Shown: positions 1 to 64,000 of the stretch, in pieces
How the letters are laid out: every line of letters begins with the position of its first letter
How positions within the stretch are numbered: the first letter of the stretch is position 1
Virus record (IMG/VR): IMGVR_UViG_3300042988_001200
Direction: 5' to 3' (one strand)
Source: a virus
Lineage: Duplodnaviria; Caudoviricetes
DNA length: 64,000 nucleotides
Notes under the pieces: generated by a model
The model's database searches: none
Seen by the model: only the letters and a program-made list of their open reading frames with translations
Told to the model about the DNA's origin: nothing
Position numbers and translations under genes: made by a program

Positions 1-2
1 CC

Positions 3-3000
3 ATACCCTCTGGAGCTGACTCTAAGAATAAATCTATAGAGACTAACTACCTTCCAGAGGTACTAGCAGCAACTATAGGTATATCCTTTGGGGTAGGGGT
101 TGATGTAGGGATGTCTAAGTTATCTAAGAGTATGGCTAATAGGTCTAACACCTTTAGACATGTATTTGATAGAGATAGAACAGGGACTTTTAGTAAGAAC
201 TTCTCTCCTTTACTTTTAGGAGCTATAGCTGGAGCAGCTATATCAGATAACTCTATAGAAGATAAAGTACAGGGCACTTACCTAGGAGCTATGGGAGGAG
301 GATTTATAGGGTTCCTAGGTATGAAAGAAGAGATAGGTCCCATGCTTAATAAAAGATTAGGTCTAGGTCTAATGGGTGGGGCTCTAGGTCTATTAATAGG
401 TTCTAAGATAAGTGCTTCTAAAGAATCTAATAAAGTCACTTCTTATAGTATTAACAAAGGAGGAGAGTTAAGAGTTACTTATGATAACTTACAGGAGCTA
501 ATAAAAGAAGATAAAGCTACATTACCCTATGACTTCTATAAACATCCAGAGGCTAATAAGTTAGTAGAGGCTTATCTAATAAGTAATCAAAGGGGTTTTA
601 GAGGTATAGAAGATACAGGTAATTATGCAGATAGACATTTAATTTATCAGGTAAATAAAGATAAGCATGGATATAATACTCAAATAGGTAAGTTAAATAT
701 TAAGTTGGATATAACTGTTCCTAGTTATTCAAAAGAGGAGGGGTTTATTAGAGTTAGTCAAGAGGAGGTTAGAAAGAAGTATTCTATTAAGGATACTGAT
801 TCTATTGATAGAGCTAATGGTTTATTTAATGCTTATCAGATAGGTTTATTTATACCTTCTATGACCTTCTTTACTATAGGGACTATAGCAGAGGTTAAGA
901 ATAAACCCGGGGTTAAGAAGATAGTAGATTTTATTACTAACTATACAGATAAGGTTAAGTATCTATGGCCAGGAGAAAGAGCTATAGGTGAGGGTATACA
1001 GGAGATAGGGCAGGGGAGTACAGCCTTTCTTACTAGAGGCTATTCTAGAGGACTTAATAGAGGTATAAGGAAACTAGGGGAGGGCATTAAGTATAAAGTT
1101 ATAGGTGAATCCCTTAGTTTAGCTAAGAAGACATTTATCTATGCTATACCTGTATCTATAATCTCCTCTATGTTTGGAAATATAGACAGAGATAATAATC
1201 AGAATATAGAGGTCTATAGTAAAGAGGTGTCTCACTATGAAGCTATAGAGACTATAATGCCAAAGGCTACAGGTAATAAGAATATAGACTCTAGAGTTAA
1301 TCTTCAGACTTATATGGAGGAGGGTACAGCCTATAAGTTAGGGGATGTTATTATCTATGATTCGGGCACTATAGGCCAAGGATTAAGGAACTTTCTAGAG
1401 ACAGCTCCAGATAAATCTGTTAAAGCTCTTTTATATAAGCTAGGACATGAACAGGGGTTACAAGAGGTAATAAGTAGAAAGGCTGCTATAGGGGGTATAG
1501 GTATAAGTGGTGGGGACAATATAGATACCTTTTCCTTTTGGGATGAGATAGGAAAAGGATTTCAAGGAGAGGGGTCATGGGCACAGGTTTTTAGTTATCC
1601 TTTAAGAGCTAGTAAACATGAATCATTAGGAGCTGGTATAGCTTCAATAACCAGTCCTATAGTAGGAGGGTTGTATAACAATCTAGCTACTAACCTAGGC
1701 TTTGACCCTATATATAACTATAAGTTTGATAAAGATGTTTACTCTCCATTAGCTCATTCTCTAAATACTCTTACTTATGGTGGGTTGGGAGCAGCAATAG
1801 GTATAGGGATACATTCATATGTAGGGGGAGCAGGTAGGATACCTATGAGGGGTAAAGGGAGATTCGTAGGAGGGTTAATAGGAGGGCTTATAGGTGTAGC
1901 TCTAGGAGCCACTCAACCTACATATATAGACTCTGGATTCTATGATTCCTTAAGTAAACAAACACAGTTATCCTTTGGGGTATTTAAAGAGAGTAGTGCC
2001 CATAAAGCTCTTACTAAAAAAGATTCTTCTATAGGAGACTTAGTATTAGGGGCTGGACTAACTGCTGGACTACCAGCATTGGTAGGTGTGGCTCTACCAA
2101 TGAAAGGGAGAGTTAATAGAGGTATATTCCTAGGGATAGTTGGTTATACCACTGGTATGATTATATCTACTATGACAGGTAATGGTGTATTACCATCTAC
2201 CTTACCTATGTCTAGAAGGTTCTTAACCAATGAGTATGACCTTAGTAATCAAACCTTTAGTGTTTTACCAGGGGCTAGAAGGGGTAGTGGTAAACAACAG
2301 TTATCCCATATTCACTCTAAGACCTTATGGAGTAGGGAAGAGGTGTTTATATCTACAGGTAACTTAGATTCTGTATGGAAGAATATATATGGAGATGAGT
2401 CCCAGTTTAATATAGCTGTTAGGGTTAAAGGAGATACAGCTAAGAAGCTAATACCTCAATTAGATATTCTCCATGAGTTTATGAAGAAAGCTACTCCAGA
2501 TTCTAACCTTTCTTCTATAGTAGACCAGATACCTGATTTGATACTAGGGGGGCAAGGTTCTAAATCTAATGAGAAGATATTAGAGTTTATTCAATCAGCT
2601 AAAGGGGATTTATGGATATCTGCTCCATATCTAGCAGGATTAAGTAGAGATGTAAGACCTTTAGTAGAAGCTATTAAAGCTCTAGAGGCTAAGGGACAAA
2701 ATGTTCATCTTATAGCTCAGAACCCTAGAGGAGTGTCTGCTGGGGGCCAACCAGAGATGTCTATAGCTTTACAAAGAGAGTTATTAGCCTCTGGAATAGA
2801 TGTATACACCACTCCATATACTAATACCACCCTAACCCATGCTAAGTTATTAGCTGATGATGTAAAGACCTTTATAACTAGCCATAACCTATTCTCTGGT
2901 AACTCTATGAATAAGGTAGTAGAGGTAGGTATAGTTCTAGAGGGGGAGGAATATGCTAAGGCTACTAAACAGGCAGCCCTTAGATTTATGATAAAGAATA

Positions 3001-6000
3001 ACTTCTCTAATATTAAAGATAGTCCTCAATTCTCTCCAGAGGTATCTAAAGGATTTAGAGGGGTAGAAAGAGTAAAGGCCCTAGATATAAACCCTCAGTT
3101 TGCTGGTCTATTTGACCACCATTCAGGCTATCTCCTTCTTAACTCTCAAATGGGAGCATCCTTTTTCTACTCTAGAGCTCTATATAATAATCTCCAACGT
3201 CAAGCAGGTTTCTATCATAGGATTATAGATGAAGAGTTTGGTCCAGCTACTAGCTTATTTAAAATAGCTTATCTAGCTCACATAAATAAGAACACTAATA
3301 CTCCTTTAAGTACGGACTTATCGTATATCCCCTACTTTGTTAGTCAATATGATAAAGAGTTACAGACTCAGGGGGTAGGTGGGGTATTTAATGAGTTTGT
3401 ATCCATGAGGTTAGGGATGGGTAGGATGTATAAAGATGAGTATGGGTTTATAGGTTCTATAGCTGGTTCTATAGGGGCTATTCTAGATAGAACTTACCTA
3501 TTCTTCCAGGGAGGTAATATAGTGGGAGTTCATAGTAACTATGATGATGTAGATAACAAGGATATGAAGTATAAGAATAGAATGTTTCAAGAGGGGACCT
3601 TTGAAGCATTATTTACTTATCTAGCTGTTACTGCTGAATCTGCTGTAGCTTCTATAGCCTTATATATCTCATTAGGAGAACCTATTAATTTATTAATAGG
3701 AGAGGGTTTTAAGACATCTACAGAGAACTTTATTAGAGATGCTATTAAAGAAGAAGATTTCCTATCCCCTTCATCTAGACTTAAAAGAGCCTCTAACCTA
3801 GGGTTATATGACTCTCAGAGTTCTATACAAGCTAGACTATCTTTATTCTCTTCTATTACATCAGGGGAGGAGTATTTCTCTGTATCTAACTTTAAGTTAA
3901 CTCCTTATCATGTAAGCAACTTCTTCCTTAGAGAAAGGTCCTACCATCTACAAAGAGAGGTATTAGAACCCTTCTTACTAGAGAAGATAAACCCCTATGA
4001 GAGATTTGAAAGGTCTCAACAAGGTTTTAGAGCGGTTATTAATAAGTTTATAGAAGAGATAAGAACCCCTCCAGAGATTAGATTAGTAGCTTCAGAATCT
4101 AATCTAGAAACTATATCTAAACTAGTAAAACAACAGAAGGAGATAAGTGAACACTTAAGTTCTATAGGGGTTAATAAAAAGCTAGTAGATGTAATTATTT
4201 CAGAGGCTATAGGTTATAAGGAAGTAAGGAGTCAATTAGCCTCTGCTCTAAATCTAGATCCTAATGCCTCCTTAGATGAAATAGTTAACACTCTTAAAGG
4301 ATTTAACTCCTCCTCTTATTTAGATGGTGTACTTCCATCTATACAAACTAGAAATAAACTAGGTACTTATACTTATACAGAAGAGGGTAAGTTAATATCA
4401 GGAGTTAATTTAGAGATAGGTAATGTAGGTGTAGAGAGAGCTACTAGGATAGCAAGAGCTGTACAGGATATATTAGATGAGATACCTCTTAATCCTATAC
4501 ATTGGAAGGTCTTTAATAGTAATAGTGTGGCTTCTTTATTAGGAGTAAAGGAAGGGGGTTATCAGAGAGTGGTTAATAGAACTAACTTTACTGTTATATC
4601 TAAGGTAGCTACTATAGGGGATATCCTATCCTTTACAGATTTAACTCAAACTATGTCAGAGATTATGTTTGGTAAAGGAGGGATATCTGCCTTCATAGCC
4701 GCTAATGAAATATATAGTACAGAAATAGATAAGAGTATAGCTAGACATTCAGTAGATAGGATTCATACTATATGGAATATGACAGCAGGAGCTGCTTATA
4801 GAGCTTCCTCTAGAGCATGGTCTAGATATAAGTTAGTTATGGGATTACCCTTTCAGACTGGATTAATGAAGGCTAGTGAGTCATTAAAGGCTATGGAGTT
4901 TAATCTATTTAATAAGATAGGGGATGATGGATTAAGAGGTATAACCTGGGGAGATGATGCAGCTATTATCTCTAAGAGAATAGAGGATTTAACTAAAGAG
5001 GCTAAAGCTATATGGGAACAGTCTATACAGTCTGGTGAGTATGAACGTATATCTAAATATGTATCAAGTCTAGACCAAAGAGGGTTTATAGCTGAGTATA
5101 TAGCAGAACAATTACAACCTCATGTGGATCCATTAGCCAGAAGAATTAATTATATAGATGAATCAGTAGTATCTGCATTACATCAAGTAGATGAGGTTCA
5201 TCAGGCTCTATCTAATAACCCTAGAATGGCAGGTACTTTCCTTATGGAGATGCAAGAGCATTTAAGGAAAGAAACTATGGATATGTTTGTTACTGCTACT
5301 ATGAGTGGTTCTAATCTACAGAAACGTCTTATTAAACTTAGACCAGGGGACCCCTATGGTCTAGCCTCTAAGAAGAAGATGGCTTCTGTAGCTATGTCTT
5401 TATTAGGTATAGGAACTATATTCCTAGAACAACTCTTTACTAATACTCAGGGAGTAAGTATATTTACTCAGGTAGCCACAGCTCTTACATTTAGTAGATA
5501 TAGTGATAAAGAAAGTGGTGTATCTACTACATTTACTAATAGTGCTTTCCTACCTGGTTCTGGTGTATCTAGATATATAACTAATATAGGGGTTAATATA
5601 GGGGTCCTTGGTCTATCTCATATAATAGGTTCTTCTATATTAAGGGCTCAGGCTCTAGATTACACCTTTGATAATGACTTGTTATATAGACATATAGATG
5701 AGACTAGGGGAGCTTCTATTAACATAAGACTCAAACATCTAGATGCTAATGGAGATGAGGTAATAGAGCTTGTATCTGATTTAATAGATGATTGGAAGAC
5801 AGAGGGTGTAGAGTCTGGAGCTGACCTTATTAAGAGATTAAAGGGGTTAGTTAATGAGGGTTACTCCCTTCAATACGCGGTTACTAAAGGAGCTTCCACT
5901 AAGTACCTATCAGCTTTTGTAGAAGGTAAATATCTAAAGACTAGGGCTATTAGATTTGTAGGTAATACATGGTTTAACACTGCTGTAACATATGCTGTAT

Positions 6001-9000
6001 TAACAATGGCTATAAAAGGGGTTAAAGGGGGTATAGCTTCTACTCTTAATACTCTTAGAGATACTACTGGAACCATAGACCCTATTCTATTTGGAGGTAT
6101 AGGTATGGGTATTGGAGCTATAAAAGGGGGATTTAGAGGAGGTCTAGCTGGATTAGCTGTAGGGGTATTTAGCTCTTTTATAATGAATAGTCTAGGGGTT
6201 AAACTTCTTAATATTGGAGGTAAAGGAGTTAAAGTAGATAATTTAGAGACTGGTATTTTATCAGAACTATCTAACTTTAGACATTATGTTATGGCTAATC
6301 TAGGAGATGCTAGTAGAGCAGAACTAATGGCAGCTCTATGGTCTAGAAATATGGAGTCTGCCTATTCTATTCTCTATAAAGAGCCTTCTGGTACAACCTC
6401 TAATGTATTAGCTAAACAAATAACCTTTCCAGTATTCCAATTCTTCTTTACTAGTAAGGTAATAGGAGAACAAATAAATAATGAAGGGATAATAACCAAT
6501 CCTGGGCAGATATATTATAGTACAGGGATTCAGGGTCCTCCTATAAGTGGTATATCCTTCTCTTTTGGTCTTCCTTTTAAGATAGTAAAGGGAAAGGGGG
6601 TGTTTGGTACAGGTATTGCCTATAATGAAGAGGCTAATGTTATGGATTATATTCATAGTGTTAGCTACACCTCTTTATATCTAGGAGCTAATAGTCTAGC
6701 TCTTGGGACTTTATATAAAGTAAGTAACTCATTAAAGAGTAAATCAGCTATTAAGGAAGTAGGAGTTCTAGAAATGTTAGCTAAGATGTCTAAGGGTACT
6801 GCTCAATTAGTAGATGATGTTTTAATGACTCCCGTAGAGTTTGGATATAGAGTAGTAACCTCTCTAGCTACAGTGGATATTCGTAATGCTTTCTCTGTAG
6901 CTTATAAGGAACAAGATAAGGCTGCTCAATTAGGTACTTTAAGAAAACCTGTAGGGGGTATAGGAGCTCTAGCATTAAAGACTTTACTAGGGTTATATAT
7001 AGGGGGTCAGATAGGAAGTTTATATCAAGGTATAGTCTCTAAGGATACTATTGAGTATCAAGATAAAGTGTCTTCTGCTATAGATGTAGGGGCTCTTATA
7101 GGTGGGGGTCTAGCAGTTGGTCATCATTTTATATACCCTAAGATATATCCGCATATACAGGGTAAGTTATTTAAATACAACTCTTTACCTAGACTCCCTA
7201 GATATATACCAGCTCTAGCTATAGGAATAGGAGTAGGCACTCTTATGGCTAATAGTAGCTATGGATTAAGTAGTGGTATGGATTTCCATGAGGATGAACT
7301 TAGTTTCACTAAATATGCAATTACTGCTGTAGGTTATGGAACAGTATTAGGAACTGTAGCCTATAAGGTGGGTAATATAGGATTAACAATGGCAGATACT
7401 CTCCAGAAGTATGTAGATTTAGATAGTAGGTTAGAGATGGCTACTGTTAAGAGTACAACTGGTAGTGGGTTAAATAGGATGGTTAATAAGGCTAAGAAGT
7501 TCTACTACTCCTTATTTATAGATAATGCCCAGAAGGAAGCTCAGATGGTAGTAGATACTATTAAACATAACCAGCAGGAGATAGATGTTAGATATAACCA
7601 AGTAAAGGGGGTAAAGGGAGAAACAGTAGCAGATACTTTACCAGATGGTTATGCTCGTAAAGCTGTAGAACTTATAGATAATAATACAGATGTTAAGTTT
7701 CTTATTCACTCTAGTGAGAACAAAGAGATTCTTAATAATATTAATAAAGCTAAGGGTTCGTTCTTAGAGTCTAGATTTCATAAAAGGATATTTCCTCATA
7801 GAGTTAAGAGAACAGTAGGTGGGATGATAGCTCTTGGAATAGGATTATCTATATTAATGGGAGGTAATGAGGGTCAGTTCTATGATTATATAGAGGGAGC
7901 TTCTCCTGATCAATCTAAGGTTAGAGCTTCAATGGGTAAGATGCAGGCTGTATTCAGGTCTTCTCTAGCAGATATATTTAGGTTAATAACAGGTAGAGAT
8001 AAGAAGCTAATGAGTCCTAACCAACTTAATAATGTCTTTAGGTCAGCATCTGAGTATACAGGTATAGACTATAAAGTTCAATATGAGAAGTTATTAAAGA
8101 CTAGACCAGACCTTATTAATTCTATTAATAGTAGTATTAATGGTTTCTCTCAATTAATGGTATTTGATAGCCCTAATGCTTTTATATCTATAGGGGTTAT
8201 AGGAGGAGCATTTAGAAGAAGTGAGTATGGTAACATCTTAACTCCTTATATTCAGATTCAAGGTACAGGGGCTGATATAAGTACAGCTTCCTACCAAATG
8301 GTCTCTAGGTTCTATTTCAACTCTGTTATAGGTGGAGCTAATAATCTCTACTTTGATATTATGAATGCTGTAAAGATAAGTAATCAGGCATTAAAAGCTG
8401 GTCAACCTATGTCTAAATTTATATCTAGACAGATAGCTATTAACCTTCTTAGTGTTACAGCTAAACAACAACCTCTACAGAAGAGGAGGAAGGTCTCTAT
8501 GTTAAATGAAGAGACTATATCAGCCCTATCTTCTGATAGCCTTCTAGGAGCCATATTAAAACATAGGGTTAATATTACTAAGAACCTTAGCTATCAACCA
8601 CCCCTCTCTTTAGCTACTAGACTTTTATTAAATAATGTAGAGACTAATCCTCAAATAGCTAATCCTGTACTTCTATATTTACTTTCTCCTGATACTTTAA
8701 AGGAACTAGGTTTAAATATTGACTCTACTGTATTTGAGTTGTTATCTAAGGACCCCTTCTTCTTATTATCTAAGTCCTTTGTTATTAATGGTATTAACTC
8801 TTTTGCTCTTAATAGAGATGCTGTAGGTAATTACCTTAAAGGTATATTCTTCCCAGCTCAGATACCTATGGACCATCAAGATATATGGAAGGGTGGGGAT
8901 TCCTCCTATATCTCCTCCTATTATCAACATGAAGGAGACATAGGCTTTGCTATTATGCAGGCTAGTAGAACCAATCCTATCCTTCAATTATTAGGTAATT

Positions 9001-12000
9001 TAACTAGAGGAGTTCCTAGTTCTATTAAGGCCCTAGGAGCTGGAGTCATATTTGCTTCTTTATTAGGGGTTATAACCTTTAATCTAGGGAGAAAGGGTCT
9101 AGCTATAGAAGATAGAGCTTTATATAAGGAGATAAATGAATACTTTCTATCTGGATGGTTTAAACAAAGTAGAGAGGCAGAGGGGTTTGCATGGACCTTT
9201 AGAACCTCTTATCCCTTAGTAGGTAAGAAGGCTAGTCTAAAGGTTAGTGGAGAGAACTATTCTATTATCTATAAGGGGGCATACCAGTTTGTTATTAATA
9301 ATAGGATAGGTAATAGTGTAGGTATAAGTAGACTATTAGCTAAAGTACAGGAGGACCTGTATGGAATAATTACTGAATCCTTTGGGGCTGAATATGATGA
9401 TAAAGGGGTGATGACTAAGAAAGGTACTAATCTAGCAGACTGGTTTTTATCTAGTAATAAACAAAAGGAGTTAATCCAGGCCATTGAGTCTATAGATAAA
9501 CCTACTAAGGCTGATTCTTTAACCATCACTCATTTAGATGAGAATGGTAACTCTACGGATAAAGTCTTTACAGTAGAAACAGATAAACCTATACTAGATA
9601 ATCTTAATAACCTTAAACACTTTGAGGATTCATTAGGAGAATTAGATGAGGCTCAGTCCGCTCTATTAATTGAGTTTAGAAGTAAACAGACATCATTATA
9701 TGAGAAATCACTTAGACCCTCTACTTTAGTAAAGAATATAACAGATGTTTTTATGAAGGATATGGAAGATTTAGTAGATAGATACATAGACACCCTTATT
9801 GATAATAGGATAAGAGTTAATGAGAACTATCTATTAAATTTACCTCAATTAGATAATGAAACTAAATCTATAAGTGAAATATTTGATTCATATCAAGACC
9901 CTAATAGTAGATATAAGGGGATAGTTAAATATGTAGATTCCTTTGGAGATGTAACTAGATGGACAGAAGTATCCTTTATAACTATACTTAACCCTAATAT
10001 GGGACTACAGGATATGATGGAAATTAGTTATCTATTAAAGAATAAGGATACAAGACCCGAGGGTTTAACTAGATTAGTAGCTGGAATGAGTGCAGAACAA
10101 AAAGCTCTTTATACTGTAAATATAGATGGGAAGGCTACTGTAGATATCCATAAGGCCCTTAAAGAACAAGCTAGGGTGGCCATTAGTGATGCTGTGGAGC
10201 AGTATATATCCCAGTTCCCAGGGTCAACAGAGGAAGCAAAGAAGGCTCTTCTAAAGCATTTCCAAGGTACTAATCCTAGACTAGATAATATGACTATAGA
10301 AGTTCTAGGGGGTTTAATTGGATTAAAGAAGGATAAAGATGCTTCCTTCTTTTCTTTACTTAGACATCATTGGGCTGGATTAGGAACTACACCTACTGCT
10401 GATGTAACTAGAGGTCTCTCTACAACTATGAGACGTATGGTTAATTTTATTAGAGGTAAATCTTCTATACCAGATGCTGATGAGACAGGGGTAGTATCTA
10501 CTACTAAGACAGACCCTTATCTAATCGGTAAGTCTAATAATAGTCCTATACCTATGGGGATAATGACTGAATCAGGAGATGAGGTTATTAATAGAGTTCT
10601 AGTAGCTCAAGATATGGCTAGAGCTGATGTAGGATTTGGTAATAAGATAGGTAAGGGCTTTGGTATATTACTAGAGTTCTTAGGCTTTGGAGTAGATGTA
10701 GTAGAGGGTGTATCTACTATGGCCGCCTTCTCTAGATTAGGTCATGCTTATACATCTGAGACATATACAGAAGCTCAGATTATGAATGAGGCTATGTACG
10801 CTGGTACTACCCTAGTTAACTCTGCTTTATCTATACTTATTCTAGGAGCTGCTTCTTATGCAGCTAATGTATTTGCAGCAGGGACTTTAGCTGCTTTTAT
10901 AGCTCCATTGGTTATTATAGGTGTAGCTTCATTAGCAGGCTTTGCCTTTAATAAATGGGCTCCAGACTCTATTAAGAGTAAAGTTCATGGAGGGTTTAAT
11001 AAACTATATGAAGGGGCAGCTAAGATGCTTAAAGGTGGTGGAGATTTCTTTAGAGATAAGTTTGGTAAAAGAGCTGCATCAGCATTCTCTCATGCTGTAG
11101 GTGGCATAATGATGGGGGGAATGATAGTAGCATCTCTAGGTACTATCTCATCTATCAGTGCTTTAGTAGGGTTAGGTACAGCTATATCTATGCCTGCTCT
11201 AGGCAGCTTCTTATTAGCAGGGGCAGCTATAGGTGGTGTAACAGCAGCAGCTATAGGGTTTCTTAATCCTGGTTTATTAGATAAAACTCTAGGTCCTATG
11301 GTAGAGTCCTTAAGTAATGTAAGGATAGGTAATGTTCCTTTAGGACGTTTATTTGTTATAAGACCAGACCAGTGGTTATATGAGTTTATGAAGACAGGAG
11401 ACCCTATAACTGGAGTAGATAAATATGGAGCTCCTATTAAAGCTATAACTGCTAATGATTTAATTAAACAAGATTATGCTGCTCAATTACTAGCTGCTGA
11501 TGATTATACCGGCTCTAGTGCTGCTTCTTTATTTATCCACCAAGGGATGTATGGAACTTATAACACTAATAACTCAATAGATAAATATGGAAAGGTAAGT
11601 ATAATAAGGCCCCCTTCTATACTTTCTCCCTTTATTCAAAAGGAGATTAAATATAGAGGTCAACTCTTTAATCAATCTATTGTAGGTAGATATGTATGGA
11701 ATACTCTACTAGCTAATAGTTCTAACCAAAGGCATGTAAGAAAGGTTATGGAATCTCCTATACTTAAACCCTCTACTAATGCTCTTAAACAAATAAGTAT
11801 TGATGCAGCTAGACATGCACAAGTAAAACAGTTCCAATCTAAGTCTGTGACCTTATTATCTAAGTCCTTTACTATCAGAAATATACCTATACTAGCCTCT
11901 ATAATTGATAAGTTTAATGATGCTAAAGCTAAGTTACAGGCTAAGATAGCTTACGCTAAATTACCCATCAGGGCTATATTTAGATTAGATAATATAACAA

Positions 12001-12143
12001 GTTCTGATAGAGAATATAAAAAGGATTTAAGATTAGCTCCAATGGAAGTAGCAGCTATTGTAGATGGTAATATTATAAGGAAGGTTACAACCTCTGAATC
12101 AGAGATTAAAGAGGAAGTTTTTAATAATATTAATTACAGTTAA
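3..12143 (+). CDS. Giant tape-measure-like / ejected virion protein with embedded PLD (HKD) domain, 5'-partial, at least 4046 aa
   Basis: The frame is open from nt 3 (IPSGADSKNK...) through the tracked ATG at 111 to the stop at 12143. It has many Gly/Ala-rich hydrophobic segments. PLD motifs are HSKTLWSR..STGNL (His at nt 2313) and HAKLLADD..TSHNL..EVG (His at nt 2838). The tape-measure role is inferred from size and composition. Confidence 0.6.
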   Translation: MPSGADSKNKSIETNYLPEVLAATIGISFGVGVDVGMSKLSKSMANRSNTFRHVFDRDRTGTFSKNFSPLLLGAIAGAAISDNSIEDKVQGTYLGAMGGGFIGFLGMKEEIGPMLNKRLGLGLMGGALGLLIGSKISASKESNKVTSYSINKGGELRVTYDNLQELIKEDKATLPYDFYKHPEANKLVEAYLISNQRGFRGIEDTGNYADRHLIYQVNKDKHGYNTQIGKLNIKLDITVPSYSKEEGFIRVSQEEVRKKYSIKDTDSIDRANGLFNAYQIGLFIPSMTFFTIGTIAEVKNKPGVKKIVDFITNYTDKVKYLWPGERAIGEGIQEIGQGSTAFLTRGYSRGLNRGIRKLGEGIKYKVIGESLSLAKKTFIYAIPVSIISSMFGNIDRDNNQNIEVYSKEVSHYEAIETIMPKATGNKNIDSRVNLQTYMEEGTAYKLGDVIIYDSGTIGQGLRNFLETAPDKSVKALLYKLGHEQGLQEVISRKAAIGGIGISGGDNIDTFSFWDEIGKGFQGEGSWAQVFSYPLRASKHESLGAGIASITSPIVGGLYNNLATNLGFDPIYNYKFDKDVYSPLAHSLNTLTYGGLGAAIGIGIHSYVGGAGRIPMRGKGRFVGGLIGGLIGVALGATQPTYIDSGFYDSLSKQTQLSFGVFKESSAHKALTKKDSSIGDLVLGAGLTAGLPALVGVALPMKGRVNRGIFLGIVGYTTGMIISTMTGNGVLPSTLPMSRRFLTNEYDLSNQTFSVLPGARRGSGKQQLSHIHSKTLWSREEVFISTGNLDSVWKNIYGDESQFNIAVRVKGDTAKKLIPQLDILHEFMKKATPDSNLSSIVDQIPDLILGGQGSKSNEKILEFIQSAKGDLWISAPYLAGLSRDVRPLVEAIKALEAKGQNVHLIAQNPRGVSAGGQPEMSIALQRELLASGIDVYTTPYTNTTLTHAKLLADDVKTFITSHNLFSGNSMNKVVEVGIVLEGEEYAKATKQAALRFMIKNNFSNIKDSPQFSPEVSKGFRGVERVKALDINPQFAGLFDHHSGYLLLNSQMGASFFYSRALYNNLQRQAGFYHRIIDEEFGPATSLFKIAYLAHINKNTNTPLSTDLSYIPYFVSQYDKELQTQGVGGVFNEFVSMRLGMGRMYKDEYGFIGSIAGSIGAILDRTYLFFQGGNIVGVHSNYDDVDNKDMKYKNRMFQEGTFEALFTYLAVTAESAVASIALYISLGEPINLLIGEGFKTSTENFIRDAIKEEDFLSPSSRLKRASNLGLYDSQSSIQARLSLFSSITSGEEYFSVSNFKLTPYHVSNFFLRERSYHLQREVLEPFLLEKINPYERFERSQQGFRAVINKFIEEIRTPPEIRLVASESNLETISKLVKQQKEISEHLSSIGVNKKLVDVIISEAIGYKEVRSQLASALNLDPNASLDEIVNTLKGFNSSSYLDGVLPSIQTRNKLGTYTYTEEGKLISGVNLEIGNVGVERATRIARAVQDILDEIPLNPIHWKVFNSNSVASLLGVKEGGYQRVVNRTNFTVISKVATIGDILSFTDLTQTMSEIMFGKGGISAFIAANEIYSTEIDKSIARHSVDRIHTIWNMTAGAAYRASSRAWSRYKLVMGLPFQTGLMKASESLKAMEFNLFNKIGDDGLRGITWGDDAAIISKRIEDLTKEAKAIWEQSIQSGEYERISKYVSSLDQRGFIAEYIAEQLQPHVDPLARRINYIDESVVSALHQVDEVHQALSNNPRMAGTFLMEMQEHLRKETMDMFVTATMSGSNLQKRLIKLRPGDPYGLASKKKMASVAMSLLGIGTIFLEQLFTNTQGVSIFTQVATALTFSRYSDKESGVSTTFTNSAFLPGSGVSRYITNIGVNIGVLGLSHIIGSSILRAQALDYTFDNDLLYRHIDETRGASINIRLKHLDANGDEVIELVSDLIDDWKTEGVESGADLIKRLKGLVNEGYSLQYAVTKGASTKYLSAFVEGKYLKTRAIRFVGNTWFNTAVTYAVLTMAIKGVKGGIASTLNTLRDTTGTIDPILFGGIGMGIGAIKGGFRGGLAGLAVGVFSSFIMNSLGVKLLNIGGKGVKVDNLETGILSELSNFRHYVMANLGDASRAELMAALWSRNMESAYSILYKEPSGTTSNVLAKQITFPVFQFFFTSKVIGEQINNEGIITNPGQIYYSTGIQGPPISGISFSFGLPFKIVKGKGVFGTGIAYNEEANVMDYIHSVSYTSLYLGANSLALGTLYKVSNSLKSKSAIKEVGVLEMLAKMSKGTAQLVDDVLMTPVEFGYRVVTSLATVDIRNAFSVAYKEQDKAAQLGTLRKPVGGIGALALKTLLGLYIGGQIGSLYQGIVSKDTIEYQDKVSSAIDVGALIGGGLAVGHHFIYPKIYPHIQGKLFKYNSLPRLPRYIPALAIGIGVGTLMANSSYGLSSGMDFHEDELSFTKYAITAVGYGTVLGTVAYKVGNIGLTMADTLQKYVDLDSRLEMATVKSTTGSGLNRMVNKAKKFYYSLFIDNAQKEAQMVVDTIKHNQQEIDVRYNQVKGVKGETVADTLPDGYARKAVELIDNNTDVKFLIHSSENKEILNNINKAKGSFLESRFHKRIFPHRVKRTVGGMIALGIGLSILMGGNEGQFYDYIEGASPDQSKVRASMGKMQAVFRSSLADIFRLITGRDKKLMSPNQLNNVFRSASEYTGIDYKVQYEKLLKTRPDLINSINSSINGFSQLMVFDSPNAFISIGVIGGAFRRSEYGNILTPYIQIQGTGADISTASYQMVSRFYFNSVIGGANNLYFDIMNAVKISNQALKAGQPMSKFISRQIAINLLSVTAKQQPLQKRRKVSMLNEETISALSSDSLLGAILKHRVNITKNLSYQPPLSLATRLLLNNVETNPQIANPVLLYLLSPDTLKELGLNIDSTVFELLSKDPFFLLSKSFVINGINSFALNRDAVGNYLKGIFFPAQIPMDHQDIWKGGDSSYISSYYQHEGDIGFAIMQASRTNPILQLLGNLTRGVPSSIKALGAGVIFASLLGVITFNLGRKGLAIEDRALYKEINEYFLSGWFKQSREAEGFAWTFRTSYPLVGKKASLKVSGENYSIIYKGAYQFVINNRIGNSVGISRLLAKVQEDLYGIITESFGAEYDDKGVMTKKGTNLADWFLSSNKQKELIQAIESIDKPTKADSLTITHLDENGNSTDKVFTVETDKPILDNLNNLKHFEDSLGELDEAQSALLIEFRSKQTSLYEKSLRPSTLVKNITDVFMKDMEDLVDRYIDTLIDNRIRVNENYLLNLPQLDNETKSISEIFDSYQDPNSRYKGIVKYVDSFGDVTRWTEVSFITILNPNMGLQDMMEISYLLKNKDTRPEGLTRLVAGMSAEQKALYTVNIDGKATVDIHKALKEQARVAISDAVEQYISQFPGSTEEAKKALLKHFQGTNPRLDNMTIEVLGGLIGLKKDKDASFFSLLRHHWAGLGTTPTADVTRGLSTTMRRMVNFIRGKSSIPDADETGVVSTTKTDPYLIGKSNNSPIPMGIMTESGDEVINRVLVAQDMARADVGFGNKIGKGFGILLEFLGFGVDVVEGVSTMAAFSRLGHAYTSETYTEAQIMNEAMYAGTTLVNSALSILILGAASYAANVFAAGTLAAFIAPLVIIGVASLAGFAFNKWAPDSIKSKVHGGFNKLYEGAAKMLKGGGDFFRDKFGKRAASAFSHAVGGIMMGGMIVASLGTISSISALVGLGTAISMPALGSFLLAGAAIGGVTAAAIGFLNPGLLDKTLGPMVESLSNVRIGNVPLGRLFVIRPDQWLYEFMKTGDPITGVDKYGAPIKAITANDLIKQDYAAQLLAADDYTGSSAASLFIHQGMYGTYNTNNSIDKYGKVSIIRPPSILSPFIQKEIKYRGQLFNQSIVGRYVWNTLLANSSNQRHVRKVMESPILKPSTNALKQISIDAARHAQVKQFQSKSVTLLSKSFTIRNIPILASIIDKFNDAKAKLQAKIAYAKLPIRAIFRLDNITSSDREYKKDLRLAPMEVAAIVDGNIIRKVTTSESEIKEEVFNNINYS

Positions 12144-12148
12144 TTTAT

Positions 12149-12841
12149 ATGAATGAAGAATTAAAAACTCTTTTAATTGGTTTAAATAAATCAATAGAGA
12201 ATATAGAAGAGGCTATAGAGTTTAAGAATAGTAAAGAAAGAATCATAGAAGAACTAGAGGTTATGAGAGGTTTAGTAGAGGTAATAGATAATAATAATTC
12301 CTCTATTGTCCCTTTATCTGTATCTAATAAAGTAGACTCTTATAATCTAGGAGCTATGGTAGTTAATATGGCTAATAGTGGATTTACTCATATGGATATA
12401 GCTGAAGAATGCTCTAAGGAATGTGGTGTAGATTTTAATATTAGAGAAGTGAGTGATTGGTTAAATAACTATGTCTCTCTAAGTAGTAGTAAAAAAAGTA
12501 AGGTTCTTAGAGGTTCTGTATTTGATTCTAGAAATAGATTAGAGGAACTATCTTTACTTCTTTATTCTCTATTAGATACTATTAATGAAAAGGATGATAG
12601 TTTATTTAAATATAATAAGATTACTAAAGAAGAGGTCTACCTACAAGTAATAAAAGAGATAAGACAGCTTACTAAACAAGCAACAGACCTAATAGAAAAA
12701 ATAGATGATAGGTCTAGGATACAAGAGTTTCAGAATACAGTTATTGAGTGTTTACAAAGAGAGGCTCCATTAGTAGCTTCTAAGGTTATTAAGAGTCTAA
12801 GAGAACAACAGACTATACAACAACTAGCAGGTCTTAAATAA
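12149..12841 (+). CDS. Hypothetical protein, possible HTH plus helical/coiled-coil region
   Basis: 230-aa ORF tightly packed after the giant gene. FTHMDIAEECSKECGVDFNIREVSDWL looks HTH-like. Confidence 0.4.
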   Translation: MNEELKTLLIGLNKSIENIEEAIEFKNSKERIIEELEVMRGLVEVIDNNNSSIVPLSVSNKVDSYNLGAMVVNMANSGFTHMDIAEECSKECGVDFNIREVSDWLNNYVSLSSSKKSKVLRGSVFDSRNRLEELSLLLYSLLDTINEKDDSLFKYNKITKEEVYLQVIKEIRQLTKQATDLIEKIDDRSRIQEFQNTVIECLQREAPLVASKVIKSLREQQTIQQLAGLK

Positions 12842-12857
12842 ATTAATATACTTAAAT

Positions 12858-13217
12858 ATGTCAAAAGCTCATAAAGGAAGAGAAACTGTTTATGTATATC
12901 TAGCTCATAATTTTCCTTGGAAAGAAAGTCTAGTTCTAGATGGTGAAGTTTATGTATATGAAGAGGTTCTAGAAGCTATATCTAAATTAAAAAGGAATGA
13001 CCCCCTCTCTCATAAAATACTGGCTTATAGATGGTTGACTACTAGAACTAGAGCAGATATATCTGCTGGCTTATTTATGGATAGTTCCACTCTTAAGAGA
13101 ATGTGGGACTATGCTATTGATATATTAGTTAATTATCTTAGACATAAACATAATAGAGAAGGGAATATAGCCCCTTTACTAGAACCTATTGACCTTATAT
13201 ATAAGATTAAGAGCTAA
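12858..13217 (+). CDS. Putative HTH transcription regulator (sigma region 4 / ArpU-like)
   Basis: RTRADISAGLFMDSSTLKRMWDYAIDIL resembles a sigma-4-type HTH. Confidence 0.45.
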   Translation: MSKAHKGRETVYVYLAHNFPWKESLVLDGEVYVYEEVLEAISKLKRNDPLSHKILAYRWLTTRTRADISAGLFMDSSTLKRMWDYAIDILVNYLRHKHNREGNIAPLLEPIDLIYKIKS

Positions 13218-14271
13218 AGGTAAAAGAGGAACTAATATCTCCCCAACATAACTTTAAATAAGGACAAGGAGCTCCATACATTGATAAACAAGGACTATAG
13301 GGCTCTGGAGTATGTTTATAAAATAACTCCTGTTCTATTATTTTATGGTTATCAAATAGGCATTTAACTATCTGTTTAATATGATTATCTGAAGGAGTCT
13401 TTATAACTACTAGATTCCCAGAGCTTAGATTATTTATTCCTATATAACCTACATCCTCTTTATTTAACTTCTTATATGCCCAGGCATAGGCACATAGTTG
13501 TACATTATGATAAACATCCTGTTGAGTAAAGTCCTTACTACTAGTTTTATGGTCTATAATTACTACCTTATTATCCTTGTCTCTACCTATTAAATCTATA
13601 TAACCCATAAAATAGATATCTCCTTTTTTTCTATAACTATTAGGTAAGAGTAAAGGATTAACTATTTCATTACCATCTCTACTAGAGATTGGATACTCTA
13701 TGGCTTCTATAGTTTTAATAATACTAGGGTGTTTATACCTTTTAACTATTTGATATCCCTCTATATAAGCATCTACTATAGTCTTATCTTTTTTAGAGGT
13801 AGGAGGAAAACATTGGTCTAATGTATATTTATATGTCTCTAAACCTAAATCTTTATATAACTTCTTCCACTTGGAAGTTAACTCTGGATGCCTAGTTATA
13901 TCTCCATTCTGCTTTCTTATAGAGTCCTCTTCATTATATTCAATAGAGGCTTTAATGTATAACTGCTCCACTTCTTCTAGATAAGAATTTAATAACTCAT
14001 AGTTATAGTTCTTTAGTTTATAACTATCTAGTACCTCTTTCCCAGTCTGATGGTAATAATCTAAAGGTTTAAACCTCTTAGAGTATTCACTATAAGCTAA
14101 CTCTAGACAATTATGTACCAGTGTTCCTACTAAGGCCCCATAACTTATACTCTCCTCTACAACTACTTTTTCTACGTATTTCTTCTTATAATATTCCCCA
14201 CATAGAGATAATGTCTTTAATTTACTTACACTATAATGCTTAAAATCATTAGGTATATTTATCCTATTCAT
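13207..14271 (-). CDS. PD-(D/E)XK exonuclease, Cas4/RecB/AddB-like
   Basis: YSVSKLKTLSLC, GTLVHNCLE, GYIDLI, IIDHKT, QLCAYA, and a C-terminal Cys cluster CLSMYGAPCPYLKLC (probable Fe-S staple). Confidence 0.85.
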   Translation of the reverse strand: MNRINIPNDFKHYSVSKLKTLSLCGEYYKKKYVEKVVVEESISYGALVGTLVHNCLELAYSEYSKRFKPLDYYHQTGKEVLDSYKLKNYNYELLNSYLEEVEQLYIKASIEYNEEDSIRKQNGDITRHPELTSKWKKLYKDLGLETYKYTLDQCFPPTSKKDKTIVDAYIEGYQIVKRYKHPSIIKTIEAIEYPISSRDGNEIVNPLLLPNSYRKKGDIYFMGYIDLIGRDKDNKVVIIDHKTSSKDFTQQDVYHNVQLCAYAWAYKKLNKEDVGYIGINNLSSGNLVVIKTPSDNHIKQIVKCLFDNHKIIEQELFYKHTPEPYSPCLSMYGAPCPYLKLCWGDISSSFTFSS

Positions 14272-14326
14272 AATATAAATTTATATTTATTATTAATAAT
14301 ATAACAATAAATTTATATTATGAATA
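14265..14326. repeat. 20-bp perfect inverted repeat overlapping the start codon of the nuclease gene
   Basis: TATTCATAATATAAATTTAT (14265-14284) pairs with ATAAATTTATATTATGAATA (14307-14326), with a 22-nt loop. Confidence 0.85.
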
Positions 14327-14331
14327 TAAGA

Positions 14332-14634
14332 TTAAGGTAGTTCTATAATAAAACCTTTAGGTAATTCTTTTAAACCTAGTTCCTTAGCTATAGCTTCTTT
14401 ATCTAGCCATTCATCTAACTCATTAGCATCATTATTTATATGTTTTTTAACTACATCAATAATATCTGGATGAATATAAAGACCCCACCAATAGGGTACA
14501 TCCATTAAGTAATCTTCTATAGCTATATATCTATATTCCTTTAGTAGTGTTTTTAAGGTGTTAGTAGCATAGAAGGCAGTGGCCTGAGCTTCATTTAATA
14601 GATAGCCCTGAGAGTAACTAGTAGGTTTAATCAT
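14332..14634 (-). CDS. Hypothetical protein
   Basis: 100-aa ORF packed within the operon. Confidence 0.6.
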   Translation of the reverse strand: MIKPTSYSQGYLLNEAQATAFYATNTLKTLLKEYRYIAIEDYLMDVPYWWGLYIHPDIIDVVKKHINNDANELDEWLDKEAIAKELGLKELPKGFIIELP

Positions 14635-15110
14635 AAGTTATTCATATACCAAATATACATAGCAATAGAATCAGTTAATCCATCAAGTAGTCTCCCTCTC
14701 TTAGTAATAATATTAAGATTAGGGAACAATCTTTTACATAAAGAGGCAGCTTTTAGTTTAGTAGATTTATGTTTAGAAGTTAAACTAGAGAACTCTATAC
14801 TTATTTCCTCTTTCTTTATAATAGATTGCCATACTTGAGGTCTAACTATAATATAAGGAATAGATAAGGTTTCTAGAACTCCAATCCAATATCCATAAGA
14901 TTTAGCTATATTAAATGTACTTTTAACATGTTGTCCTATCCTACAGCTCTGTTCCTCTAATATAGCTTGTTTTATATTAAGCTCCTTTATCTTAAGGATT
15001 AGACTATTATCTTCAGGGGTAGGTAAGTAGTACATAACTTCTAATTTCTCGGAGTTTCCTAGGCAGATACCCCCTTTAAGTCCTACATCTATAGTTAATA
15101 TGTAACTCAT
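14631..15110 (-). CDS. ruvC: RuvC-like Holliday junction resolvase
   Basis: ILTIDVGLKGG, AILEEQ, VRPQVWQ and DGLTDSIAM supply the RNase H-fold acidic residues. Confidence 0.8.
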   Translation of the reverse strand: MSYILTIDVGLKGGICLGNSEKLEVMYYLPTPEDNSLILKIKELNIKQAILEEQSCRIGQHVKSTFNIAKSYGYWIGVLETLSIPYIIVRPQVWQSIIKKEEISIEFSSLTSKHKSTKLKAASLCKRLFPNLNIITKRGRLLDGLTDSIAMYIWYMNNL

Positions 15111-15490
15111 TTCTTAATAAGAGTTTCTATATAAGTGATATCAAAGGTTTCTCTCATTACTTCCTCCCTTTTCTCTTGTAGTTTCTTTATATTTGATAGA
15201 GTTTTACTACTATTAGAGTTAAAAGATGTTTCTGTAATCTTATTAAAGAACTCTTTAATACTCTCATTAGAGTAGCATTTGGGTACTTCTTTATCAAAGA
15301 ATAGGCTTACTACTTTATTTAAATCTATTAAATAATCTTTGAATAGTATAATTTCTTCATATGTTTCTATATCAACTCTACATAATTTAAGATTAATTAA
15401 AAGGATTAAATCTCTTAAAGAGATGTCTTTAATCGTATTAAGAAGCTCTTTACCTTGTTCTCCCAGAAGGAATTGAGATGTAGTATTCAT
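15107..15490 (-). CDS. Hypothetical protein
   Basis: 127-aa ORF with 4-nt overlaps to both neighbours. Confidence 0.6.
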   Translation of the reverse strand: MNTTSQFLLGEQGKELLNTIKDISLRDLILLINLKLCRVDIETYEEIILFKDYLIDLNKVVSLFFDKEVPKCYSNESIKEFFNKITETSFNSNSSKTLSNIKKLQEKREEVMRETFDITYIETLIKK

Positions 15491-15939
15491 ACTTGTATAG
15501 CTTTAGTTATTGAATAACAGCAGTAAGTCCAGTATCTATATATGAAGTTAGAGTAGTAAGAGTTTATGAAAGATTCAAAGGTTATTGGTAATATGTTATT
15601 TCTATAAGGGAATATCTCTACATTTTGGAAGTAGTAGAGTACAAATTCATGTTTATAGGATAATAACTCTATTTGTTTTATTAATATATCTTCTAGAGAA
15701 GATTTACTTATATGAGAATACTTTAGTAATCTAAATCTAATATAAGTATCTTTATCTTCTTTTAATAGACCTATTTCTTCATAGAACTTCTTATAAGTTT
15801 TTCTACTTGGAGTAATACTAGAGCTGTAGAGATTAGGTTTAGGTTTTTTAGTATTACCCCAACAAAGAAGATATGGTTGAATTAATTTATGAGTAGAAGG
15901 TATAAAGTCCCCGTATATAAATATAGGTTCTTCTTTCAT
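15487..15939 (-). CDS. Hypothetical protein
   Basis: 150-aa ORF within the operon. Confidence 0.55.
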   Translation of the reverse strand: MKEEPIFIYGDFIPSTHKLIQPYLLCWGNTKKPKPNLYSSSITPSRKTYKKFYEEIGLLKEDKDTYIRFRLLKYSHISKSSLEDILIKQIELLSYKHEFVLYYFQNVEIFPYRNNILPITFESFINSYYSNFIYRYWTYCCYSITKAIQV

Positions 15940-15946
15940 ATAGATA

Positions 15947-17233
15947 TTAGTAATTAAATACCTTTATAACATAATCAATTGTAGATAAATCTTTAAGAAT
16001 AGATATTTGAGAGAATGATTCTTTACCTCTACCTGTTTTAGATATTAGAGTAAGGATAGTTTGATGGTAAGATATATCCTCCCCATGATTAGATATAAGG
16101 TAATCAATAATATCTATAGCTTCTTCATATATTTGATTCTTTATAGTAGAGGGGTCTATATTATTTTTAATACAGTATAAAAGAGTGTCATTTATATCTT
16201 TACCATATTCTAAGGGTGGGGTCCATATAGATACCTTAGAGTCTATAAGACTTAGTTGTAAATCTATAACTTGAGGAATTAGAACTCTCCAACTTTTATA
16301 TTGATTAGGGAAATACTCATGGTCTGATGGGAACTTATCATTATCCCCAATAACAAGAATATGTTTAAAGTCTTTAATCTTAGACGTATGCTTTAGTAGA
16401 TTGCTAAGACCTAATATACCTACAGAGGGTAAACCCATTTGAGCTAGAGAACAAGTATCGGGAGCCCCCTCAGCTATAACTATAGTAGGATGAATAGATT
16501 TATAAACATTAAGTTTCTCCTCTAGAAAGAGAAAGGAAGTTATAGGCGGTACTAGAGAACTAAGAGTGGCCTTATACTTAGAGATTAAATCCTTTTTATC
16601 CTCTGGTATAGGTAGAATGTATCTTCCTTGAAGGTGTACAAATCTATTACAGTTATCCTTTATAGGAAAGATGATTCTATTAGAGAAGAACTCTCTATCA
16701 GTTATAGGATTATATAAACCTTCTCTTTCTAGGTCTATAGATTTAAAACCCCTACTTCTTAATAAAGCTCCATAAGAAGGAGCATAACCTAATTCCCAAT
16801 TTCTTATATTTCTTTCAGTAAAGCCTCTTTCTTTTAGATAATTAATAGCTTTATTATTACTATTCCAGAGTTCTTGTTGATATATATACATAATCTGTTT
16901 TAGAAACTCACTTCTTTCGTTTAATCTATTAGAGTGACCTTCATAATCTAAGGAAGATATTAATTCAGATATAGCTTGAGAAAAAGAACAATTATGAATA
17001 ATACAGTATATATCTATAACATCTAGAGACTTTCTTTTATCTTTAATATATTTATAAGAAGGACAAGAAGTAGAATAGCACCATCCATATTGATTATTTA
17101 TAGTTCTCCATTTCTTTATTTTATTACAAAAAGGACAGGTGGATGTCCCTTCTTTATTTACTTTTATTAAAGAGTCAATACTAATATTAGATTTGATTAA
17201 ATCAACCTTTGTTTGTAGAGAAGTAGATATCAC
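15947..17233 (-). CDS. dnaG: DNA primase, DnaG type
   Basis: Zn-binding CPFC...WCYSTSC, FSNRIIFPIKD, TOPRIM motifs IAEGAPD and IGDND, and GKDIND. Confidence 0.9.
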   Translation of the reverse strand: MISTSLQTKVDLIKSNISIDSLIKVNKEGTSTCPFCNKIKKWRTINNQYGWCYSTSCPSYKYIKDKRKSLDVIDIYCIIHNCSFSQAISELISSLDYEGHSNRLNERSEFLKQIMYIYQQELWNSNNKAINYLKERGFTERNIRNWELGYAPSYGALLRSRGFKSIDLEREGLYNPITDREFFSNRIIFPIKDNCNRFVHLQGRYILPIPEDKKDLISKYKATLSSLVPPITSFLFLEEKLNVYKSIHPTIVIAEGAPDTCSLAQMGLPSVGILGLSNLLKHTSKIKDFKHILVIGDNDKFPSDHEYFPNQYKSWRVLIPQVIDLQLSLIDSKVSIWTPPLEYGKDINDTLLYCIKNNIDPSTIKNQIYEEAIDIIDYLISNHGEDISYHQTILTLISKTGRGKESFSQISILKDLSTIDYVIKVFNY

Positions 17234-17236
17234 AGT

Positions 17237-17707
17237 TTATTTACCTTCTTCTATTCTTATAGATGGTATAGGATTATCTTTTTTTTGTTCAAATAAAAGC
17301 TCAAAACCTCCTAATATTGAAGATAAGATCATAATAAATATTACAGAAACATAAAGAGCCACTTCTTTATAATCTGTTAATAATTTAAATAAAGCTAGTA
17401 TAACATTAGGTTTATCACTATTATTAATAATAAGGGGTAGGGCTCTTTCTTTGGATTCATTTAAATCTTCTTTAAGAGAAGTAAGTCTAGTTTCTGTTTT
17501 AAAAGTTAGAGTTTCATATTTTCTTTCTAGTTCTATTAAACTATTTTTTAGTTCTTCTTTCTTTTCTATTGAATCCTTTAGAAATAATTCTATCTCTTGA
17601 ATTTTTGATTTGAGGGTTTTAATCTCCATAAATAAAACGATAAAACTTATTTCTGGAGTTTTATTCTTTAATAAGTCTTCTATATTTATGTAATCATCGT
17701 TATTCAT
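17237..17707 (-). CDS. Coiled-coil protein with C-terminal transmembrane helix
   Basis: Heptad-rich middle region and hydrophobic VALYVSVIFIMILSSILGGF. Overlaps the response regulator gene. Confidence 0.6.
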   Translation of the reverse strand: MNNDDYINIEDLLKNKTPEISFIVLFMEIKTLKSKIQEIELFLKDSIEKKEELKNSLIELERKYETLTFKTETRLTSLKEDLNESKERALPLIINNSDKPNVILALFKLLTDYKEVALYVSVIFIMILSSILGGFELLFEQKKDNPIPSIRIEEGK

Positions 17708-18218
17708 TTTTCCTTATTATAGATTTTATATGGCATTTAAAATCTTTTATAAAGCTGGGTAGTCCTTTAAAAAAAGGACTACTACAACCTTTAATAAATT
17801 CTAATCTTGCTATACTTTTATTTATAGATTCTTTTAGAATTAATTTATTATTCATTAATGTTTCTTTATTTATATAATCTTGACATCCTAATTCTAGACA
17901 AATATCTCTATGAATATCATTGTTATATCCCGATACAACTATAATAATAATATCCTTAATCCTCCCTTGTAGAAAGAGTAATAGATTATATATAACAATT
18001 AACGGGTAGGATTCTAAATTATTAGAGTTAGGAGCTATATGAAAATCTTTTATATCTAAGTCTGTAATGATGATATCTACTACATTATTATTAAGAATAT
18101 CTATAGCTCCTCTCAAGGAAGTTGCTGAAAAGAGAGTAAAATCTTTTAGTAAATACTTCTCTATTTCCAGGTCATCTTCATTATCTTCTATAATTAATAC
18201 TTTTTTATTCTTTCTCAT
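17700..18218 (-). CDS. Response regulator receiver-domain protein
   Basis: VLIIEDNEDD acidic pocket, phospho-acceptor D53 (IIITDL), VVSG, GCQDYINK (conserved Lys). Confidence 0.88.
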   Translation of the reverse strand: MRKNKKVLIIEDNEDDLEIEKYLLKDFTLFSATSLRGAIDILNNNVVDIIITDLDIKDFHIAPNSNNLESYPLIVIYNLLLFLQGRIKDIIIIVVSGYNNDIHRDICLELGCQDYINKETLMNNKLILKESINKSIARLEFIKGCSSPFFKGLPSFIKDFKCHIKSIIRKNE

Positions 18219-18841
18219 AAGGTTATTTGAATACTAAACTCCCCTTTTTCATTAATGAAACTTATAGTTCCCTTTATTATTTCTACTATAAAACTAACTA
18301 TATATAGCCCTAGACCTACACCTTCTGTATTTAAATCTTCCTTTTTAAAGGGTTTAGATAGATAAATATTAAAGGATTTATCTATCTTTTTATTATTACT
18401 TTTGTAATCTATATAGAGCTTATCCTTTACTTTATAAGTATTAATACTTATAACAGTAACTTGTTCCTCTTTAAATTTAAAGCTGTTATCTATTAGTTGT
18501 TCTATTAGAAGTTGAAATAATAGATAATCACTTTTAATAATAAAAGAATTAATATTTAATTTATATAGTTGATTATATTTATAAAGAGTTTCATTAACAA
18601 TATCTTTAATATTAAACTCTTTATAAATAACTATGTGTTCTTTTATTTTATTAACAACTTCTAGTTGAGTTATATATCTTTTTATTCTATTGTTATTAAA
18701 CTCTATCTTATGAATAAAAGCATCTCTTTCTTCACTGATTATACTTTTATTTCTTAATATATATAAATTATTATTTATATTTCTATATATTTGATTAAGA
18801 GTATGAAGAGATAGAAAAGTAAAGTCTGTTGGTTCTATCAT
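18215..18841 (-). CDS. Sensor-less histidine kinase core (HisKA + HATPase_c), degenerate G1 box
   Basis: H-box-like FTFLSLH13, N box LIDNSFKF, F box SKPF, G2 box GVGLGLYIV. No DxGxG motif. Confidence 0.8.
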   Translation of the reverse strand: MIEPTDFTFLSLHTLNQIYRNINNNLYILRNKSIISEERDAFIHKIEFNNNRIKRYITQLEVVNKIKEHIVIYKEFNIKDIVNETLYKYNQLYKLNINSFIIKSDYLLFQLLIEQLIDNSFKFKEEQVTVISINTYKVKDKLYIDYKSNNKKIDKSFNIYLSKPFKKEDLNTEGVGLGLYIVSFIVEIIKGTISFINEKGEFSIQITL

Positions 18842-18857
18842 TGATTTAAATAATAAA

Positions 18858-18885
18858 TTATAGGTAGAGTAGTCTCTACCTATAA
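18858..18885 (-). terminator. Hairpin, probable terminator after the helicase gene
   Basis: 12-bp stem TTATAGGTAGAG/CTCTACCTATAA, 4-nt loop, T-rich tail on the minus strand. Confidence 0.6.
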
Positions 18886-18901
18886 CATTATAGATATAAT
18901 A

Positions 18902-20068
18902 TTAAGCCCATTGAGAGTAGATAGGGTCAATATAGTTAGACCTAATAAACTCCTTTTTAGTGCCTACAAATCTAAGGAGAGATGGACTCTTTACTCTAGA
19001 TAAGATTACATATAAAGCTCCATGAAGCCTTCTTAAGAAGTAGTCTCCTAGTTTACATTGAAGAGTAGAGTCTAGAGTAAGACCTTGGCAAGCATGTACT
19101 GTAAGAGCATATGCCGGTTTAAGTGGTAGATACTCTACTGAACCTACTATACCTAAAGGAGTTTCATTATAAATAGTTTTATATTCAATATCTACTTCAG
19201 CTCCAATAGATAGTTTCACTTTTACATAATCTTTAGCTAGTTTAATTACAGTCCCTATAGAACCATTAGAGTAACCCTCCTTTAGATTATTAGTCATAAT
19301 AATAACCTTACAGTTAGGTTTTAGATATAACTCTTTAGGTATCTTAGAGGAAACAGGAGGAGGATTCCCCTTAGTGTAATAAGTATACTTAGTAAATCTT
19401 CCTTTAAGTTCTAGTAGTTTCTGATAGTTATAGCTATGGACATCAGCATTCTTAGAAAATATAGTAGTTCCCTCAATACTAGAATCTAACTCTTTATGGA
19501 AAGCTCCTATCTCCTCTAACCAATCAGCACACTCTGTAGCTTCACCCATTCTTATCTTATTAAGTAGTTCGATAAAAGTGGGGTCTGATTGTCTATGTAC
19601 TGTAGATAACTTTTCTATTGTAAATCTAGACCAATTAACACTCTTAAAGGCTGGTAGTACAGGATAATCCTCTTTACCAGTAACTACTATAGGTAGTTGT
19701 AGGAAGTCTCCTACTAGAGTTAGACCCAGGGGTTTATTAGATATATCGTTATTAAAGTTATCTAAAGCCGCTAAGATTAAATCTAGTTGAATAGCGTTTA
19801 GCATAGATACTTCATCTATACAAATACCATCATATCCCTTAGATATATATCTAAGATTTTTATTAATAGCTCCAGTCTGTACTTTCTTAGATAAATCTTC
19901 TACATCAAAGAAACCTAAAATACTATTAATAGTCTTGCCATTACCTAATAAAGCAGCAGAACCTGTAGTAGCAGTTCTATATAAACAACTAGGGTTTTCC
20001 TCTAGAAGTTTATTTATATGAGTGCTTTTACCACTCCCAGCAGGACCTACTATAACTTTAAATTCCAT
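18902..20068 (-). CDS. SF1B helicase, Pif1/Dda/RecD-like
   Basis: GPAGSGKS, DEVSM, GDFLQLP, HRQSD, YALTVHACQG, YVILSRVK. Confidence 0.92.
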   Translation of the reverse strand: MEFKVIVGPAGSGKSTHINKLLEENPSCLYRTATTGSAALLGNGKTINSILGFFDVEDLSKKVQTGAINKNLRYISKGYDGICIDEVSMLNAIQLDLILAALDNFNNDISNKPLGLTLVGDFLQLPIVVTGKEDYPVLPAFKSVNWSRFTIEKLSTVHRQSDPTFIELLNKIRMGEATECADWLEEIGAFHKELDSSIEGTTIFSKNADVHSYNYQKLLELKGRFTKYTYYTKGNPPPVSSKIPKELYLKPNCKVIIMTNNLKEGYSNGSIGTVIKLAKDYVKVKLSIGAEVDIEYKTIYNETPLGIVGSVEYLPLKPAYALTVHACQGLTLDSTLQCKLGDYFLRRLHGALYVILSRVKSPSLLRFVGTKKEFIRSNYIDPIYSQWA

Positions 20069-20097
20069 ATTTAACCTATATAAGTTGTAAATAATAG

Positions 20098-20127
20098 TAT
20101 CCTCCTTCCATTACTAGAAGGAGGATA
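20098..20127 (-). terminator. Intergenic hairpin
   Basis: 11-bp stem TATCCTCCTTC/GAAGGAGGATA just after a stop codon. Confidence 0.5.
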
Positions 20128-20140
20128 TACCTATTAAATG

Positions 20141-21313
20141 TTACCAGTTCTCATCATCTTCTTCTACATATGTAGCAGTAATGCTACTTTCAATAGAAGT
20201 GGGAGTAGATACAGGATATGGAACATTCTTAATCTCTAAATTAGGGATAGAACCTTTCCATAAGGACATAGCCTCCTCATATTCTTTATCGTTATGAGAT
20301 AAACGCTGGTGAATAGCTACAATAGGTTTCATACTAGGAGTATTGTCTTTGTTGTAGTATCTCTTAGCAACTATTTGAATAGGAGTCCAAGCTAGATTCA
20401 TTCTAGGGTCTCCATCCTTAAGAAGATTAGGTTTCTCATCCTTCTCAGTAGGTTCATATCTTAAGGACTTATGGTACTGAGTAATATTCTGAATACGAAG
20501 ATTAGATTCTGTATGCCAACCTCTAGATAAACTACTACCAGTTAATCTAATGGCTACAATAAAGGGTTCTACTGTAGAGCCATCTGCATATTTTAGTTGG
20601 CTAACACTTCTATCCTTAACACTAAATTGTTCTACTCCATTAACAGTTTTAGCTACTACGATAGGGATACCAGTTACTACCATATATAGAAAACCAGTAA
20701 CTTCACATTGATGTTGTTTACCCTTTTCATCCACTTCTAAGGATTTACCACTAGTAATACAATCTGCACACATCTGACCTCTAGAACCCATAAGACCTAG
20801 AGCTTGTACTTCATTAGAGGGTTGATTATAAGTCTTATTCTTAATACTATCCCAGTTATACATAGTATTAAAGGGAATCTTAGGGAGAGTATTAATTAAA
20901 GTTCCATTATATTCACTAGCTATTACACTACAAATATTATGGAACTTCTTCTCCTCACTGTTATACCACTTAATCCCTGGTTGAAGTTCAATAAGAAAGG
21001 GAGTACCAGTAAATCCAAGGATAGAAATAGGTTCCTCTTCTTTATTATAAAGTTTTACCTCTTTATCTGAACCTTTAGGAGCTAGAGGGTCATTTAAAGT
21101 AAATAGGTCATTTAGAGTAGCTAGTAGAGCCCAGGGTTTATCATCCTTTACTTTCTCAGAGGGATATACGTAAAAGGGATAAAGGTTAGAGGTAGAAGAT
21201 TTAAAATTATCAACTGGTGCTGGGTAATTACTAATATGCTCTCCTAATAGGTCATCTGAGGATGTAGGAATAAAAATTGAGCTAGAACCATCTTTCTTAA
21301 TAATGTTAGACAT
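20141..21313 (-). CDS. Candidate ssDNA-binding / annealing protein
   Basis: Lies in the replication block, ends in an acidic-aromatic tail YVEEDDENW and has CADC...C. The likely start is MSNII at 21313 after AGAGGT (the tracked ORF starts at 21340). Confidence 0.4.
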   Translation of the reverse strand: MSNIIKKDGSSSIFIPTSSDDLLGEHISNYPAPVDNFKSSTSNLYPFYVYPSEKVKDDKPWALLATLNDLFTLNDPLAPKGSDKEVKLYNKEEEPISILGFTGTPFLIELQPGIKWYNSEEKKFHNICSVIASEYNGTLINTLPKIPFNTMYNWDSIKNKTYNQPSNEVQALGLMGSRGQMCADCITSGKSLEVDEKGKQHQCEVTGFLYMVVTGIPIVVAKTVNGVEQFSVKDRSVSQLKYADGSTVEPFIVAIRLTGSSLSRGWHTESNLRIQNITQYHKSLRYEPTEKDEKPNLLKDGDPRMNLAWTPIQIVAKRYYNKDNTPSMKPIVAIHQRLSHNDKEYEEAMSLWKGSIPNLEIKNVPYPVSTPTSIESSITATYVEEDDENW

Positions 21314-21323
21314 TAGATTACCT

Positions 21324-22091
21324 CTAAATTGATAAAACAAACTCTAAAGTGGAATTATAATTATTACTCTTGTCTATTTCTATAGAAGTATCTACTAATA
21401 ATAAATACTCCTTTAGATTATCTCCATAAGTAATAACCTTGTCTCTAATTAAAGAGAAGACCTGTTGATACTCATCCTTAATCATTCTATAGATAATAGG
21501 AGGATGAATATCTGTACCAATAAACATTAACCATAACTCTTTGTTTGAACTTTCATATAATATCCTTCTCCCTTTCTTTGAACCCATGTACTTAACATAA
21601 GACCTAAGATTACTATTTATACCTTCATATTTAGTTCTTAACTCCTCTTCTGTTAATAAACCCTGTTTCTCTTTATATAAAATAGCTAGAACATCTATTT
21701 CTAACTTAACCTTACTTGGATAGTTATAGTATCTATCTATAAAATAATCATACGCTTCTGGAGTTAATATTTTTCTTAATCTCCCTATCCATTTATTATA
21801 CTCTTTTAAATCTATTTTTAGAATCTCTATCCAATTCTTTTCTTTTACTAGTTTTTTCCAACCCTTACCTATAGACTCTAAAAGTATATAAGTATTATTC
21901 CCTTTTATATGCTCAATAGAAGTTAAGTCTATAGAACAATACACTATATTTGTTGAGTTAGGAGTACATGTAACTATCTCTAACTCCCCCTTTGTCTTTA
22001 TAGCATTATTACTTGTATAACTAAATGAAATCTCTCTACTATTTAAATATTCAATAAGAATATTTGATGAATAGTTAACTAGATATATCAT
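21324..22091 (-). CDS. Clamp-loader delta (HolA)-like subunit
   Basis: AYDYFIDRYYNYPSKVKLEIDVLAILYKEKQGLLTEEEL resembles the HolA lid region. Adjacent to the DnaX-like gene. Confidence 0.55.
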   Translation of the reverse strand: MIYLVNYSSNILIEYLNSREISFSYTSNNAIKTKGELEIVTCTPNSTNIVYCSIDLTSIEHIKGNNTYILLESIGKGWKKLVKEKNWIEILKIDLKEYNKWIGRLRKILTPEAYDYFIDRYYNYPSKVKLEIDVLAILYKEKQGLLTEEELRTKYEGINSNLRSYVKYMGSKKGRRILYESSNKELWLMFIGTDIHPPIIYRMIKDEYQQVFSLIRDKVITYGDNLKEYLLLVDTSIEIDKSNNYNSTLEFVLSI

Positions 22092-22100
22092 TTATTTATA

Positions 22101-23408
22101 TTAGGAGTAATAAAGTTTAAGAGAGGATATAGATTTAATTAGTAAGAAAGGAATATCCTCTTCATTGAGATTAATAGATTTCTTATATAAAGACATAGGA
22201 GATAAAGGTTCTTTAGATACTTTTTCTAATTGAGTGGCTATATCAGTTATATTCATGGACTCTTCTTTAATATCTTCATCCTTAATACAGTCTTCCTTAA
22301 TATAATCTTTAGAATCTACCTCTTCTATAGTCTCACTCTTTAACTCTATCTCAACTCTTGGAATAGATTCTTCCTTAATAGATATAGATTCTTTAAAAGT
22401 ATCAATAGGTAGAACTGAACATAGAGCTGCCTCTAATGGGTATTTATGCTTACATCCAGACCAATGTATAAGAAGAGATAGAAGGGCTCTAGTATATGTA
22501 GTGGAAGGTTGTTTTATTAAATCTTGTATAAGCAGGTCACATATAGTTCTATCATTACTAGAGGTTCTCCATTGATTTATTAGATTAGTAATTATAGAGT
22601 AGTTTCTTTCTTTAAGAGCTATAAAGAGTTCTTTCCTTTTATCCTTAGTAGCTCCCCCTCCCTTTAGTTCATATATAAGATCTGGAGTTATATCTTTAAT
22701 AGCGTATTGAGGATATAAGCATTCTAATATACTCCAGGCAACCCTCATTCTATTATTAGAGAACTGAGCTATAGCCTCTGCACTTTCTGGATTAAGGTCT
22801 GGATAACAGGTTAATAATCTATTACATATATCTACATTACTATTAGGGGTAAGATTAATTTCTAGACATCTACTTTTAAGAGCTTCTAATACTGTTTTAT
22901 TACTCTCTTCCATAGATACAAGTATCCATGTAGTAGATAAGGGGGCCTGTTCTAATGCTGGAAGTATAAGTCCCTGAGCGGCTGTAGAAGCATTTTGAAA
23001 CTCATTAATAATAATTACCTTTCTTCTTATGCCACTTTTAGAGTTATTAAAATAGGGATTACTATAGCTTTCTACTATTAGATTATTAATCTTATCTTTA
23101 GCTTCTGTAGCATCTGTAACATTATATTCATATATATTTAATCTATCCTTACCTAGACAGACATCACATTCATTACAAGGATTATAATCATCAGCCTCTC
23201 TATTTCTACATAATAGACTTTTACTCCATATATTAACTAAAGAAGTCTTACCAGAGCCAGGGGGACCATCTATCCATATTCCTCTAACTGGTAGATTCTT
23301 TTGTATCTTATATTGTAGAGTCTTAATATAAATATCATTACCTAGATAGTCTGACCAATTAGAAGGTCTATGTAATTCAGCTAGAGAGTTGTGTATAGGA
23401 TTTGACAT
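22101..23408 (-). CDS. dnaX: Clamp-loader AAA+ subunit, DNA pol III gamma/tau-like
   Basis: HRPSNWSDYLGN, GPPGSGKTS, C...PCNECDVC zinc module, IINEFQ (Walker B variant), KSRC. Confidence 0.88.
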   Translation of the reverse strand: MSNPIHNSLAELHRPSNWSDYLGNDIYIKTLQYKIQKNLPVRGIWIDGPPGSGKTSLVNIWSKSLLCRNREADDYNPCNECDVCLGKDRLNIYEYNVTDATEAKDKINNLIVESYSNPYFNNSKSGIRRKVIIINEFQNASTAAQGLILPALEQAPLSTTWILVSMEESNKTVLEALKSRCLEINLTPNSNVDICNRLLTCYPDLNPESAEAIAQFSNNRMRVAWSILECLYPQYAIKDITPDLIYELKGGGATKDKRKELFIALKERNYSIITNLINQWRTSSNDRTICDLLIQDLIKQPSTTYTRALLSLLIHWSGCKHKYPLEAALCSVLPIDTFKESISIKEESIPRVEIELKSETIEEVDSKDYIKEDCIKDEDIKEESMNITDIATQLEKVSKEPLSPMSLYKKSINLNEEDIPFLLIKSISSLKLYYS

Positions 23409-24108
23409 AGTTTTCTACTAGAGATTTAACTAATAAAAGGTCCTGTATTAAACACCATTTAGGGTCTCCTATAATAGGTTCTAGTATCTCTCCTGGACCT
23501 CTAGGCATAGTAATTCCATCTGTTCTCCTTTTATAAAAAGTCTTGACCTCTCTAACACTATATCTACTACCTTCTATAAAGTTATTACATACTACTACTG
23601 GATGAGACTCATAATACAATATAGTTCTTCTTAAATCCTTTATCTTAGCTTTATCACCAAAGAAGGAGGTTACAGCTTTAGAACCAGAGAGTAGTATAGG
23701 TACATTAGGATTAACTATACTAAGGTCTTTATTAACCCAATCCTTGCAAGCCAATATATGTTTATTAGATATCTCCTTATTCTTCCTTTCTTCTTTATCA
23801 AAGGGTAAGCATCTAATAACATTTCCCATTAATATATGATGAGTTATTGGTTTATAAGTAATGGGAATGTCACTATCTTCCATTACTTTATCTATAGTTT
23901 CTCTAAAGAATTTACCAGCATTATATATATGAGACTGGGGAGATGGGAATAAAACCTGGTTGTTTCTCTCCTCTTCTTGTCCTGGATAATCTGAATAAAC
24001 TACTAAGATAGCCTTAGAAAACTTGTTTAAACAATGGGAGTGTACTGCTTTACCTGTCTGTAAGTTACATTTATTACAGTCTCTATCGCCATTTGGTGTT
24101 CTATACAT
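23377..24108 (-). CDS. Family 4 uracil-DNA glycosylase-like protein (divergent)
   Basis: CNKCNL, SDYPGQEE (compare GEAPGxxE), NVIRCLP, LAC give the Fe-S Cys pattern. The usual HP motif is not seen. Confidence 0.7.
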   Translation of the reverse strand: MYRTPNGDRDCNKCNLQTGKAVHSHCLNKFSKAILVVYSDYPGQEEERNNQVLFPSPQSHIYNAGKFFRETIDKVMEDSDIPITYKPITHHILMGNVIRCLPFDKEERKNKEISNKHILACKDWVNKDLSIVNPNVPILLSGSKAVTSFFGDKAKIKDLRRTILYYESHPVVVCNNFIEGSRYSVREVKTFYKRRTDGITMPRGPGEILEPIIGDPKWCLIQDLLLVKSLVENYVKSYTQLSS

Positions 24109-24124
24109 ATACTTCTCCTATTAA

Positions 24125-24163
24125 ATAAAAGAGCTATAAGTCTTATTTATATAGCTCTTTTAT
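24125..24163 (-). terminator. Rho-independent terminator-like hairpin
   Basis: 14-bp stem ATAAAAGAGCTATA/TATAGCTCTTTTAT. Confidence 0.65.
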
Positions 24164-24175
24164 ATCATTTATTAC

Positions 24176-24727
24176 TTAATTAGTAGAACCAAATCCACCT
24201 CTATTCTCTTTAATATCCCAATCTTCAACTACTTGAACTAAGGGGTTATGTAAAGAATGAATGATTAATTGAGCTACTCTTTCTCCTTTAAGAATAAATA
24301 TAGGGGAGTCATAAAGGGATATTAGAGGTAATAGAATCTCATCATTAGGTCCACAATAAGAGTAATCTATAACCCCTACATTATTAATAAGTGACACTCC
24401 TAGCTTACTAGAGGTACTACTACGAGGATAGATTCCATACCAACAGGGCTCCTCATTCTTAATAATAATCCCAGTTTTTACTAGATTTAACTTATATTTC
24501 TTCCTTTTGATATAGTCTTTACCTACTAATCCTAGAGATTCTAACTGTGGAAGTAACTCTTTATTCTCTAAACTAATAATCTTTATATATTCATATTCAA
24601 ACTTCACATCCTTAAAACTAGGGATAATACAATCTTCTGCTACACAAATATCATATCCACAATCTGTAGGAGAGGATTTAGATAATTGATTAGAGGGACA
24701 ATGAGGTAGTTTAAATACTTTAAGCAT
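24176..24727 (-). CDS. dut: Trimeric dUTPase
   Basis: GYDI, PRSS, GVIDYSYCG, RVAQLI, RGGFGST (motifs 1-5). Confidence 0.92.
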   Translation of the reverse strand: MLKVFKLPHCPSNQLSKSSPTDCGYDICVAEDCIIPSFKDVKFEYEYIKIISLENKELLPQLESLGLVGKDYIKRKKYKLNLVKTGIIIKNEEPCWYGIYPRSSTSSKLGVSLINNVGVIDYSYCGPNDEILLPLISLYDSPIFILKGERVAQLIIHSLHNPLVQVVEDWDIKENRGGFGSTN

Positions 24728-25046
24728 CTATATTACTAGGTAAAGAACACATTATAATGGGAATTTGATTTAGATAACAATAACTATAAGGAATTATATA
24801 ATCATAGTTCAGGGGTTTATTTTTTCCTATCCTTAAAATAATAACTAAATCTTTATCTATAAAACTATAATTAAGTTTTATAGATTTATTTATTATTTTA
24901 TCTATATCTATAGGATATGAGTTGAATAAACTAGAGCTTATGGTTATATCCTTTTCATTTATCTTAGGATAAGTTCCTTTTATGATTTCTATAACATCTT
25001 TATATTTAACTTTAAGGTGGGAAGGGTAGAATAGACCTACATTCAT
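24720..25046 (-). CDS. Hypothetical protein
   Basis: 108-aa ORF overlapping both neighbours. Confidence 0.55.
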   Translation of the reverse strand: MNVGLFYPSHLKVKYKDVIEIIKGTYPKINEKDITISSSLFNSYPIDIDKIINKSIKLNYSFIDKDLVIILRIGKNKPLNYDYIIPYSYCYLNQIPIIMCSLPSNIDA

Positions 25047-26200
25047 ACTAGATAAAAAGAGGGACTAATTAAACCAGTTGGGTGTCCGTTGAAATTAATA
25101 GAAGGATTAATAACTAACCATATAGATTCTAGAGTATTAATATCTACTTCTGTATTTTCTTCATGGGATACAAGTTTAAGAGATAAATTATGGTTATTAA
25201 GTTTAAGTGTGGATAGAAGTTTAATTAGAAAAGAACTATTTATATCTATATTCTTCCATTGTCCTGTTAGAGATAGAAGTTGTATAGCTGCTGGTTCAGT
25301 GGAATATTTCCCTTTAATATTTAATTCTCCATTAGATAAAGATAGAGATAGAACATCAATAGGAGATAACCCAGTAGATTGCCAATCGCATGCAGCTAGT
25401 AATTGTTGATATGATATCTGTATCTCTCCTAGTGGTTGTAGGTCCATTAAGTAATTATTAATTTTATATTCACTACTTAGACTAGGAACAGACCTGAATA
25501 TAAAGTTAATTCTCTCTGTTACTATTTGAAATATATCAGGATACTGAGATTTATATAAAGAAAAGTGTTCACTATTCTTTATAAAATCAGCTATATACCT
25601 CTTGATAATAACCTCTGTAGAGTTAGAAGGATTGTCATCTAAGTTCTGTGTATATCTAATCATAGAGTTTCCTAATGGGTCTCTACACATAAATCTAATA
25701 GTAGAAGACTCTATATTTATATTAATAAGAGCCTCTTTATTAGAGAAAGAGACAATGTTATTAAATAGAAAGGGGGTCTCTACATTATCTATAATAATAG
25801 GTTCCCAATCTATCTCCTTAGATAAAGGGCTATCTTCAAAGGGAACTCTCTCTTTAGAATATTGATAAGTAGGCTTTTGGATAGTACCTAATGACAATAA
25901 ATCAAAGGTAATAGTATCCTTATTCCCAATAATATATAGCTCTACATCATTAGGTAATCTCTTTACTAGTTCGGATATATAGTTAGATTGAACTAATATA
26001 TGCCCCTCTTCTATACAGCTTCCAGTTAGTTTAAGGATTACATTATGACTATTAGAGTTAACTACTTGTGCAAATATCCCATCCTTTGTACTCTTAATAG
26101 CTATACACAACTCTTCAATACAACTATTCATATCATTAACTAAAGGTAATAGCTTAGCTAAATAGTTCTTTAGTTGAGTAGATGTTGTTTGAATCTTCAT
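25043..26200 (-). CDS. dnaN: Sliding clamp, DNA pol III beta-like
   Basis: 385 aa (typical beta length). N-terminus MKIQTTSTQLKNYLAKL and EGHILVQSNYISELVKRLP match beta domain I. Context next to dnaX. Confidence 0.7.
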   Translation of the reverse strand: MKIQTTSTQLKNYLAKLLPLVNDMNSCIEELCIAIKSTKDGIFAQVVNSNSHNVILKLTGSCIEEGHILVQSNYISELVKRLPNDVELYIIGNKDTITFDLLSLGTIQKPTYQYSKERVPFEDSPLSKEIDWEPIIIDNVETPFLFNNIVSFSNKEALININIESSTIRFMCRDPLGNSMIRYTQNLDDNPSNSTEVIIKRYIADFIKNSEHFSLYKSQYPDIFQIVTERINFIFRSVPSLSSEYKINNYLMDLQPLGEIQISYQQLLAACDWQSTGLSPIDVLSLSLSNGELNIKGKYSTEPAAIQLLSLTGQWKNIDINSSFLIKLLSTLKLNNHNLSLKLVSHEENTEVDINTLESIWLVINPSINFNGHPTGLISPSFYLV

Positions 26201-26210
26201 ACTTTACCTC

Positions 26211-26666
26211 TTATAAATACTCTTTTAACTCTTCACTTAATACCGATTCATCTTGCTGAGATTGCTCATATTTAATTAAAGAGAAGTTCTGTATTATAGA
26301 TGAACAGTCTAGAATAATAGATAAATGTTTATTAAACTCTTCTATTACTTGTTTACATTTCTTATTTATTTTTTCTATATCTATATAATTAAAATGGGAA
26401 ATAGCTACTATCTTTATTCTTTCATCTTCTAAATTGAGAGATAGAGTAGCATTACTAGGTCTTAATGTTAATAAAGATATAAGTAATGGGGTGGGAATAT
26501 TATACTTAAGGTCTATTAATGGTAGTTCAAAGTATGAGTTTTCTTCATTTATATGTATAGATATTACATATTGGTTATCTAATAACTTAATAACTTGTTG
26601 GTTATTAGAGGATTCTATAGAGAATTTATAGTTATTAAGAGAGGAAATAATAGATTGTAAATCCAT
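26211..26666 (-). CDS. Hypothetical protein, possibly YbjN/CesT-like fold
   Basis: 151 aa with an alpha-beta3-alpha-beta2-alpha pattern judged by eye only. Confidence 0.3.
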   Translation of the reverse strand: MDLQSIISSLNNYKFSIESSNNQQVIKLLDNQYVISIHINEENSYFELPLIDLKYNIPTPLLISLLTLRPSNATLSLNLEDERIKIVAISHFNYIDIEKINKKCKQVIEEFNKHLSIILDCSSIIQNFSLIKYEQSQQDESVLSEELKEYL

Positions 26667-26674
26667 ATTTATAT

Positions 26675-27601
26675 TTAGTGAATCCAGGATAAACCTATAT
26701 TAACAGAGGCTTTAGAAGGGAAATCCTCATTAATTAAAGGAGAAAGTAGATAGGATTGAGCTTCCTCCATTAAGGATTTAATAAGATTAGCTTTATTCTT
26801 TACTTCCTCTGGTATAACAATCTTTAATGTATCTTCTTTTTCCCCTTCTATAACATTCATATTAGGTGGGGGTCCTGGAACTAATAGATTAATCTCATCA
26901 TGTACACATATAGAAGCTGGAAAGATAATATCTTGTAATCTAGGGTCTTCTTCTATATATTTAAGTCCTAACTTAATCATAATATTGCCAGTACCCTGGA
27001 TAATAGCATTAGGGCCCTTTCTACCTATAGCATTAGCATTAGAAGCTCCCTTAGCATTATCCTCTCCTACAAATATTAATCTATTACCTACAGTTCTTAT
27101 CCTATTAGTAATCTTAGAGGACTCTGAATGATAGTCTAACCACTTCTTTAATCCAGGGAACTTCTTAAAGTAATTATTAAGAACGACCTCCGCCTCTTCT
27201 ATAGACATTCCAAAGTCTGATGCAAATCCCTCTGCTCCTTTTCCATATATAGTAGAGAAGTTAATTATCTTACCTAACTGTCTATAGTTAATACCATCTA
27301 AACCTCCCTTAGCCATCTTAGCTACATTCCAGGGTTCTATACTCTCTAAAGCCTTATTTAATCCAATGGCAGCAACTAAATGTAAATCAGTATAAGGATT
27401 CTCATAACTCATACCAGTATCATCTATTAAATAAGGTCTCTCCCTTTCTTCTTTAAATACATCTAGGAGAGCTGAGCATTTATACTCATTAAATACAATA
27501 GCTGATACAATCCTTAACTCTTGACCAGAGAAGTCAGCAGATACCCAATAGTAACCCTCTGGAGCTATAAAAGCGTTTCTTAGATTAACTTTATATTTCA
27601 T
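26675..27601 (-). CDS. polA: DNA polymerase family A, C-terminal (palm/fingers) subunit
   Basis: Motif A SADFSGQELR, motif B RQLGKIINFSTIYG, motif C VHDEI. Confidence 0.92.
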   Translation of the reverse strand: MKYKVNLRNAFIAPEGYYWVSADFSGQELRIVSAIVFNEYKCSALLDVFKEERERPYLIDDTGMSYENPYTDLHLVAAIGLNKALESIEPWNVAKMAKGGLDGINYRQLGKIINFSTIYGKGAEGFASDFGMSIEEAEVVLNNYFKKFPGLKKWLDYHSESSKITNRIRTVGNRLIFVGEDNAKGASNANAIGRKGPNAIIQGTGNIMIKLGLKYIEEDPRLQDIIFPASICVHDEINLLVPGPPPNMNVIEGEKEDTLKIVIPEEVKNKANLIKSLMEEAQSYLLSPLINEDFPSKASVNIGLSWIH

Positions 27602-27605
27602 ATCT

Positions 27606-27773
27606 TTAAATAAAGGGGTTATCTGATAAATAAGGTAAATCAGCTACATTATCTACTATAGAGCTTATTACCATATTTGTAATCTTAGATTTTAATATAT
27701 ATAACCCCCTTTTATTTGGCATTAAAAATAACTCTACCTTACAATTTTTATCCTCATGTATCTTATATTTCAT
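27606..27773 (-). CDS. 55-aa ORF between the two polymerase halves (not in the ORF track)
   Basis: Manual translation: MKYKIHEDKNCKVELFLMPNKRGLYILKSKITNMVISSIVDNVADLPYLSDNPFI*. It fills the gap almost exactly. Confidence 0.55.
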   Translation of the reverse strand: MKYKIHEDKNCKVELFLMPNKRGLYILKSKITNMVISSIVDNVADLPYLSDNPFI

Positions 27774-27776
27774 AAT

Positions 27777-29189
27777 CTATCTAGTTTTATTTATAAGTTC
27801 TAATGGGATATTAACAATAACAGATTGTCTACCTGATACGGCTAATAGATTAGTTTTATCTTGATTAGATGCTTCATCTTGAGAGGATGTCATTCTACCG
27901 GTACTAGCACCTACTGAGTTAATAGGATAGTGTACAGCCTCTGTATTATCATCTATAGCTGATAGATATTTAGAAGCTTCTCTTCTTAGAACCTCTTTAT
28001 TCTTATAGTTAATATATTCTTTAACTAGAAATATAAGTTTGTTTAGTTCTTCCTTACTTTCTAATTCTTTATATCTATTAGAGTTATCTAGATCTATATC
28101 TATTTCACTAGGTTCTTCCTCTGTATCTATAGATTTCTCTATTTGTTCTAAGTCCTTAAGTAGAGTTTCAATAGAGTTCTTCTGAGCATTGGTTAGTTTT
28201 AAACCTGTTTGCTTTAATTGAATATTAAATAAATCTACTAGTTTCTTACTATTATTAAGAACTGTAGATATCTCATTAGGTATAACTATTTGTCTTACTA
28301 ACTTATCTTCTATAAGATTAAGGGAGTATTGAATAGGTAATTTAAGAATCTTACATAGACTAAGAATAGACTTATTAATAGAACTTTCACATTCTTTAAC
28401 AATCCCTTTAAGAATATGAGTGTTCATATAACACCCATTATATTCAGATAGAGATAAGATAGGAACCATCTTTTGGTCTAATAAGAACACTTCATGCTGA
28501 TTAAGTTCTATAGATAAATCCTCAAATAGTCTATACCCTTCTATAACAATAGAGTAAAGGGGTTTATTCTTATAAGGGTTCCAACTACCTTTAGGGGCTC
28601 CTACATCTATAGCTGAGTATATAAGCTGTTCTTTAGTTAGATTAGTCTCTTCCCAATTACTAGTTTGCAGAGATTTATCTAGGACTAGACCATATCCTCT
28701 AGAGTTATTAAAATAGTCCTTAGCTAGAGTATATAGACTAAATCCCTTAGCTCTAGCTGCTTTCCACCCGGTAGATACAGCATGAGAACACATAGCTGTT
28801 TTAGAGTCCTTTATATTTCTAAATTTAATATTGAAATTAGATAGTAACATCTTATATTCAAAGGAAGCACTATGAGCTATTAGAGTTATATCCTGTAGAT
28901 GTTTATTATAAAGAGTCTCAATAAAGAATAGGCTATTAGATAGACCTATAGATTTAATATCAATAACCCAGGGTATAGCATTCTCCTCTATGTTTATTTG
29001 TAATAGGGCTATAAGAGAGTTATGAGGATTTAGTCCTTTATTCTTCCCTGGTTTATTAGGATTACCATAAGTTTCTGTGTCTATACAGGCATATCCTTTG
29101 TAGGAATTAATAAATGAATCTAGTTCTTTTAATTCATCTATATCCTTAATCAAATAGAAATCTATAATATCCGACTCAATTAACTTCAT
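27777..29189 (-). CDS. polA: DNA polymerase family A, N-terminal (3'-5' exonuclease + thumb) subunit
   Basis: ExoI CIDTET, ExoII AHSASFE, ExoIII YSAID, then STGRMTSS...VNIP before the stop. Confidence 0.88.
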   Translation of the reverse strand: MKLIESDIIDFYLIKDIDELKELDSFINSYKGYACIDTETYGNPNKPGKNKGLNPHNSLIALLQINIEENAIPWVIDIKSIGLSNSLFFIETLYNKHLQDITLIAHSASFEYKMLLSNFNIKFRNIKDSKTAMCSHAVSTGWKAARAKGFSLYTLAKDYFNNSRGYGLVLDKSLQTSNWEETNLTKEQLIYSAIDVGAPKGSWNPYKNKPLYSIVIEGYRLFEDLSIELNQHEVFLLDQKMVPILSLSEYNGCYMNTHILKGIVKECESSINKSILSLCKILKLPIQYSLNLIEDKLVRQIVIPNEISTVLNNSKKLVDLFNIQLKQTGLKLTNAQKNSIETLLKDLEQIEKSIDTEEEPSEIDIDLDNSNRYKELESKEELNKLIFLVKEYINYKNKEVLRREASKYLSAIDDNTEAVHYPINSVGASTGRMTSSQDEASNQDKTNLLAVSGRQSVIVNIPLELINKTR

Positions 29190-29227
29190 ATTTATTAATA
29201 ATACTAAAGGTAGTAGTAATAAAACTT

Positions 29228-29695
29228 ATGGAAAATGAAATAAGAGGTATAGGATTAAACTCTGCTGGGTTTATGGAATTATTATGTGGAGCCTGTGATA
29301 TTAGATTAATCATAGATATGAAGTGCTGTGAGATTAGATTAATAGTTGGGACTATATGTAGAACAGTTATTGTTTGGTCTGGAGAGGAGGCTGTTAGAGA
29401 TATAAATAAACTAACAGTAATATTAAAACAAGCCTTTGCTTTAGGGTGTGTTACTTTAAGTATTATACCTTGTAGTTCTAGTGTTTGTAGAAATGCTTCT
29501 ATGGTTCAAGGGGCTGTATCAACTATTGACCCTTTACTTCAAAGTATTAAGACTCAGATATATACTTCTCTTCTTACTCAACTTAATTCTTTATCTAATT
29601 GTTCTTCTGATGACCCTATACCTCCCCCAATCGATCCATCTAACCCTGTTACCATTAATCCTAATATAGGTTCATACAGGTCTTCCTGTTGTTAA
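29228..29695 (+). CDS. Cys-rich hypothetical protein
   Basis: 155 aa with many Cys, ending in SSCC. Confidence 0.6.
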   Translation: MENEIRGIGLNSAGFMELLCGACDIRLIIDMKCCEIRLIVGTICRTVIVWSGEEAVRDINKLTVILKQAFALGCVTLSIIPCSSSVCRNASMVQGAVSTIDPLLQSIKTQIYTSLLTQLNSLSNCSSDDPIPPPIDPSNPVTINPNIGSYRSSCC

Positions 29696-29743
29696 TAAAT
29701 AAAAAAGAGATAGACTAGTAACCTATCTCTTTTTTATTTATTA
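29693..29743. terminator. Bidirectional terminator between convergent genes
   Basis: 21-bp perfect stem TAATAAATAAAAAAGAGATAG/CTATCTCTTTTTTATTTATTA that includes both stop codons. Confidence 0.8.
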
Positions 29744-30052
29744 TACTGTTTTTACTACTTCTTTATCCTCTACAACGAATAGCTGTTCTTTAATAAATTT
29801 AATAGCTTCTTTAACTTGCTCCCTTTCTTGTTCTGTTAGTCTAATAGTGGGAATATACCTTTCATTAATAATATCTAATTTGGTAGATAATGATTCTTTA
29901 TCCTCTTTAATCTCTAAAGGACTAAAGTATTCATATAAACTATTTAAGAAAGTAACAACACCCTCATGTGTTGGTCTATTAGCCATAAGTTCTTTAAGAA
30001 CTGTATTTACAAATTCAATATTGGTCTTAATAGTCTCTAATGGTAAACTCAT
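29741..30052 (-). CDS. Hypothetical protein
   Basis: 103-aa helical ORF. Confidence 0.6.
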   Translation of the reverse strand: MSLPLETIKTNIEFVNTVLKELMANRPTHEGVVTFLNSLYEYFSPLEIKEDKESLSTKLDIINERYIPTIRLTEQEREQVKEAIKFIKEQLFVVEDKEVVKTV

Positions 30053-30126
30053 ATATTTATATTTCTTATTAACTATTGTTTTATTATAATATATTTATTT
30101 ATATTAATAGATATAAATTACCTATT

Positions 30127-30140
30127 GATATAAATAAGAA
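30127..30140 (+). promoter_or_regulatory. Candidate late-promoter element GATATAAATAAGAA (copy 1)
   Basis: Identical 14-mer also at 33838-33851. Both lie upstream of plus-strand gene clusters and contain the T4 late-type TATAAATA. Confidence 0.35.
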
Positions 30141-30171
30141 ATTATATTATAAATAGTAATAAGAAAAACTA

Positions 30172-30408
30172 ATGAGACCAGACTTAGAGATAGATGTAGA
30201 GATTATAGCTAATAATCCTTATAAAGAACCTTTATTAGTTAGTAATGAACATGGATTAAGAGTTTTATTACAACCTGGAGATTCTATAAGATTCCCTTTT
30301 AGATTTAATCCTAAAGAGTATCAAATAACCTCTGTTCTTTGTAAAACAAAGGCAGGTGGAGTATTTATTAAGTGTAAGAAATTTTATCTAGTATCTATTG
30401 ATTTTTAA
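30172..30408 (+). CDS. Hypothetical protein
   Basis: 78-aa ORF. Confidence 0.55.
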   Translation: MRPDLEIDVEIIANNPYKEPLLVSNEHGLRVLLQPGDSIRFPFRFNPKEYQITSVLCKTKAGGVFIKCKKFYLVSIDF

Positions 30409-30958
30409 TATGTATAGTTCTTTACCTGTTATTAATATTAATGAATCTAATACAACAGAGTCTAATAGTATTAACTTTAATATTACTAGTCCTACATCCA
30501 CTCCAGATGAATGTAATTTATTAACTATAGAGTATGGCAATTATATAAATATAGAGGAAAATAATATATGTGGTAATCCCCATTCTTCTTTAAACAGGTC
30601 AGTAGTACCCCCTTCTAGAGTTTCTATATCTAATGGTAAGAGTTCTAGAAATACTTATGATATACCTCCTTGCAAGGTTAAGGAAATAGACATTTCTTGT
30701 TTAGGTATAGAGGAATTACTTATGTTGCAAATAAAAGCTCTATGTGGCTCCTTATCCATTAGTTTTGATTGTAGTACATGGATTTCTGGTAAAACATTTT
30801 TTATGGATTTAATACCTCCTTTAATTATTAATGGTTGTGAAGGAGACACAAGTAGTCAAGTAGAAAGTAGACCTAAAAAAGTTTATATGAGAAATAACTC
30901 TGTTGATTGTATTAAGGGTAAACCTGTTAAAGTAGAGTTTATAGCTGTAGGTCAATAG
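30398..30958 (+). CDS. Cys-rich hypothetical protein
   Basis: 186-aa ORF, beta-rich, several Cys. Confidence 0.55.
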   Translation: MIFNMYSSLPVININESNTTESNSINFNITSPTSTPDECNLLTIEYGNYINIEENNICGNPHSSLNRSVVPPSRVSISNGKSSRNTYDIPPCKVKEIDISCLGIEELLMLQIKALCGSLSISFDCSTWISGKTFFMDLIPPLIINGCEGDTSSQVESRPKKVYMRNNSVDCIKGKPVKVEFIAVGQ

Positions 30959-30959
30959 T

Positions 30960-31430
30960 ATGGATAATTGCCCCTTTGAATATAAATTAAATTGTAGAAA
31001 TAAAGATATTAAATGTAATAAATGTATAGCTAAGGACTCCTCTAATAAAGACCTTTATTATCTACCTATAGGCTCTCACTTAAAGGAACATATTCTTAGT
31101 GAACAAATAAAGGAAAAAAAGAAAAAAGATAAAGCTATAGGTAGAAACTATTATAGAAAGGGTAGAAGTAATGAGATTAAGATTGCTAAAGAAATGGGTG
31201 AGTTTAATCCAACATCTAAGAGTAATGATGGTTATATAGATAGTAAGAAAGGGAAGCTGTATTTAGAGATAAAGACTAGGCTAAATAGTAAAAGAGTCTG
31301 GCCTAGTAAAGAGGAGTGGGATAAGTTTAAGACTAAGGGACTAGATATCTTTGTAGTAGATACAGGAAAGGATATTAGAGTTATACTTAGTAAAGAACTG
31401 TTCTTATCTTTATTGGATTTAGATGTATGA
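30960..31430 (+). CDS. Zn-finger + PD-(D/E)XK nuclease (Hjc-like)
   Basis: N-terminal C..C..CxxC, then GRSNE, NDGYI, LEIK. Confidence 0.6.
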   Translation: MDNCPFEYKLNCRNKDIKCNKCIAKDSSNKDLYYLPIGSHLKEHILSEQIKEKKKKDKAIGRNYYRKGRSNEIKIAKEMGEFNPTSKSNDGYIDSKKGKLYLEIKTRLNSKRVWPSKEEWDKFKTKGLDIFVVDTGKDIRVILSKELFLSLLDLDV

Positions 31431-32437
31431 CTATTGAAATAGAAAAGTTAGAGCAACTAGATAATCTCTTAAGTAAAAGTTGTAAAGGCTTATATAAAGG
31501 ATTTACAAAGTCTAAAGAGGATATTGACTTAACTGTAGTTAAGACAGGTATATTCAGTATTGATTTAAATATAGGAGGATGGCCATTAGGTAGGATAGTA
31601 GAGATTAGAGGGGCTACTTCTAGTGGTAAGACTAGTTTATCTCTATCTCTTATAGCTAAGTTACAACAGAGGCACTATAACTCTTTATGGATTGATGCTG
31701 AATCTGTATATACAGATAAGTATGCTAGAGCTTGTGGTGTAGATACTGAGAGATTAGGAGTTTTAAAACCTAATAATATGGAAGAGTGTCTAGAGGCTCT
31801 TAGGATTGTTACTAAGAGTGGGGCTGTTCATTTTATATGGGTAGATTCTCTAGCTGCTTTAATTCCATCAGAGCAGGAGGATAAAGATATAACTGGGGGG
31901 CAACTAGGTAGAAGAGCCGCATTAATGAGTAAGATTCTTCCAGAGTTATCTAGGAACTGTGGGGCTAGTGAATGCTCTATTATTTGGTTAAACCAGGAAA
32001 GGGTCGGTAATCTTAGTACATATGGTAATCCTAATGTTGGTACAGGAGGAAAGGCTCTTCCTTATTACTCTAGTCTTATAATAGAGACTAGAAAGGGAGC
32101 TTATACTGAGGATAAATCTATCAAACTAGGTCATCAATGTCATATTAAGATTACAAAAAGTAAACTTTTATCATGTTTACCATTTACAGAGTTTGATTTA
32201 CCTCTTAAATACTTTGATTCTAATACAGAAGAAGCAGGTATTGATTTTATAGAGGATTTATTTAAGGTAGCAATTCAATTAGGAGCTATAAGTAAAGCAG
32301 GTTCTTACTTTTCCTTTAAAGATAAGAAAGCTCAGGGGACCTCCTCCTTTATTGAATTAATTAAAAGTGATAATCAACTATTTGAATCTATATTTAATAC
32401 AACTTTAGAATTATATGCCAAGAAAGAAAGAGATTAA
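31427..32437 (+). CDS. recA: RecA/UvsX recombinase
   Basis: GGWPLGRIVEIRGATSSGKTS, IDAE, VDSLAAL, WLNQ, GGKALPYYSS. Confidence 0.95.
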   Translation: MTIEIEKLEQLDNLLSKSCKGLYKGFTKSKEDIDLTVVKTGIFSIDLNIGGWPLGRIVEIRGATSSGKTSLSLSLIAKLQQRHYNSLWIDAESVYTDKYARACGVDTERLGVLKPNNMEECLEALRIVTKSGAVHFIWVDSLAALIPSEQEDKDITGGQLGRRAALMSKILPELSRNCGASECSIIWLNQERVGNLSTYGNPNVGTGGKALPYYSSLIIETRKGAYTEDKSIKLGHQCHIKITKSKLLSCLPFTEFDLPLKYFDSNTEEAGIDFIEDLFKVAIQLGAISKAGSYFSFKDKKAQGTSSFIELIKSDNQLFESIFNTTLELYAKKERD

Positions 32438-32723
32438 AAATCTATCAGTACAAGAACTTATAGAAGAGAAACAAAAAGCTATAGCTGTTTTATCCGAACT
32501 AAAACAATGGGCTATATCTACTATTAAAGATATAGAATCTATATCTTACCAACTGGGCTTAAGACCAATGGATAGTAACCCTGTTGTTAATAGTTCTTTA
32601 TCTATCACTAACCCTTCTTTGGCTCCTTTACCTAATAACTCAGACCTACATGATTACTCTCCTATAAATATAACCACTGAATCTGTACAAATAAAACAAA
32701 TATCTATAGAAGATTCTTTATAA
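32415..32723 (+). CDS. Hypothetical protein
   Basis: 102-aa ORF overlapping the end of recA. Confidence 0.55.
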   Translation: MPRKKEIKNLSVQELIEEKQKAIAVLSELKQWAISTIKDIESISYQLGLRPMDSNPVVNSSLSITNPSLAPLPNNSDLHDYSPINITTESVQIKQISIEDSL

Positions 32724-33833
32724 TGATTTTATATAACTAAGATTAAAATCTAGACCTATATAACTTTGGCTAATATAACCTATATCAGATATTCCACTAA
32801 CTATAGGAGCTCTACAATCATCTTCACTGTAGATTTCTATAGTTTTTATTAATTTAGGGGGAATAGGTATTGTACTAGGAGGTCTGTAATTAATAGAAAA
32901 TTTAGATAAACTAAAGGGATTGTCTCTTAGAAAAATATCTAGTTTATAAGAGTTACCTATAGTCTCTATAAAAGCATAACCTCCTAGACTTCTAACTAAG
33001 AAATATATGTCTTTCATTAACTTTTCACTCTTTACTTTTATACTTATACCACCCCCATTATGAACATTTATATATCCTCCACTATCTATAATTCCTCTTA
33101 ATATTTCTAATCTATTATTAAAAGAAGTAAATAAGTAACTTTTATGGATATATCTATAACAAGGATTAGAATATAGTAAACCTAAATTCTCTAAATCAAT
33201 GCTTAATTGACTTCTTTTATTTATATTAAATAGACTTCTAAAAGAGTATATTTCTTCCTCTAAAGAACTTGGTTTATCAATTATAAAATGTTGTCTTTCT
33301 CCTACACATCTATTATTCATAGAATTCTTTAGTTCTTCTGTTAGTTTAATTAAAGGTTCCTTCTGTTCTAAGATTCCTTTAATAGTTATTACTCCTATCC
33401 AGTATGGGGGTAAAGAACAAAGATTATTACTTTGTAGTTCAAATGGAAAATCTACAGCTCTTACTTCTAAAGCTCCATTAAAAGAAGTTGTATTAATAGA
33501 ACAAGAGTTATAACAACATACATAATTTAAATCTCTTACATAATAGTCAGACCTTTGTACTACACTTCTTAAGTATTCAATAGATTTAAGTTCATAATTA
33601 TTATTAGAGTTATAGATTCTAGTAGGTAATAGATGAGAGTCTGATACTATAAGCTGAGTCCCATCAGAGAATGTTACTTTATATAAAGGATTAATAGAAT
33701 TAGAAAACTTAGTTATGCTATATGTGGAAGTTCTATTGTTCTGATATATAAGAACTTTATTACTAATAGCCAAATCACTCACTTTATATAAAGAGGAAGG
33801 AGTTAATAAAATAGTATCTTTATAAAAACACAT
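32718..33833 (-). mobile_element. Free-standing intein-like Hint + LAGLIDADG homing endonuclease
   Basis: Starts M-CFYKDT (block A), has LYKVTFSDG..SDSH (block B) and LRGIIDSGG. No terminal HN, and an in-frame stop lies 7 codons upstream of the ATG. Confidence 0.75.
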
Positions 33834-33837
33834 AATA

Positions 33838-33851
33838 GATATAAATAAGAA
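33838..33851 (+). promoter_or_regulatory. Candidate late-promoter element GATATAAATAAGAA (copy 2)
   Basis: Identical to 30127-30140 and lies 44 nt upstream of the tail-fibre cluster. Confidence 0.35.
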
Positions 33852-33894
33852 TTATATCTAGTATAAGTAAATTAAATTATAAGAAAGTAAACAT

Positions 33895-34611
33895 ATGCCT
33901 AGACCTTTAAAGGTATCAGAAAAAGGGGCGCCCTTAACCTGTGCTGAGCATGATGAAAACATAAATAGGTTATTAGATAGAAGTAACCATACTGGCACTC
34001 AATCAGCTAGCACTATACATGATTTAGCTGTATATCTAGCTAACTCCAGTTCCTTATCTGGATTAACCACTCAATTAACTAATCTACAAAGTTTAGTCTC
34101 TTCTTTACAGGATGATGTACTAGCTCCTGGGGGTCATGTAAATTCTTTAATATCTCAATTACAATCAGCTTACACCTCGGCTGATAATCTTATTAATAAT
34201 AGACTTAATAGTTATGAAGCTAGAATCACAGGTCTAGAGACAGGTCATAGTAATCAACAAGGATTAATAGATAATCTTAATCAAAGAGTTAATACTCTAA
34301 CTACTGACACAGCCACTAATACTCAGGCTATTGATGCTTTGGATACTCAAGTATCTACTCTATCTTCCTTATTGGGAGGTAATGATGTCTCTGGAATGAT
34401 AGGGGATATTTCAGCTATTATGGATATACTTCAACCTGTTATAGATGGAGACTCATTTATAGTTCCATCCCCTCCTAATAATAATGATGGTCTTATATTT
34501 GGATGGGACTCTACCTCCTCTACTCCTATATGGAGATTCCCTGATAATATTAATGGAGGAGATTTAGTAGACCCAACAGGTACTGTTAGATTAAACCTAA
34601 GTTCTAATTAA
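33895..34611 (+). CDS. Tail-associated coiled-coil protein
   Basis: KGAPLTCAEHDEN and RSNHTGTQ motifs are typical of phage fibre N-termini. Long coiled coil. Confidence 0.6.
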   Translation: MPRPLKVSEKGAPLTCAEHDENINRLLDRSNHTGTQSASTIHDLAVYLANSSSLSGLTTQLTNLQSLVSSLQDDVLAPGGHVNSLISQLQSAYTSADNLINNRLNSYEARITGLETGHSNQQGLIDNLNQRVNTLTTDTATNTQAIDALDTQVSTLSSLLGGNDVSGMIGDISAIMDILQPVIDGDSFIVPSPPNNNDGLIFGWDSTSSTPIWRFPDNINGGDLVDPTGTVRLNLSSN

Positions 34612-34632
34612 CACTCTTTTATATAAATATAT

Positions 34633-37131
34633 ATGCCAGTTTATTCTTATCAAATGAGACATGGACTACAGGGTGATATCCCTGGAATTCCAGCTCTAGA
34701 CGCTTATGAACCTCTATTCACTACTGATAGTAAACAGCTATGGATTGGTCTACCAGGCGGTAATACGCCTCCTTACACAGGAGCTATAGTTCCTAGATTC
34801 TATGATGCAGACCTTAATACTTCTAGTGGTACAACTGCAGGACCTACTGACCATCTAGGTAGACCAGCTACTACTAAATGGGTACAAGACCTTCTATCAG
34901 CTACCTCTACTACACCCCCAGCAGGTATAGCCTGGAGGACTCAACCTAACACCTTTAGTGATGATAATACATTCCAGAAGTGGCCTACTATAACAGATAC
35001 TCTATTACCTGTTACTGACTCATCTACTAAGGTTCCTACTACTCAATGGGTTAAGAATGCTATTACAAGTGCTATAGGTACTGTTGGTAATGTAGCTTAT
35101 AGAGACCAGAATAATACCTTCTCTTTAATTAATACCTTTAACTCCACAGCTCTATTTAATGGAGCTTCTACTTTTAATGGTCCTTTAGTCTCTACTTCTA
35201 CTGTTGACCTAACTAATGCTATATGGACTAAGGTTAAGACTATACCCACTAGCACTATCCCAGCAGAGGATGCAGCTTCTACTTTATATGTATGGAACTC
35301 CCATACTGATGATTCTAAACTTAAGAAGGCGACTACTCCACCAGCTAGTAGTAATGATACTCATATAGCTACTACTGAATGGGTAAGGGCTAATGTATCA
35401 GGTTCTAACCTATTAACCTCTAATAACACTTGGACAGGTACTAATACTTATGACAATCTAGTAACCTTTAACCAAGTTCCTTTATCAGTAGAACCTCCTT
35501 TATCAGATAATTCTAATAAAGTACCTACTACCTCCTGGGTAAGAAATACTATTAACTCTTTAGCTACTGGAGGGGCCCCTGTTCTAACTAAGAGTTTGAT
35601 TAGTAATGAATATAACACCCTTCTATGGAGTTCTGGAACTGTATCTATAGGTGGAGTTAATTATCCAGTAACTGCTGGTAGTTATGCCTTTACAGCAGCT
35701 TCTACAGCTACTACTACTGGTACTACTTATTATGTAAAAGCTAGTCTATCCGGGGGTACAGTCTCAGTACCAGCTCCTACTACCTCTCCTACAATATCAG
35801 CTACAGAGGTGTTACTAGGCTCTTTAACCTTAGTAGATGTAACAGCTTCTCCCCCAGTAGCAGGTGGTCCAGTAAGGGAGATTAATGGAGTTATTAATAG
35901 TCCCCCTAACTATGCTAGAAGAGATTTAGATAATGTATTTACAGCAGGTAATACATTTAATGGTACTAATGTACTAGCAGGACCTACTACAGCTTCTTAT
36001 TCTATCCCTTCAACTAGTAATGATACAACTGTTCCTACTACAGCCTGGGTTAAATCAGCTCTAAGTAATGTAGGTAACTCCTTCTTCCAATTAGATGGTA
36101 GTAGTAATTTAGTTCCTATCCCTGGTTCATTCACTGGTTGTGTTGATTTAAGTAGTGTATGTGTGAAAGCTAGGACCCCTATTGACCCCTCATCTAGTGA
36201 TGATTCAGTAGCTACTACAGCCTGGGTACAAGCTGTATTATCTAATCAACCAGTTAATCCAGTAGTATCTCTAGTAGGAACTCCCTCTAGTACCAGCTTC
36301 CAAGTTACATGGACTTCTGGTTCTGTTGCTCTACCTTCTGGACTTAATTGTGCTGGAGCTAATTGTGATGCTGGAGCTGGTCCCGGAGGTACAGATTTAT
36401 GTAATGTTAGTCCCCCTACTTCACCGGTTACAGTAGCTATGCCTGCTCCTGGTACATCCATTAGAAGGTATTTCTATGTAGCTTATGGAGATTGTCAGGT
36501 TCTTAATGATACAGTGGCACCAGACCCAGATACAGTAGGTAAGGTTATAGCTATAGCTGATGTTAATAATACTAGTCCCTCTTCTGTAGTAATCACTCCT
36601 ATACAATCAGGTGGATGGGCTCCTATAGATAGTCCTTTCTTTACTGGCAATCCCCAGGCTCCTACTCCAGCTACAGGAGATTGTGATAACTCTATAGCTA
36701 CCACTGAGTTTGTATGTGAGATGGTTAATAATCTATTAACAGCTCCTTGCTCTGGAACTATAACATATCCTGATATTATTCAAGTAGGTAATCCCTCTTT
36801 ACTTATCAATGTAACTAGTGGACAGGTTCCTAAACCCGGAACTAGTGCGGGTAACTGTGTTGTAGTACCATTATCAGCTCCAGTAGCTGTAGTAGCCAAC
36901 TCCACTGAGTATTGTTGGATAAGATTCTCTGATTGTAAATTAGTAGCCTCTACTCAACCTCCAGCTTCTAATATTGGTTTCCTATTAGCAACTGTAGTTA
37001 CTAATGCTACTAATATTGTTTCTATAACTAAAGCAGCTAATACAGTAGTGGAAACTAAAATATCTACTTGTTATAAGGTAGGATTTGGTGGGAGACTTAT
37101 ATATGTTCCAGGTCCTAATTGTTGTGTTTAA
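34633..37131 (+). CDS. Tail fibre protein
   Basis: N-terminal QMRHG..EPLFTTDSKQLWIG anchor, about eight (A/P)TTxW/FV repeats, SPFFTGNPQAPTP repeat, Thr/Ser/Pro-rich. Confidence 0.8.
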   Translation: MPVYSYQMRHGLQGDIPGIPALDAYEPLFTTDSKQLWIGLPGGNTPPYTGAIVPRFYDADLNTSSGTTAGPTDHLGRPATTKWVQDLLSATSTTPPAGIAWRTQPNTFSDDNTFQKWPTITDTLLPVTDSSTKVPTTQWVKNAITSAIGTVGNVAYRDQNNTFSLINTFNSTALFNGASTFNGPLVSTSTVDLTNAIWTKVKTIPTSTIPAEDAASTLYVWNSHTDDSKLKKATTPPASSNDTHIATTEWVRANVSGSNLLTSNNTWTGTNTYDNLVTFNQVPLSVEPPLSDNSNKVPTTSWVRNTINSLATGGAPVLTKSLISNEYNTLLWSSGTVSIGGVNYPVTAGSYAFTAASTATTTGTTYYVKASLSGGTVSVPAPTTSPTISATEVLLGSLTLVDVTASPPVAGGPVREINGVINSPPNYARRDLDNVFTAGNTFNGTNVLAGPTTASYSIPSTSNDTTVPTTAWVKSALSNVGNSFFQLDGSSNLVPIPGSFTGCVDLSSVCVKARTPIDPSSSDDSVATTAWVQAVLSNQPVNPVVSLVGTPSSTSFQVTWTSGSVALPSGLNCAGANCDAGAGPGGTDLCNVSPPTSPVTVAMPAPGTSIRRYFYVAYGDCQVLNDTVAPDPDTVGKVIAIADVNNTSPSSVVITPIQSGGWAPIDSPFFTGNPQAPTPATGDCDNSIATTEFVCEMVNNLLTAPCSGTITYPDIIQVGNPSLLINVTSGQVPKPGTSAGNCVVVPLSAPVAVVANSTEYCWIRFSDCKLVASTQPPASNIGFLLATVVTNATNIVSITKAANTVVETKISTCYKVGFGGRLIYVPGPNCCV

Positions 37132-37170
37132 TGGTAATAGATATAGTTCTTTTTTTTATTGTAATTTAAT

Positions 37171-38202
37171 ATGAGTAATTTCCCCTCTCAGGCTCCCCCT
37201 AATCAATATAATGCTATAACTGGTGAAACTTATAAGTTTCAATCAGCTACTTTAGAAGCAGACCACCCACCTATTAATGATAGTAGTAATAAAGTAGCTA
37301 CTACTGGATGGATACAGAGCTTAATATCTGGAATTCCAATGTGGCCTACTACTTCAGATGCTACAGGAGGTACTGGTCTCCTTATTACTGTTAGTGATGG
37401 TGTAGTTAATAACTTATCAGGGGGCGCTTGTAATATTTCAGCTTCTGTAGCTCCTATAGCTGTTAATGCTAACTCTCAGGAGTATGTCTATGTTAGATTT
37501 AGTGATTGTCAAATTGTTGTATCCACAACACTTCCAAATCCTTCTATAGGTTATGTTATTTCATTGGTTACTACTAATGCTAATAAAATAATAAGTATAA
37601 TTAATTATTCTTCTATTAATTCATTTGCATCTACTATAAGCCCTATATTTACTGGTAATCCACAGGCTCCTACCCCTCCTCTCGGAGACTGTGATAACTC
37701 TATAGCTACTACAGAGTTTGTATGTCAGGCTATACAAGAATTCACTTCTAGTAGTCCTACTTTTACTGGAGACCCTAAAGCTCCTACAGCTCCCCCAGGT
37801 GATTGTGATAACTCTATAGCTACTACAGAATTTGTATGTCAAGCTATATCAAACCTCACCAATCAAATCTCTTATCCTCAGATAATAGATAAAGGGGGAT
37901 TAAATATAAATGTGACTGCTGGGGAGGTTCCTAAACCAGGGGGTTCTATGTGTAATATTACACCTCTACCCTCGGATTTAGGTATTAACCCTTCAACTAT
38001 TGAATACATTTATGTTAGATATAGTGATTGTAGAGTGGTAGCTAGTACATCTCAACCCCTTAATACAGTAGGTTTTATTCTAGGGACTATAGCAACAAAT
38101 GCTACTTCTATTACTCAAATAAGTCAACATGCACCCACTCTCCAATCCTCTTTACTCTCTAAGTTTAAAGTAGGTTTTGGAGGTAATCTAATAATGATTT
38201 AA
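37171..38202 (+). CDS. Tail fibre paralog
   Basis: Two SPxFTGxPxAPTxPxGDCDNSIATTEFVC repeats. Shares the YxRxSDC module and the KVGFGG end with the upstream gene. Confidence 0.75.
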   Translation: MSNFPSQAPPNQYNAITGETYKFQSATLEADHPPINDSSNKVATTGWIQSLISGIPMWPTTSDATGGTGLLITVSDGVVNNLSGGACNISASVAPIAVNANSQEYVYVRFSDCQIVVSTTLPNPSIGYVISLVTTNANKIISIINYSSINSFASTISPIFTGNPQAPTPPLGDCDNSIATTEFVCQAIQEFTSSSPTFTGDPKAPTAPPGDCDNSIATTEFVCQAISNLTNQISYPQIIDKGGLNINVTAGEVPKPGGSMCNITPLPSDLGINPSTIEYIYVRYSDCRVVASTSQPLNTVGFILGTIATNATSITQISQHAPTLQSSLLSKFKVGFGGNLIMI

Positions 38203-38209
38203 TTACTAT

Positions 38210-39337
38210 ATGAGTAAAGAAATATGGCCTATAGTTGTTCAATCTGGGGATTTAGGCGTTGTATCTACAGAAGGTAGATTAAATCCTACTATAGAAGTTC
38301 CTTCTAATATCTATCCTCTAGCTCTAAAGGAAGGGACCTCCTCCTCTAATAATATTGAATATTTATATATAAGATTCTCTGATGGTAAACTTGTAGCTTC
38401 TTCCTATGAACCTGATACTAATGCTGGTAAGGTTGTAGCTATAGCTGAGACTGATACTGATTCTATTGTTAGGATTACTAGTACAGAACCCTCTTTTGAA
38501 TTAGAACCAGAAGTAAAGGTCCTGGCCTTATGTGATACTGTATACAATAGACAAGTAGCTACTCAAGGGTGGGTTAGAAATGAGATAGGCAAGTATATAG
38601 ATAAGAACACACTATTCCCTCAATTACTAAGTTATGATGGATTATATGATAACCAATTAGCTACTACTGAATGGGTTAGAAGTGAGATTATTAAGTTCCT
38701 GGGTTATACCTTTACTGTAATAATTGATACCCCATCTTCCTTATTTTGGAATGAAGGGGAGGTTATTATTAACAATCAACCTTATATAGTACCTCAAGGA
38801 ACCCACTCCTTTGATTTATCCTATAATGGAACCTACTATATTTATGTAACTCTAGACTCTAATACTGTGTCAGTAGAGATAACTTCAGACCCAGAACCAT
38901 CATTTGTTGGTACTAGAATAGGGACTTTAGTTATTAATTTAGGGGTAATTCATTCCTACCAAACTCATCCTAAAGAGGTGCAATCCCCCCCAGTTATACC
39001 TTTAGGGGACTGTAGTTCTACTAATATGACTACTGAATGGATGATTAATACTTGGTTTAGAATGGCATTTGGTATAGAATCTCCTTTAATATCAGTCTCA
39101 GATTATAAGACTATTCTTCATTGGAATAATGGTAGAGTTAGATATCAGGCTTATAGTCAACTAATTAATAGTGGTAGTGCTAATGTAGTTACCTTAGCTG
39201 ATGGAGTTTATAAACTAGTAAGTAGATTAAATGAAACAAACCTATTCTTAGTATCTAATAAACAATATAATGAAATAGAACTAGCTTCTATCATTATAGA
39301 AAATCAACAATTGAAATCAATTTATCCAATAATATAA
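38210..39337 (+). CDS. Tail fibre-related paralog
   Basis: YIRFSDGKLVAS module and ATQGWV, ATTEWV, TTEWM repeats. Confidence 0.65.
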   Translation: MSKEIWPIVVQSGDLGVVSTEGRLNPTIEVPSNIYPLALKEGTSSSNNIEYLYIRFSDGKLVASSYEPDTNAGKVVAIAETDTDSIVRITSTEPSFELEPEVKVLALCDTVYNRQVATQGWVRNEIGKYIDKNTLFPQLLSYDGLYDNQLATTEWVRSEIIKFLGYTFTVIIDTPSSLFWNEGEVIINNQPYIVPQGTHSFDLSYNGTYYIYVTLDSNTVSVEITSDPEPSFVGTRIGTLVINLGVIHSYQTHPKEVQSPPVIPLGDCSSTNMTTEWMINTWFRMAFGIESPLISVSDYKTILHWNNGRVRYQAYSQLINSGSANVVTLADGVYKLVSRLNETNLFLVSNKQYNEIELASIIIENQQLKSIYPII

Positions 39338-39346
39338 TAAATATTT

Positions 39347-41659
39347 ATGCCTTTTCCTATTCCTAATACTGATGAACTTGATTGGTCTATTCCTTTAAAG
39401 AATCATTTAGGACAACTAAATGACCCTGATACTGGGGGTTTTAATGTATGGACTATTACTACTAGACCAACTAATTTAAGCTCTGATAATGTAAATTACA
39501 CAGGGTTTAATTCTCAAACTGGTAAATTTGAGAGATGGGATGGAAGTAAATGGGAAGAGTTTTCTACTCTTTCTTCCTATCCAGATAATTTATTTAGAAC
39601 TGGTACAGGTACTGTTACAGTTAATGATTATATAGTTACAGGTACTGGCACTCTCTTTACTACTGAACTAAAACCTGGGTGTTCTATTGTTATAAATACT
39701 CATAAAAGAATAGTAGCTAAAATAAACTCTAATACTGAATTAGAAATAAACCAACCTATTCTTTTTAATACTATAACTGCTACTTCTACTATTACTACAG
39801 ATGGAGTAAAAATAACTTCTTCAGCTTTACCTTCTATAACTGTTGGTTCCTTTTTAATTATTAGAAATCAATATGTTCAACTAATTAGTAAAAATGGAAC
39901 TACAGGGATTATAAGTCAACCTTTAGTACAGGCTGGGGCTGTTGGAGTAAATCCAATATTAAATGTAGTAAATGAGTCTTTCTCTTATATTTCTGTTTCT
40001 ACTAACACCCCCCAAACCTTTAAATATGATTTACCTATTCTTTCTTTAAAAGGAAGTAATACTAGCGTTACTAGTTCAGATAGAGGTAACTTATCAATTG
40101 GTACTCCTTTATCCTCTAATTTATTAGAGATAAACCAACCTATATTTGTAGCAGGAACTGGTACAATAACTTCCCAGCATTGTTTATTAAGCGGAGTTGG
40201 TACTCAATTTCTTACTCAATTAAATGTAGGAGATACTATCTATACAACTATAAATACTGATGTTCAACCTCTTTATTCTTCAACTCTTAAATACACTAAT
40301 AGAGGGGTTGTAACAGCTTCTTCTATAGTAGTTTCTGTTATTAATAATACTTCTTGTATTATATCTAGACCTTTTAATGCTCATGTACCCTTAGCCACTT
40401 CTAGTTTCTTTATAAAAAAAAGAAATGCTAGTTTTACTATTTGGGACTCTGAAATTGGTTTAAACTCTTCTACAGAGGAACTTTTACCTATAGGAGAAGA
40501 CGCCTCTATAGAGGATTTTACTTCTTCTATAAGGGGTAGAACGGCTCTAGTAGAATTAAATAATACTACATACACTCCCGCTAGAACTTTTTTTATTACA
40601 GACTCTAGTAAGGATTTAGGTGAACAAATAAGAGCATATCTATTACTATATCCCTCAGTAAATATTATCCTTCTTAAGGATACTACTTATACTTGGAATA
40701 CCCAAGTAACTGTAAGTCAAAGCCAAAGTTTAGTTATTAGAACCCAAGATTATTCTAATGGATGGACTCCTACTAATGCAGCTACTATTAATATGAATAG
40801 AAATAGCACTATGGAGTATGTTCTTGGGGGTTCATATCCAGGAACAAGAAAAGTAGTAAGGAAATTAAATTTAGAAGGACCCTGTTATCTACTAGGAGTA
40901 AAAATAAATGAGTCCTCTAATGATAGTATGGCTGTGGGATTCTATACTGGAGACAATGCCATTATTAGTATTGGTAATGGTGGTAGTTTATTTATTAATG
41001 GTTTATCTATTTCCAGTACACAAACTATTATTAATTTCTACTCTAGAAATGAACCAGGGAGTGTTTATATTCTCTGGTCTACTATTGATAAATCCTTACT
41101 AGCTTCTTCTGATATATATGCTGTTGATAGCTATACTGGGTGGAGCGGCTTTAACCTAGGAGGTTCTTATACAGAAGGTACTTCTTTAAGAATTGGTACA
41201 GGATTAGCTGGAGGTACTACTGGAGGTGTCCTATTTAGAGATGCTTCTAATATTATTTATAATAATGTTAGACCTCTTATTACTAAAACAGGTTCATTTG
41301 GTATAGGAATAACTCCTACACAAAGATTACATGTTAATGGTAATGCTCTTATTAGTGGTACTGTTACTTCTGGTTCTGATATTAGATGGAAAGAAAATAT
41401 TAAGGAGATAAACAGTGCTATAGAAGAAATTAATAAAATTAAGACTTATACTTTTAATTGGAAAGATAAAGAGAATAAAGGGAAGGAACTACAAGCTGGA
41501 GTGATAGCTCAAGAGCTAGAGAATACAGCTTTATCCCATCTAGTTTTAGAAGATAACGAAGGATATAAAAGTGTGTCTTATACTGGTATAATTGCTTATT
41601 TAGTTCAAGCTATTAAGGAACTAAATGAAAAACTAACAAACCTAGAGAATAATAAATAA
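39347..41659 (+). CDS. Tail fibre/spike with C-terminal intramolecular chaperone (Peptidase_S74)
   Basis: Two GTGTxT..TGxGTxFxTxL repeats. C-terminus SDIRWKENIKEI...GVIAQELE...SVSY..LVQAIKEL. Confidence 0.85.
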   Translation: MPFPIPNTDELDWSIPLKNHLGQLNDPDTGGFNVWTITTRPTNLSSDNVNYTGFNSQTGKFERWDGSKWEEFSTLSSYPDNLFRTGTGTVTVNDYIVTGTGTLFTTELKPGCSIVINTHKRIVAKINSNTELEINQPILFNTITATSTITTDGVKITSSALPSITVGSFLIIRNQYVQLISKNGTTGIISQPLVQAGAVGVNPILNVVNESFSYISVSTNTPQTFKYDLPILSLKGSNTSVTSSDRGNLSIGTPLSSNLLEINQPIFVAGTGTITSQHCLLSGVGTQFLTQLNVGDTIYTTINTDVQPLYSSTLKYTNRGVVTASSIVVSVINNTSCIISRPFNAHVPLATSSFFIKKRNASFTIWDSEIGLNSSTEELLPIGEDASIEDFTSSIRGRTALVELNNTTYTPARTFFITDSSKDLGEQIRAYLLLYPSVNIILLKDTTYTWNTQVTVSQSQSLVIRTQDYSNGWTPTNAATINMNRNSTMEYVLGGSYPGTRKVVRKLNLEGPCYLLGVKINESSNDSMAVGFYTGDNAIISIGNGGSLFINGLSISSTQTIINFYSRNEPGSVYILWSTIDKSLLASSDIYAVDSYTGWSGFNLGGSYTEGTSLRIGTGLAGGTTGGVLFRDASNIIYNNVRPLITKTGSFGIGITPTQRLHVNGNALISGTVTSGSDIRWKENIKEINSAIEEINKIKTYTFNWKDKENKGKELQAGVIAQELENTALSHLVLEDNEGYKSVSYTGIIAYLVQAIKELNEKLTNLENNK

Positions 41660-42003
41660 TGAAGAAAAATATTAAAGATATATCTGAATTTGGTAATATC
41701 CTAGAATTTCTTAATTCCTTACAAGTAGAAAGTTTCTTTTATGAAAAGGAAGAAGTAAAGGGTTATACTCCTACTCATATGACTAAGGAACTACAAAATT
41801 TAGAAGATAAAAGTTCTAAGTATGTGGAAACTCCTAAAGGAATACAATTACAGATTTCTCCCTCTGAAACTTTGTATCCAGAACTTATGACTACAGACTT
41901 TAATGAGGAACCAACTGTTAGATTAGATTTGATGATACCTCTTCTTCTTCAGGGTATAAAAGAGTTAAATACTAAATTATCTACCTTAAATAAAAATGAG
42001 TAA
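41659..42003 (+). CDS. Stand-alone S74 chaperone-like protein
   Basis: MKKNIKDI..LEFLNSL..FFY...MIPLLLQGIKEL parallels the chaperone domain of the upstream gene. Confidence 0.6.
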   Translation: MKKNIKDISEFGNILEFLNSLQVESFFYEKEEVKGYTPTHMTKELQNLEDKSSKYVETPKGIQLQISPSETLYPELMTTDFNEEPTVRLDLMIPLLLQGIKELNTKLSTLNKNE

Positions 42004-42229
42004 ACAAAAATCATCTATAAATGAAATCCTTGAGTTAAACTCTGGTCTATTTTTAAACCCCAATACTTTTCAAATGATAGAGAGTGTAAAAGATAGAGAC
42101 TTGGAAAGTATATTCTCTATAATTGAGAAACCTTCAAACTGGAAGGAGTTATCGTCTAGAGAAAAGGTTATTTATATTTCAAGAGGAAACAATGGATCTT
42201 ATCTAAGAGAAAGATTATTAAATGAATAA
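41996..42229 (+). CDS. Hypothetical protein
   Basis: 77-aa ORF. Confidence 0.5.
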   Translation: MSKQKSSINEILELNSGLFLNPNTFQMIESVKDRDLESIFSIIEKPSNWKELSSREKVIYISRGNNGSYLRERLLNE

Positions 42230-42253
42230 TAATTCTACTTAATATCTTTTTAT

Positions 42254-42316
42254 TAGATAAAAAGAAATACTCTAGAAGGAAACATGATAAAACCTTCTAG
42301 AGTATTCTTTTATCTA
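42254..42316. terminator. Bidirectional terminator between convergent blocks
   Basis: Core 14-bp stem AATACTCTAGAAGG/CCTTCTAGAGTATT, extended by bulged A/T pairing. Confidence 0.7.
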
Positions 42317-42322
42317 TTCTAT

Positions 42323-42649
42323 TTATTCTTCTACATTAGAATCACCACCTTCATTTCCTAATAATATTTCAATAGCCCTCTGAGTAATAAGGATAAAAGT
42401 ATTATCATTAAGAGCTAGGTACTTAGCCTTAGTCTCACTTAGAACTAAGTGTCTATTAGTCTTATACCCTACTACCTTAACCATACATTTGGTCTTACCA
42501 ATAAAAGTAACAAATCCTACCTCTACAGCCTTGTTATTACGACTCTCTAAAATAATTAGAGAACCCTTTAGTTTATTAAGAGCGGGGGTTAATTCCTCTC
42601 CAATAGAATTAGATAAAGCTAGTTTATTAAGAATTTCATTAAATATCAT
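42323..42649 (-). CDS. Hypothetical protein
   Basis: 108-aa ORF. Confidence 0.5.
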   Translation of the reverse strand: MIFNEILNKLALSNSIGEELTPALNKLKGSLIILESRNNKAVEVGFVTFIGKTKCMVKVVGYKTNRHLVLSETKAKYLALNDNTFILITQRAIEILLGNEGGDSNVEE

Positions 42650-42827
42650 ATATTAAACACTCCTGCATACTTGGATTCATTGTACATAAATATTCTAACC
42701 TATTTTGTTTGGGTAGTTTAGAGAGATATGCAGCATACTCCTCTACAATATCCCAGTCACATGCTAGATTAGATGCTCTAGCCTTCTCTAATAACATAGC
42801 CATCTTTGTATTCTTCATCTTCATCAT
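42639..42827 (-). CDS. Hypothetical protein
   Basis: 62-aa ORF. Confidence 0.4.
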   Translation of the reverse strand: MMKMKNTKMAMLLEKARASNLACDWDIVEEYAAYLSKLPKQNRLEYLCTMNPSMQECLIYDI

Positions 42828-42857
42828 ATTTCTCCTTATTTGATTGAGTATAGCTTT

Positions 42858-43184
42858 TTACTTAAGTAAGAACTTAAGTATTCCTATAATAAGTTCTTTT
42901 TGAGTATTGAACTCTCCTTTTTCTATTAGTTTAGAGAGGGTAGGGTTATTAATAGAATAACTCTTTCTATCTCTATTAGGTATTATGGTGATAGAAAGAG
43001 TTAGATTCTTATTAGGGTTATGCCATTGGTATATAACTCTACTTGTATTAGAGTCTGTAAAACTAGTATCTGGTAATAAATATTCAGATAGAAGTTTAAT
43101 GAACTCTTGACAATCAATCATACTATCCGTCATATCAAGAGTTTCATTCTCTAATTCAGATAGTCTAGGAGATAAGTTATACAT
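42858..43184 (-). CDS. Hypothetical protein
   Basis: 108-aa ORF. Confidence 0.5.
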   Translation of the reverse strand: MYNLSPRLSELENETLDMTDSMIDCQEFIKLLSEYLLPDTSFTDSNTSRVIYQWHNPNKNLTLSITIIPNRDRKSYSINNPTLSKLIEKGEFNTQKELIIGILKFLLK

Positions 43185-43188
43185 TAGA

Positions 43189-43872
43189 TTAATACTTTAA
43201 AGTTAGGTCTATAACTTTATTATATGGTTCTGAACTAGCTTGTTGAGAGATATTAAAAGAGAAACTACCCACTAATTCATACTTCTTTATTAGATTTATT
43301 AAGGACTCAGGAGTGGGAACTGGTTCATTATCTACTAGAATATCCACTTTATCTCCTCCGAATAGACTTCTAACTATAATGCTAGAACCTTTATATTCAT
43401 CACACAGTAATCCTCCTAATATAAAATCTAGAGGGCTAGAGTATATAGAACAGATAGAACTCTCTAGAATTAATGGGTATAAGTTACTAGTATTAGATAT
43501 TTGATAGAAGGGTAGAAGCCATTTAGGTGGTTCAAAGAAGACATCTTCTGCTATGAATATCTTATATTCAGGGTATTCAACATTTAAAATAGACATAGCT
43601 GAATCAATATCTACAGGTTCATCATAGAGATTTTCAATAGGAATTTTATTAGATAAAAGGTGTCCGAACGCTGGTAACTCATTGAATATAGATTTAGTTC
43701 CCTCTTTAATTAACCTATATTGAGCTACTAATTGAGAGTTGTAGTAGCTCAATAAATACGTTTCATAGGTAATGTGATTGTTCCTAGGTACTAGTTTTAT
43801 ATAGTATCTCCAAGTAGTTAAAGAGCTAAACAGAAGACTGGTTACTTGAACTATCTCTTTAGGTATATTCAT
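43189..43872 (-). CDS. Hypothetical protein
   Basis: 227-aa ORF immediately downstream of the VWA gene. Confidence 0.6.
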   Translation of the reverse strand: MNIPKEIVQVTSLLFSSLTTWRYYIKLVPRNNHITYETYLLSYYNSQLVAQYRLIKEGTKSIFNELPAFGHLLSNKIPIENLYDEPVDIDSAMSILNVEYPEYKIFIAEDVFFEPPKWLLPFYQISNTSNLYPLILESSICSIYSSPLDFILGGLLCDEYKGSSIIVRSLFGGDKVDILVDNEPVPTPESLINLIKKYELVGSFSFNISQQASSEPYNKVIDLTLKY

Positions 43873-43874
43873 TT

Positions 43875-45122
43875 CTACATATCCAATAAGTTCATATTAA
43901 TAGAATGACAGTAGGAGGGTAGATTCTCCTGTGTATGGTCCTTTGTAAATACTATTAGAAGGGGAGGTCCATTAAGTTTATAGTATTCAGAAGGAGATAA
44001 GAAGGGACCATAACCATCTGTGAATAAAACAATAACATTAGCTTTTAGTTCCATACAAGCTACTACTTGAGCAGGTATAAAGGAAGTTCCCCCTCTACCA
44101 TTAATAGCTAACTTACCAGAGGATAGAAAATTATCAATAGAATCCTCTGCTTTGATAGGATATACCCCTTGAACAACACAGTCACATACTACTATATGCA
44201 GAGAGCATTTGCAATCTAGTTGAATCTTTTTAATATGTCCTAGAGCTTCTCTAATAGAGATATCAGACATAGACCCACTAGAATCTATTATTACTACTAG
44301 ATTCTTAATAGAGGGGGATGGTTGTTTACCTGGTAGAACAAAGTTATAACTAGAGTTCCTTCTATTAGGTTTATTCCAAGTAGTAATTTTATCATCTCCC
44401 AACTTAGGAACTACAAAGTTGATTAGATGTTTATACCAAGGTTCCTTGGGTGTAGGGATGTTATTGGATAGAATACAATGTAGACTACCAGGAGTTTTAC
44501 CAGCCACCCTATTCTTAAGAGAGTTGGTTATAAATGCTAGGTTTATAGAATCTATAGCCTCTTCATCTTCTATAAACTCTAAGTCATTAGGTAAAAAGTA
44601 ATCAACATCCCCCATAGAATTTAATAGCTCTATTATGGGTTTACTAAGATTACTTTTAATAAGATGAAATAACCTCTCAAAGTTAAATTGAGAAGCTAGC
44701 TCCTCTCTATTTAGTAGGTTTAGAATATCTTTAATAGTAGGAGTTTTCTTATCATTTGGTAATTGAAAGAATTCCTGTCTATATATAAAGCCAGAAGTAG
44801 AGAACTCTAGTACACAAGAGTTAGATATTGCATGAGAAGCTAATAGAGCTATTTCTTTATCTATAGGTTCATTGATTAATTTAAACCCTCTAGAACTATG
44901 GTTAAATAAAATCTGGAAGAGCTCTCTTAAAATAACGGAGCCAATATCCTTAATATTATTAGTTATAAGCGTTTCTCTTTGGATATAGAGATTCTTACCT
45001 ATTACCTTAGTAGGTCCCTCTTGAATCTCTATATTAATAAAAGCTATGAGTTCTACTAATTCTTCTACGTTTGATAGTTCTAGTAGAACTCTACTTAAAT
45101 TAATCTCCTCTATATTCTTCAT
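43875..45122 (-). CDS. DUF2201-like metallopeptidase-fold + VWA protein
   Basis: MIDAS motif IIDSSGSMS, GRGGTSF, FTDGYG, WNKPNRR. The HExxH position reads RELFQ. Confidence 0.8.
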   Translation of the reverse strand: MKNIEEINLSRVLLELSNVEELVELIAFINIEIQEGPTKVIGKNLYIQRETLITNNIKDIGSVILRELFQILFNHSSRGFKLINEPIDKEIALLASHAISNSCVLEFSTSGFIYRQEFFQLPNDKKTPTIKDILNLLNREELASQFNFERLFHLIKSNLSKPIIELLNSMGDVDYFLPNDLEFIEDEEAIDSINLAFITNSLKNRVAGKTPGSLHCILSNNIPTPKEPWYKHLINFVVPKLGDDKITTWNKPNRRNSSYNFVLPGKQPSPSIKNLVVIIDSSGSMSDISIREALGHIKKIQLDCKCSLHIVVCDCVVQGVYPIKAEDSIDNFLSSGKLAINGRGGTSFIPAQVVACMELKANVIVLFTDGYGPFLSPSEYYKLNGPPLLIVFTKDHTQENLPSYCHSINMNLLDM

Positions 45123-45177
45123 ATTTATAATCCTTTTGTAAGATAATGAAGCCCCCTTATATAAGGGGGATTAGACT

Positions 45178-46581
45178 TTATTGATTTAGGTTTAATAAGG
45201 AACCTTTGTTATTAACTACATCCTTAGCCCTTTTTCCAATAGGACTATTATAGAATTCTAATAGTTTCTTATTAACCTCTTTAGAAGTAGGGTCTACTAG
45301 ATTAAATTTAGTAGCAACTAGTCTAATATAAAGAACTGTATACTTAGACCCTACTTCAATAGCTCTAGGATGTAAATCTTTATTACCTTCTAGACCCTGT
45401 TCAAAACAAATGATTGGTACAAGTAGAGCCTTAGTAAGAATCTCCTGAGTATCAATTATAGCTTGAATTCTATAAAAGAGACTGTAAAGAGTTCCTAAAT
45501 CTTTAATATTACTTAATAGTTTAAGAACCTTCTTCTCATCTCCACATAAGAACTCTTCTAATGGAGGGAGTTTACAAATCTTAGTTATATGAGAACTAAA
45601 CATTTGAGTAGTAAAAGTACCTAATCTACCTTCTACACTCTTAAAACACTTCTCAATATCTCCATTACAGTGAGTGATTAACTGACTAACCTTCTCCCAG
45701 CTTCTAGGGGTTGGGAAACAATTAGATTCACGAGTATCAAAGGGATAACCCTCTTCTTTACCATGAATATGATTAGGGTTAGCCATTAAGAAACTAATAA
45801 CTGTATCATGCCAATTATGCTCTGTAGCATAATCAATGACACTAGAGGTTCTACATTCTAGACTAAAATGAGTGACCCTATCTTTAATAGCAGCACTATT
45901 CTGATGAGTATTAGGGACATCATGCTCTACTAAGTTAGCTGCTGCCCACACTACCCATCCTGGTTTAAGCTCATATTCACCAATTCTACGTTCTTGTAAT
46001 AACTGTTGAATAGCTGCTTGAGTATCATAAGTAGCATTAAACAACTCATCAAAGAATAGAATACCCTCCTCTTTATCTAGGTTTAGTAGGTTTCTAATAG
46101 ATTTATTAGTGTTTAATTCTAACCAAACACCTAAATCTAATTCCTTAATATTAGTAAGAAGTGTGTTAATAACTGTAGAAGAGCCTTCTTTTAATACTTG
46201 TAAAGGTTCAATCTGTTCAATTGATTGAAGTAAAAGTTCCTTTATTGGAGTGTTAGTAACCTTATTAGCTAACTCAATAATGAACTTTTTACAGTTGGAT
46301 AAAGCTAGAGATTTGTTCTCTTGAAGGGGTAGGGAGTTAGGAGGACACCATTCTACAGCTCCATCTTTAATAGTAGGAATGCCTCTAAGGTCTAGAGCAT
46401 CTACCTGAGAGAGAATGAATACTTGTAAAGATATGCCCTTAGATAATGCAAAATCACTAATAATAGTAGTTTTACCAATACCAACTGGACCAGTAATTAA
46501 GATAGTTTCCTTTAATTGCCATAACAATTCTAGTTGTTTCTTTAGCTCTTCAACACTGATTTTAGTGATATTGTTATCCAT
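45178..46581 (-). CDS. MoxR-like AAA+ ATPase
   Basis: GPVGIGKT, LFFDE, AANL, AAIKDR, PTPRSWE. Paired with the VWA gene. Confidence 0.88.
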   Translation of the reverse strand: MDNNITKISVEELKKQLELLWQLKETILITGPVGIGKTTIISDFALSKGISLQVFILSQVDALDLRGIPTIKDGAVEWCPPNSLPLQENKSLALSNCKKFIIELANKVTNTPIKELLLQSIEQIEPLQVLKEGSSTVINTLLTNIKELDLGVWLELNTNKSIRNLLNLDKEEGILFFDELFNATYDTQAAIQQLLQERRIGEYELKPGWVVWAAANLVEHDVPNTHQNSAAIKDRVTHFSLECRTSSVIDYATEHNWHDTVISFLMANPNHIHGKEEGYPFDTRESNCFPTPRSWEKVSQLITHCNGDIEKCFKSVEGRLGTFTTQMFSSHITKICKLPPLEEFLCGDEKKVLKLLSNIKDLGTLYSLFYRIQAIIDTQEILTKALLVPIICFEQGLEGNKDLHPRAIEVGSKYTVLYIRLVATKFNLVDPTSKEVNKKLLEFYNSPIGKRAKDVVNNKGSLLNLNQ

Positions 46582-46635
46582 TTTTAACCTTCTTTATTAC
46601 AACTTGTTTGCCTTTAACCCTAGCCAAACCCCCGT

Positions 46636-46675
46636 TAAAGCTCTAGGTATGTAAGAATATATACCTAGAGCTTTA
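46636..46675 (-). terminator. Intergenic hairpin after nrdJ
   Basis: 15-bp stem TAAAGCTCTAGGTAT/ATACCTAGAGCTTTA. Confidence 0.6.
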
Positions 46676-46680
46676 GTTAT

Positions 46681-49008
46681 TTAACGAATGGGGCAACCTG
46701 ATTTACAAGTATCATCAACTACATCATCATTAGATACTCCATTAAGGATAAGTTCATGTTTATTAAGAATATCATAATCTACTAGAAATAGTATAGACTC
46801 TGATTCATTAGAACCCTTAACCTCTTTACAATAAGAGGGGATTTTACTAAGTAAAGATTCATAATCTTCTTTAGAACACTCTTCAAAAGGTAGAGTAGGG
46901 GTACTTACATAATAGGATAGGAAAGAAGCATTAGTAAATCCATTAGACCAATTAGACTCTAACCAATTAAGAACTCTTAACCACTCAGTATCATCCTTTA
47001 CAGTAATAGTACAACTAGGTAAATGCTCAACATACTCCTTAGTAAAAGCTAATAGATTATCTAATTGTTTAATAGCAGATACATCAAAACTACTTATATT
47101 AGTAGGAGCTTTAATAGGAAATGTAAATAACCAACTATCAACTTTACTTAATATTTCATCCTTTAAACCTTTATCTAATTGGTTATAACTATCTAGTATC
47201 TCTTTAATATCGTTAGTTTCTTTATCTAGATATTCATTTATAAGTTTACATGTATGGGAGTAAGGATAAGGTACTACTGGATATCCCATATCCTTTAAAG
47301 TAAGGGATAATGCGTTCTTAGCTCCCATCTGTACTCTTCTATAGTAATAGGGAGACCAGGACCAATGTAACCCAGCGGATGAACCAAATATAAGAGAAGT
47401 AGTACCTTCTGGTTTAATACAAGTAGTGGCTATAGGTCTATCAATCTTTAATATATCTGCATAAATATTAGCCTCCTCTCTTACCCATTCATATATCTTT
47501 TTCCTAATATCTTTTGCTTCCTCTGATAATGTATCTATATCTAATAAATACATAGCATCTTGCCAACCTGTTAGAGATACCCCTAATAATCTTTCATCTT
47601 GTTGAATAGAGTCCCAGTCTTCCCAAGGTATAGATACTAGAGTTTGTCTTACACTAGCTCTAGTAATAATTCTGGTAGATTGTTCTAGTTCTCTTAGATT
47701 AAGGGTTCCATTATAGATATGATTAGGAATATTAATAGAAGATAGATTACATAGACCTCCTCCTTTAGAAGGAGTTAGGATACCTTTAGTAGTATTAATA
47801 ATATCTTCATTACTCTTATGTCCTATAGATAGAATAATCTCATGGCAAGGATTGGTTCCACAATCTAAATATTTAAGACAATCTTTAGCTGGTCTAACCT
47901 TTCTAGCTGACTCATATCTCTTCCAACACATTAATAGATAATTATTAAACCCCGGTTCTCCAGCTTTCTTTAACGTATCTAATCTCTTTTCTAGTTCTGA
48001 ATAAGAGGGTTTATACTTATCAATTAAGGGTTTAACCTCTAAATAAGTAGCATTTGGCTTGTTATATAGATACAGAACTAGTTCATTCCAACCCTTAGAA
48101 CCTATACATTCTGTATTATTACTTTGAAACCTATAGCTTTTATTGGTAATAAAAGAGCCAATATCCTCTTTAGCTTTAGCACAAAGAATGTCTCCTTCTT
48201 CAAATAAACATATTAAAGCAGCTCTTCTAGTCCCACCTACAGCTATCTGAACTGCTATACAACAGCTAATATCCATACAATCAATGGACCTTAGTTGTTT
48301 ATTTGGACACTCTTTAATAATTAAATCTATATCTTTAATAGTTTTGATAAGAGCTTCAGGGCCAGATGCAGTACCCCCAAATGTCTTTAAGGGTTCTCCC
48401 CAAGGTCTAACATTATCTATATTAATACTAATAGACTTTCTTATACCACTATGAAGCTCTTCTAGAACATATAGAGTACAAGTAGTCCAACCTTCTTTAG
48501 AGTCCCCTACTACTAGTTCATCTCCATCCCAGTATGTATGTTCTTTCCTATTAACTTTAGATATAGGCTGATATTCTTTAAAGGAGATAGATAAATCTTT
48601 ATTTTTAATAAAAGGTAATTGAGATATATCTCTATCAAAGACTCTAAACCCTACACCAGCACCTAGCATAAGGTTAAACATAAGGTTAGAGAATTTATCT
48701 AGAGAATCTATAGCTAAACATGAACAGTTATAAGCACATATAGGATTATAATCAATTGTTTTACTACCAGCAGCCCATCTAGCTCTATTACTAGTAGATA
48801 CCTGTAGATTAGATAGTTTATCTAGAAGAAGGTTATACTCCCTATCTAAATGCTCCTTATTAATATAATCCTTGGCTAAATCAATATTATATCTAGTAAC
48901 CCTCTCTAAGGATTCATAACCAGTCTCTCTAGTTCCATCAGACTTTAACCTTCTATAAGTTCTACAATCAATAACTTCACCTAGTCTTGTATAATTAACT
49001 TCTTTCAT
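46681..49008 (-). CDS. nrdJ: Class II (adenosylcobalamin-dependent) ribonucleotide reductase, monomeric type
   Basis: YNCS, GAGVGF, GDSKEGW, RPWGEPLKTFGGTASGP, VGGTRRAA, TNPCHEI, CNLS, KPEGT and C-terminal CKSGCPIR. Confidence 0.93.
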   Translation of the reverse strand: MKEVNYTRLGEVIDCRTYRRLKSDGTRETGYESLERVTRYNIDLAKDYINKEHLDREYNLLLDKLSNLQVSTSNRARWAAGSKTIDYNPICAYNCSCLAIDSLDKFSNLMFNLMLGAGVGFRVFDRDISQLPFIKNKDLSISFKEYQPISKVNRKEHTYWDGDELVVGDSKEGWTTCTLYVLEELHSGIRKSISINIDNVRPWGEPLKTFGGTASGPEALIKTIKDIDLIIKECPNKQLRSIDCMDISCCIAVQIAVGGTRRAALICLFEEGDILCAKAKEDIGSFITNKSYRFQSNNTECIGSKGWNELVLYLYNKPNATYLEVKPLIDKYKPSYSELEKRLDTLKKAGEPGFNNYLLMCWKRYESARKVRPAKDCLKYLDCGTNPCHEIILSIGHKSNEDIINTTKGILTPSKGGGLCNLSSINIPNHIYNGTLNLRELEQSTRIITRASVRQTLVSIPWEDWDSIQQDERLLGVSLTGWQDAMYLLDIDTLSEEAKDIRKKIYEWVREEANIYADILKIDRPIATTCIKPEGTTSLIFGSSAGLHWSWSPYYYRRVQMGAKNALSLTLKDMGYPVVPYPYSHTCKLINEYLDKETNDIKEILDSYNQLDKGLKDEILSKVDSWLFTFPIKAPTNISSFDVSAIKQLDNLLAFTKEYVEHLPSCTITVKDDTEWLRVLNWLESNWSNGFTNASFLSYYVSTPTLPFEECSKEDYESLLSKIPSYCKEVKGSNESESILFLVDYDILNKHELILNGVSNDDVVDDTCKSGCPIR

Positions 49009-49027
49009 ATTTATCTATTTATTTATA

Positions 49028-49354
49028 TCAACATTGACAATCTACTGGAGGGTAATAACTAAAATCACATATTCTAGTTACCTTATTACTACACTCAATT
49101 ATACTGTTTACTTTATCTTCTATACCCGTCTTTATATCATTTATTATTGAGTTAATAAGAATTAACTTCTCTCCACTAGTTAATTCACTGGGAAAGGGTA
49201 TACATATCTCTTTCTCTATAGATAAATAAACTTTTATAACCTCATATGATGGATAATCATCTAACTTATGTCGGCACTTAAGTTCTTTATATATAGCAGA
49301 TTCAAGAGTTATACCCTCTGGTTTGGTGATAGAACAAGGATTATTACAAGACAT
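49028..49354 (-). CDS. Cys-rich hypothetical protein
   Basis: 108 aa, starts MSCNNPC and ends DCQC. Confidence 0.55.
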   Translation of the reverse strand: MSCNNPCSITKPEGITLESAIYKELKCRHKLDDYPSYEVIKVYLSIEKEICIPFPSELTSGEKLILINSIINDIKTGIEDKVNSIIECSNKVTRICDFSYYPPVDCQC

Positions 49355-49422
49355 AATTAATATAAATAATAGATATATCTAATAGATAGACTAAAAGATA
49401 TATCTATTATTTATATTAATTA
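49354..49422. repeat. 27-bp perfect inverted repeat filling an intergenic space
   Basis: TAATTAATATAAATAATAGATATATCT / AGATATATCTATTATTTATATTAATTA with a 15-nt loop. It touches the upstream stop and the downstream ATG. Confidence 0.85.
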
Positions 49423-49893
49423 ACGGAGGAAAGTAGTTAATGGAGTAATAACATCCATATCTGAAAGGTAAGTATTACTATTCAAATAAGTAATATTACT
49501 ATCTTGTTTCTTTATGAGGAAAAGGTTAAACTCATTAATTAAAGGAAGAAGATGTTTATTCCAAGAATTAAGAGCTAACATAATAACTCCTTTAGAATCT
49601 AAAGTAAGAATAGCTCTAGAAGATTTGTCTGTTTTAATACTATAGGCTCTACCTTCAAAGTCATATCTTTTTGTAGTTATAATCATTGTTCTAACTGCAT
49701 ATTTATGATTAAATCTAAAGAAATCTGTCAAATCCCTTGTTGAATATAAACGTTCAGGGACTGGACTATCGTTATTTCTACTAGATGGAGAGATAAAAGG
49801 TAGTTTAGGAAAAGCCTTTTTAATTAATTCATGGGCTTCTTCATTACTAATATCATTGATTAGATTCTGACGCAGTGTATACTTTAATTCCAT
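49420..49893 (-). CDS. Rha-family-like phage regulatory protein
   Basis: YSTRDLTDFFRFNHKYAVRTM and LTLDSKGVIMLAL...LINEFN resemble the Rha N- and C-terminal motifs. Confidence 0.5.
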   Translation of the reverse strand: MELKYTLRQNLINDISNEEAHELIKKAFPKLPFISPSSRNNDSPVPERLYSTRDLTDFFRFNHKYAVRTMIITTKRYDFEGRAYSIKTDKSSRAILTLDSKGVIMLALNSWNKHLLPLINEFNLFLIKKQDSNITYLNSNTYLSDMDVITPLTTFLR

Positions 49894-49921
49894 GATTAAC
49901 CTCTTTGATTAGAAAAAACAA

Positions 49922-49947
49922 AGCTCTTAGATTTATATCTAAGAGCT
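49922..49947 (-). terminator. Terminator-like hairpin
   Basis: 11-bp stem AGCTCTTAGAT/ATCTAAGAGCT followed by TTGTTTTTT on the minus strand. Confidence 0.6.
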
Positions 49948-50440
49948 ATAACTGTAAGTTAAGACTATTTGGATGAATAGTTATAAAAGGAGAGAACTCT
50001 TCATATATCTTTTTACTCCTCCATTTTGCCTCCTTTGGTAATTGATTAACATACTCTAAATAAAGATTGTTAAATATAGATTCTATATCTAAGTAGTTAA
50101 CATTAGGTATTAGTTTAATAAGATTATTGGCTTTAGGGCTTATTCCTTTATCTTTAGGGGATGTAAATATAAAATAGATTTCTTTATTAAAGAACTTTTT
50201 GGCTAATTCAATATAATTTTTATCTCCTAAAGTAATAGATACTGTTTCTAAATCAATAGTATTCTTCTTTATTTCTATTACTAATACATAATTATTAAAT
50301 ATTTGAATAACATCAAATCTTCTAGATTTATTAACCTCTTCTATATTGGGTACAGAGAATTCTTGTATTAGTTTTATCCCTTTTATATGTGAACTTAGAA
50401 GAATGAGTTTGTTCTGTATCTGCTTTTCATTGAATTCCAT
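49946..50440 (-). CDS. PD-(D/E)XK nuclease-like protein
   Basis: RRFDVI...VIEIKK. Confidence 0.6.
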   Translation of the reverse strand: MEFNEKQIQNKLILLSSHIKGIKLIQEFSVPNIEEVNKSRRFDVIQIFNNYVLVIEIKKNTIDLETVSITLGDKNYIELAKKFFNKEIYFIFTSPKDKGISPKANNLIKLIPNVNYLDIESIFNNLYLEYVNQLPKEAKWRSKKIYEEFSPFITIHPNSLNLQL

Positions 50441-50978
50441 AAGAGTAGATAAATTCTCTTACTAGGTTTTTGATATTATGCTTCTCTTCTTCTAATAGAA
50501 TCTCGGGCTTATTTATAAGAGAATAACTTAGGTTACAGTTATCTACCTCTCTTTTATATAAACAATTATTTATATCTACATAACTTAATTCACTATTAAA
50601 ATTGTCATAAAAACAATTGAACTCCTTATTTTCTCTAAATAAACTAAGGAGATAATTTAACATTTCTTTATATAAAGACTGATCTATTATCCATCTAGAA
50701 GGAAACCTATCATAAGTAAAGTATAAATGAATAAGTAAAAACATCACAGCTTGGTCATTATATTCTACTAGATATAAAACTGGAGTATAACAATAGCTAT
50801 ATAACGTATGAATTACTACCTTATTTTGTTGGTTATAAGCATTAATAGACTCTTTATTAAGAGGGAATATAGAGATTTCTGGAAGATAGACTTCTCTATC
50901 CTTTCTTAGAATAGAGAAGTCTAAGGTGGAACTCTCTACATTTAATTCAATTAAATTAAGGAGTTCTGATACTAGCAT
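50427..50978 (-). CDS. Hypothetical protein
   Basis: 183-aa ORF. Confidence 0.55.
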   Translation of the reverse strand: MLVSELLNLIELNVESSTLDFSILRKDREVYLPEISIFPLNKESINAYNQQNKVVIHTLYSYCYTPVLYLVEYNDQAVMFLLIHLYFTYDRFPSRWIIDQSLYKEMLNYLLSLFRENKEFNCFYDNFNSELSYVDINNCLYKREVDNCNLSYSLINKPEILLEEEKHNIKNLVREFIYSYGIQ

Positions 50979-51295
50979 TTATTATTTATGGTTGTTTTTG
51001 TTATATAACCAAGGGCTTCTATCTCTAAACATATTTCCTTGTACCCTAAAAGCGCTATGGGTTTATCTAATAATGCTATATCCCCTGAGACTAAGGGTTT
51101 TATTCTAATAGCATTACTACCTTCTAATCTTATACTTTCTTTAATTTCTCCTTCTATATCTAAATAATAAAGGGTAGGTCCCCCACATAAGTATATATGG
51201 CTTATATCATTTATGTGGGCACATATATTATATAGTTGTGTACTTTCATTAGCACTATACTTAAGTAAATATTTGTATTCCTCTGGTAATGGCAT
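50972..51295 (-). CDS. Hypothetical protein
   Basis: 107-aa ORF. Confidence 0.5.
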   Translation of the reverse strand: MPLPEEYKYLLKYSANESTQLYNICAHINDISHIYLCGGPTLYYLDIEGEIKESIRLEGSNAIRIKPLVSGDIALLDKPIALLGYKEICLEIEALGYITKTTINNKC

Positions 51296-51301
51296 ATAAA
51301 T

Positions 51302-51733
51302 CTAAAGAGGTAATTTAATAATGTAGTTAGTTATGCTAAGAGGAGTCTCTTTCTTTACAATAATAGAGCTCATCTCAATATCTACTGTTAATTTACCTAC
51401 TTTTGTTCCTTTAGTACCAGGACCCCCAACAGCTCCATAAAATACTGGTTGTTGATTCTTATTTAAAATGGCATACTCTTTAACAGTTCCATTATTTATA
51501 GCTATAGTAGATAAAGATTGATTAGAAGGTATAAGTAAATAAGTCTCTAGTTTTTCATTAGGTCTAGCGAAGGCTGGTGTTGGCAATTTAAAAGAAGCTA
51601 TTATGGTTCCTCCATCTATACCTCCCACTGAATATAAATTAAGGGTAGGGTAATTAATTAAAGAACCTTCCTCTACTTTCCTTGTTAAATAAATTAAATA
51701 GTCTGTAAGTATATTTACTGGTATAGAACTCAT
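51302..51733 (-). CDS. Putative virion structural protein
   Basis: IASFKLPTPAF...NGTVKEYAI...FYGAVG...SSIIV resembles a widespread small phage structural family (by eye). Confidence 0.35.
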   Translation of the reverse strand: MSSIPVNILTDYLIYLTRKVEEGSLINYPTLNLYSVGGIDGGTIIASFKLPTPAFARPNEKLETYLLIPSNQSLSTIAINNGTVKEYAILNKNQQPVFYGAVGGPGTKGTKVGKLTVDIEMSSIIVKKETPLSITNYIIKLPL

Positions 51734-51763
51734 TATAATGTTATAAGTATTTATAACATTATA
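51734..51763. repeat. 13-bp hairpin abutting a start codon
   Basis: TATAATGTTATAA-GTAT-TTATAACATTATA. The ATG of the downstream minus-strand gene begins at 51733. Confidence 0.8.
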
Positions 51764-51764
51764 T

Positions 51765-52391
51765 TTAGAATTTAAGGAGAGTAGTGTAACCTTTCCAATG
51801 AATTTCCTTCTTAGTATTCTCCTTTCTTAATAACCAAAAGAATAAGGTAGATATTCTATTTATTAGACTCTTTAAGGTTTTATCTTCTATGCTTTCTATA
51901 GATAAACACTCATTAAGATATAACTCCACAGTTCTAAGACTTATCCTTACTCGGTCTAATCTAGATAACCTCTCACTATTAAACATAAGGAAGTCCTGGC
52001 AATCCCCTATTTCTGACTTAAGTTTATATAATAAGGTCTCTACATTCCTTAGACTTTCTTCCTGTAATCTATGTCTATCACTATTACCTTTACATAAGAT
52101 AAATGCAGATATATTAAAGGAGTTCTCTCTTAACCAAAATAGAGATTTATATACTTCCTCACTATAGATATAAATACCTATCTTCTCTATTAGATCTTTA
52201 TACCGATATAAGGATTTATACTTATAATCCTTTAGACATAGACTAATATCATTTCTTAAATACTCAAGAGATTGGTCTAATAAAGTCTTAGAATTAATGT
52301 TCTTAGTACAGGAGTTATCTCCTTTACCTTCTTTGTAAGAAGTTACTATTCGAGCTGTAGAAGGTTTAGACATAATATTTAAATCCAACAT
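51765..52391 (-). CDS. PduO-type cob(I)alamin adenosyltransferase-like protein (divergent)
   Basis: QDFLMF, RVRISLRTVE, LINRISTLFFWLLRKEN..EIHW parallel PduO FILP, ARTVCRRAER, YLNRLSDLLF. Confidence 0.6.
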   Translation of the reverse strand: MLDLNIMSKPSTARIVTSYKEGKGDNSCTKNINSKTLLDQSLEYLRNDISLCLKDYKYKSLYRYKDLIEKIGIYIYSEEVYKSLFWLRENSFNISAFILCKGNSDRHRLQEESLRNVETLLYKLKSEIGDCQDFLMFNSERLSRLDRVRISLRTVELYLNECLSIESIEDKTLKSLINRISTLFFWLLRKENTKKEIHWKGYTTLLKF

Positions 52392-52436
52392 TCTAAATAT
52401 AAATATAAGGGACTTTTATTAGTTTAACCATTATTT

Positions 52437-53018
52437 CTAAGGTTTATTACTTAATAATAAACTAATCCTGTCCAACTCTCTATACACTCTATTCATCTTT
52501 AATGACTTAAAAACCTCCTCTAACCTATCTATAAACAAGTACATCTTTAAATCATCCTTCCTTATTGATATATCCTCTTTACTAGATAATGTATAAAAGT
52601 TTTTTATAGTTCTAAATCTAACTGGTAGAAATAGACCTAGTTCTATATAAGAAGAGATTATAGATTTACTAATATTATTCTCACTAAGAAATAGTTCTAT
52701 AGTTATAGTATCTATAGAATTTCTAGGACTTAGATTGGTAGTAGGTAACTCCTTTATAAGTCTAATAGTAGCAACCACCTCTTTAGGGTTAAGTAAAAAA
52801 GATAAATATACAACTACTAATTCCTCTATAGCTGTACAACTATATTTATTAAGGTTAAGATAAAGTTCCCAAGGATATAAAGAAGGAGGTAAATAAGACT
52901 TCTCATATTTTAAATTTATATTTTCATATAGACTCCTTCTATTTATATCTTGACTACTTATATATAAATAGGTGCTATTAATATAATAATTAAAGTAATT
53001 AATAATAAAAAATAACAT
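52437..53018 (-). CDS. Hypothetical protein
   Basis: 193-aa ORF. The start position is uncertain. Confidence 0.5.
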   Translation of the reverse strand: MLFFIINYFNYYINSTYLYISSQDINRRSLYENINLKYEKSYLPPSLYPWELYLNLNKYSCTAIEELVVVYLSFLLNPKEVVATIRLIKELPTTNLSPRNSIDTITIELFLSENNISKSIISSYIELGLFLPVRFRTIKNFYTLSSKEDISIRKDDLKMYLFIDRLEEVFKSLKMNRVYRELDRISLLLSNKP

Positions 53019-53265
53019 GAGCTGCTGTGGTAAAAGTAAAGTAACTAGAGTCTATAACCCTAGTAGAAATAATCAATATACTCTAGATTTATCTTCTTAT
53101 AGAACTTATAGTAGTCAAATGAGTAGTCCTTTATGTACTAGATGTCAATCTCCTACTATTCATCAAGGTCCTATAATGTATTCCCCTAATGGTGCTCCTA
53201 GAGTTAATATTCAGTGTACTAATCCTCAATGTGGGGCTATAAGAACTATATATGTAACTACTTAG
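53017..53265 (+). CDS. Small zinc-ribbon / Cys-rich protein
   Basis: MSCCGK, CTRC and CTNPQC. Confidence 0.6.
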   Translation: MSCCGKSKVTRVYNPSRNNQYTLDLSSYRTYSSQMSSPLCTRCQSPTIHQGPIMYSPNGAPRVNIQCTNPQCGAIRTIYVTT

Positions 53266-53731
53266 GAAAATCTATATAATCAAAAGATAAACTCCTTCTA
53301 TAACATTCAACCACTATATTAGTAATATTAATAAGTAATATATAATAGAAACTTTTATAGAAACTTTTATAGAAGGATAACTTTTTTATTCTTAATAGTT
53401 TTTCACTATTTTTATTACTAATTAAATCTTTGTATGTAAGACCTAAAGTCTTTTTTATTACATATTCATTTAGAACTGGCGAATTAATTACTTTCTTTAT
53501 AGTTAATTGCCACTTAGTTGTATTCATATCAGTGGCAAAGACTTTAATTAACTGTAATAGACTATTGTTTATATGCGTTCTATTTATTTGAAAAGAGGAA
53601 TTATAATATTTAACTAAGTCTTTTTTCTTATGAAGATTTTGAATCCATCTAAAGAACATATCCTTTAGTTCAGGTAGTATTCTTAGTTCTATTAATATAT
53701 CTCTTTTTGGTTTAACAATAATAAGATTCAT
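53258..53731 (-). CDS. Hypothetical basic protein
   Basis: 157-aa ORF. Confidence 0.5.
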   Translation of the reverse strand: MNLIIVKPKRDILIELRILPELKDMFFRWIQNLHKKKDLVKYYNSSFQINRTHINNSLLQLIKVFATDMNTTKWQLTIKKVINSPVLNEYVIKKTLGLTYKDLISNKNSEKLLRIKKLSFYKSFYKSFYYILLINITNIVVECYRRSLSFDYIDFPK

Positions 53732-54096
53732 TTTAATTGATTAAATAGATTATGCTTATATTTATCTTTTATAAAAATTTGATATTGGTTTAACCACTTA
53801 TCAGGTTCAATAAGAACATCTTTAGAATCTACTCTAGTATTATGAATAAGGGTAGGCGCTCCATGATTATAAACTAGAATATCTAAGTATGAGATAGATA
53901 AAGATTCCAGATGAGTAATTGGTAACATAGCTTTTAAGGATTCTTCTATATCCTTTTGTCTTATAAAGCCAGTAATCCACCAAGTTTTATCTTTGTATTC
54001 TAATTGTTCTCCTATAGATTTACTATAGTTAAGAAGAAGAAATGATAAAGAATCTTTCTTTATTAAATTAAAAACCATAGAGCATTTAGATTCCAT
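53728..54096 (-). CDS. Hypothetical protein
   Basis: 122-aa ORF. Confidence 0.5.
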   Translation of the reverse strand: MESKCSMVFNLIKKDSLSFLLLNYSKSIGEQLEYKDKTWWITGFIRQKDIEESLKAMLPITHLESLSISYLDILVYNHGAPTLIHNTRVDSKDVLIEPDKWLNQYQIFIKDKYKHNLFNQLK

Positions 54097-54304
54097 ATCT
54101 TTTTTTTAGATTATTAATTTCTATATCTTCTGTTGGGTTATTAATAAGAGATTGGAATGCGGGTATAGGAATATTTCCCTTTTCGTAGTATTGACATATA
54201 CTAAGAGCGTTTACTTTACTATTAGTAGAAGTAATCTCATCTCCCCTTATAATATAGAAGATTCCACTGTTATATAATATCTCCGTTCCATATGTTAATC
54301 TCAT
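54086..54304 (-). CDS. Hypothetical protein
   Basis: 72-aa ORF. Confidence 0.45.
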   Translation of the reverse strand: MRLTYGTEILYNSGIFYIIRGDEITSTNSKVNALSICQYYEKGNIPIPAFQSLINNPTEDIEINNLKKRYGI

Positions 54305-54639
54305 TATTTTCTTTTTTTATTAGAGTTCTAATTGTAGAAGCTATAGCTAATCTTACTACTAATACATATATATTTGAACCATATAGACAATGGATTGAAA
54401 GACTAGAGAGCTATATAAGTAAGTACACCGGTGATAAATTAACTTACTCTGTAAATTGTCACCTGTGTACTAGCACTCAGATTAGTTTAATAATTAATCT
54501 TACTTATTTATTAGATACTAATCTTTATATATATATAGGTCTATCTATCCTTATGGGTAGAATCTCTTATGTAATTCATAATCTATATGAAGTTTTACCT
54601 AAGTTAAATACTTTTTTATTAATAAAAATGAATAAGTAA
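54292..54639 (+). CDS. DUF1360-like membrane protein
   Basis: Hydrophobic helices with YIFEPYR...VNCHLCTST (compare IF..LR...CxxCxS). Confidence 0.55.
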   Translation: MLISLFSFFIRVLIVEAIANLTTNTYIFEPYRQWIERLESYISKYTGDKLTYSVNCHLCTSTQISLIINLTYLLDTNLYIYIGLSILMGRISYVIHNLYEVLPKLNTFLLIKMNK

Positions 54640-54640
54640 A

Positions 54641-55216
54641 CTAGTATAGAATCTGTTGCTGAATGTTCAAGAATTTAAGGTTTTTGCCATTACCTATAGC
54701 CAAAACATAATCCTCCGGTTTATATTTCTCTATAAAAGATTCACTATTAGGATTATCATATTCGTCCTTTATCCTAGTTAAAGCAGCTTCAAAACTAGTT
54801 TCTGTTCCTAGAAATTTCATCTTAGGACCATAGAATATAGCAACTGGAGCCTCTTTTGTATTTTTATAATTTAATTTCCATTGATGTTTAGCTGGACTAA
54901 TACACCAATTATCCTCATCTGGGTCTATAGGTTGAATATACAGAGTATTATTTTTAAACCAGAAACTTTTTAATCTAATAGCAAAAGTATTAGTTTCTAT
55001 ACACAGTAACTCTTCTAATATTCTCTTCTGAGCTTTATTTAGACTTAAGAAACATCTAGTACCCTCCCATTGTTTACCTTTACCTTCAATATTTATAGCT
55101 CTTAATGTATTTTCTTGACTGGATATATAACATAACTTACTCTCAATAAACTCATCTTCAGCTTTGTAATATTCAAAAAAGAGTCTAACTAATACAATAG
55201 AATAAAAGGATTTCAT
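54641..55216 (-). CDS. Hypothetical protein
   Basis: 191-aa ORF. Confidence 0.6.
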   Translation of the reverse strand: MKSFYSIVLVRLFFEYYKAEDEFIESKLCYISSQENTLRAINIEGKGKQWEGTRCFLSLNKAQKRILEELLCIETNTFAIRLKSFWFKNNTLYIQPIDPDEDNWCISPAKHQWKLNYKNTKEAPVAIFYGPKMKFLGTETSFEAALTRIKDEYDNPNSESFIEKYKPEDYVLAIGNGKNLKFLNIQQQILY

Positions 55217-55248
55217 GTTTCTTATCTCTTATAGTTTTTACTAATTTA

Positions 55249-55296
55249 ATAGATTTATTCTTTTCTTAATAAAAATATAGTAAAGAATAAATCTAT
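55249..55296. repeat. Intergenic 15-bp inverted repeat
   Basis: ATAGATTTATTCTTT/AAAGAATAAATCTAT with an 18-nt loop. Confidence 0.6.
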
Positions 55297-55301
55297 AATT
55301 T

Positions 55302-55541
55302 TTAATTACAACAAACAGAAAGAATATTAAACACTTGAGTTAATTCAATACTTTTAGTAGACAAAAGGTCTAGATTAATTCTGATAGCACTATCTTTTTT
55401 TAAAGATAAGTTCCCATATTGAGCTAATAACTCTACAAATTTATCCTCTTTAAAGTTATAAGGAGGATTGAACTCTACTTTTAAACTATTGATATCTCTA
55501 TTAACAGCATCTGGATAATTAATTGATATATTAATATTCAT
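55302..55541 (-). CDS. Hypothetical protein
   Basis: 79-aa ORF. Confidence 0.5.
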   Translation of the reverse strand: MNINISINYPDAVNRDINSLKVEFNPPYNFKEDKFVELLAQYGNLSLKKDSAIRINLDLLSTKSIELTQVFNILSVCCN

Positions 55542-55542
55542 A

Positions 55543-56040
55543 TTATTTACTTAGATTTAACTCTTCTAATTTAACATTAAATTCTTTATTATAATCACTT
55601 AGGTCTTTACCAGTTTTATATAAAAGGGTAATTCCAATAGCTTTTATAATTTCATTTATTACCTCTTTTGTTATAAAACCTAACTCTTTTTCTATGTCCT
55701 CCTTATATTCTCTATATAAATTTTCTATCTCTTTTTTTAAATCTTCTATTTTCTCAATAGCTTTAACCCTTTTTCTATTCTTTAATAAAGGTACAAGGAT
55801 ATCATTACATAAAGAATAACAAATGATTACATACTCCTCTTTCTCTAATTCCTCTCTTTTATATATCCTCTTTCCTATATCTTTTAATAGTTCTTTATTC
55901 TTTACTAATGGAAACTTAAAGTTTAATTCCTTTTCTATATACTTATAAGTCTCAATAATTTGTAATGTTAAATATACATCATCCTTTATTGAACCTTTAT
56001 AATCTATATCTATCTTGTCATATATAAAACTACTTAACAT
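55543..56040 (-). CDS. Hypothetical helical protein
   Basis: 165-aa ORF. Confidence 0.55.
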   Translation of the reverse strand: MLSSFIYDKIDIDYKGSIKDDVYLTLQIIETYKYIEKELNFKFPLVKNKELLKDIGKRIYKREELEKEEYVIICYSLCNDILVPLLKNRKRVKAIEKIEDLKKEIENLYREYKEDIEKELGFITKEVINEIIKAIGITLLYKTGKDLSDYNKEFNVKLEELNLSK

Positions 56041-56048
56041 AATGTCCG

Positions 56049-56091
56049 TAGGATAGATTCTTATTTATTCTATCATTCAGAATCTATCCTA
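56049..56091. repeat. Intergenic 13-bp inverted repeat
   Basis: TAGGATAGATTCT/AGAATCTATCCTA with a 17-nt loop. Confidence 0.6.
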
Positions 56092-56098
56092 GACACTA

Positions 56099-56755
56099 TC
56101 ATCTTAAAAGTCTCTCTAATAACTCTTTACTAGGAGGTACAAAGATTCTATTGTTGCTTCCTCTTTTTATAGTTATAGAAATATGAGCATGAGGACCTGT
56201 AGTAGCTGTACCTGTATTGCCAGATAAACCTATTAATTCCCCTTTATTGAAACATTTAGAAGCATGGGTTACTCCTATAGTAATAACAGCATCCTCTACT
56301 TTTGTAGATATCCTACAAGTTAAACCCCCTAGTACAGAATTAGAAAAAGAAAAAGACCATTTTACATTAGGAGTTTTAGGTACATAAATAGGGGTTCCTA
56401 TTGGAGTATTTATATCTACCCCTAAATGATTACTAGAAGCTCCAGTAATAGGGCTAACTCTTCTACCAAAAGGGGAAGTTATTATATAACTATTAATCCT
56501 TACCCCTTTTCTAGGACCAACTTTATCTGTGAATAAATCTATAACGCCTTTACTACTAAGAGTTATATCTTTTGAATTAACGCTTTTTTCTTCTTTAATA
56601 ACCTCTTTGCTAGAAGAGAATAATAAAGGTCTAAGACTATATTCTATTTGTTTATTTACACTGTCAAATAACAGATTACTTATAAGTAAAGTAAATAGTA
56701 GATAGAATATTAAATCAGAGGGAGATATTTTTAATAGATTCCATTTCTTTTCCAT
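56099..56755 (-). CDS. M23 family peptidoglycan peptidase with N-terminal membrane anchor
   Basis: ITSPFGRR, HLGVD (HxxxD), GNTG..TGPHAH (HxH). Hydrophobic N-terminus. Confidence 0.88.
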   Translation of the reverse strand: MEKKWNLLKISPSDLIFYLLFTLLISNLLFDSVNKQIEYSLRPLLFSSSKEVIKEEKSVNSKDITLSSKGVIDLFTDKVGPRKGVRINSYIITSPFGRRVSPITGASSNHLGVDINTPIGTPIYVPKTPNVKWSFSFSNSVLGGLTCRISTKVEDAVITIGVTHASKCFNKGELIGLSGNTGTATTGPHAHISITIKRGSNNRIFVPPSKELLERLLR

Positions 56756-57074
56756 TAGGTTTAGTTACCCCTTCAATAATACCTTTATAAGTCTCCCAGA
56801 TATAAGTATTTCCTTTTATAGAGCAGGGGGACCCTAGAATGGATTCTAATTCTTTAACTTCAATAGATTTCTTATGTCTAATAAAAGAGAACAGATGGTT
56901 AACCTGTTCTAGAGATAAGGTAAGACAAGATGAGGAATCACCTCCCTTATAAAAATAGCTAATAGATTGATTATAGAAAGAGGTAAGAAATCTATAAGAT
57001 AACTTACCCCTACCAGGAACTTGACTATCAGCTATTAATATAAGAATAATAAGAATATAGCTTATAACTCTCAT
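56715..57074 (-). CDS. Secreted/membrane-anchored hypothetical protein
   Basis: N-terminal hydrophobic stretch and EVKELESILGSP. Confidence 0.5.
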   Translation of the reverse strand: MRVISYILIILILIADSQVPGRGKLSYRFLTSFYNQSISYFYKGGDSSSCLTLSLEQVNHLFSFIRHKKSIEVKELESILGSPCSIKGNTYIWETYKGIIEGVTKPNGKEMESIKNISL

Positions 57075-57075
57075 A

Positions 57076-57546
57076 TTATCTTTTTTTGTTTACTACTTCT
57101 ATAAATCTTTGTTTTATTATTTCTTGTTCCCTTTTATCTTTACCTACTCCAGACACTTGTCTCATGCCTATTTCTTTAATACCTTCTCTTAATAGTTCTC
57201 CACTATTAGAAGCAGTAGAGAGAGTAGGGGAAGAACTCTCTGGAACAAATCCACCAAATAGAAGGCTTAATCCAAATACTATAGTCATGGGTATAACCCA
57301 TACGTATATAACTATAATTGCACATATATCTTTCCAATTCCTTTTAGGGTTCTTTAAAGTATAAAGAATAAGAAGAATGGATAAATCAAAGGTTAAAGGC
57401 TCTGAAGATTCTTTAACTATCTTTCTAATTTGTTCAATACTGGTATTATTGGAATTACTCATATTACTCCTGTTCTTTTCTTTATTATTATCCTTATTTG
57501 AGCTATTCTCCAATGTCTGTATAGGTGTTATCGTTGGGTTTCCCAT
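57076..57546 (-). CDS. Membrane protein
   Basis: One or two hydrophobic helices in the middle. Confidence 0.55.
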   Translation of the reverse strand: MGNPTITPIQTLENSSNKDNNKEKNRSNMSNSNNTSIEQIRKIVKESSEPLTFDLSILLILYTLKNPKRNWKDICAIIVIYVWVIPMTIVFGLSLLFGGFVPESSSPTLSTASNSGELLREGIKEIGMRQVSGVGKDKREQEIIKQRFIEVVNKKR

Positions 57547-57772
57547 TAGTCTTTAATATAAGAAATAAAGTATAACTAAAGGATAAGAGAATAAGTCCAG
57601 GAGATAATATTCTACTATATGAAGGTGGACCTATTTTTACACTATTAATCTTAAGATTAGATGATACATCTTCTACTATAGGTAAAGGTTTATTAACTGT
57701 ATGTACAACTATAAGAACTAAAATAGCTAATAGAAAATTAAATAAACTACTAATCACTGCTCCACTCTTCAT
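57503..57772 (-). CDS. Small two-TM membrane protein (holin-like candidate)
   Basis: 89 aa with two hydrophobic helices. Confidence 0.4.
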   Translation of the reverse strand: MKSGAVISSLFNFLLAILVLIVVHTVNKPLPIVEDVSSNLKINSVKIGPPSYSRILSPGLILLSFSYTLFLILKTNGKPNDNTYTDIGE

Positions 57773-58319
57773 CGTTTTTTAACTCTGTTAATTTACCTTC
57801 TAAATCTAATCTGTTTAATTCTACATTTAGTTTCTTTGTAGCCTCCAAATGTAATCTAATCTGCTCATTATTTAAATCTAAGCCAGAAGTGGAATTACTT
57901 CCCTTTACTAAAGCTCTAGACTTAAATAATATATTAAATAGACTCTCCTCTTCTTCTGTTTCTTTAGCCTCTTTTATAAGCCCTTCTAAAAATATTGAAT
58001 GACATTGATTAATAGAAAGTTTATAACAAGGACTCTTAGGATTTTTAGAGTTGTTTACAGCTATACTTATCGTACTTTGATATTTCTTAGCTTCTCTAGC
58101 TTTATTAAAATATTCATTCCAAAGATTAAACTGAGTTATAGCTTCTTTTATATTCTTCTTGGAATAGTTTGGATCTATTAACCAATTAGGGTCAAGTATC
58201 TTTGTTTCTTCTGGATAGTAATAAGTTACTTTGTTGAAGGCTCTTATAAAAAGAACAGCACTAATACTATTTATCAATAAAGAAATTACAATGGAAAATA
58301 TGAATAAATTTCTTTTCAT
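57750..58319 (-). CDS. Signal/TM-anchored helical protein
   Basis: N-terminal TM and C-terminal coiled coil. Confidence 0.55.
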   Translation of the reverse strand: MKRNLFIFSIVISLLINSISAVLFIRAFNKVTYYYPEETKILDPNWLIDPNYSKKNIKEAITQFNLWNEYFNKAREAKKYQSTISIAVNNSKNPKSPCYKLSINQCHSIFLEGLIKEAKETEEEESLFNILFKSRALVKGSNSTSGLDLNNEQIRLHLEATKKLNVELNRLDLEGKLTELKNDEEWSSD

Positions 58320-58340
58320 TTATTTCACTTTATATGAAAC

Positions 58341-59330
58341 TTAAACAAAGTCAATAACACTAATATAAAGACTAGTTTTTAGAATAACTATAGCTCTGTT
58401 ATAAAGTCTCCTTACCTCTTCTATTCCTATATTAAGAGTTTTTGATATAACTCTATAGGATTTATTCTTATTAGTCTCATCTAACCCATAGAATAATTTA
58501 ATAACTTGTTTCATGTTCTCCTCTGGAAGTTTATCTATTAGTTTATCTATACACTCTCTTTTATTTACTTTTTCCATATAATTCTCTGGATTATATAAAT
58601 CATCTTCTGGATGTGGCACTTTAATAATATCTAATAAGAATATATTTTCATGTTCTGTATTATTTCTAGGAGTATTTAATGAGATTATATTTTCATCTCT
58701 TGGTAAACTTTGAATTTCATATAACTTATCTCTAGATAAAATAATGCCTCTTTTTTTACCCTCTTTTATTATCTCCTGTAATAAGGGTTCTCTGTTTAAT
58801 TCTTTTCTTAAATGTATTAATATAGCGTTTATTTGACTATTTAACTTCTTTATATGAACAGGTATTTTTATATTCTTATGTTTATCTATACTATATCTAA
58901 TACTCTGTTTAATCCAAGGAGTAGCATAAGTAGATAGTCTAGTCCCTTTATTAATATCAAACTTTTTTATAGCTTGTATTAACCCTATTACACCTTCTTG
59001 AATTAAATCCTCTATCCCTAATTCACTCTTAAATAAATATCTCTTGGCTATTGATGCTATAAGTCTCTTATTTTTTTCTATTAATTCAACTTTATACTTC
59101 TCCTTCTTCCTTATCTCTAATATACCCATCCTTAAGATTTCTTTATATAAACTAACTTGTTTTATAAGTATATCTAATCTATTATAAATTAGAATAGATT
59201 GATTTATTTCTTTTATAGATAGATAGAATATATTAGTTTTAATAGAAAGGTAGTTATCTATAAGTATTAAACTCTTTATTTCTTTTATATGGTTTAACTC
59301 CTCTTCAGCCGTTAGTAAAAATCTATTCAT
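58341..59330 (-). CDS. RNA polymerase sigma-70 factor, RpoD-like
   Basis: Region 1.2 LLTAEEE, region 2 DLIQEGVIGL..AIKKFD..KGTRLSTYA, region 3 ELNREP...SLNTP, region 4 HTH. Confidence 0.92.
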   Translation of the reverse strand: MNRFLLTAEEELNHIKEIKSLILIDNYLSIKTNIFYLSIKEINQSILIYNRLDILIKQVSLYKEILRMGILEIRKKEKYKVELIEKNKRLIASIAKRYLFKSELGIEDLIQEGVIGLIQAIKKFDINKGTRLSTYATPWIKQSIRYSIDKHKNIKIPVHIKKLNSQINAILIHLRKELNREPLLQEIIKEGKKRGIILSRDKLYEIQSLPRDENIISLNTPRNNTEHENIFLLDIIKVPHPEDDLYNPENYMEKVNKRECIDKLIDKLPEENMKQVIKLFYGLDETNKNKSYRVISKTLNIGIEEVRRLYNRAIVILKTSLYISVIDFV

Positions 59331-59380
59331 TTATTCATTTATATAGTTTATATTAGTTTTATATCATATGCTTAATTTAT

Positions 59381-59794
59381 ATGCTAAATAAAAAAGTGGT
59401 TACTCTTATTTGTTTTGATAAAGAAGGACAGGTTCTAGATGGTGAGCCTATTAATATAGAGGTCCAATCCTTTAATAAAAAGGAGATAGTAGATAAATCT
59501 AAGGATACTCTAGGAGATATGGGCCTACCTATAGAAAATGTTTATAGTCCATCTTTAACATATTACCAATATGAAACAAAAGAAAAAGCTATGTTAGAAA
59601 GAACAATTATGCCTATTGTTACTAAAGGCCAACCTCTTAAAGAAGGGTATAAATGGACTTTTATTAAAGATATGAGCACTGGTGATAAAGAAACTCTTAT
59701 TAGAGCCTTTGAAGAAGTTTATAAAGCTGGAGGTTTTCCTAATATGCTTAATCCGACTTTATATACAGATAAACTAATGCGTTCTAACTCTTAA
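59381..59794 (+). CDS. Hypothetical protein
   Basis: 137-aa ORF upstream of groES. Confidence 0.55.
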   Translation: MLNKKVVTLICFDKEGQVLDGEPINIEVQSFNKKEIVDKSKDTLGDMGLPIENVYSPSLTYYQYETKEKAMLERTIMPIVTKGQPLKEGYKWTFIKDMSTGDKETLIRAFEEVYKAGGFPNMLNPTLYTDKLMRSNS

Positions 59795-59831
59795 TTTGTT
59801 ATAATTTATTACAATTAATATAGAGAATATT

Positions 59832-60155
59832 ATGCTAATAAAAACAAAAGAAGAGTTAGAATCAATGTCCTTAGTAGGAGAGTATATCCTTGTTAAGTTA
59901 AATAAAAAAGAAGGTAAGAGCCAGGGGGGTATATTTCTTCCTGATTCAGTAGTAGATAGAATTCCAATGGAGGAAGGTTTAGTAATCTCTATTGGTCCTG
60001 GATGGTTTAATGCTCAATCTAGTGCTTATGTACCAGTAGTATGTAATCCAGGGGATAATATAATCTTTAGCCCTTATGGTGAATTAAACTTTAAAACTCC
60101 AGAAGAAGAATTATATAAGATTATCCCAGATAAATGTGTAAGAGCTATCCTTTAA
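59832..60155 (+). CDS. groES: Co-chaperonin GroES
   Basis: GEYILVK, KSQGGIFLPDS mobile loop, GLVISIGPG, PGDNIIFSPYG. Confidence 0.9.
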   Translation: MLIKTKEELESMSLVGEYILVKLNKKEGKSQGGIFLPDSVVDRIPMEEGLVISIGPGWFNAQSSAYVPVVCNPGDNIIFSPYGELNFKTPEEELYKIIPDKCVRAIL

Positions 60156-60159
60156 TATT

Positions 60160-61368
60160 ATGATTTATAAGTTAGAGAAGTATAAAGTTATTAAAGTTTT
60201 AGAATCTATATTGGAAATTGTTAGTTTAAACACTAAAGGCTGGAGTATTAGTACAACTCTTAAACCTTTAACTCAAACTTCAACTCTATTAAATTCTATG
60301 GAGGATACCTTTATATCTAAAGATTCAATATATTATTTTATTATTCCTTTACTTTTGGATAATATAAGTAATCTTTATGATAAGTCTAAACTTTATATTT
60401 CTCTACTTATATATCTATATAAGTATAAGGATAGTATTACTAATTGGGAGTTTAATGTAGAGACTTCTAGTAGTTTAAGAAGGTTAAATGGGGGTGATTT
60501 ATATAACTTTATTAATGAAAGTAATGATAAGGATATATATAATCAATACCTTAAGGATATTCCAAGAGATAGTTTTATTCAATTTATAGAGGATAAAGAG
60601 CTTAAAGTTAAGATAATAAAGGGTTCTTATATAAGTGGAGAAACTGGTAATACCAATTTAATGGGAGTCTATGTACTAGTTTCTTATAGTGAACTAAAGG
60701 ACTATAAAGGTCTATACCCTCTATGTGAGTATATAAAGAGTGTTAATAAATGCTTATTAATCATTAGTCCTGGTATTAGTAATGAAGTAAAAGACCTATT
60801 TGATAAGAACTTAAAGGGGGTTTGGACTTATATAAAGAACCAGGAAAACTATGATTTATATAAGGATTATGCTGCTATATGTGGCTCAGTTCTTATAGAT
60901 TTACATAATGAGGTTAGTATTAAACCCTATCATTTAGGTTATATAGAGGAGTTGAGTTGTAAGAGTTCATACTCTATAATTAAACCTTCTAGTAATGGTA
61001 ATATAACTACAATTAATAGATTAAATGATTTAGATAACTCTAATGAGAGTTTAAAAAGGAGAGCTAATATACTAGGACAGCTAGTATTCCTTTATGGAAA
61101 CTCTTCTATTATGGAATATAGAATAGTGAATGACCTTATTTGTCTATTAAATAAGAGTAAATCTAACCTTTATATATTAGATAACGAGGTAGTTATTAAG
61201 GATAAAGATATAGATTGGTGTATTCAAAAAGCCATTAAGTTTTTATCAATAACCAATAAAGAGGCATATAATCTTATAGTTGATAGAGATGAAATGGATA
61301 TTATAGTTAAGAAAGCTATTAGTTTAACTAATATGTTAGATTCTATAGAGTTTGTTATAAAGAAGTAA
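60160..61368 (+). CDS. Degenerate, shortened GroEL-like protein
   Basis: Apical-like LYPLCEYIKSVNKCLLIIS, YKDYAAICGSVLI, HLGYIEEL, LKRRANILG, RIVNDL. Directly after groES. No GDGTTT. Confidence 0.65.
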   Translation: MIYKLEKYKVIKVLESILEIVSLNTKGWSISTTLKPLTQTSTLLNSMEDTFISKDSIYYFIIPLLLDNISNLYDKSKLYISLLIYLYKYKDSITNWEFNVETSSSLRRLNGGDLYNFINESNDKDIYNQYLKDIPRDSFIQFIEDKELKVKIIKGSYISGETGNTNLMGVYVLVSYSELKDYKGLYPLCEYIKSVNKCLLIISPGISNEVKDLFDKNLKGVWTYIKNQENYDLYKDYAAICGSVLIDLHNEVSIKPYHLGYIEELSCKSSYSIIKPSSNGNITTINRLNDLDNSNESLKRRANILGQLVFLYGNSSIMEYRIVNDLICLLNKSKSNLYILDNEVVIKDKDIDWCIQKAIKFLSITNKEAYNLIVDRDEMDIIVKKAISLTNMLDSIEFVIKK

Positions 61369-61777
61369 ATGTATTATTCTTATAATCTGATACGAAATAA
61401 ATACTTGTTATTGGTATATCCAATAAAGAAACGTTACTAGTATTTCCACATTTAGTAACATTTTCTTTTATAGATAGGAATAAAGACTGTTCTCTAATAT
61501 ATAGATTATCTATAACAAACTCTTGAATAGAGAAAGGAAAGTAACCTATTTTAATATTAAAAGGAGGTGGTAAATAGAATATAGAATATAAAAACTCTTG
61601 TATTGATATATATGAACCTAAATAAGACCCATATATTGTATTTATATAATCACCAATAATTATAGAATTAGGGTCATTCTGTCCTGTAATAAATAATAAA
61701 GAGGGTAATGACATAGCCTCTGAAATAAGAGGTTGACTATTAGATAATCCTAGTTTAATAGAAGAAATTACTGTCAT
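61355..61777 (-). CDS. Hypothetical protein
   Basis: 140-aa ORF. Confidence 0.5.
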   Translation of the reverse strand: MTVISSIKLGLSNSQPLISEAMSLPSLLFITGQNDPNSIIIGDYINTIYGSYLGSYISIQEFLYSIFYLPPPFNIKIGYFPFSIQEFVIDNLYIREQSLFLSIKENVTKCGNTSNVSLLDIPITSIYFVSDYKNNTFTSL

Positions 61778-61778
61778 A

Positions 61779-62288
61779 TTAAATTAAAGTAGATAGCCTA
61801 GATAACGATTTAAACCCTATAACCTTTAGTTCATTCCGATAAGTAAGACCAATAAAGCAAACTATTGGGTAATCTGGAGCCCAGAACATATCTAAAGAGT
61901 TACAGAAACTTATTAGTTTAGGGTTATTAGTGCATCTATATACTTTTATTTCATTAAGAGAGTTGTAAGTATTTTTATATATTTTAGTAAGTTTACCTTC
62001 TATAAATGTAGCTAAGTATAGTTTATTCCATTTATAAGGTGGAGCTATAGAGAAAACTTTTTCATCTGGATATTTATTAATGAAATCTAATATCCCAGTA
62101 GTATGGATAATCTCTCCAATATTTATATCTTTAGAGGTTCTAATAAATATATAGTCTCTTATAGAAATGCTATTAACCTTAGATATAAATTTACTAGAAG
62201 ATACGTCTTGAGAATCAAAGTTCCATATTACTGGGTGTAACTTGTCCTTTATGTAATAGTAATAATCAAATATAGATAAAGATTGCAT
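61779..62288 (-). CDS. Hypothetical protein
   Basis: 169-aa ORF. Confidence 0.5.
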   Translation of the reverse strand: MQSLSIFDYYYYIKDKLHPVIWNFDSQDVSSSKFISKVNSISIRDYIFIRTSKDINIGEIIHTTGILDFINKYPDEKVFSIAPPYKWNKLYLATFIEGKLTKIYKNTYNSLNEIKVYRCTNNPKLISFCNSLDMFWAPDYPIVCFIGLTYRNELKVIGFKSLSRLSTLI

Positions 62289-62298
62289 ATATATAATA

Positions 62299-62335
62299 AA
62301 TAAACCTTTTTATATTATAAATAAAAAGGTTTATT
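62299..62335 (-). terminator. Intergenic hairpin
   Basis: 15-bp stem AATAAACCTTTTTAT/ATAAAAAGGTTTATT with a 7-nt loop. Confidence 0.6.
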
Positions 62336-62351
62336 AGAAGAGATTAAATAT

Positions 62352-62720
62352 TTATACTCTACCTATATATACTAATTTAGGGTTATTAAAAGTAGTAACT
62401 GGTAAGAATGAACTATAGGATTCCTTTCTTTTAAATAGTCTGGATACTACTAAATCTTCACCTAGTACAGCTTTAGCACTAAGTATTAAGGCTTCAATAA
62501 GAAATTCTATATCATTGATATGGTTAAAAGAGGTAGTTATAGCATACTCTTTTTTATTATTAAGGAATGGAAATTCTTCAATAGACTCTATATTAACTTT
62601 AAAGTATTCAGATAGATAATTAGCTATTTCCTTATCTTCAAATAGAGAGTTTAACGAAGGTTCAATCCAGGATAGCAATAGAATATTTGATTCAACGATA
62701 GTTTTAACAAAGAGTTTCAT
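62352..62720 (-). CDS. Hypothetical protein
   Basis: 122-aa ORF. Confidence 0.5.
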   Translation of the reverse strand: MKLFVKTIVESNILLLSWIEPSLNSLFEDKEIANYLSEYFKVNIESIEEFPFLNNKKEYAITTSFNHINDIEFLIEALILSAKAVLGEDLVVSRLFKRKESYSSFLPVTTFNNPKLVYIGRV

Positions 62721-62741
62721 ATACTTATATTTGATTAAAGG

Positions 62742-63308
62742 TTAAAATGATTTCCATTGAATAGACAACTCCCCTACAGAATTATCTAAGGATAAGAAGT
62801 TACATAGCTTAATATCTAGAGTTTTCTTATAGCTAAAGGGCATTTTCCTATATGTAGGAAGACCTAATAACTCTAGAAGTCTACATTTATCATATTCTAT
62901 TAGGGAAGTCACTAAGACTTTGTTTACATGTATCTCAATAGGTATAGTTTTATCTTCTCCAATAACATCTCCTTTTTTATTAATAAAGTAACACCAATCT
63001 ATTTCATGGTCATCTAAAAAAGATACTTCAATAGTTGATTTATGTCTAGTAATAGCTTTACTACTAGAAGTATTTCTAATATGTCTCCCTTTAGGATAGG
63101 GGGATTCTATATTTATATGGTCCTCTAGTTTATAATAACACCACTCATCTATAGAATTACTATTAGAGATAAATCTAGTAGTTTTACTATCATCTGACCA
63201 TTTCCATATATCTAAAATATTATGAATAGTCTGTGAAGAGTTAGCCTTCACATAATGAGTTAGGACATCACCTCCAAGTAAGTTATAAGTTATTGATACA
63301 AATTTCAT
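62742..63308 (-). CDS. Hypothetical protein
   Basis: 188-aa ORF. Confidence 0.5.
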   Translation of the reverse strand: MKFVSITYNLLGGDVLTHYVKANSSQTIHNILDIWKWSDDSKTTRFISNSNSIDEWCYYKLEDHINIESPYPKGRHIRNTSSSKAITRHKSTIEVSFLDDHEIDWCYFINKKGDVIGEDKTIPIEIHVNKVLVTSLIEYDKCRLLELLGLPTYRKMPFSYKKTLDIKLCNFLSLDNSVGELSIQWKSF

Positions 63309-64000
63309 AAGTTTAGATATATAGAATAATCAGTAATAAAAGGATTATAGTCTAATAAATACACTTCAAATAAGATTTTAAGTAAGATTAAAGGTATTTC
63401 TTCTTGCTTAAAGAACTTAACTAGCTCTATTCTATCATCGTTAGATAAGAAATTGGTTGTTATAAGTTCCTCTAAAAGATAGTTGATAGAACTATATTGA
63501 GAGGTTAAGGAAATAATCTCTTTGATTTTAGATTCATAAGAAGGGGTATAACTCTCCTTTATGAACATACTCTTATTCTTAAGGATATGGATAGAGGATA
63601 AATCTCTCCTTAGAATATTATAAATAGAAGAGATTATCTCTTCATTTATTGACTTAGATAGAAGGATTAGTAACACTTCTCTAGGACTTATAACTCCAGT
63701 AGAAAGGTATTTACCTATATTTAAAGAGCAGTCTCCTCTATATAAAGATAGTTGTTTAAAGATTGTATCTCTAATATCCTCTACTAAAGGAACCTCTTCT
63801 TGAGGTAGTTCGATAAAGGAAAAGGATTTATATAGAGGTTTCTTAAAGATAATAGTAGAGGCTAAGATATCAGATAAAGAGTTATAAGGTATCTCTTTAG
63901 GTTTACTAGCCCCTATAGTATCTAATAACTTTACTAAATCTATAGAGTTCCAGGCCCCTGAGACCTCTATGTAATTAGACTTAAATATAGATTTATAGAC
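63305..64000 (-). CDS. Hypothetical protein, 5'-partial
   Basis: The tracked ORF 63305-63676 stays open in frame to the window end (no stop in 63677-64000), so the GTG at 63676 is probably internal. Confidence 0.6.
   Translation of the reverse strand, partial: VYKSIFKSNYIEVSGAWNSIDLVKLLDTIGASKPKEIPYNSLSDILASTIIFKKPLYKSFSFIELPQEEVPLVEDIRDTIFKQLSLYRGDCSLNIGKYLSTGVISPREVLLILLSKSINEEIISSIYNILRRDLSSIHILKNKSMFIKESYTPSYESKIKEIISLTSQYSSINYLLEELITTNFLSNDDRIELVKFFKQEEIPLILLKILFEVYLLDYNPFITDYSIYLNL

Follow-up and report, generated by a model that had tools for sequence, protein, structure and literature searches.

The window analysed here, a 64,000-nt stretch of DNA, corresponds to G000:C1:83823-147822 of a 172-kb IMG/VR phage contig whose relatives are Microcystis phage Ma-LMM01 and Microcoleus phage My-WqHQDG. 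The phage is an uncultured, Ma-LMM01-like phage with a contractile tail, and probably a cyanophage. The window opens within a giant reading frame (3..12143, + strand) that is open to the window edge, and the first-pass annotation had expected the protein to be longer than it could track. Retrieval of the upstream sequence, as it had proposed, added 1,032 nt to the frame in the full contig. The gene starts with an ATG at genome position 82793, 3 nt past the stop of the preceding gene, and extends over genome 82793-95965 (window -1029..12143, + strand). Its product of 4,390 aa is identical to the database protein P0002, in which residue numbers are those of the window frame plus 344. An artefactual ORF was ruled out by full-length homologues with 27-78% identity. 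The gene and its flank contain the following features.

1..12143, + strand: window part of the giant gene, encoding part of P0002 (4,390 aa in full)
1353..1520, + strand: conserved 'YDS...G.G..FL...D.S.K..Y' module (P0002 about 795-850)
1737..2213, + strand: about four hydrophobic glycine-zipper segments, clustered immediately upstream of HKD motif 1 (P0002 about 923-1081)
2295..2507, + strand: C-terminal part of phospholipase D (PLD) lobe 1 with HKD motif 1 (H771, K773, G786, N787, Q801, N803; nt 2313-2411)
2535..3047, + strand: complete PLD lobe 2 with HKD motif 2 (H946, K948, S960, N962, S968, E974; nt 2838-2924), matched by PLDc_2 and Nuc 1byr
3138..4214, + strand: conserved block 1 (P0002 1390-1748), from blastp to gp120 468-805, block HMMs and the conservation profile
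6396..8666, + strand: conserved block 2 (P0002 2476-3232), common to gp120 1230-1972
10671..11699, + strand: conserved block 3 (P0002 3901-4243), common to gp120 2434-2751
12149..13217, + strand: two small ORFs (230 aa and 119 aa) at the operon end, in PHROG families of unknown function

The giant gene is the last large gene of the portal-to-terminase structural operon. It lies on the operon strand behind TerL and about 40 kb from the sheath, tube and hub genes. Beyond the two small ORFs, the strand switches to a replication module (PD-(D/E)XK exonuclease, primase), and relatives have the same layout. Ma-LMM01 and the contigs of P0012 and P0010 retain the order of TerL, one to three small ORFs, the giant gene and a strand switch. 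In the P0006 lineage, the giant gene does not adjoin TerL.

The first-pass annotation had read two PLD half-sites at about nt 2250-2990, and both were confirmed. Motif 1 is IHSKTLWSREEVFISTGNL (H771, K773, G786 and N787 in window-frame numbering; nt 2313-2363), which, as had been noticed, is a variant without Asp at the HKD 'D' position. Motif 2 is THAKLLADDVKTFITSHNL...NKVVEVG (H946, K948, S960, N962 and E974; nt 2838-2924). The strand described as WISAPYL is found between the two motifs as DLWISAPYL. The spacing of both motifs is one residue shorter than HxK(x)4D(x)6G(S/T)xN. Alignment of 16 PLD homologues, almost all from proteins of 3.6-7.8 thousand aa, showed that H, K, G and N of motif 1 and H, K and S of motif 2 are invariant down to 22% identity. 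The S968 column is also invariant, at least 90% of the sequences retain N962 and E974 of motif 2, and the Asp of motif 2 is variable among them. A profile search for PLDc_2, another check that had been proposed, gave a match of Pfam PF13091 to residues 859-989, the second half of the domain, scoring 39.1 bits where 27 is the cut-off (E 8e-10), and PLDc_2 matched nine of ten full-length homologues (best E 2e-17). With a profile score above the curated threshold and two half-sites in one chain, the domain is a member of the PLD (HKD) superfamily.

The AF2 model of the domain (pLDDT 78, pTM 0.77) was compared with known structures. Foldseek matched it to two-lobed PLDs with E 4e-11 (7e0m, PssA) and to Cls models with E 1e-12. 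The VIA search gave Z 19.9 for PLD3/4 (266 residues aligned, rmsd 3.5 to PLD3), Z 19.0 for PLD 7e0m and Z 18.3 for PssA and F13, and each of these alignments spans both HKD motifs. Nuc 1byr was aligned to model positions 131-301 (Z 15.3, rmsd 2.0). The top 30 Swiss-Prot structural matches were without exception cardiolipin synthases with a membrane anchor, and the aligned part of these enzymes ran from HKD-1 to the C-terminus; ClsA was aligned over 223-463, and the superposition included both its HKD motifs. A PLD fold, on which the first-pass claim depended, is thus predicted by the model, with one 266-residue superposition taking in both HKD motifs of PLD3/4 and ClsA. Identity to the structural analogues was 12-20%. 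Lobe 1 is only partial in the model, consisting of the HKD hairpin and an alpha-beta-alpha unit; it contains invariant columns, and its strands and helices were modelled at pLDDT 80-95. The lobe-1 motif aligned with the lobe-2 motif by hhalign with E 5.7e-4. We concluded from the motifs, the profile match and the predicted fold that P0002 carries a conserved, active-looking single-chain PLD-superfamily phosphodiesterase near its N-terminal quarter.

The two-lobed fold and the paired HxK..N are shared with ClsA, PssA (3hsi/8yr5), PLD 7e0m, PLD3/PLD4, vaccinia F13 and Nuc 1byr. Cls and PLD3/4 are also membrane-tethered, as the P0002 domain is in our reading. The P0002 domain differs from ClsA-type enzymes in its shorter motifs, in motif 1 without Asp, in a lobe 1 that is apparently truncated or split, and in its location inside a 4,390-aa protein. 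The YDS module located upstream might be the absent N-terminal beta-alpha-beta-alpha part of lobe 1, and its conservation reaches as far as P0011, P0013 and P0021, the most distant members. It was paired with alpha1-beta2-alpha2 of lobe 2 by hhalign weakly (E 0.007, probability 5.6%), and a PDB profile search with the module gave nothing relevant.

A fold retained for structure or binding, with no catalysis, would account for the 'D' position, which has no Asp in motif 1 and varies in motif 2, for the seemingly truncated lobe 1, and for Ma-LMM01 gp120 managing without the domain. We consider this very improbable, because both His, Lys and Asn together with Ser and Glu of motif 2 are kept through 22% identity (N962 and E974 in at least 90% of sequences), and because the motif Asp of the PLD superfamily is structural rather than catalytic. 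None of the NCBIfam equivalog cut-offs was reached (DrmC 41.7 vs 133; Cls 20.5-31.6 vs 290; NucT at most 24 vs 211), and the best match, far below its threshold, was the DISARM nuclease-like DrmC. Since the domain falls outside every curated PLD subfamily, the choice between a lipid and a nucleic acid substrate is not settled by subfamily, and we regard the two as about equally probable.

Many GxxxG-type hydrophobic segments had also been described for this protein, and the description held for the glycine motifs. In comparison with 500 sequence shuffles, P0002 contains 55 GxxxG motifs against 35.3 +/- 5.4 (0/500 shuffles reach 55), and its longest uncharged run is 69 aa against 32 +/- 7.5 (0/500 shuffles). 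The plain count of hydrophobic 19-mers, 13 against a shuffle mean of 10, was not above shuffles and was rejected as meaningful by itself. The cluster at 1737..2213 comprises uncharged runs at P0002 923-955 and 1051-1081 and a hydrophobic window at 1020-1044. This region was of low confidence in the AF2 model, and the cluster is possibly a membrane-inserting insertion inside lobe 1. The strongest hydrophobic cluster is in block 3, with uncharged stretches of 54 and 69 aa (nt 10791-11279), and an equivalent C-terminal cluster is present with its position kept in P0007, P0010, P0015 and gp120.

PLD is the sole domain recognised in P0002. For about 85% of the protein, profile searches, ESM Atlas, and partial AF2 modelling with structure searches gave no recognisable fold, and P0002 itself contains no cell-wall hydrolase. 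Conservation within the family is highest in block 1, which is all-alpha. The AF2 model of P0002:1376-2010 was poor (pLDDT 58) and had no significant fold match: Foldseek against BFVD found none at E <= 0.001, and the wide VIA search found generic helical bundles only (best Z 6.7). ESM Atlas look-alikes of P0002:1380-2230 were unnamed viral clusters only, with a best score of 0.84.

The family of giants with PLD is small, with 16 representatives among 1.84 billion proteins, and occurs only in large freshwater phages that are relatives of bloom-controlling cyanophages. All members are annotated 'hypothetical protein'. Megablast of the giant gene against GenBank phages gave no match, and a search for related loci in IMG/VR with P0002:1100-1760, P0021:300-900 and P0013:880-1400 found nothing. 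At the protein level, P0002 matches PHROG 29513 (E 3.2e-43), and the members of this group, Ma-LMM01 gp120, MaMV-DC ORF119 and MaMV-DH01 ORF143, are its true homologues. P0002 and gp120 share three collinear blastp blocks backed by block HMMs, so that a testable domain map was gained for gp120, a protein of a cultured phage. WOL31340 of Microcoleus phage My-WqHQDG (4,151 aa) aligns over PLD and block 1 with 31% identity, and the gene is behind TerL in this phage and for the gp120 homologues as well. The Fukuivirus homologues (2,898-2,899 aa) differ from P0002 in having neither PLD nor the upstream module. Because gp120 lacks PLD, the domain is not essential to the task of the scaffold.

Peptidoglycan hydrolases are found near the C-termini of distant family members in which the N-terminal module and PLD are both present. 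P0021 has SLT, VanY, S11/beta-lactamase-like and M23 domains in addition to PLD and a kinase-like domain; M23 is found in P0013 and P0014, and lysozyme in P0011. IMG names for hydrolase-bearing members are 'muramidase' and 'MepM'. These relatives are detectably homologous to P0002 only over about 600-1700, or at 17% identity (P0012, P0014). The same scaffold with cell-wall hydrolases in sister lineages suggests that the family would be an envelope-breaching delivery protein.

The reading we prefer, tentatively and short of calling it probable, is that P0002 is a giant multi-module protein packaged in the virion and expelled at infection, with PLD acting at the membrane on lipid or nucleic acid. 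P0002 would be synthesised alongside the structural proteins and then packaged; a place inside or beneath the head, by the portal, is likelier than a role as tail ruler. At infection, it would be expelled unfolded through the tail. The glycine-zipper hairpins would then enter the cytoplasmic membrane and place the PLD active site at its surface, where it would cut or transfer a phosphodiester, either in nucleic acid or in a phosphatidylglycerol-type lipid, in the latter case to open or remodel the entry site. Cyanobacterial membranes are mostly glycolipid, and the lipase role is narrowed by phosphatidylglycerol being their only major phospholipid. A virion-type, ejected protein had been proposed from the start, and the proposal is supported indirectly by the operon strand behind TerL, the conserved glycine-rich clusters and the hydrolases in distant members, although this protein has no hydrolase. 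No pertinent virion proteomics was found in the literature on Ma-LMM01-like phages.

In T5 Pb2 and P23-45 gp96, a ruler, membrane segments and an enzyme are combined, and P0002 could likewise be a tape measure or fused tail-lumen protein with PLD cargo. For the rest of P0002, a long and mostly alpha-helical structure is predicted, and the BFVD list was rich in tape measure proteins, at non-significant values (E at least 8e-3, TM about 0.1) and for a low-confidence helical model. In the relatives, hydrophobic clusters are followed by a C-terminal M23 or lysozyme, an arrangement typical of many tape measures (PMC10770324). The genomic evidence, however, made the tape measure assignment of the first-pass annotation doubtful. 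The gene is outside the tail module, behind TerL and far from sheath, tube and hub. There is no G/GT-type frameshift chaperone pair upstream of it: the ORFs there overlap by 20 nt in a +1 relation and have no slippery heptamer in the correct phase, and a -1-compatible ORF pair lies before the portal instead. No Pfam or PHROG tape measure profile matches P0002. No tail-module protein convincingly matches such a profile either, but two syntenic ORFs of the tail modules have a length that would suit a tape measure, one of 1,041 aa in this phage and the repeat-bearing gp098 of Ma-LMM01 with 1,177 aa. The length of the giants may also be a misfit. At 1.5 A per residue, 2,898-4,791 aa would correspond to 435-720 nm, and the 2,899-aa homologue of MaMV-DH01 (no PLD) to about 435 nm, against a tail of 260 nm reported for MaMV-DH01 (PMC9927357). 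In addition, a second giant protein of the phage, with hydrophobic C-terminal segments, competes for the role. We regard a tape measure as unlikely.

P0002 might also be a non-virion, membrane-anchored protein of the infected cell that acts in phosphatidylglycerol or thylakoid remodelling, host nucleic acid degradation, superinfection exclusion, or as an assembly scaffold. Its closest reviewed structural analogues, cardiolipin synthases, are resident membrane enzymes, the best, far sub-threshold NCBIfam match is DrmC, and the giant gene is away from TerL in the P0006 lineage. Expression timing is no marker of a structural role, since nearly all Ma-LMM01 genes, terminase included, belong to one 'middle' class (PMC5780444), and we counted this for the non-virion role. 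The fused peptidoglycan hydrolases, however, best fit wall contact from outside at entry, with a role in lysis being possible. In four lineages, the gene is found where the structural operon ends, and sizes of 3.6-7.8 thousand aa are typical of ejected or tail proteins and not of metabolic enzymes. A resident role seems likewise unlikely.

To our knowledge, phage tape measures and ejection proteins carry, as enzymes, cell-wall hydrolases and in rare cases RNA polymerases. PLD had been called an unusual cargo, and in agreement with this, we found no paper in which PLD is described as part of a tape measure or of an ejection protein, and no description, in the literature searched, of a conserved PLD-type phosphodiesterase inside a 4,000-residue phage protein. 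The T6SS Tle5 effectors PldA and PldB of Pseudomonas aeruginosa are PLD-family phospholipases fired by a contractile phage-tail-like machine. They are soluble, VgrG-loaded proteins of about 700-1,100 aa. PLD delivered into a target cell would be common to P0002 and these effectors, and P0002 differs in being a giant and not a soluble, VgrG-loaded protein. If PLD acts on membrane lipid at entry, P0002 would be a phage counterpart of the T6SS PLD effectors and would give a phage a new route across the cytoplasmic membrane. As a nuclease, PLD would be a new kind of weapon, injected to attack the DNA of the host or of rivals.

A giant enzyme-carrying protein is known to leave the virion in the case of N4 vRNAP (PMC13434306). 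Gp96 of Thermus phage P23-45 (5,002 aa) unites a tape measure and a virion RNA polymerase in one fused protein, has transmembrane and metallopeptidase parts (PMC10770324), and is an example that such giants can bring enzymes into the host. P0002 resembles gp96 as a giant with an N-terminal enzyme and transmembrane segments, and its relatives share M23 with it. No sequence similarity was detected between P0002 and gp96. P23-45 is a siphovirus whose extremely long tail is set by gp96 length (PMC10770324), whereas the tail of the P0002 phage is contractile, the gene is outside the tail module, and the enzyme is PLD. The polyvalent proteins of phages and conjugative elements (Iyer et al. 2017, PMC5512222) are of very large size, contain multiple domains and are thought to accompany the DNA during invasion; PLD, HKD, lipase and transmembrane segments are never mentioned in that paper. 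P0021, with at least five domains, fits this concept, while P0002 has one recognised domain.

The second giant of the phage is a 5,372-aa, RNA-polymerase-like protein with two HKD motifs and hydrophobic Gly/Ala-rich segments, including C-terminal ones. Blastp of P0002 against it gave nothing significant, and hhalign of the PLD profile with its N-terminus aligned the HKD motif alone (E 0.14). The PLD modules of the two giants are therefore not demonstrably close paralogues. PLD combined with glycine-zipper segments could be a portable device, membrane-crossing or DNA-end-holding, by which this phage lineage carries very large proteins into the cell, an idea that we consider quite unlikely. PLD would then be no conventional lytic enzyme; acting at the entry site, it would remodel the sole cyanobacterial phospholipid or, close to the packaging machinery, become joined to the end of the genome through a phospho-histidine.

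The reading frame at window positions 3..12143 (+) had no stop codon up to the window edge, and the first-pass annotation had taken the protein to be longer than could be tracked. The upstream sequence bore this out. In the full source contig (an IMG/VR virus of 171,917 bp with a completeness estimate of 89%, whose positions are called genome positions below and of which the window covers 83823-147822), the frame begins 1,032 nt further upstream. Its ATG (genome 82793) lies 3 nt past the stop codon of the preceding gene, and the product is 4,390 aa. The identical protein (P0002) is present in the protein database, with source contigs as long as 204 kb. The G+C content of the giant gene is 0.34-0.37 against mostly 0.25-0.33 in the rest of the window, in keeping with the 9% Gly and 7% Ala of the protein. 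The other high-G+C stretch in the window (0.38) is at 34-38 kb. Large genes at 34.6-41.7 kb form a second block on the plus strand, with G+C (0.38) above that of its surroundings; it contains the gene of an 832-aa protein (window 34633-37131, +), residues 660-732 of which briefly match many tail-fibre PHROGs.

The giant has a true PLD domain, which is uncommon in a protein of this kind. PLDc_2 of Pfam matched window-frame residues 859-989 (344 is added for P0002 numbering) and scored 39.1 bits (cut-off 27). When the 286-aa region was searched with HMMER against 1.84 billion representatives, only 16 proteins were found, 13 of which are 3,653-7,770 aa long. In a 16-sequence alignment of the region (A2), with identity down to 22%, H771, K773, G786, N787, Q801, N803, Y876, G898, H946, K948, S960 and S968 (window-frame numbering) were invariant, and N962 and E974 almost so. 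Because they are kept across such distances, both catalytic His/Lys/Asn sets are under selection.

The A2 profile matched phosphatidylserine synthase, PLD3/PLD4, Nuc, NucT and likewise the poxvirus nicking-joining enzyme among PDB sequences, with E of 2e-7 to 4e-5. An AlphaFold2 model on A2 had pLDDT 78 and pTM 0.77 (residues 55-305 mostly 80-95), and Foldseek matched it to two-lobed PLDs with E 4e-11. VIA-align superposed the model on PLD3/4 over 266 residues (Z 19.9, rmsd 3.5), on PLD 7e0m with Z 19.0, and on PssA and vaccinia F13 with Z 18.3; Nuc aligned to lobe 2 alone with Z 15.3 and rmsd 2.0. Among reviewed proteins, all of the best 30 structural matches were cardiolipin synthases. Model residues 56-291 correspond to residues 223-463 of E. 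coli ClsA, a range that starts at the first HKD motif of ClsA. One rigid superposition spans both half-sites, which is indirect evidence that they would be juxtaposed as in true PLDs. The two half-sites pointed out in the first-pass annotation thus held in family score, invariant residues and fold, and its details of a first motif without Asp and of the strand between the motifs (DLWISAPYL) were both right.

No curated PLD subfamily of NCBIfam fits the domain, all scores being below cut-off: DrmC 41.7 bits (cut-off 133), cardiolipin synthase 20-32 (290) and NucT at most 24 (211). Judged by sequence, the domain seems to lean slightly toward nuclease-like members; judged by the predicted structure, it seems to lean slightly toward lipid enzymes, where Z differences within 1 were counted as ties in ranking.

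Lobe 2, which carries the second HKD motif, was complete in the model, and lobe 1 comprised only the HKD hairpin and a helix-strand-helix. The 55 residues before this part, left unmodelled, are the tail of a glycine-zipper hydrophobic run. Still further towards the N-terminus, a module at P0002 ~795-850 is kept even in the most distant members, with Y796, S816 and Y822 invariant. A PDB profile search with this module found nothing, and hhalign matched it weakly (E 0.007, probability 5.6%) to helix 1, strand 2 and helix 2 of lobe 2. We hypothesize that lobe 1 may be split by a membrane-inserting insertion of ~250 aa, which would keep the active site against the bilayer.

By its predicted gene content, identified with PHROG and Pfam scans, the phage is contractile-tailed. 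The structural genes form one long plus-strand operon, from portal to the small ORFs after the giant gene.

Structural operon of the phage (genome positions)
23703, +: portal, first in the operon; protease and major head protein next
33882-36983, +: sheath; then a tube-like protein and a 668-aa protein
39936-42572, +: baseplate hub, 878 aa, with gp5/VgrG-type OB, VanY and beta-lactamase-like domains
43045-44265, +: M23 peptidase, a separate 406-aa protein after the hub in the tail module
between M23 peptidase and large terminase, +: large unassigned and fibre-like proteins
79331-81100, +: large terminase; then three small ORFs, the giant gene and two small ORFs

After the operon the strand switches to replication genes, which encode a PD-(D/E)XK exonuclease, primase, Dda-like helicase, clamp loader and polymerase. 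The operon ends, after the giant gene, with a 119-aa ORF (window 12858-13217, +; PHROG 29168, function unknown), whose C-terminal half has by eye the look of a sigma region 4 or LuxR-type helix-turn-helix. The nearest GenBank phage proteins are those of Microcoleus phage My-WqHQDG (4,151 aa, 31% identity across the PLD region) and of the Microcystis Fukuiviruses Ma-LMM01, MaMV-DC and MaMV-DH01 (gp120-type, 2,898-2,899 aa), all annotated as 'hypothetical'.

From this context and from domain fusions in relatives, the best available reading is, tentatively, that the giant is an ejected, envelope-spanning protein. Its gene comes last among the large genes of the structural operon and is closely coupled in translation to the preceding gene. 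The order of large terminase, small ORF(s), giant and strand switch recurs in Ma-LMM01 and on the contigs of two homologues, P0012 (190-kb) and P0010 (191-kb), and is absent from that of a third, P0006. On the P0012 contig, a 131-aa ORF lies between the probable terminase gene and the giant; this terminase gene (1,236 aa, L016:5678-9388) contains intein and LAGLIDADG homing-endonuclease domains. In the Ma-LMM01 transcriptome, nearly all genes, terminase included, fall in a single 'middle' class (PMC5780444), so expression timing does not single the giant out as structural.

Near their C-termini, several of the more distant relatives carry cell-wall hydrolase domains: SLT, VanY, S11/beta-lactamase-like and M23 in P0021 (7,770 aa), M23 in P0013 and P0014, and lysozyme in P0011. 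IMG names such relatives 'muramidase' or 'MepM'. Homology of P0002 to P0011, P0013 and P0021 was detectable only across P0002 ~600-1700. Upstream of its four hydrolase domains, P0021 has a sub-threshold protein-kinase-like match at ~5346-5476 (Pkinase, 28.1 bits vs cut-off 31.7). In the studied phage, the three cell-wall enzymes within the tail module (VanY and beta-lactamase-like in the hub, and M23) are separate from the giant. Hydrolase types fused to the giant elsewhere are thus separate tail proteins here, suggesting, as an argument from fusion and not a proof, that the giant acts at the point of contact between tail tip and wall.

The first-pass annotation had also linked the giant to tape measures. 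P23-45 gp96 (PMC10770324) is a giant tape measure able to carry an enzyme, with membrane segments and a metallopeptidase. That our giant is likewise a tail tape measure carrying an enzyme is, however, improbable. Its gene is ~40 kb away from the tail genes, it is preceded by no frameshift pair (the upstream ORFs overlap by 20 nt, one in the +1 frame of the other, without a phased slippery site), and no tape measure profile of Pfam or PHROG matched it. The MaMV-DH01 homologue of 2,899 aa would, at 1.5 Å per residue, span ~435 nm, against a reported tail of 260 nm (PMC9927357). Moreover, the tail module has its own 1,041-aa protein (genome 45909-49034, +), unassigned and rather helix-favouring, in which a single hydrophobic segment was seen. 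In Ma-LMM01 the syntenic position is held by gp098 (L021:25544-29077; 1,177 aa), with at least six tandem copies of an acidic 'DDEELKQEIIELIEG' repeat. The two had no detectable similarity; both are of plausible ruler size and are candidates for the real tape measure. The proposal of an ejected, envelope-spanning protein has indirect support from operon position and from hydrolase fusions in relatives; its tape-measure part is improbable. As an ejected protein, the PLD giant would belong to the known kind of giant enzyme-carrying phage delivery proteins; its family, rare and so far uncharacterised, can be tested in cultured relatives.

P0002 can be aligned along its whole length with seven to ten full-length homologues and is best conserved at 1100-1700 (PLD and the following block), 1800-2000, 2450-2550 and 3050-3200. 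Ma-LMM01 gp120 shares three collinear blocks with P0002 (1390-1748, 2476-3232 and 3901-4243) but, unlike P0002, has no PLD. Outside the PLD, no Pfam or PHROG family of known function matched P0002, and an Atlas search with a P0002 region was uninformative. An AlphaFold2 model of 1376-2010 was all-alpha and poor (pLDDT 58), and a structural search with it gave no significant match. The many GxxxG-type hydrophobic segments noted at first were confirmed in part: three features exceeded shuffled sequences, namely GxxxG motifs (55 vs 35 +/- 5), the longest uncharged stretch (69 aa vs 32 +/- 7.5) and uncharged runs of at least 25 aa (9 observed vs 3.3 expected), but the hydrophobic-window count was not raised above shuffles. 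The strongest hydrophobic cluster (3941-4103) lies inside the third block, and P0007, P0010, P0015 and gp120 have a counterpart at the equivalent relative position.

Immediately ahead of the portal gene, a pair of ORFs (146 and 147 aa; genome 22726-23696, +) looks like a frameshift pair of the tail-chaperone type. The second frame is open from 23055 and lies in the -1 frame relative to the first, with an overlap of 37 codons; AAAAAAA occurs at 23064 and CCCAAAG at 23143. The pair is without a tape measure gene after it and faces the start of a 5,372-aa gene.

This gene (genome 6355-22473, -; window -77467..-61349, hence outside the window; L013:355-16473) encodes a second giant. A Pfam scan of it detected nothing, PLD included, and paralogy with P0002 was not demonstrable, similarity being undetected. 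It has two HKD-like motifs (H402-x-K...GSFN and H745-x-K...GSSN); a DFDGD loop lies at 4173, and hydrophobic segments rich in Gly and Ala lie at ~5094-5273. Most intriguing among the loose ends is that one phage has two giants which both combine paired HKD motifs with hydrophobic segments.

Follow-up and report, generated by a model that had tools for sequence, protein, structure and literature searches.

Phages are known to make use of the two-component systems of their hosts and, now and then, to encode individual components of such systems. A histidine-kinase-like gene, a receiver gene and a membrane-protein gene lying together in a phage replication block raise the question of whether they form a working signalling module, and of what kind. 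The window in which they were found is a stretch of 64,000 nt from the 172-kb record IMGVR_UViG_3300042988_001200; its source is a large freshwater phage, probably of cyanobacteria and Ma-LMM01-like, with Microcystis and Microcoleus cyanophages as the nearest named relatives. The initial annotation had described three overlapping genes between a helicase and a primase, and the ORF coordinates, the two overlaps and the identification of the flanks (a Dda/PIF1-like helicase and a DnaG primase, with the cassette on the minus strand) bear this out. The features, in window coordinates, are:

15947..17233, minus strand: flanking DnaG-type primase, 70% identical in L003 and 35% to My-WqHQDG
17237-17707, minus strand: membrane-protein gene, 156 aa; tail-anchored coiled coil of no known family
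17291..17362, minus strand: single C-terminal TM helix of the membrane protein, approximately residues 116-139 (Kyte-Doolittle)
17700-18218, minus strand: receiver gene, 172 aa; stand-alone REC, Response_reg 34.7 bits in two stretches
17979..18050, minus strand: receiver insertion, residues 57-80, beta3-alpha3 region; lineage-specific, absent from cellular receivers
18060..18062, minus strand: Asp53 codon, predicted phospho-acceptor of the receiver (invariant alignment column)
18215-18841, minus strand: kinase-like gene, 208 aa; DHp-CA histidine-kinase core without an input domain
18386..18400, minus strand: degenerate G1 box, S148-N-N150-K-K152 in place of D-x-G-x-G (alignment)
18803..18805, minus strand: His13 codon, predicted phospho-acceptor of the kinase-like protein (H-box alignment)
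18857..18886, minus strand: hairpin with a 13-bp stem, then a T-rich tract and TATAAT, within the 60 nt that separate the helicase from the cassette
18902..20068, minus strand: flanking Dda/PIF1-like helicase, 69% identical in L004, 38% to Ma-LMM01 and 34.7% to My-WqHQDG

The kinase stop and the receiver start overlap by 4 nt (ATGA), the receiver and membrane-protein genes by 8 nt, and the GTG start of the primase (17233) follows 3 nt past the end of the membrane-protein gene. At the composition of the window (22.7% GC, P(stop) of about 0.10 per codon), chance would produce frames as long as these (208, 172 and 156 codons) with probabilities of 2e-10 to 5e-8, so the cassette ORFs are not chance occurrences, and the three genes are translationally linked and kept as a unit. 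The hairpin upstream of them (-17.6 kcal/mol, z = -4.5) is likely a terminator/attenuator or an RNA-stability element separating the cassette from the helicase; the relative L004 carries a hairpin of different sequence at the equivalent position (z = -3.5), likewise followed by TATAAT. As a genome-wide search of the 172-kb record turned up no further HK, REC or Hpt, the kinase-like protein and the receiver are each other's sole phage-encoded partners.

Profile searches placed HATPase_c and REC above their cut-offs. The kinase-like protein scores 34 bits for HATPase_c (Pfam cut-off 26.4), while Pfam HisKA (PF00512) gave no match in it at E up to 1 and none at the locus in the genome-wide search. 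Its AF2 model (pLDDT 90.4) comprises a helical hairpin (residues 4-29/36-68) and an alpha/beta CA domain, with WalK (4u7o), HK853 (3dge), CusS, DivL and RetS as the best Foldseek matches (E down to 2e-14). H13 aligns to the H-box phospho-acceptor His of HisKA in nearly all of the 30-odd cellular kinases inspected, is invariant in an alignment of 39 sequences and is also conserved in the L003 lineage. The gene encodes an entire DHp-CA core, and its phospho-acceptor His is in register. An anti-sigma-factor-type Ser kinase (HATPase_c_2) was ruled out on account of the full DHp hairpin seen in both the model and the fold matches.

The description of a 208-aa kinase that starts at the H-box without a sensor was correct: the protein begins 12 residues ahead of the His, the reading frame before its ATG is closed at a distance of 20 codons, and an input domain is absent. 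Alignment also upheld the annotated state of the ATP site, with the N box (N119), F box and G2 box (G174/G176/G178) kept and both G1 and the acid after the His missing. DxGxG is replaced by S148/N150/K152 in the window allele, with DSGIG at the same columns in the sister lineage L003, and position H+1 is occupied by Thr (T14) in the window allele and by F in that of the L003 lineage, Asp or Glu occurring in neither; some of the aligned cellular kinases also carry Q, N or A there. The H+5 Pro is absent from both alleles, and the window protein has lost the C-terminal GxGxxF motif. Given the intact G1 box of the sister lineage, its loss is recent and lineage-specific, and since H13 and the N and G2 boxes are conserved while G1 is lost solely in the window lineage, a function common to both alleles cannot depend on G1. 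Judging from these residues, the window protein probably no longer autophosphorylates from ATP, owing to the loss of G1 together with the missing H+1 acid and H+5 Pro, and residual nucleotide binding is possible through the retained N, F and G2 boxes.

In vitro, DHp-CA cores on their own often show constitutive activity, and the cassette could alternatively be an autonomous switch in which the core is still an active autokinase that phosphorylates the receiver once made, sending an infection-timed ON signal to the membrane protein. The retained His, N, F and G2 boxes, the complete G1 of the sister allele, the ordinary CA fold of the model and the co-translation of the genes would all suit such a switch. 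The G1 Asp contacts adenine in GHKL ATPases, however, and in the window allele this Asp and both Gly are replaced, while the H+1 acid is lacking in either allele; we consider a constitutive kinase unlikely.

The receiver matches Response_reg (PF00072) above the cut-off of 30.2 bits, and its AF2 model, with a pLDDT of just 72.6, shows a REC fold followed by helices at 126-145 and 153-170; the Foldseek matches are REC domains. E11, D12, D53, S96, Y115 and K118 are all present and are invariant in the sister lineage, and the D53 column is invariant in the alignment with cellular receivers as well. The protein is a stand-alone REC with a complete catalytic set. Beyond the REC domain there are just two C-terminal helices without a family match and no output domain, in agreement with the annotated receiver that keeps the acidic pair, D53, S and K. 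The protein also carries an insertion of 16-24 residues after beta3 and a helical C-terminal extension. The insertion (57-80) is its best-conserved part, with 75% identity between lineages as opposed to 55% for the rest of the REC core, and is absent from the aligned cellular receivers and from the receiver REC171 of the Microcoleus phage My-WqHQDG.

The membrane protein is known in three lineages and has no match in Pfam, NCBIfam or PADLOC; a look-up in the ESM Atlas gave sub-threshold leads only. Its hydrophobicity (Kyte-Doolittle) peaks at 2.32 over residues 116-134, a TM helix lies at the equivalent position in the L003 and L016 proteins, and a 17-residue tail follows it. A complex prediction with two kinase copies, one receiver and residues 1-112 of the membrane protein, run without controls, scored 0.00, a value that speaks neither for nor against a complex. 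It had been suggested that this protein might supply the input of a split sensor; it would then control the kinase by coiled-coil packing against the DHp bundle of the core. Co-translation of the three genes would fit such a division of labor, as would the start of the kinase exactly where an input helix normally joins DHp helix 1 and the good conservation (63%) of the N-terminal 30 residues of the membrane protein. Yet the roughly 17 residues past the sole, C-terminal TM helix leave no extracytoplasmic sensing domain, and in My-WqHQDG a protein of this kind coexists with a kinase having its own TM segment and PAS domain, so that it is not an input substitute there. We give the split sensor very little credence.

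If the cassette consisted of decayed fragments, dN/dS near 1 would be expected. In the L003-L006 lineage the cassette is intact, with the same gene order and overlaps, and all three frames are open at a between-lineage dS of 1.0-1.5 with dN/dS of 0.28-0.39; the dS is saturated at this distance, so that the kinase value of 0.39 is an overestimate. Between the close strains L016 and L004 the membrane protein shows a dN/dS of 0.29 at an unsaturated dS of 0.585. As the cassette is intact and syntenic in a relative beyond synonymous saturation, and in view of the membrane-protein ratio, we hold that it is under selection, judging from these comparisons, and is not decaying. The cassette also coincides with a mosaic patch, with a dS of 0.585 against 0.137 in the primase and about 1% nucleotide differences further downstream. 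Among contigs of four sequencing runs, strains from other studies are identical wherever covered, and there is consequently no close-range polymorphism for the kinase and receiver. One contig joint that skips 17180-18638 was dismissed as unreliable, as it has just 21 letters on one side.

Of all the genes in the block, the kinase evolves fastest and is richest in AT, and these properties also fit relaxed constraint. It could be a truncated leftover of a sensor kinase of the My-WqHQDG type, with only the receiver and the membrane protein still functioning, as its identity between lineages (38%, the lowest of the three cassette genes), its low GC (20.6%; GC3 12%) and the loss of G1, H+5 Pro and the GxGxxF motif might suggest. 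Against this, a frame of full DHp-CA length is intact in two lineages at dS above 1, where a neutral frame would be riddled with stops at a P(stop) of about 0.1 per codon; conservation is concentrated in H13, the N box (69% identity) and the G2 box; and the dN/dS of 0.39 is inflated by the saturation of dS. A decaying kinase is therefore very improbable.

A more elaborate cassette of this kind lies in My-WqHQDG (OR578706), a phage assembled from a metagenome and linked to its host through CRISPR spacers. Between a helicase (34.7%) and a primase (35%) orthologous to those of the window, four genes (WOL31350-WOL31353) encode, in order, HK(TM-PAS-HisKA-HATPase), REC138, REC171 and a tail-anchored coiled coil; the proteins are annotated merely as "hypothetical" and "response regulator receiver domain protein", and the cassette goes undiscussed in the paper on that phage (bioRxiv 10.1101/2023.04.12.536658). 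The two phages share the helicase-primase slot, the PD-(D/E)XK nuclease further on and the internal order of kinase, receiver and tail-anchored coiled-coil protein, the last of these (179 aa, TM 133-151) having the architecture of the window's membrane protein. They differ in that the My-WqHQDG kinase has 545 aa with a TM segment, a PAS domain, a canonical H-box (HDLQEP) and G1 (DHGIG), in the extra receiver of 138 aa, and in the orientation of the cassette, which in My-WqHQDG lies on the opposite strand, inverted relative to the flanks. A profile of the window receiver aligned with REC171 over its full length (hhalign 96.5%, E 8e-10, 149 columns) and weakly with REC138 (28.7%, 52 columns). 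In pairwise identity it is 25% identical to REC171, as opposed to 27-34% to some cellular receivers; the kinases are 19% identical (E 1e-7), and the membrane proteins of the two phages have no detectable sequence similarity.

Most likely, the window cassette corresponds in reduced form to the complete sensor-kinase cassette of My-WqHQDG. Given the weak homology (19% for the kinases, 25% for the receivers, none in the membrane proteins) and the opposite strand, an independent acquisition of two cassettes at a variable slot is possible. The initial annotation had proposed a captured host pair; the full-length version in the same slot points instead to a module that these phages have owned for long and that became reduced in the window, rather than to a fresh capture.

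The distribution of the cassette is narrow. Its kinase family is tiny, with two lineages among 1.84 billion representatives. No more members were found in INPHARED phages, either as DNA or as protein, or in IMG/VR searched with patterns of the kinase, receiver and membrane protein. JGI metagenomes searched with the receiver yielded merely N-terminal REC domains of large cellular proteins, and GTDB genomes searched with the kinase merely two Reinekea kinases at 23-26%. The receiver gene is absent throughout the 252-kb relative L007 and Ma-LMM01, which shows that the cassette is not universal in the phage group. The closest cellular kinases are at most 31% identical and of generic class I, and since the names of the best cellular matches (a Cytophagales HAMP kinase, "PhoR") are uninformative, no donor clade can be named, contrary to the earlier expectation that one could be traced. 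Kinship with bacteriophytochrome/Cph1-type kinases and cyanobacterial receivers had been regarded as established. The H-box register on which it was based is right, but this type of H-box is widespread; among the best solved-structure sequence matches of the kinase, AdeS, HprS, SrrB and WalK precede bacteriophytochrome (just E 4.6e-4), and the specific link was rejected. No support was found for a role in light signalling.

Taking these observations together, we tentatively prefer, at somewhat less than even confidence, a genuine, selected cassette of a Ma-LMM01-like cyanophage, comprising a minimal, input-less His-Asp pair and a membrane protein, and representing a reduced counterpart of the My-WqHQDG cassette. 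The kinase-like protein would probably be a dimeric docking partner of the phage receiver and may act as a phosphatase or as a histidine phosphotransferase like Spo0B or ChpT, in either case setting the phosphorylation level of the receiver. The receiver itself would then be supplied with phosphoryl groups by the host, from its kinases or from acetyl phosphate, and would signal by protein contact, using the conserved beta3-alpha3 insertion and the alpha4-beta5-alpha5 face; a plausible site is the inner membrane, together with the third protein of the co-translated set. Replication timing, a membrane or lysis step and host reprogramming are candidate outputs. A more far-reaching version, in which Ma-LMM01-like cyanophages own a replication-module cassette with My-WqHQDG carrying the sensing form and the window a kinase-dead relay that is fed by host phosphoryl donors and couples a membrane or replication step of the phage to the signalling or energy state of the host, appears possible but doubtful.

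The cassette could also be directed against the host, as a decoy or phosphate sink that drains or short-circuits a host His-Asp pathway (one that controls a stress or light regulon, or a defence built on two-component parts, for example Detocs). Phosphate from host kinases would pass to the receiver and be recycled by the kinase-like protein acting as a phosphatase, with the membrane protein holding the two close to kinases in the membrane. Such a function is consistent with the missing sensor, degenerate ATP site and intact receiver, and the narrow distribution, fast evolution and mosaic patch of deeper divergence are typical of conflict genes. Precedents are DtcB of Detocs, a stand-alone receiver that serves as a phosphate buffer (bioRxiv 10.1101/2023.01.24.525353), and phage proteins that perturb host two-component systems, as reported for PIT4 (PMC10714779). 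On the other hand, PADLOC models gave no Detocs (DtcA/DtcB/DtcC) hit, matching neither the kinase nor the membrane protein and the receiver just weakly with PDC-M60B, there is no effector domain, and the full-length sensor kinase of My-WqHQDG suggests real sensing by the ancestral cassette rather than mere interference. A decoy is likewise unlikely. The earlier proposal of a pair repurposed as a sink, phosphatase or decoy stands in part: without a sensor and G1, a phosphatase, phosphotransferase or sink is likelier than an ATP-driven sensor kinase.

Class I HisKA-type cores (WalK/YycG 4u7o, HK853 3dge, CusS 7zp0, AdeS 7cch) share the DHp hairpin, the His register and a CA domain with N, F and G2 boxes, and differ from the window protein in having an input domain, H+1 acid, H+5 Pro, G1 and a Pfam HisKA match. 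Spo0B and ChpT are histidine phosphotransferases of DHp-CA architecture with a degenerate ATP site that act by docking; both were absent from the top 50 fold matches of the kinase-like protein. The pseudokinases DivL (4q20) and RetS (6dk7), which were among the fold matches, similarly keep the DHp-CA architecture with a degenerate ATP site and dock receivers or kinases; the window protein keeps the N and G2 boxes and also the His, which DivL does not. A specific sequence relationship of the window kinase to any of these four was not shown. Like the single-domain receivers CheY, Spo0F, DivK, CpdR and DtcB, which presumably work through protein contacts or as phosphate sinks, the window receiver has a complete catalytic set and no output domain, but it is set apart by the conserved insertion after beta3, its helical tail and its phage origin. 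The cassette also differs from Detocs in lacking a sensor or effector of that type.

This phage group thus appears to own a phospho-signalling module. The literature searched describes no lytic phage whose replication block holds a complete kinase-receiver cassette along with a membrane partner dedicated to it, no functional work on one, and no phage-encoded His-Asp relay plugged into host phosphorylation; the present comparisons supply evidence that such a cassette is under selection. Should host phosphodonors feed the receiver, viruses of bloom-forming cyanobacteria would have a new means of reading or rewiring host physiology. The natural pair of alleles with G1 intact and lost could separate kinase-dependent from kinase-independent functions, and the probable full-length counterpart in My-WqHQDG gives a host to work with.

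Partial parallels exist in other phages. In the Alteromonas phages V22 (gp29-gp30) and A5 (gp10-gp11), "CheY-like" genes lie beside those for small membrane proteins (PMC10579305), and as in the window, a stand-alone receiver adjoins a membrane coiled-coil protein. The partner in A5 is anchored at its N-terminus, however, there is no kinase, and the genes lie in a host-recognition/lysis region and not in a replication block; tblastn at E up to 10, BLASTP and hhalign found no homology to the V22/A5 module. Bacterial two-component parts are also carried by the lytic phage phiCDHM1, with the kinase AgrC and no receiver (PMC3901668), and by pelagiphages, in which kinases without a receiver lie beside curli genes (PMC9599517).

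Comparative analysis showed a conserved unit in which a complete histidine-kinase core (DHp-CA) and a catalytically complete receiver are translationally linked with a tail-anchored coiled-coil protein. The cassette is a new, reduced form of two-component system with a predicted function, and its carriers are a lineage of probable cyanophages. As the initial annotation had described, its three overlapping genes lie between a helicase and a primase gene:

20098-20127, minus strand: second hairpin, 13-bp stem and T-rich tail, in the intergenic gap before the helicase
18902-20068, minus strand: Dda/PIF1-like helicase, one flank of the cassette
18857-18886, minus strand: hairpin, 13-bp stem, then a T-rich tract and TATAAT, in the 60-nt gap between helicase and cassette
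18215-18841, minus strand: kinase-like gene, 208 aa
17700-18218, minus strand: receiver gene, 172 aa
17237-17707, minus strand: membrane-protein gene, 156 aa
15947-17233, minus strand: DnaG-type primase, the other flank

The kinase and receiver genes overlap by ATGA and the receiver and membrane-protein genes by 8 nt, and the primase starts 3 nt past the stop of the last of these. Because stops are so frequent at the GC content of the region (22.7%, about one expected per 10 codons), open frames of these lengths are not due to chance (probability 2e-10 to 5e-8 for the three). Within the replication block of the window, GC is lowest in the three cassette genes (20.6-24.1% vs 26-34.5% in their neighbours), and so is GC3 (12-16% vs 19-24%); in L003, a contig of a sister phage lineage, GC is clearly below the neighbours in the kinase gene only (24.9%). 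Both hairpins carry a T-rich, TATTATTTA-like tail, and terminator-like sites number 12 in the 11-kb region scanned vs 4.1 expected. At the same site before the cassette, the diverged relative L004 also has a hairpin, unrelated in sequence.

Profile searches, one of the checks proposed initially, placed the Pfam family HATPase_c above its cut-off in the 208-aa protein, with no match to HisKA. When 1.84 billion representatives were searched exhaustively with phmmer, a single real relative emerged (P0004, 41%), the matches beyond it being generic kinases of at most 31% identity; pairwise alignments with these, most of which start within residues 5-7, pair H13 with the phospho-acceptor His of an F-x-Y-x-x-S-H-D-L-x-E-P-L-R-x-I type H-box. 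In the 39-sequence alignment that served as input for the AlphaFold2 model, H13 does not vary, the N box (N119) and G2 (G174/G176/G178) are retained, S148/N150/K152 stand where the D-x-G-x-G of G1 is expected, H+5 is Ile vs an almost invariant Pro, and the terminal GxGxxF motif is absent. The residue following H13 (H+1) is Thr, not Asp/Glu, and an input domain is lacking, the frame being closed 20 codons upstream of the ATG within the hairpin-containing gap; the description of a sensor-less kinase without G1 box or acid after the His was thus borne out. The model is a confident one (pLDDT 90.4) and comprises a helical hairpin (4-29, 36-68) and an alpha/beta domain, and Foldseek matched it to the catalytic cores of WalK, HK853 and CusS (E down to 2e-14), with the pseudokinases DivL and RetS also among the matches.

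The G1 Asp touches the adenine base in GHKL ATPases, and we infer that canonical ATP binding is gone from the window protein. Since D-S-G-I-G is intact in the sister lineage at the window's S-N-N-K-K, the loss of G1 is recent and specific to the window lineage. H13 and the N and G2 boxes stay conserved despite it, as they might in a residual constitutive kinase, a reading that we regard as unlikely when set against the missing G1 Asp; the function common to both alleles is predicted to be independent of G1.

The receiver was correctly said to keep its catalytic residues, the whole set (E11, D12, D53, S96, Y115, K118) being present, and Response_reg scored above the Pfam cut-off in two stretches. 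Its model (pLDDT 72.6) has a REC fold whose alpha5 is long (126-145) and is followed by one more helix (153-170). Residues 57-80 form an insertion after beta3 that is not in cellular receivers and is the best-conserved stretch across phage lineages (75% vs 55% for the core); conservation is poor (26%) over the C-terminal 27 residues. The nearest cellular receivers found were N-terminal REC domains of REC-PAS-kinase proteins, which share its 'G-A-x-D-Y-I-x-K, no Pro' signature.

The third product, rightly recognised as a membrane coiled-coil protein, matched no family in any library searched. Its N-terminus is conserved (63% identity across 30 residues); a coiled-coil region follows, then a single TM helix (~116-139), and 17 residues form the tail. 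Its N-terminal part of 115 residues is hydrophilic and, because a signal peptide is lacking, must be cytoplasmic, giving a predicted tail-anchored topology. The initial suggestion of a split sensor, pairing this protein with a kinase that has no input domain, seems very unlikely.

The proposed synteny check found the cassette in the same slot in L003-L006, the sister-lineage contigs from other samples, which retain both the helicase and the primase gene and, between them, all three cassette genes, for products of 204 aa (kinase), 173 aa (receiver) and 164 aa (membrane protein), with gene overlaps of the same kind. Identity to the window is 69% for the helicase, 70% for the primase, 53% for the receiver, 46-49% for the membrane protein and 38-39% for the kinase. 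Where decayed host fragments were expected to have dN/dS near 1, the Nei-Gojobori values are 0.39 (kinase), 0.28 (receiver) and 0.39 (membrane protein), with 0.16 and 0.21 for the flanks, and these are overestimates because dS is saturated at 1.0-1.5. Frames that are intact after such divergence in AT-rich DNA argue strongly against pseudogenes, and even with its G1 box lost the kinase gene has very little chance of being a decaying remnant.

In L016/L017, a third lineage, the DNA is 95.8% identical to that of L004. Between L016 and L004 the membrane-protein gene has a dS of 0.585 and 69% amino acid identity, at which a dN/dS of 0.29 indicates purifying selection on the membrane protein; dS is 0.137 in the primase next to it, and genes further along show ~1% base differences. 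The cassette lies within a patch of deeper divergence, a recombination mosaic or allele exchange, and the step in L016/L017 marks a mosaic boundary at the cassette. These two independent contigs both stop just upstream of the membrane-protein gene, and their leftover receiver 3' ends (L016:1-75, L017:1-96) have an in-frame TAA 17 codons ahead of the normal stop, which costs only the poorly conserved last helix.

The helicase-primase interval is a variable accessory slot. In L007, a more distant 252-kb relative (IMGVR_UViG_3300049048_000052; helicase 44%, primase 33%), instead of the cassette an ATP-dependent DNA ligase and five unrelated ORFs occupy 1935-8269; no kinase or receiver gene was found in L007, and no receiver gene in the cyanophage Ma-LMM01. 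Microcoleus phage My-WqHQDG (L023, OR578706) has four opposite-strand genes between orthologous helicase and primase (35% identical), with a PD-(D/E)XK nuclease further on, likewise in the window:

7186-10276, minus strand of the locus: complete two-component cassette of four genes, flanked by helicase and primase
Kinase, 545 aa: TM segment, PAS, HisKA (canonical H-D-L-Q-E-P), HATPase_c (G1 D-H-G-I-G)
First receiver, 138 aa
Second receiver, 171 aa: C-terminal extension
Membrane protein, 179 aa: tail-anchored, with N-terminal coiled coil, one TM helix (133-151) and short tail

Gene order along each cassette's own strand is the same. The window receiver profile aligned over its full length with the 171-aa receiver (hhalign 96.5%, E 8e-10, 149 columns), whereas only 52 columns (28.7%) aligned with the 138-aa one; the kinases are 19% identical, and no sequence similarity was detectable between the membrane proteins. 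Such decay is expected for orthologues, because the flanks are themselves so diverged and the cassette genes evolve ~2x as fast (window vs L003). The My-WqHQDG cassette is probably the full-length counterpart of the window's; independent acquisition at the variable slot is possible. Its genes are annotated as hypothetical proteins and one 'response regulator receiver domain protein' only, and go unmentioned in the phage's own paper (bioRxiv 10.1101/2023.04.12.536658).

Among other phages, phiCDHM1 carries AgrC without a receiver (PMC3901668), pelagiphage kinases adjoin curli genes (PMC9599517), and Alteromonas phages V22 and A5 have CheY-like genes adjoining small membrane proteins (PMC10579305); kinase-like and receiver-like proteins exist as PHROG families. 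The V22/A5 modules were rejected as cassette homologues after negative homology tests, and their membrane partners are N-terminally anchored, unlike the window's.

We propose that the core would dimerise via its DHp hairpin and dock the receiver by analogy with HK853-RR468, the window kinase allele acting as a phosphatase or reversible histidine phosphotransferase and not as an ATP-driven kinase. The receiver would then rely on host phosphodonors, and its output may be protein contact, plausibly with the membrane protein at the membrane. This scheme as a whole is tentative, and we rate it a little short of an even chance. The initial interpretation holds in part, a phosphatase being among the roles it named; a pure decoy or sink for a host pathway, also among them, is in our view improbable. 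The defence system Detocs is a precedent for phosphate buffering by a stand-alone receiver (bioRxiv 10.1101/2023.01.24.525353), and Detocs models gave no match to the cassette. Elsewhere in the phage genome, no further HK, REC or Hpt genes were found.

The window belongs to a 171,917-bp IMG/VR virus record, and metagenomes of several studies, from freshwater, freshwater sediment and the subsurface, contain the same phage. The host is likely a freshwater cyanobacterium, with which a sub-threshold NblA match outside the window in the same phage genome (22 bits vs a Pfam cut-off of 25; G000:C1:171030-171131) is consistent. The plus strand of the window also contains, at 111-12143, a giant ORF that encodes no fewer than 4010 aa and has a PLD-like domain (PF13091) spanning residues 823-953; a 4284-aa homologue occupies the same place in L016.
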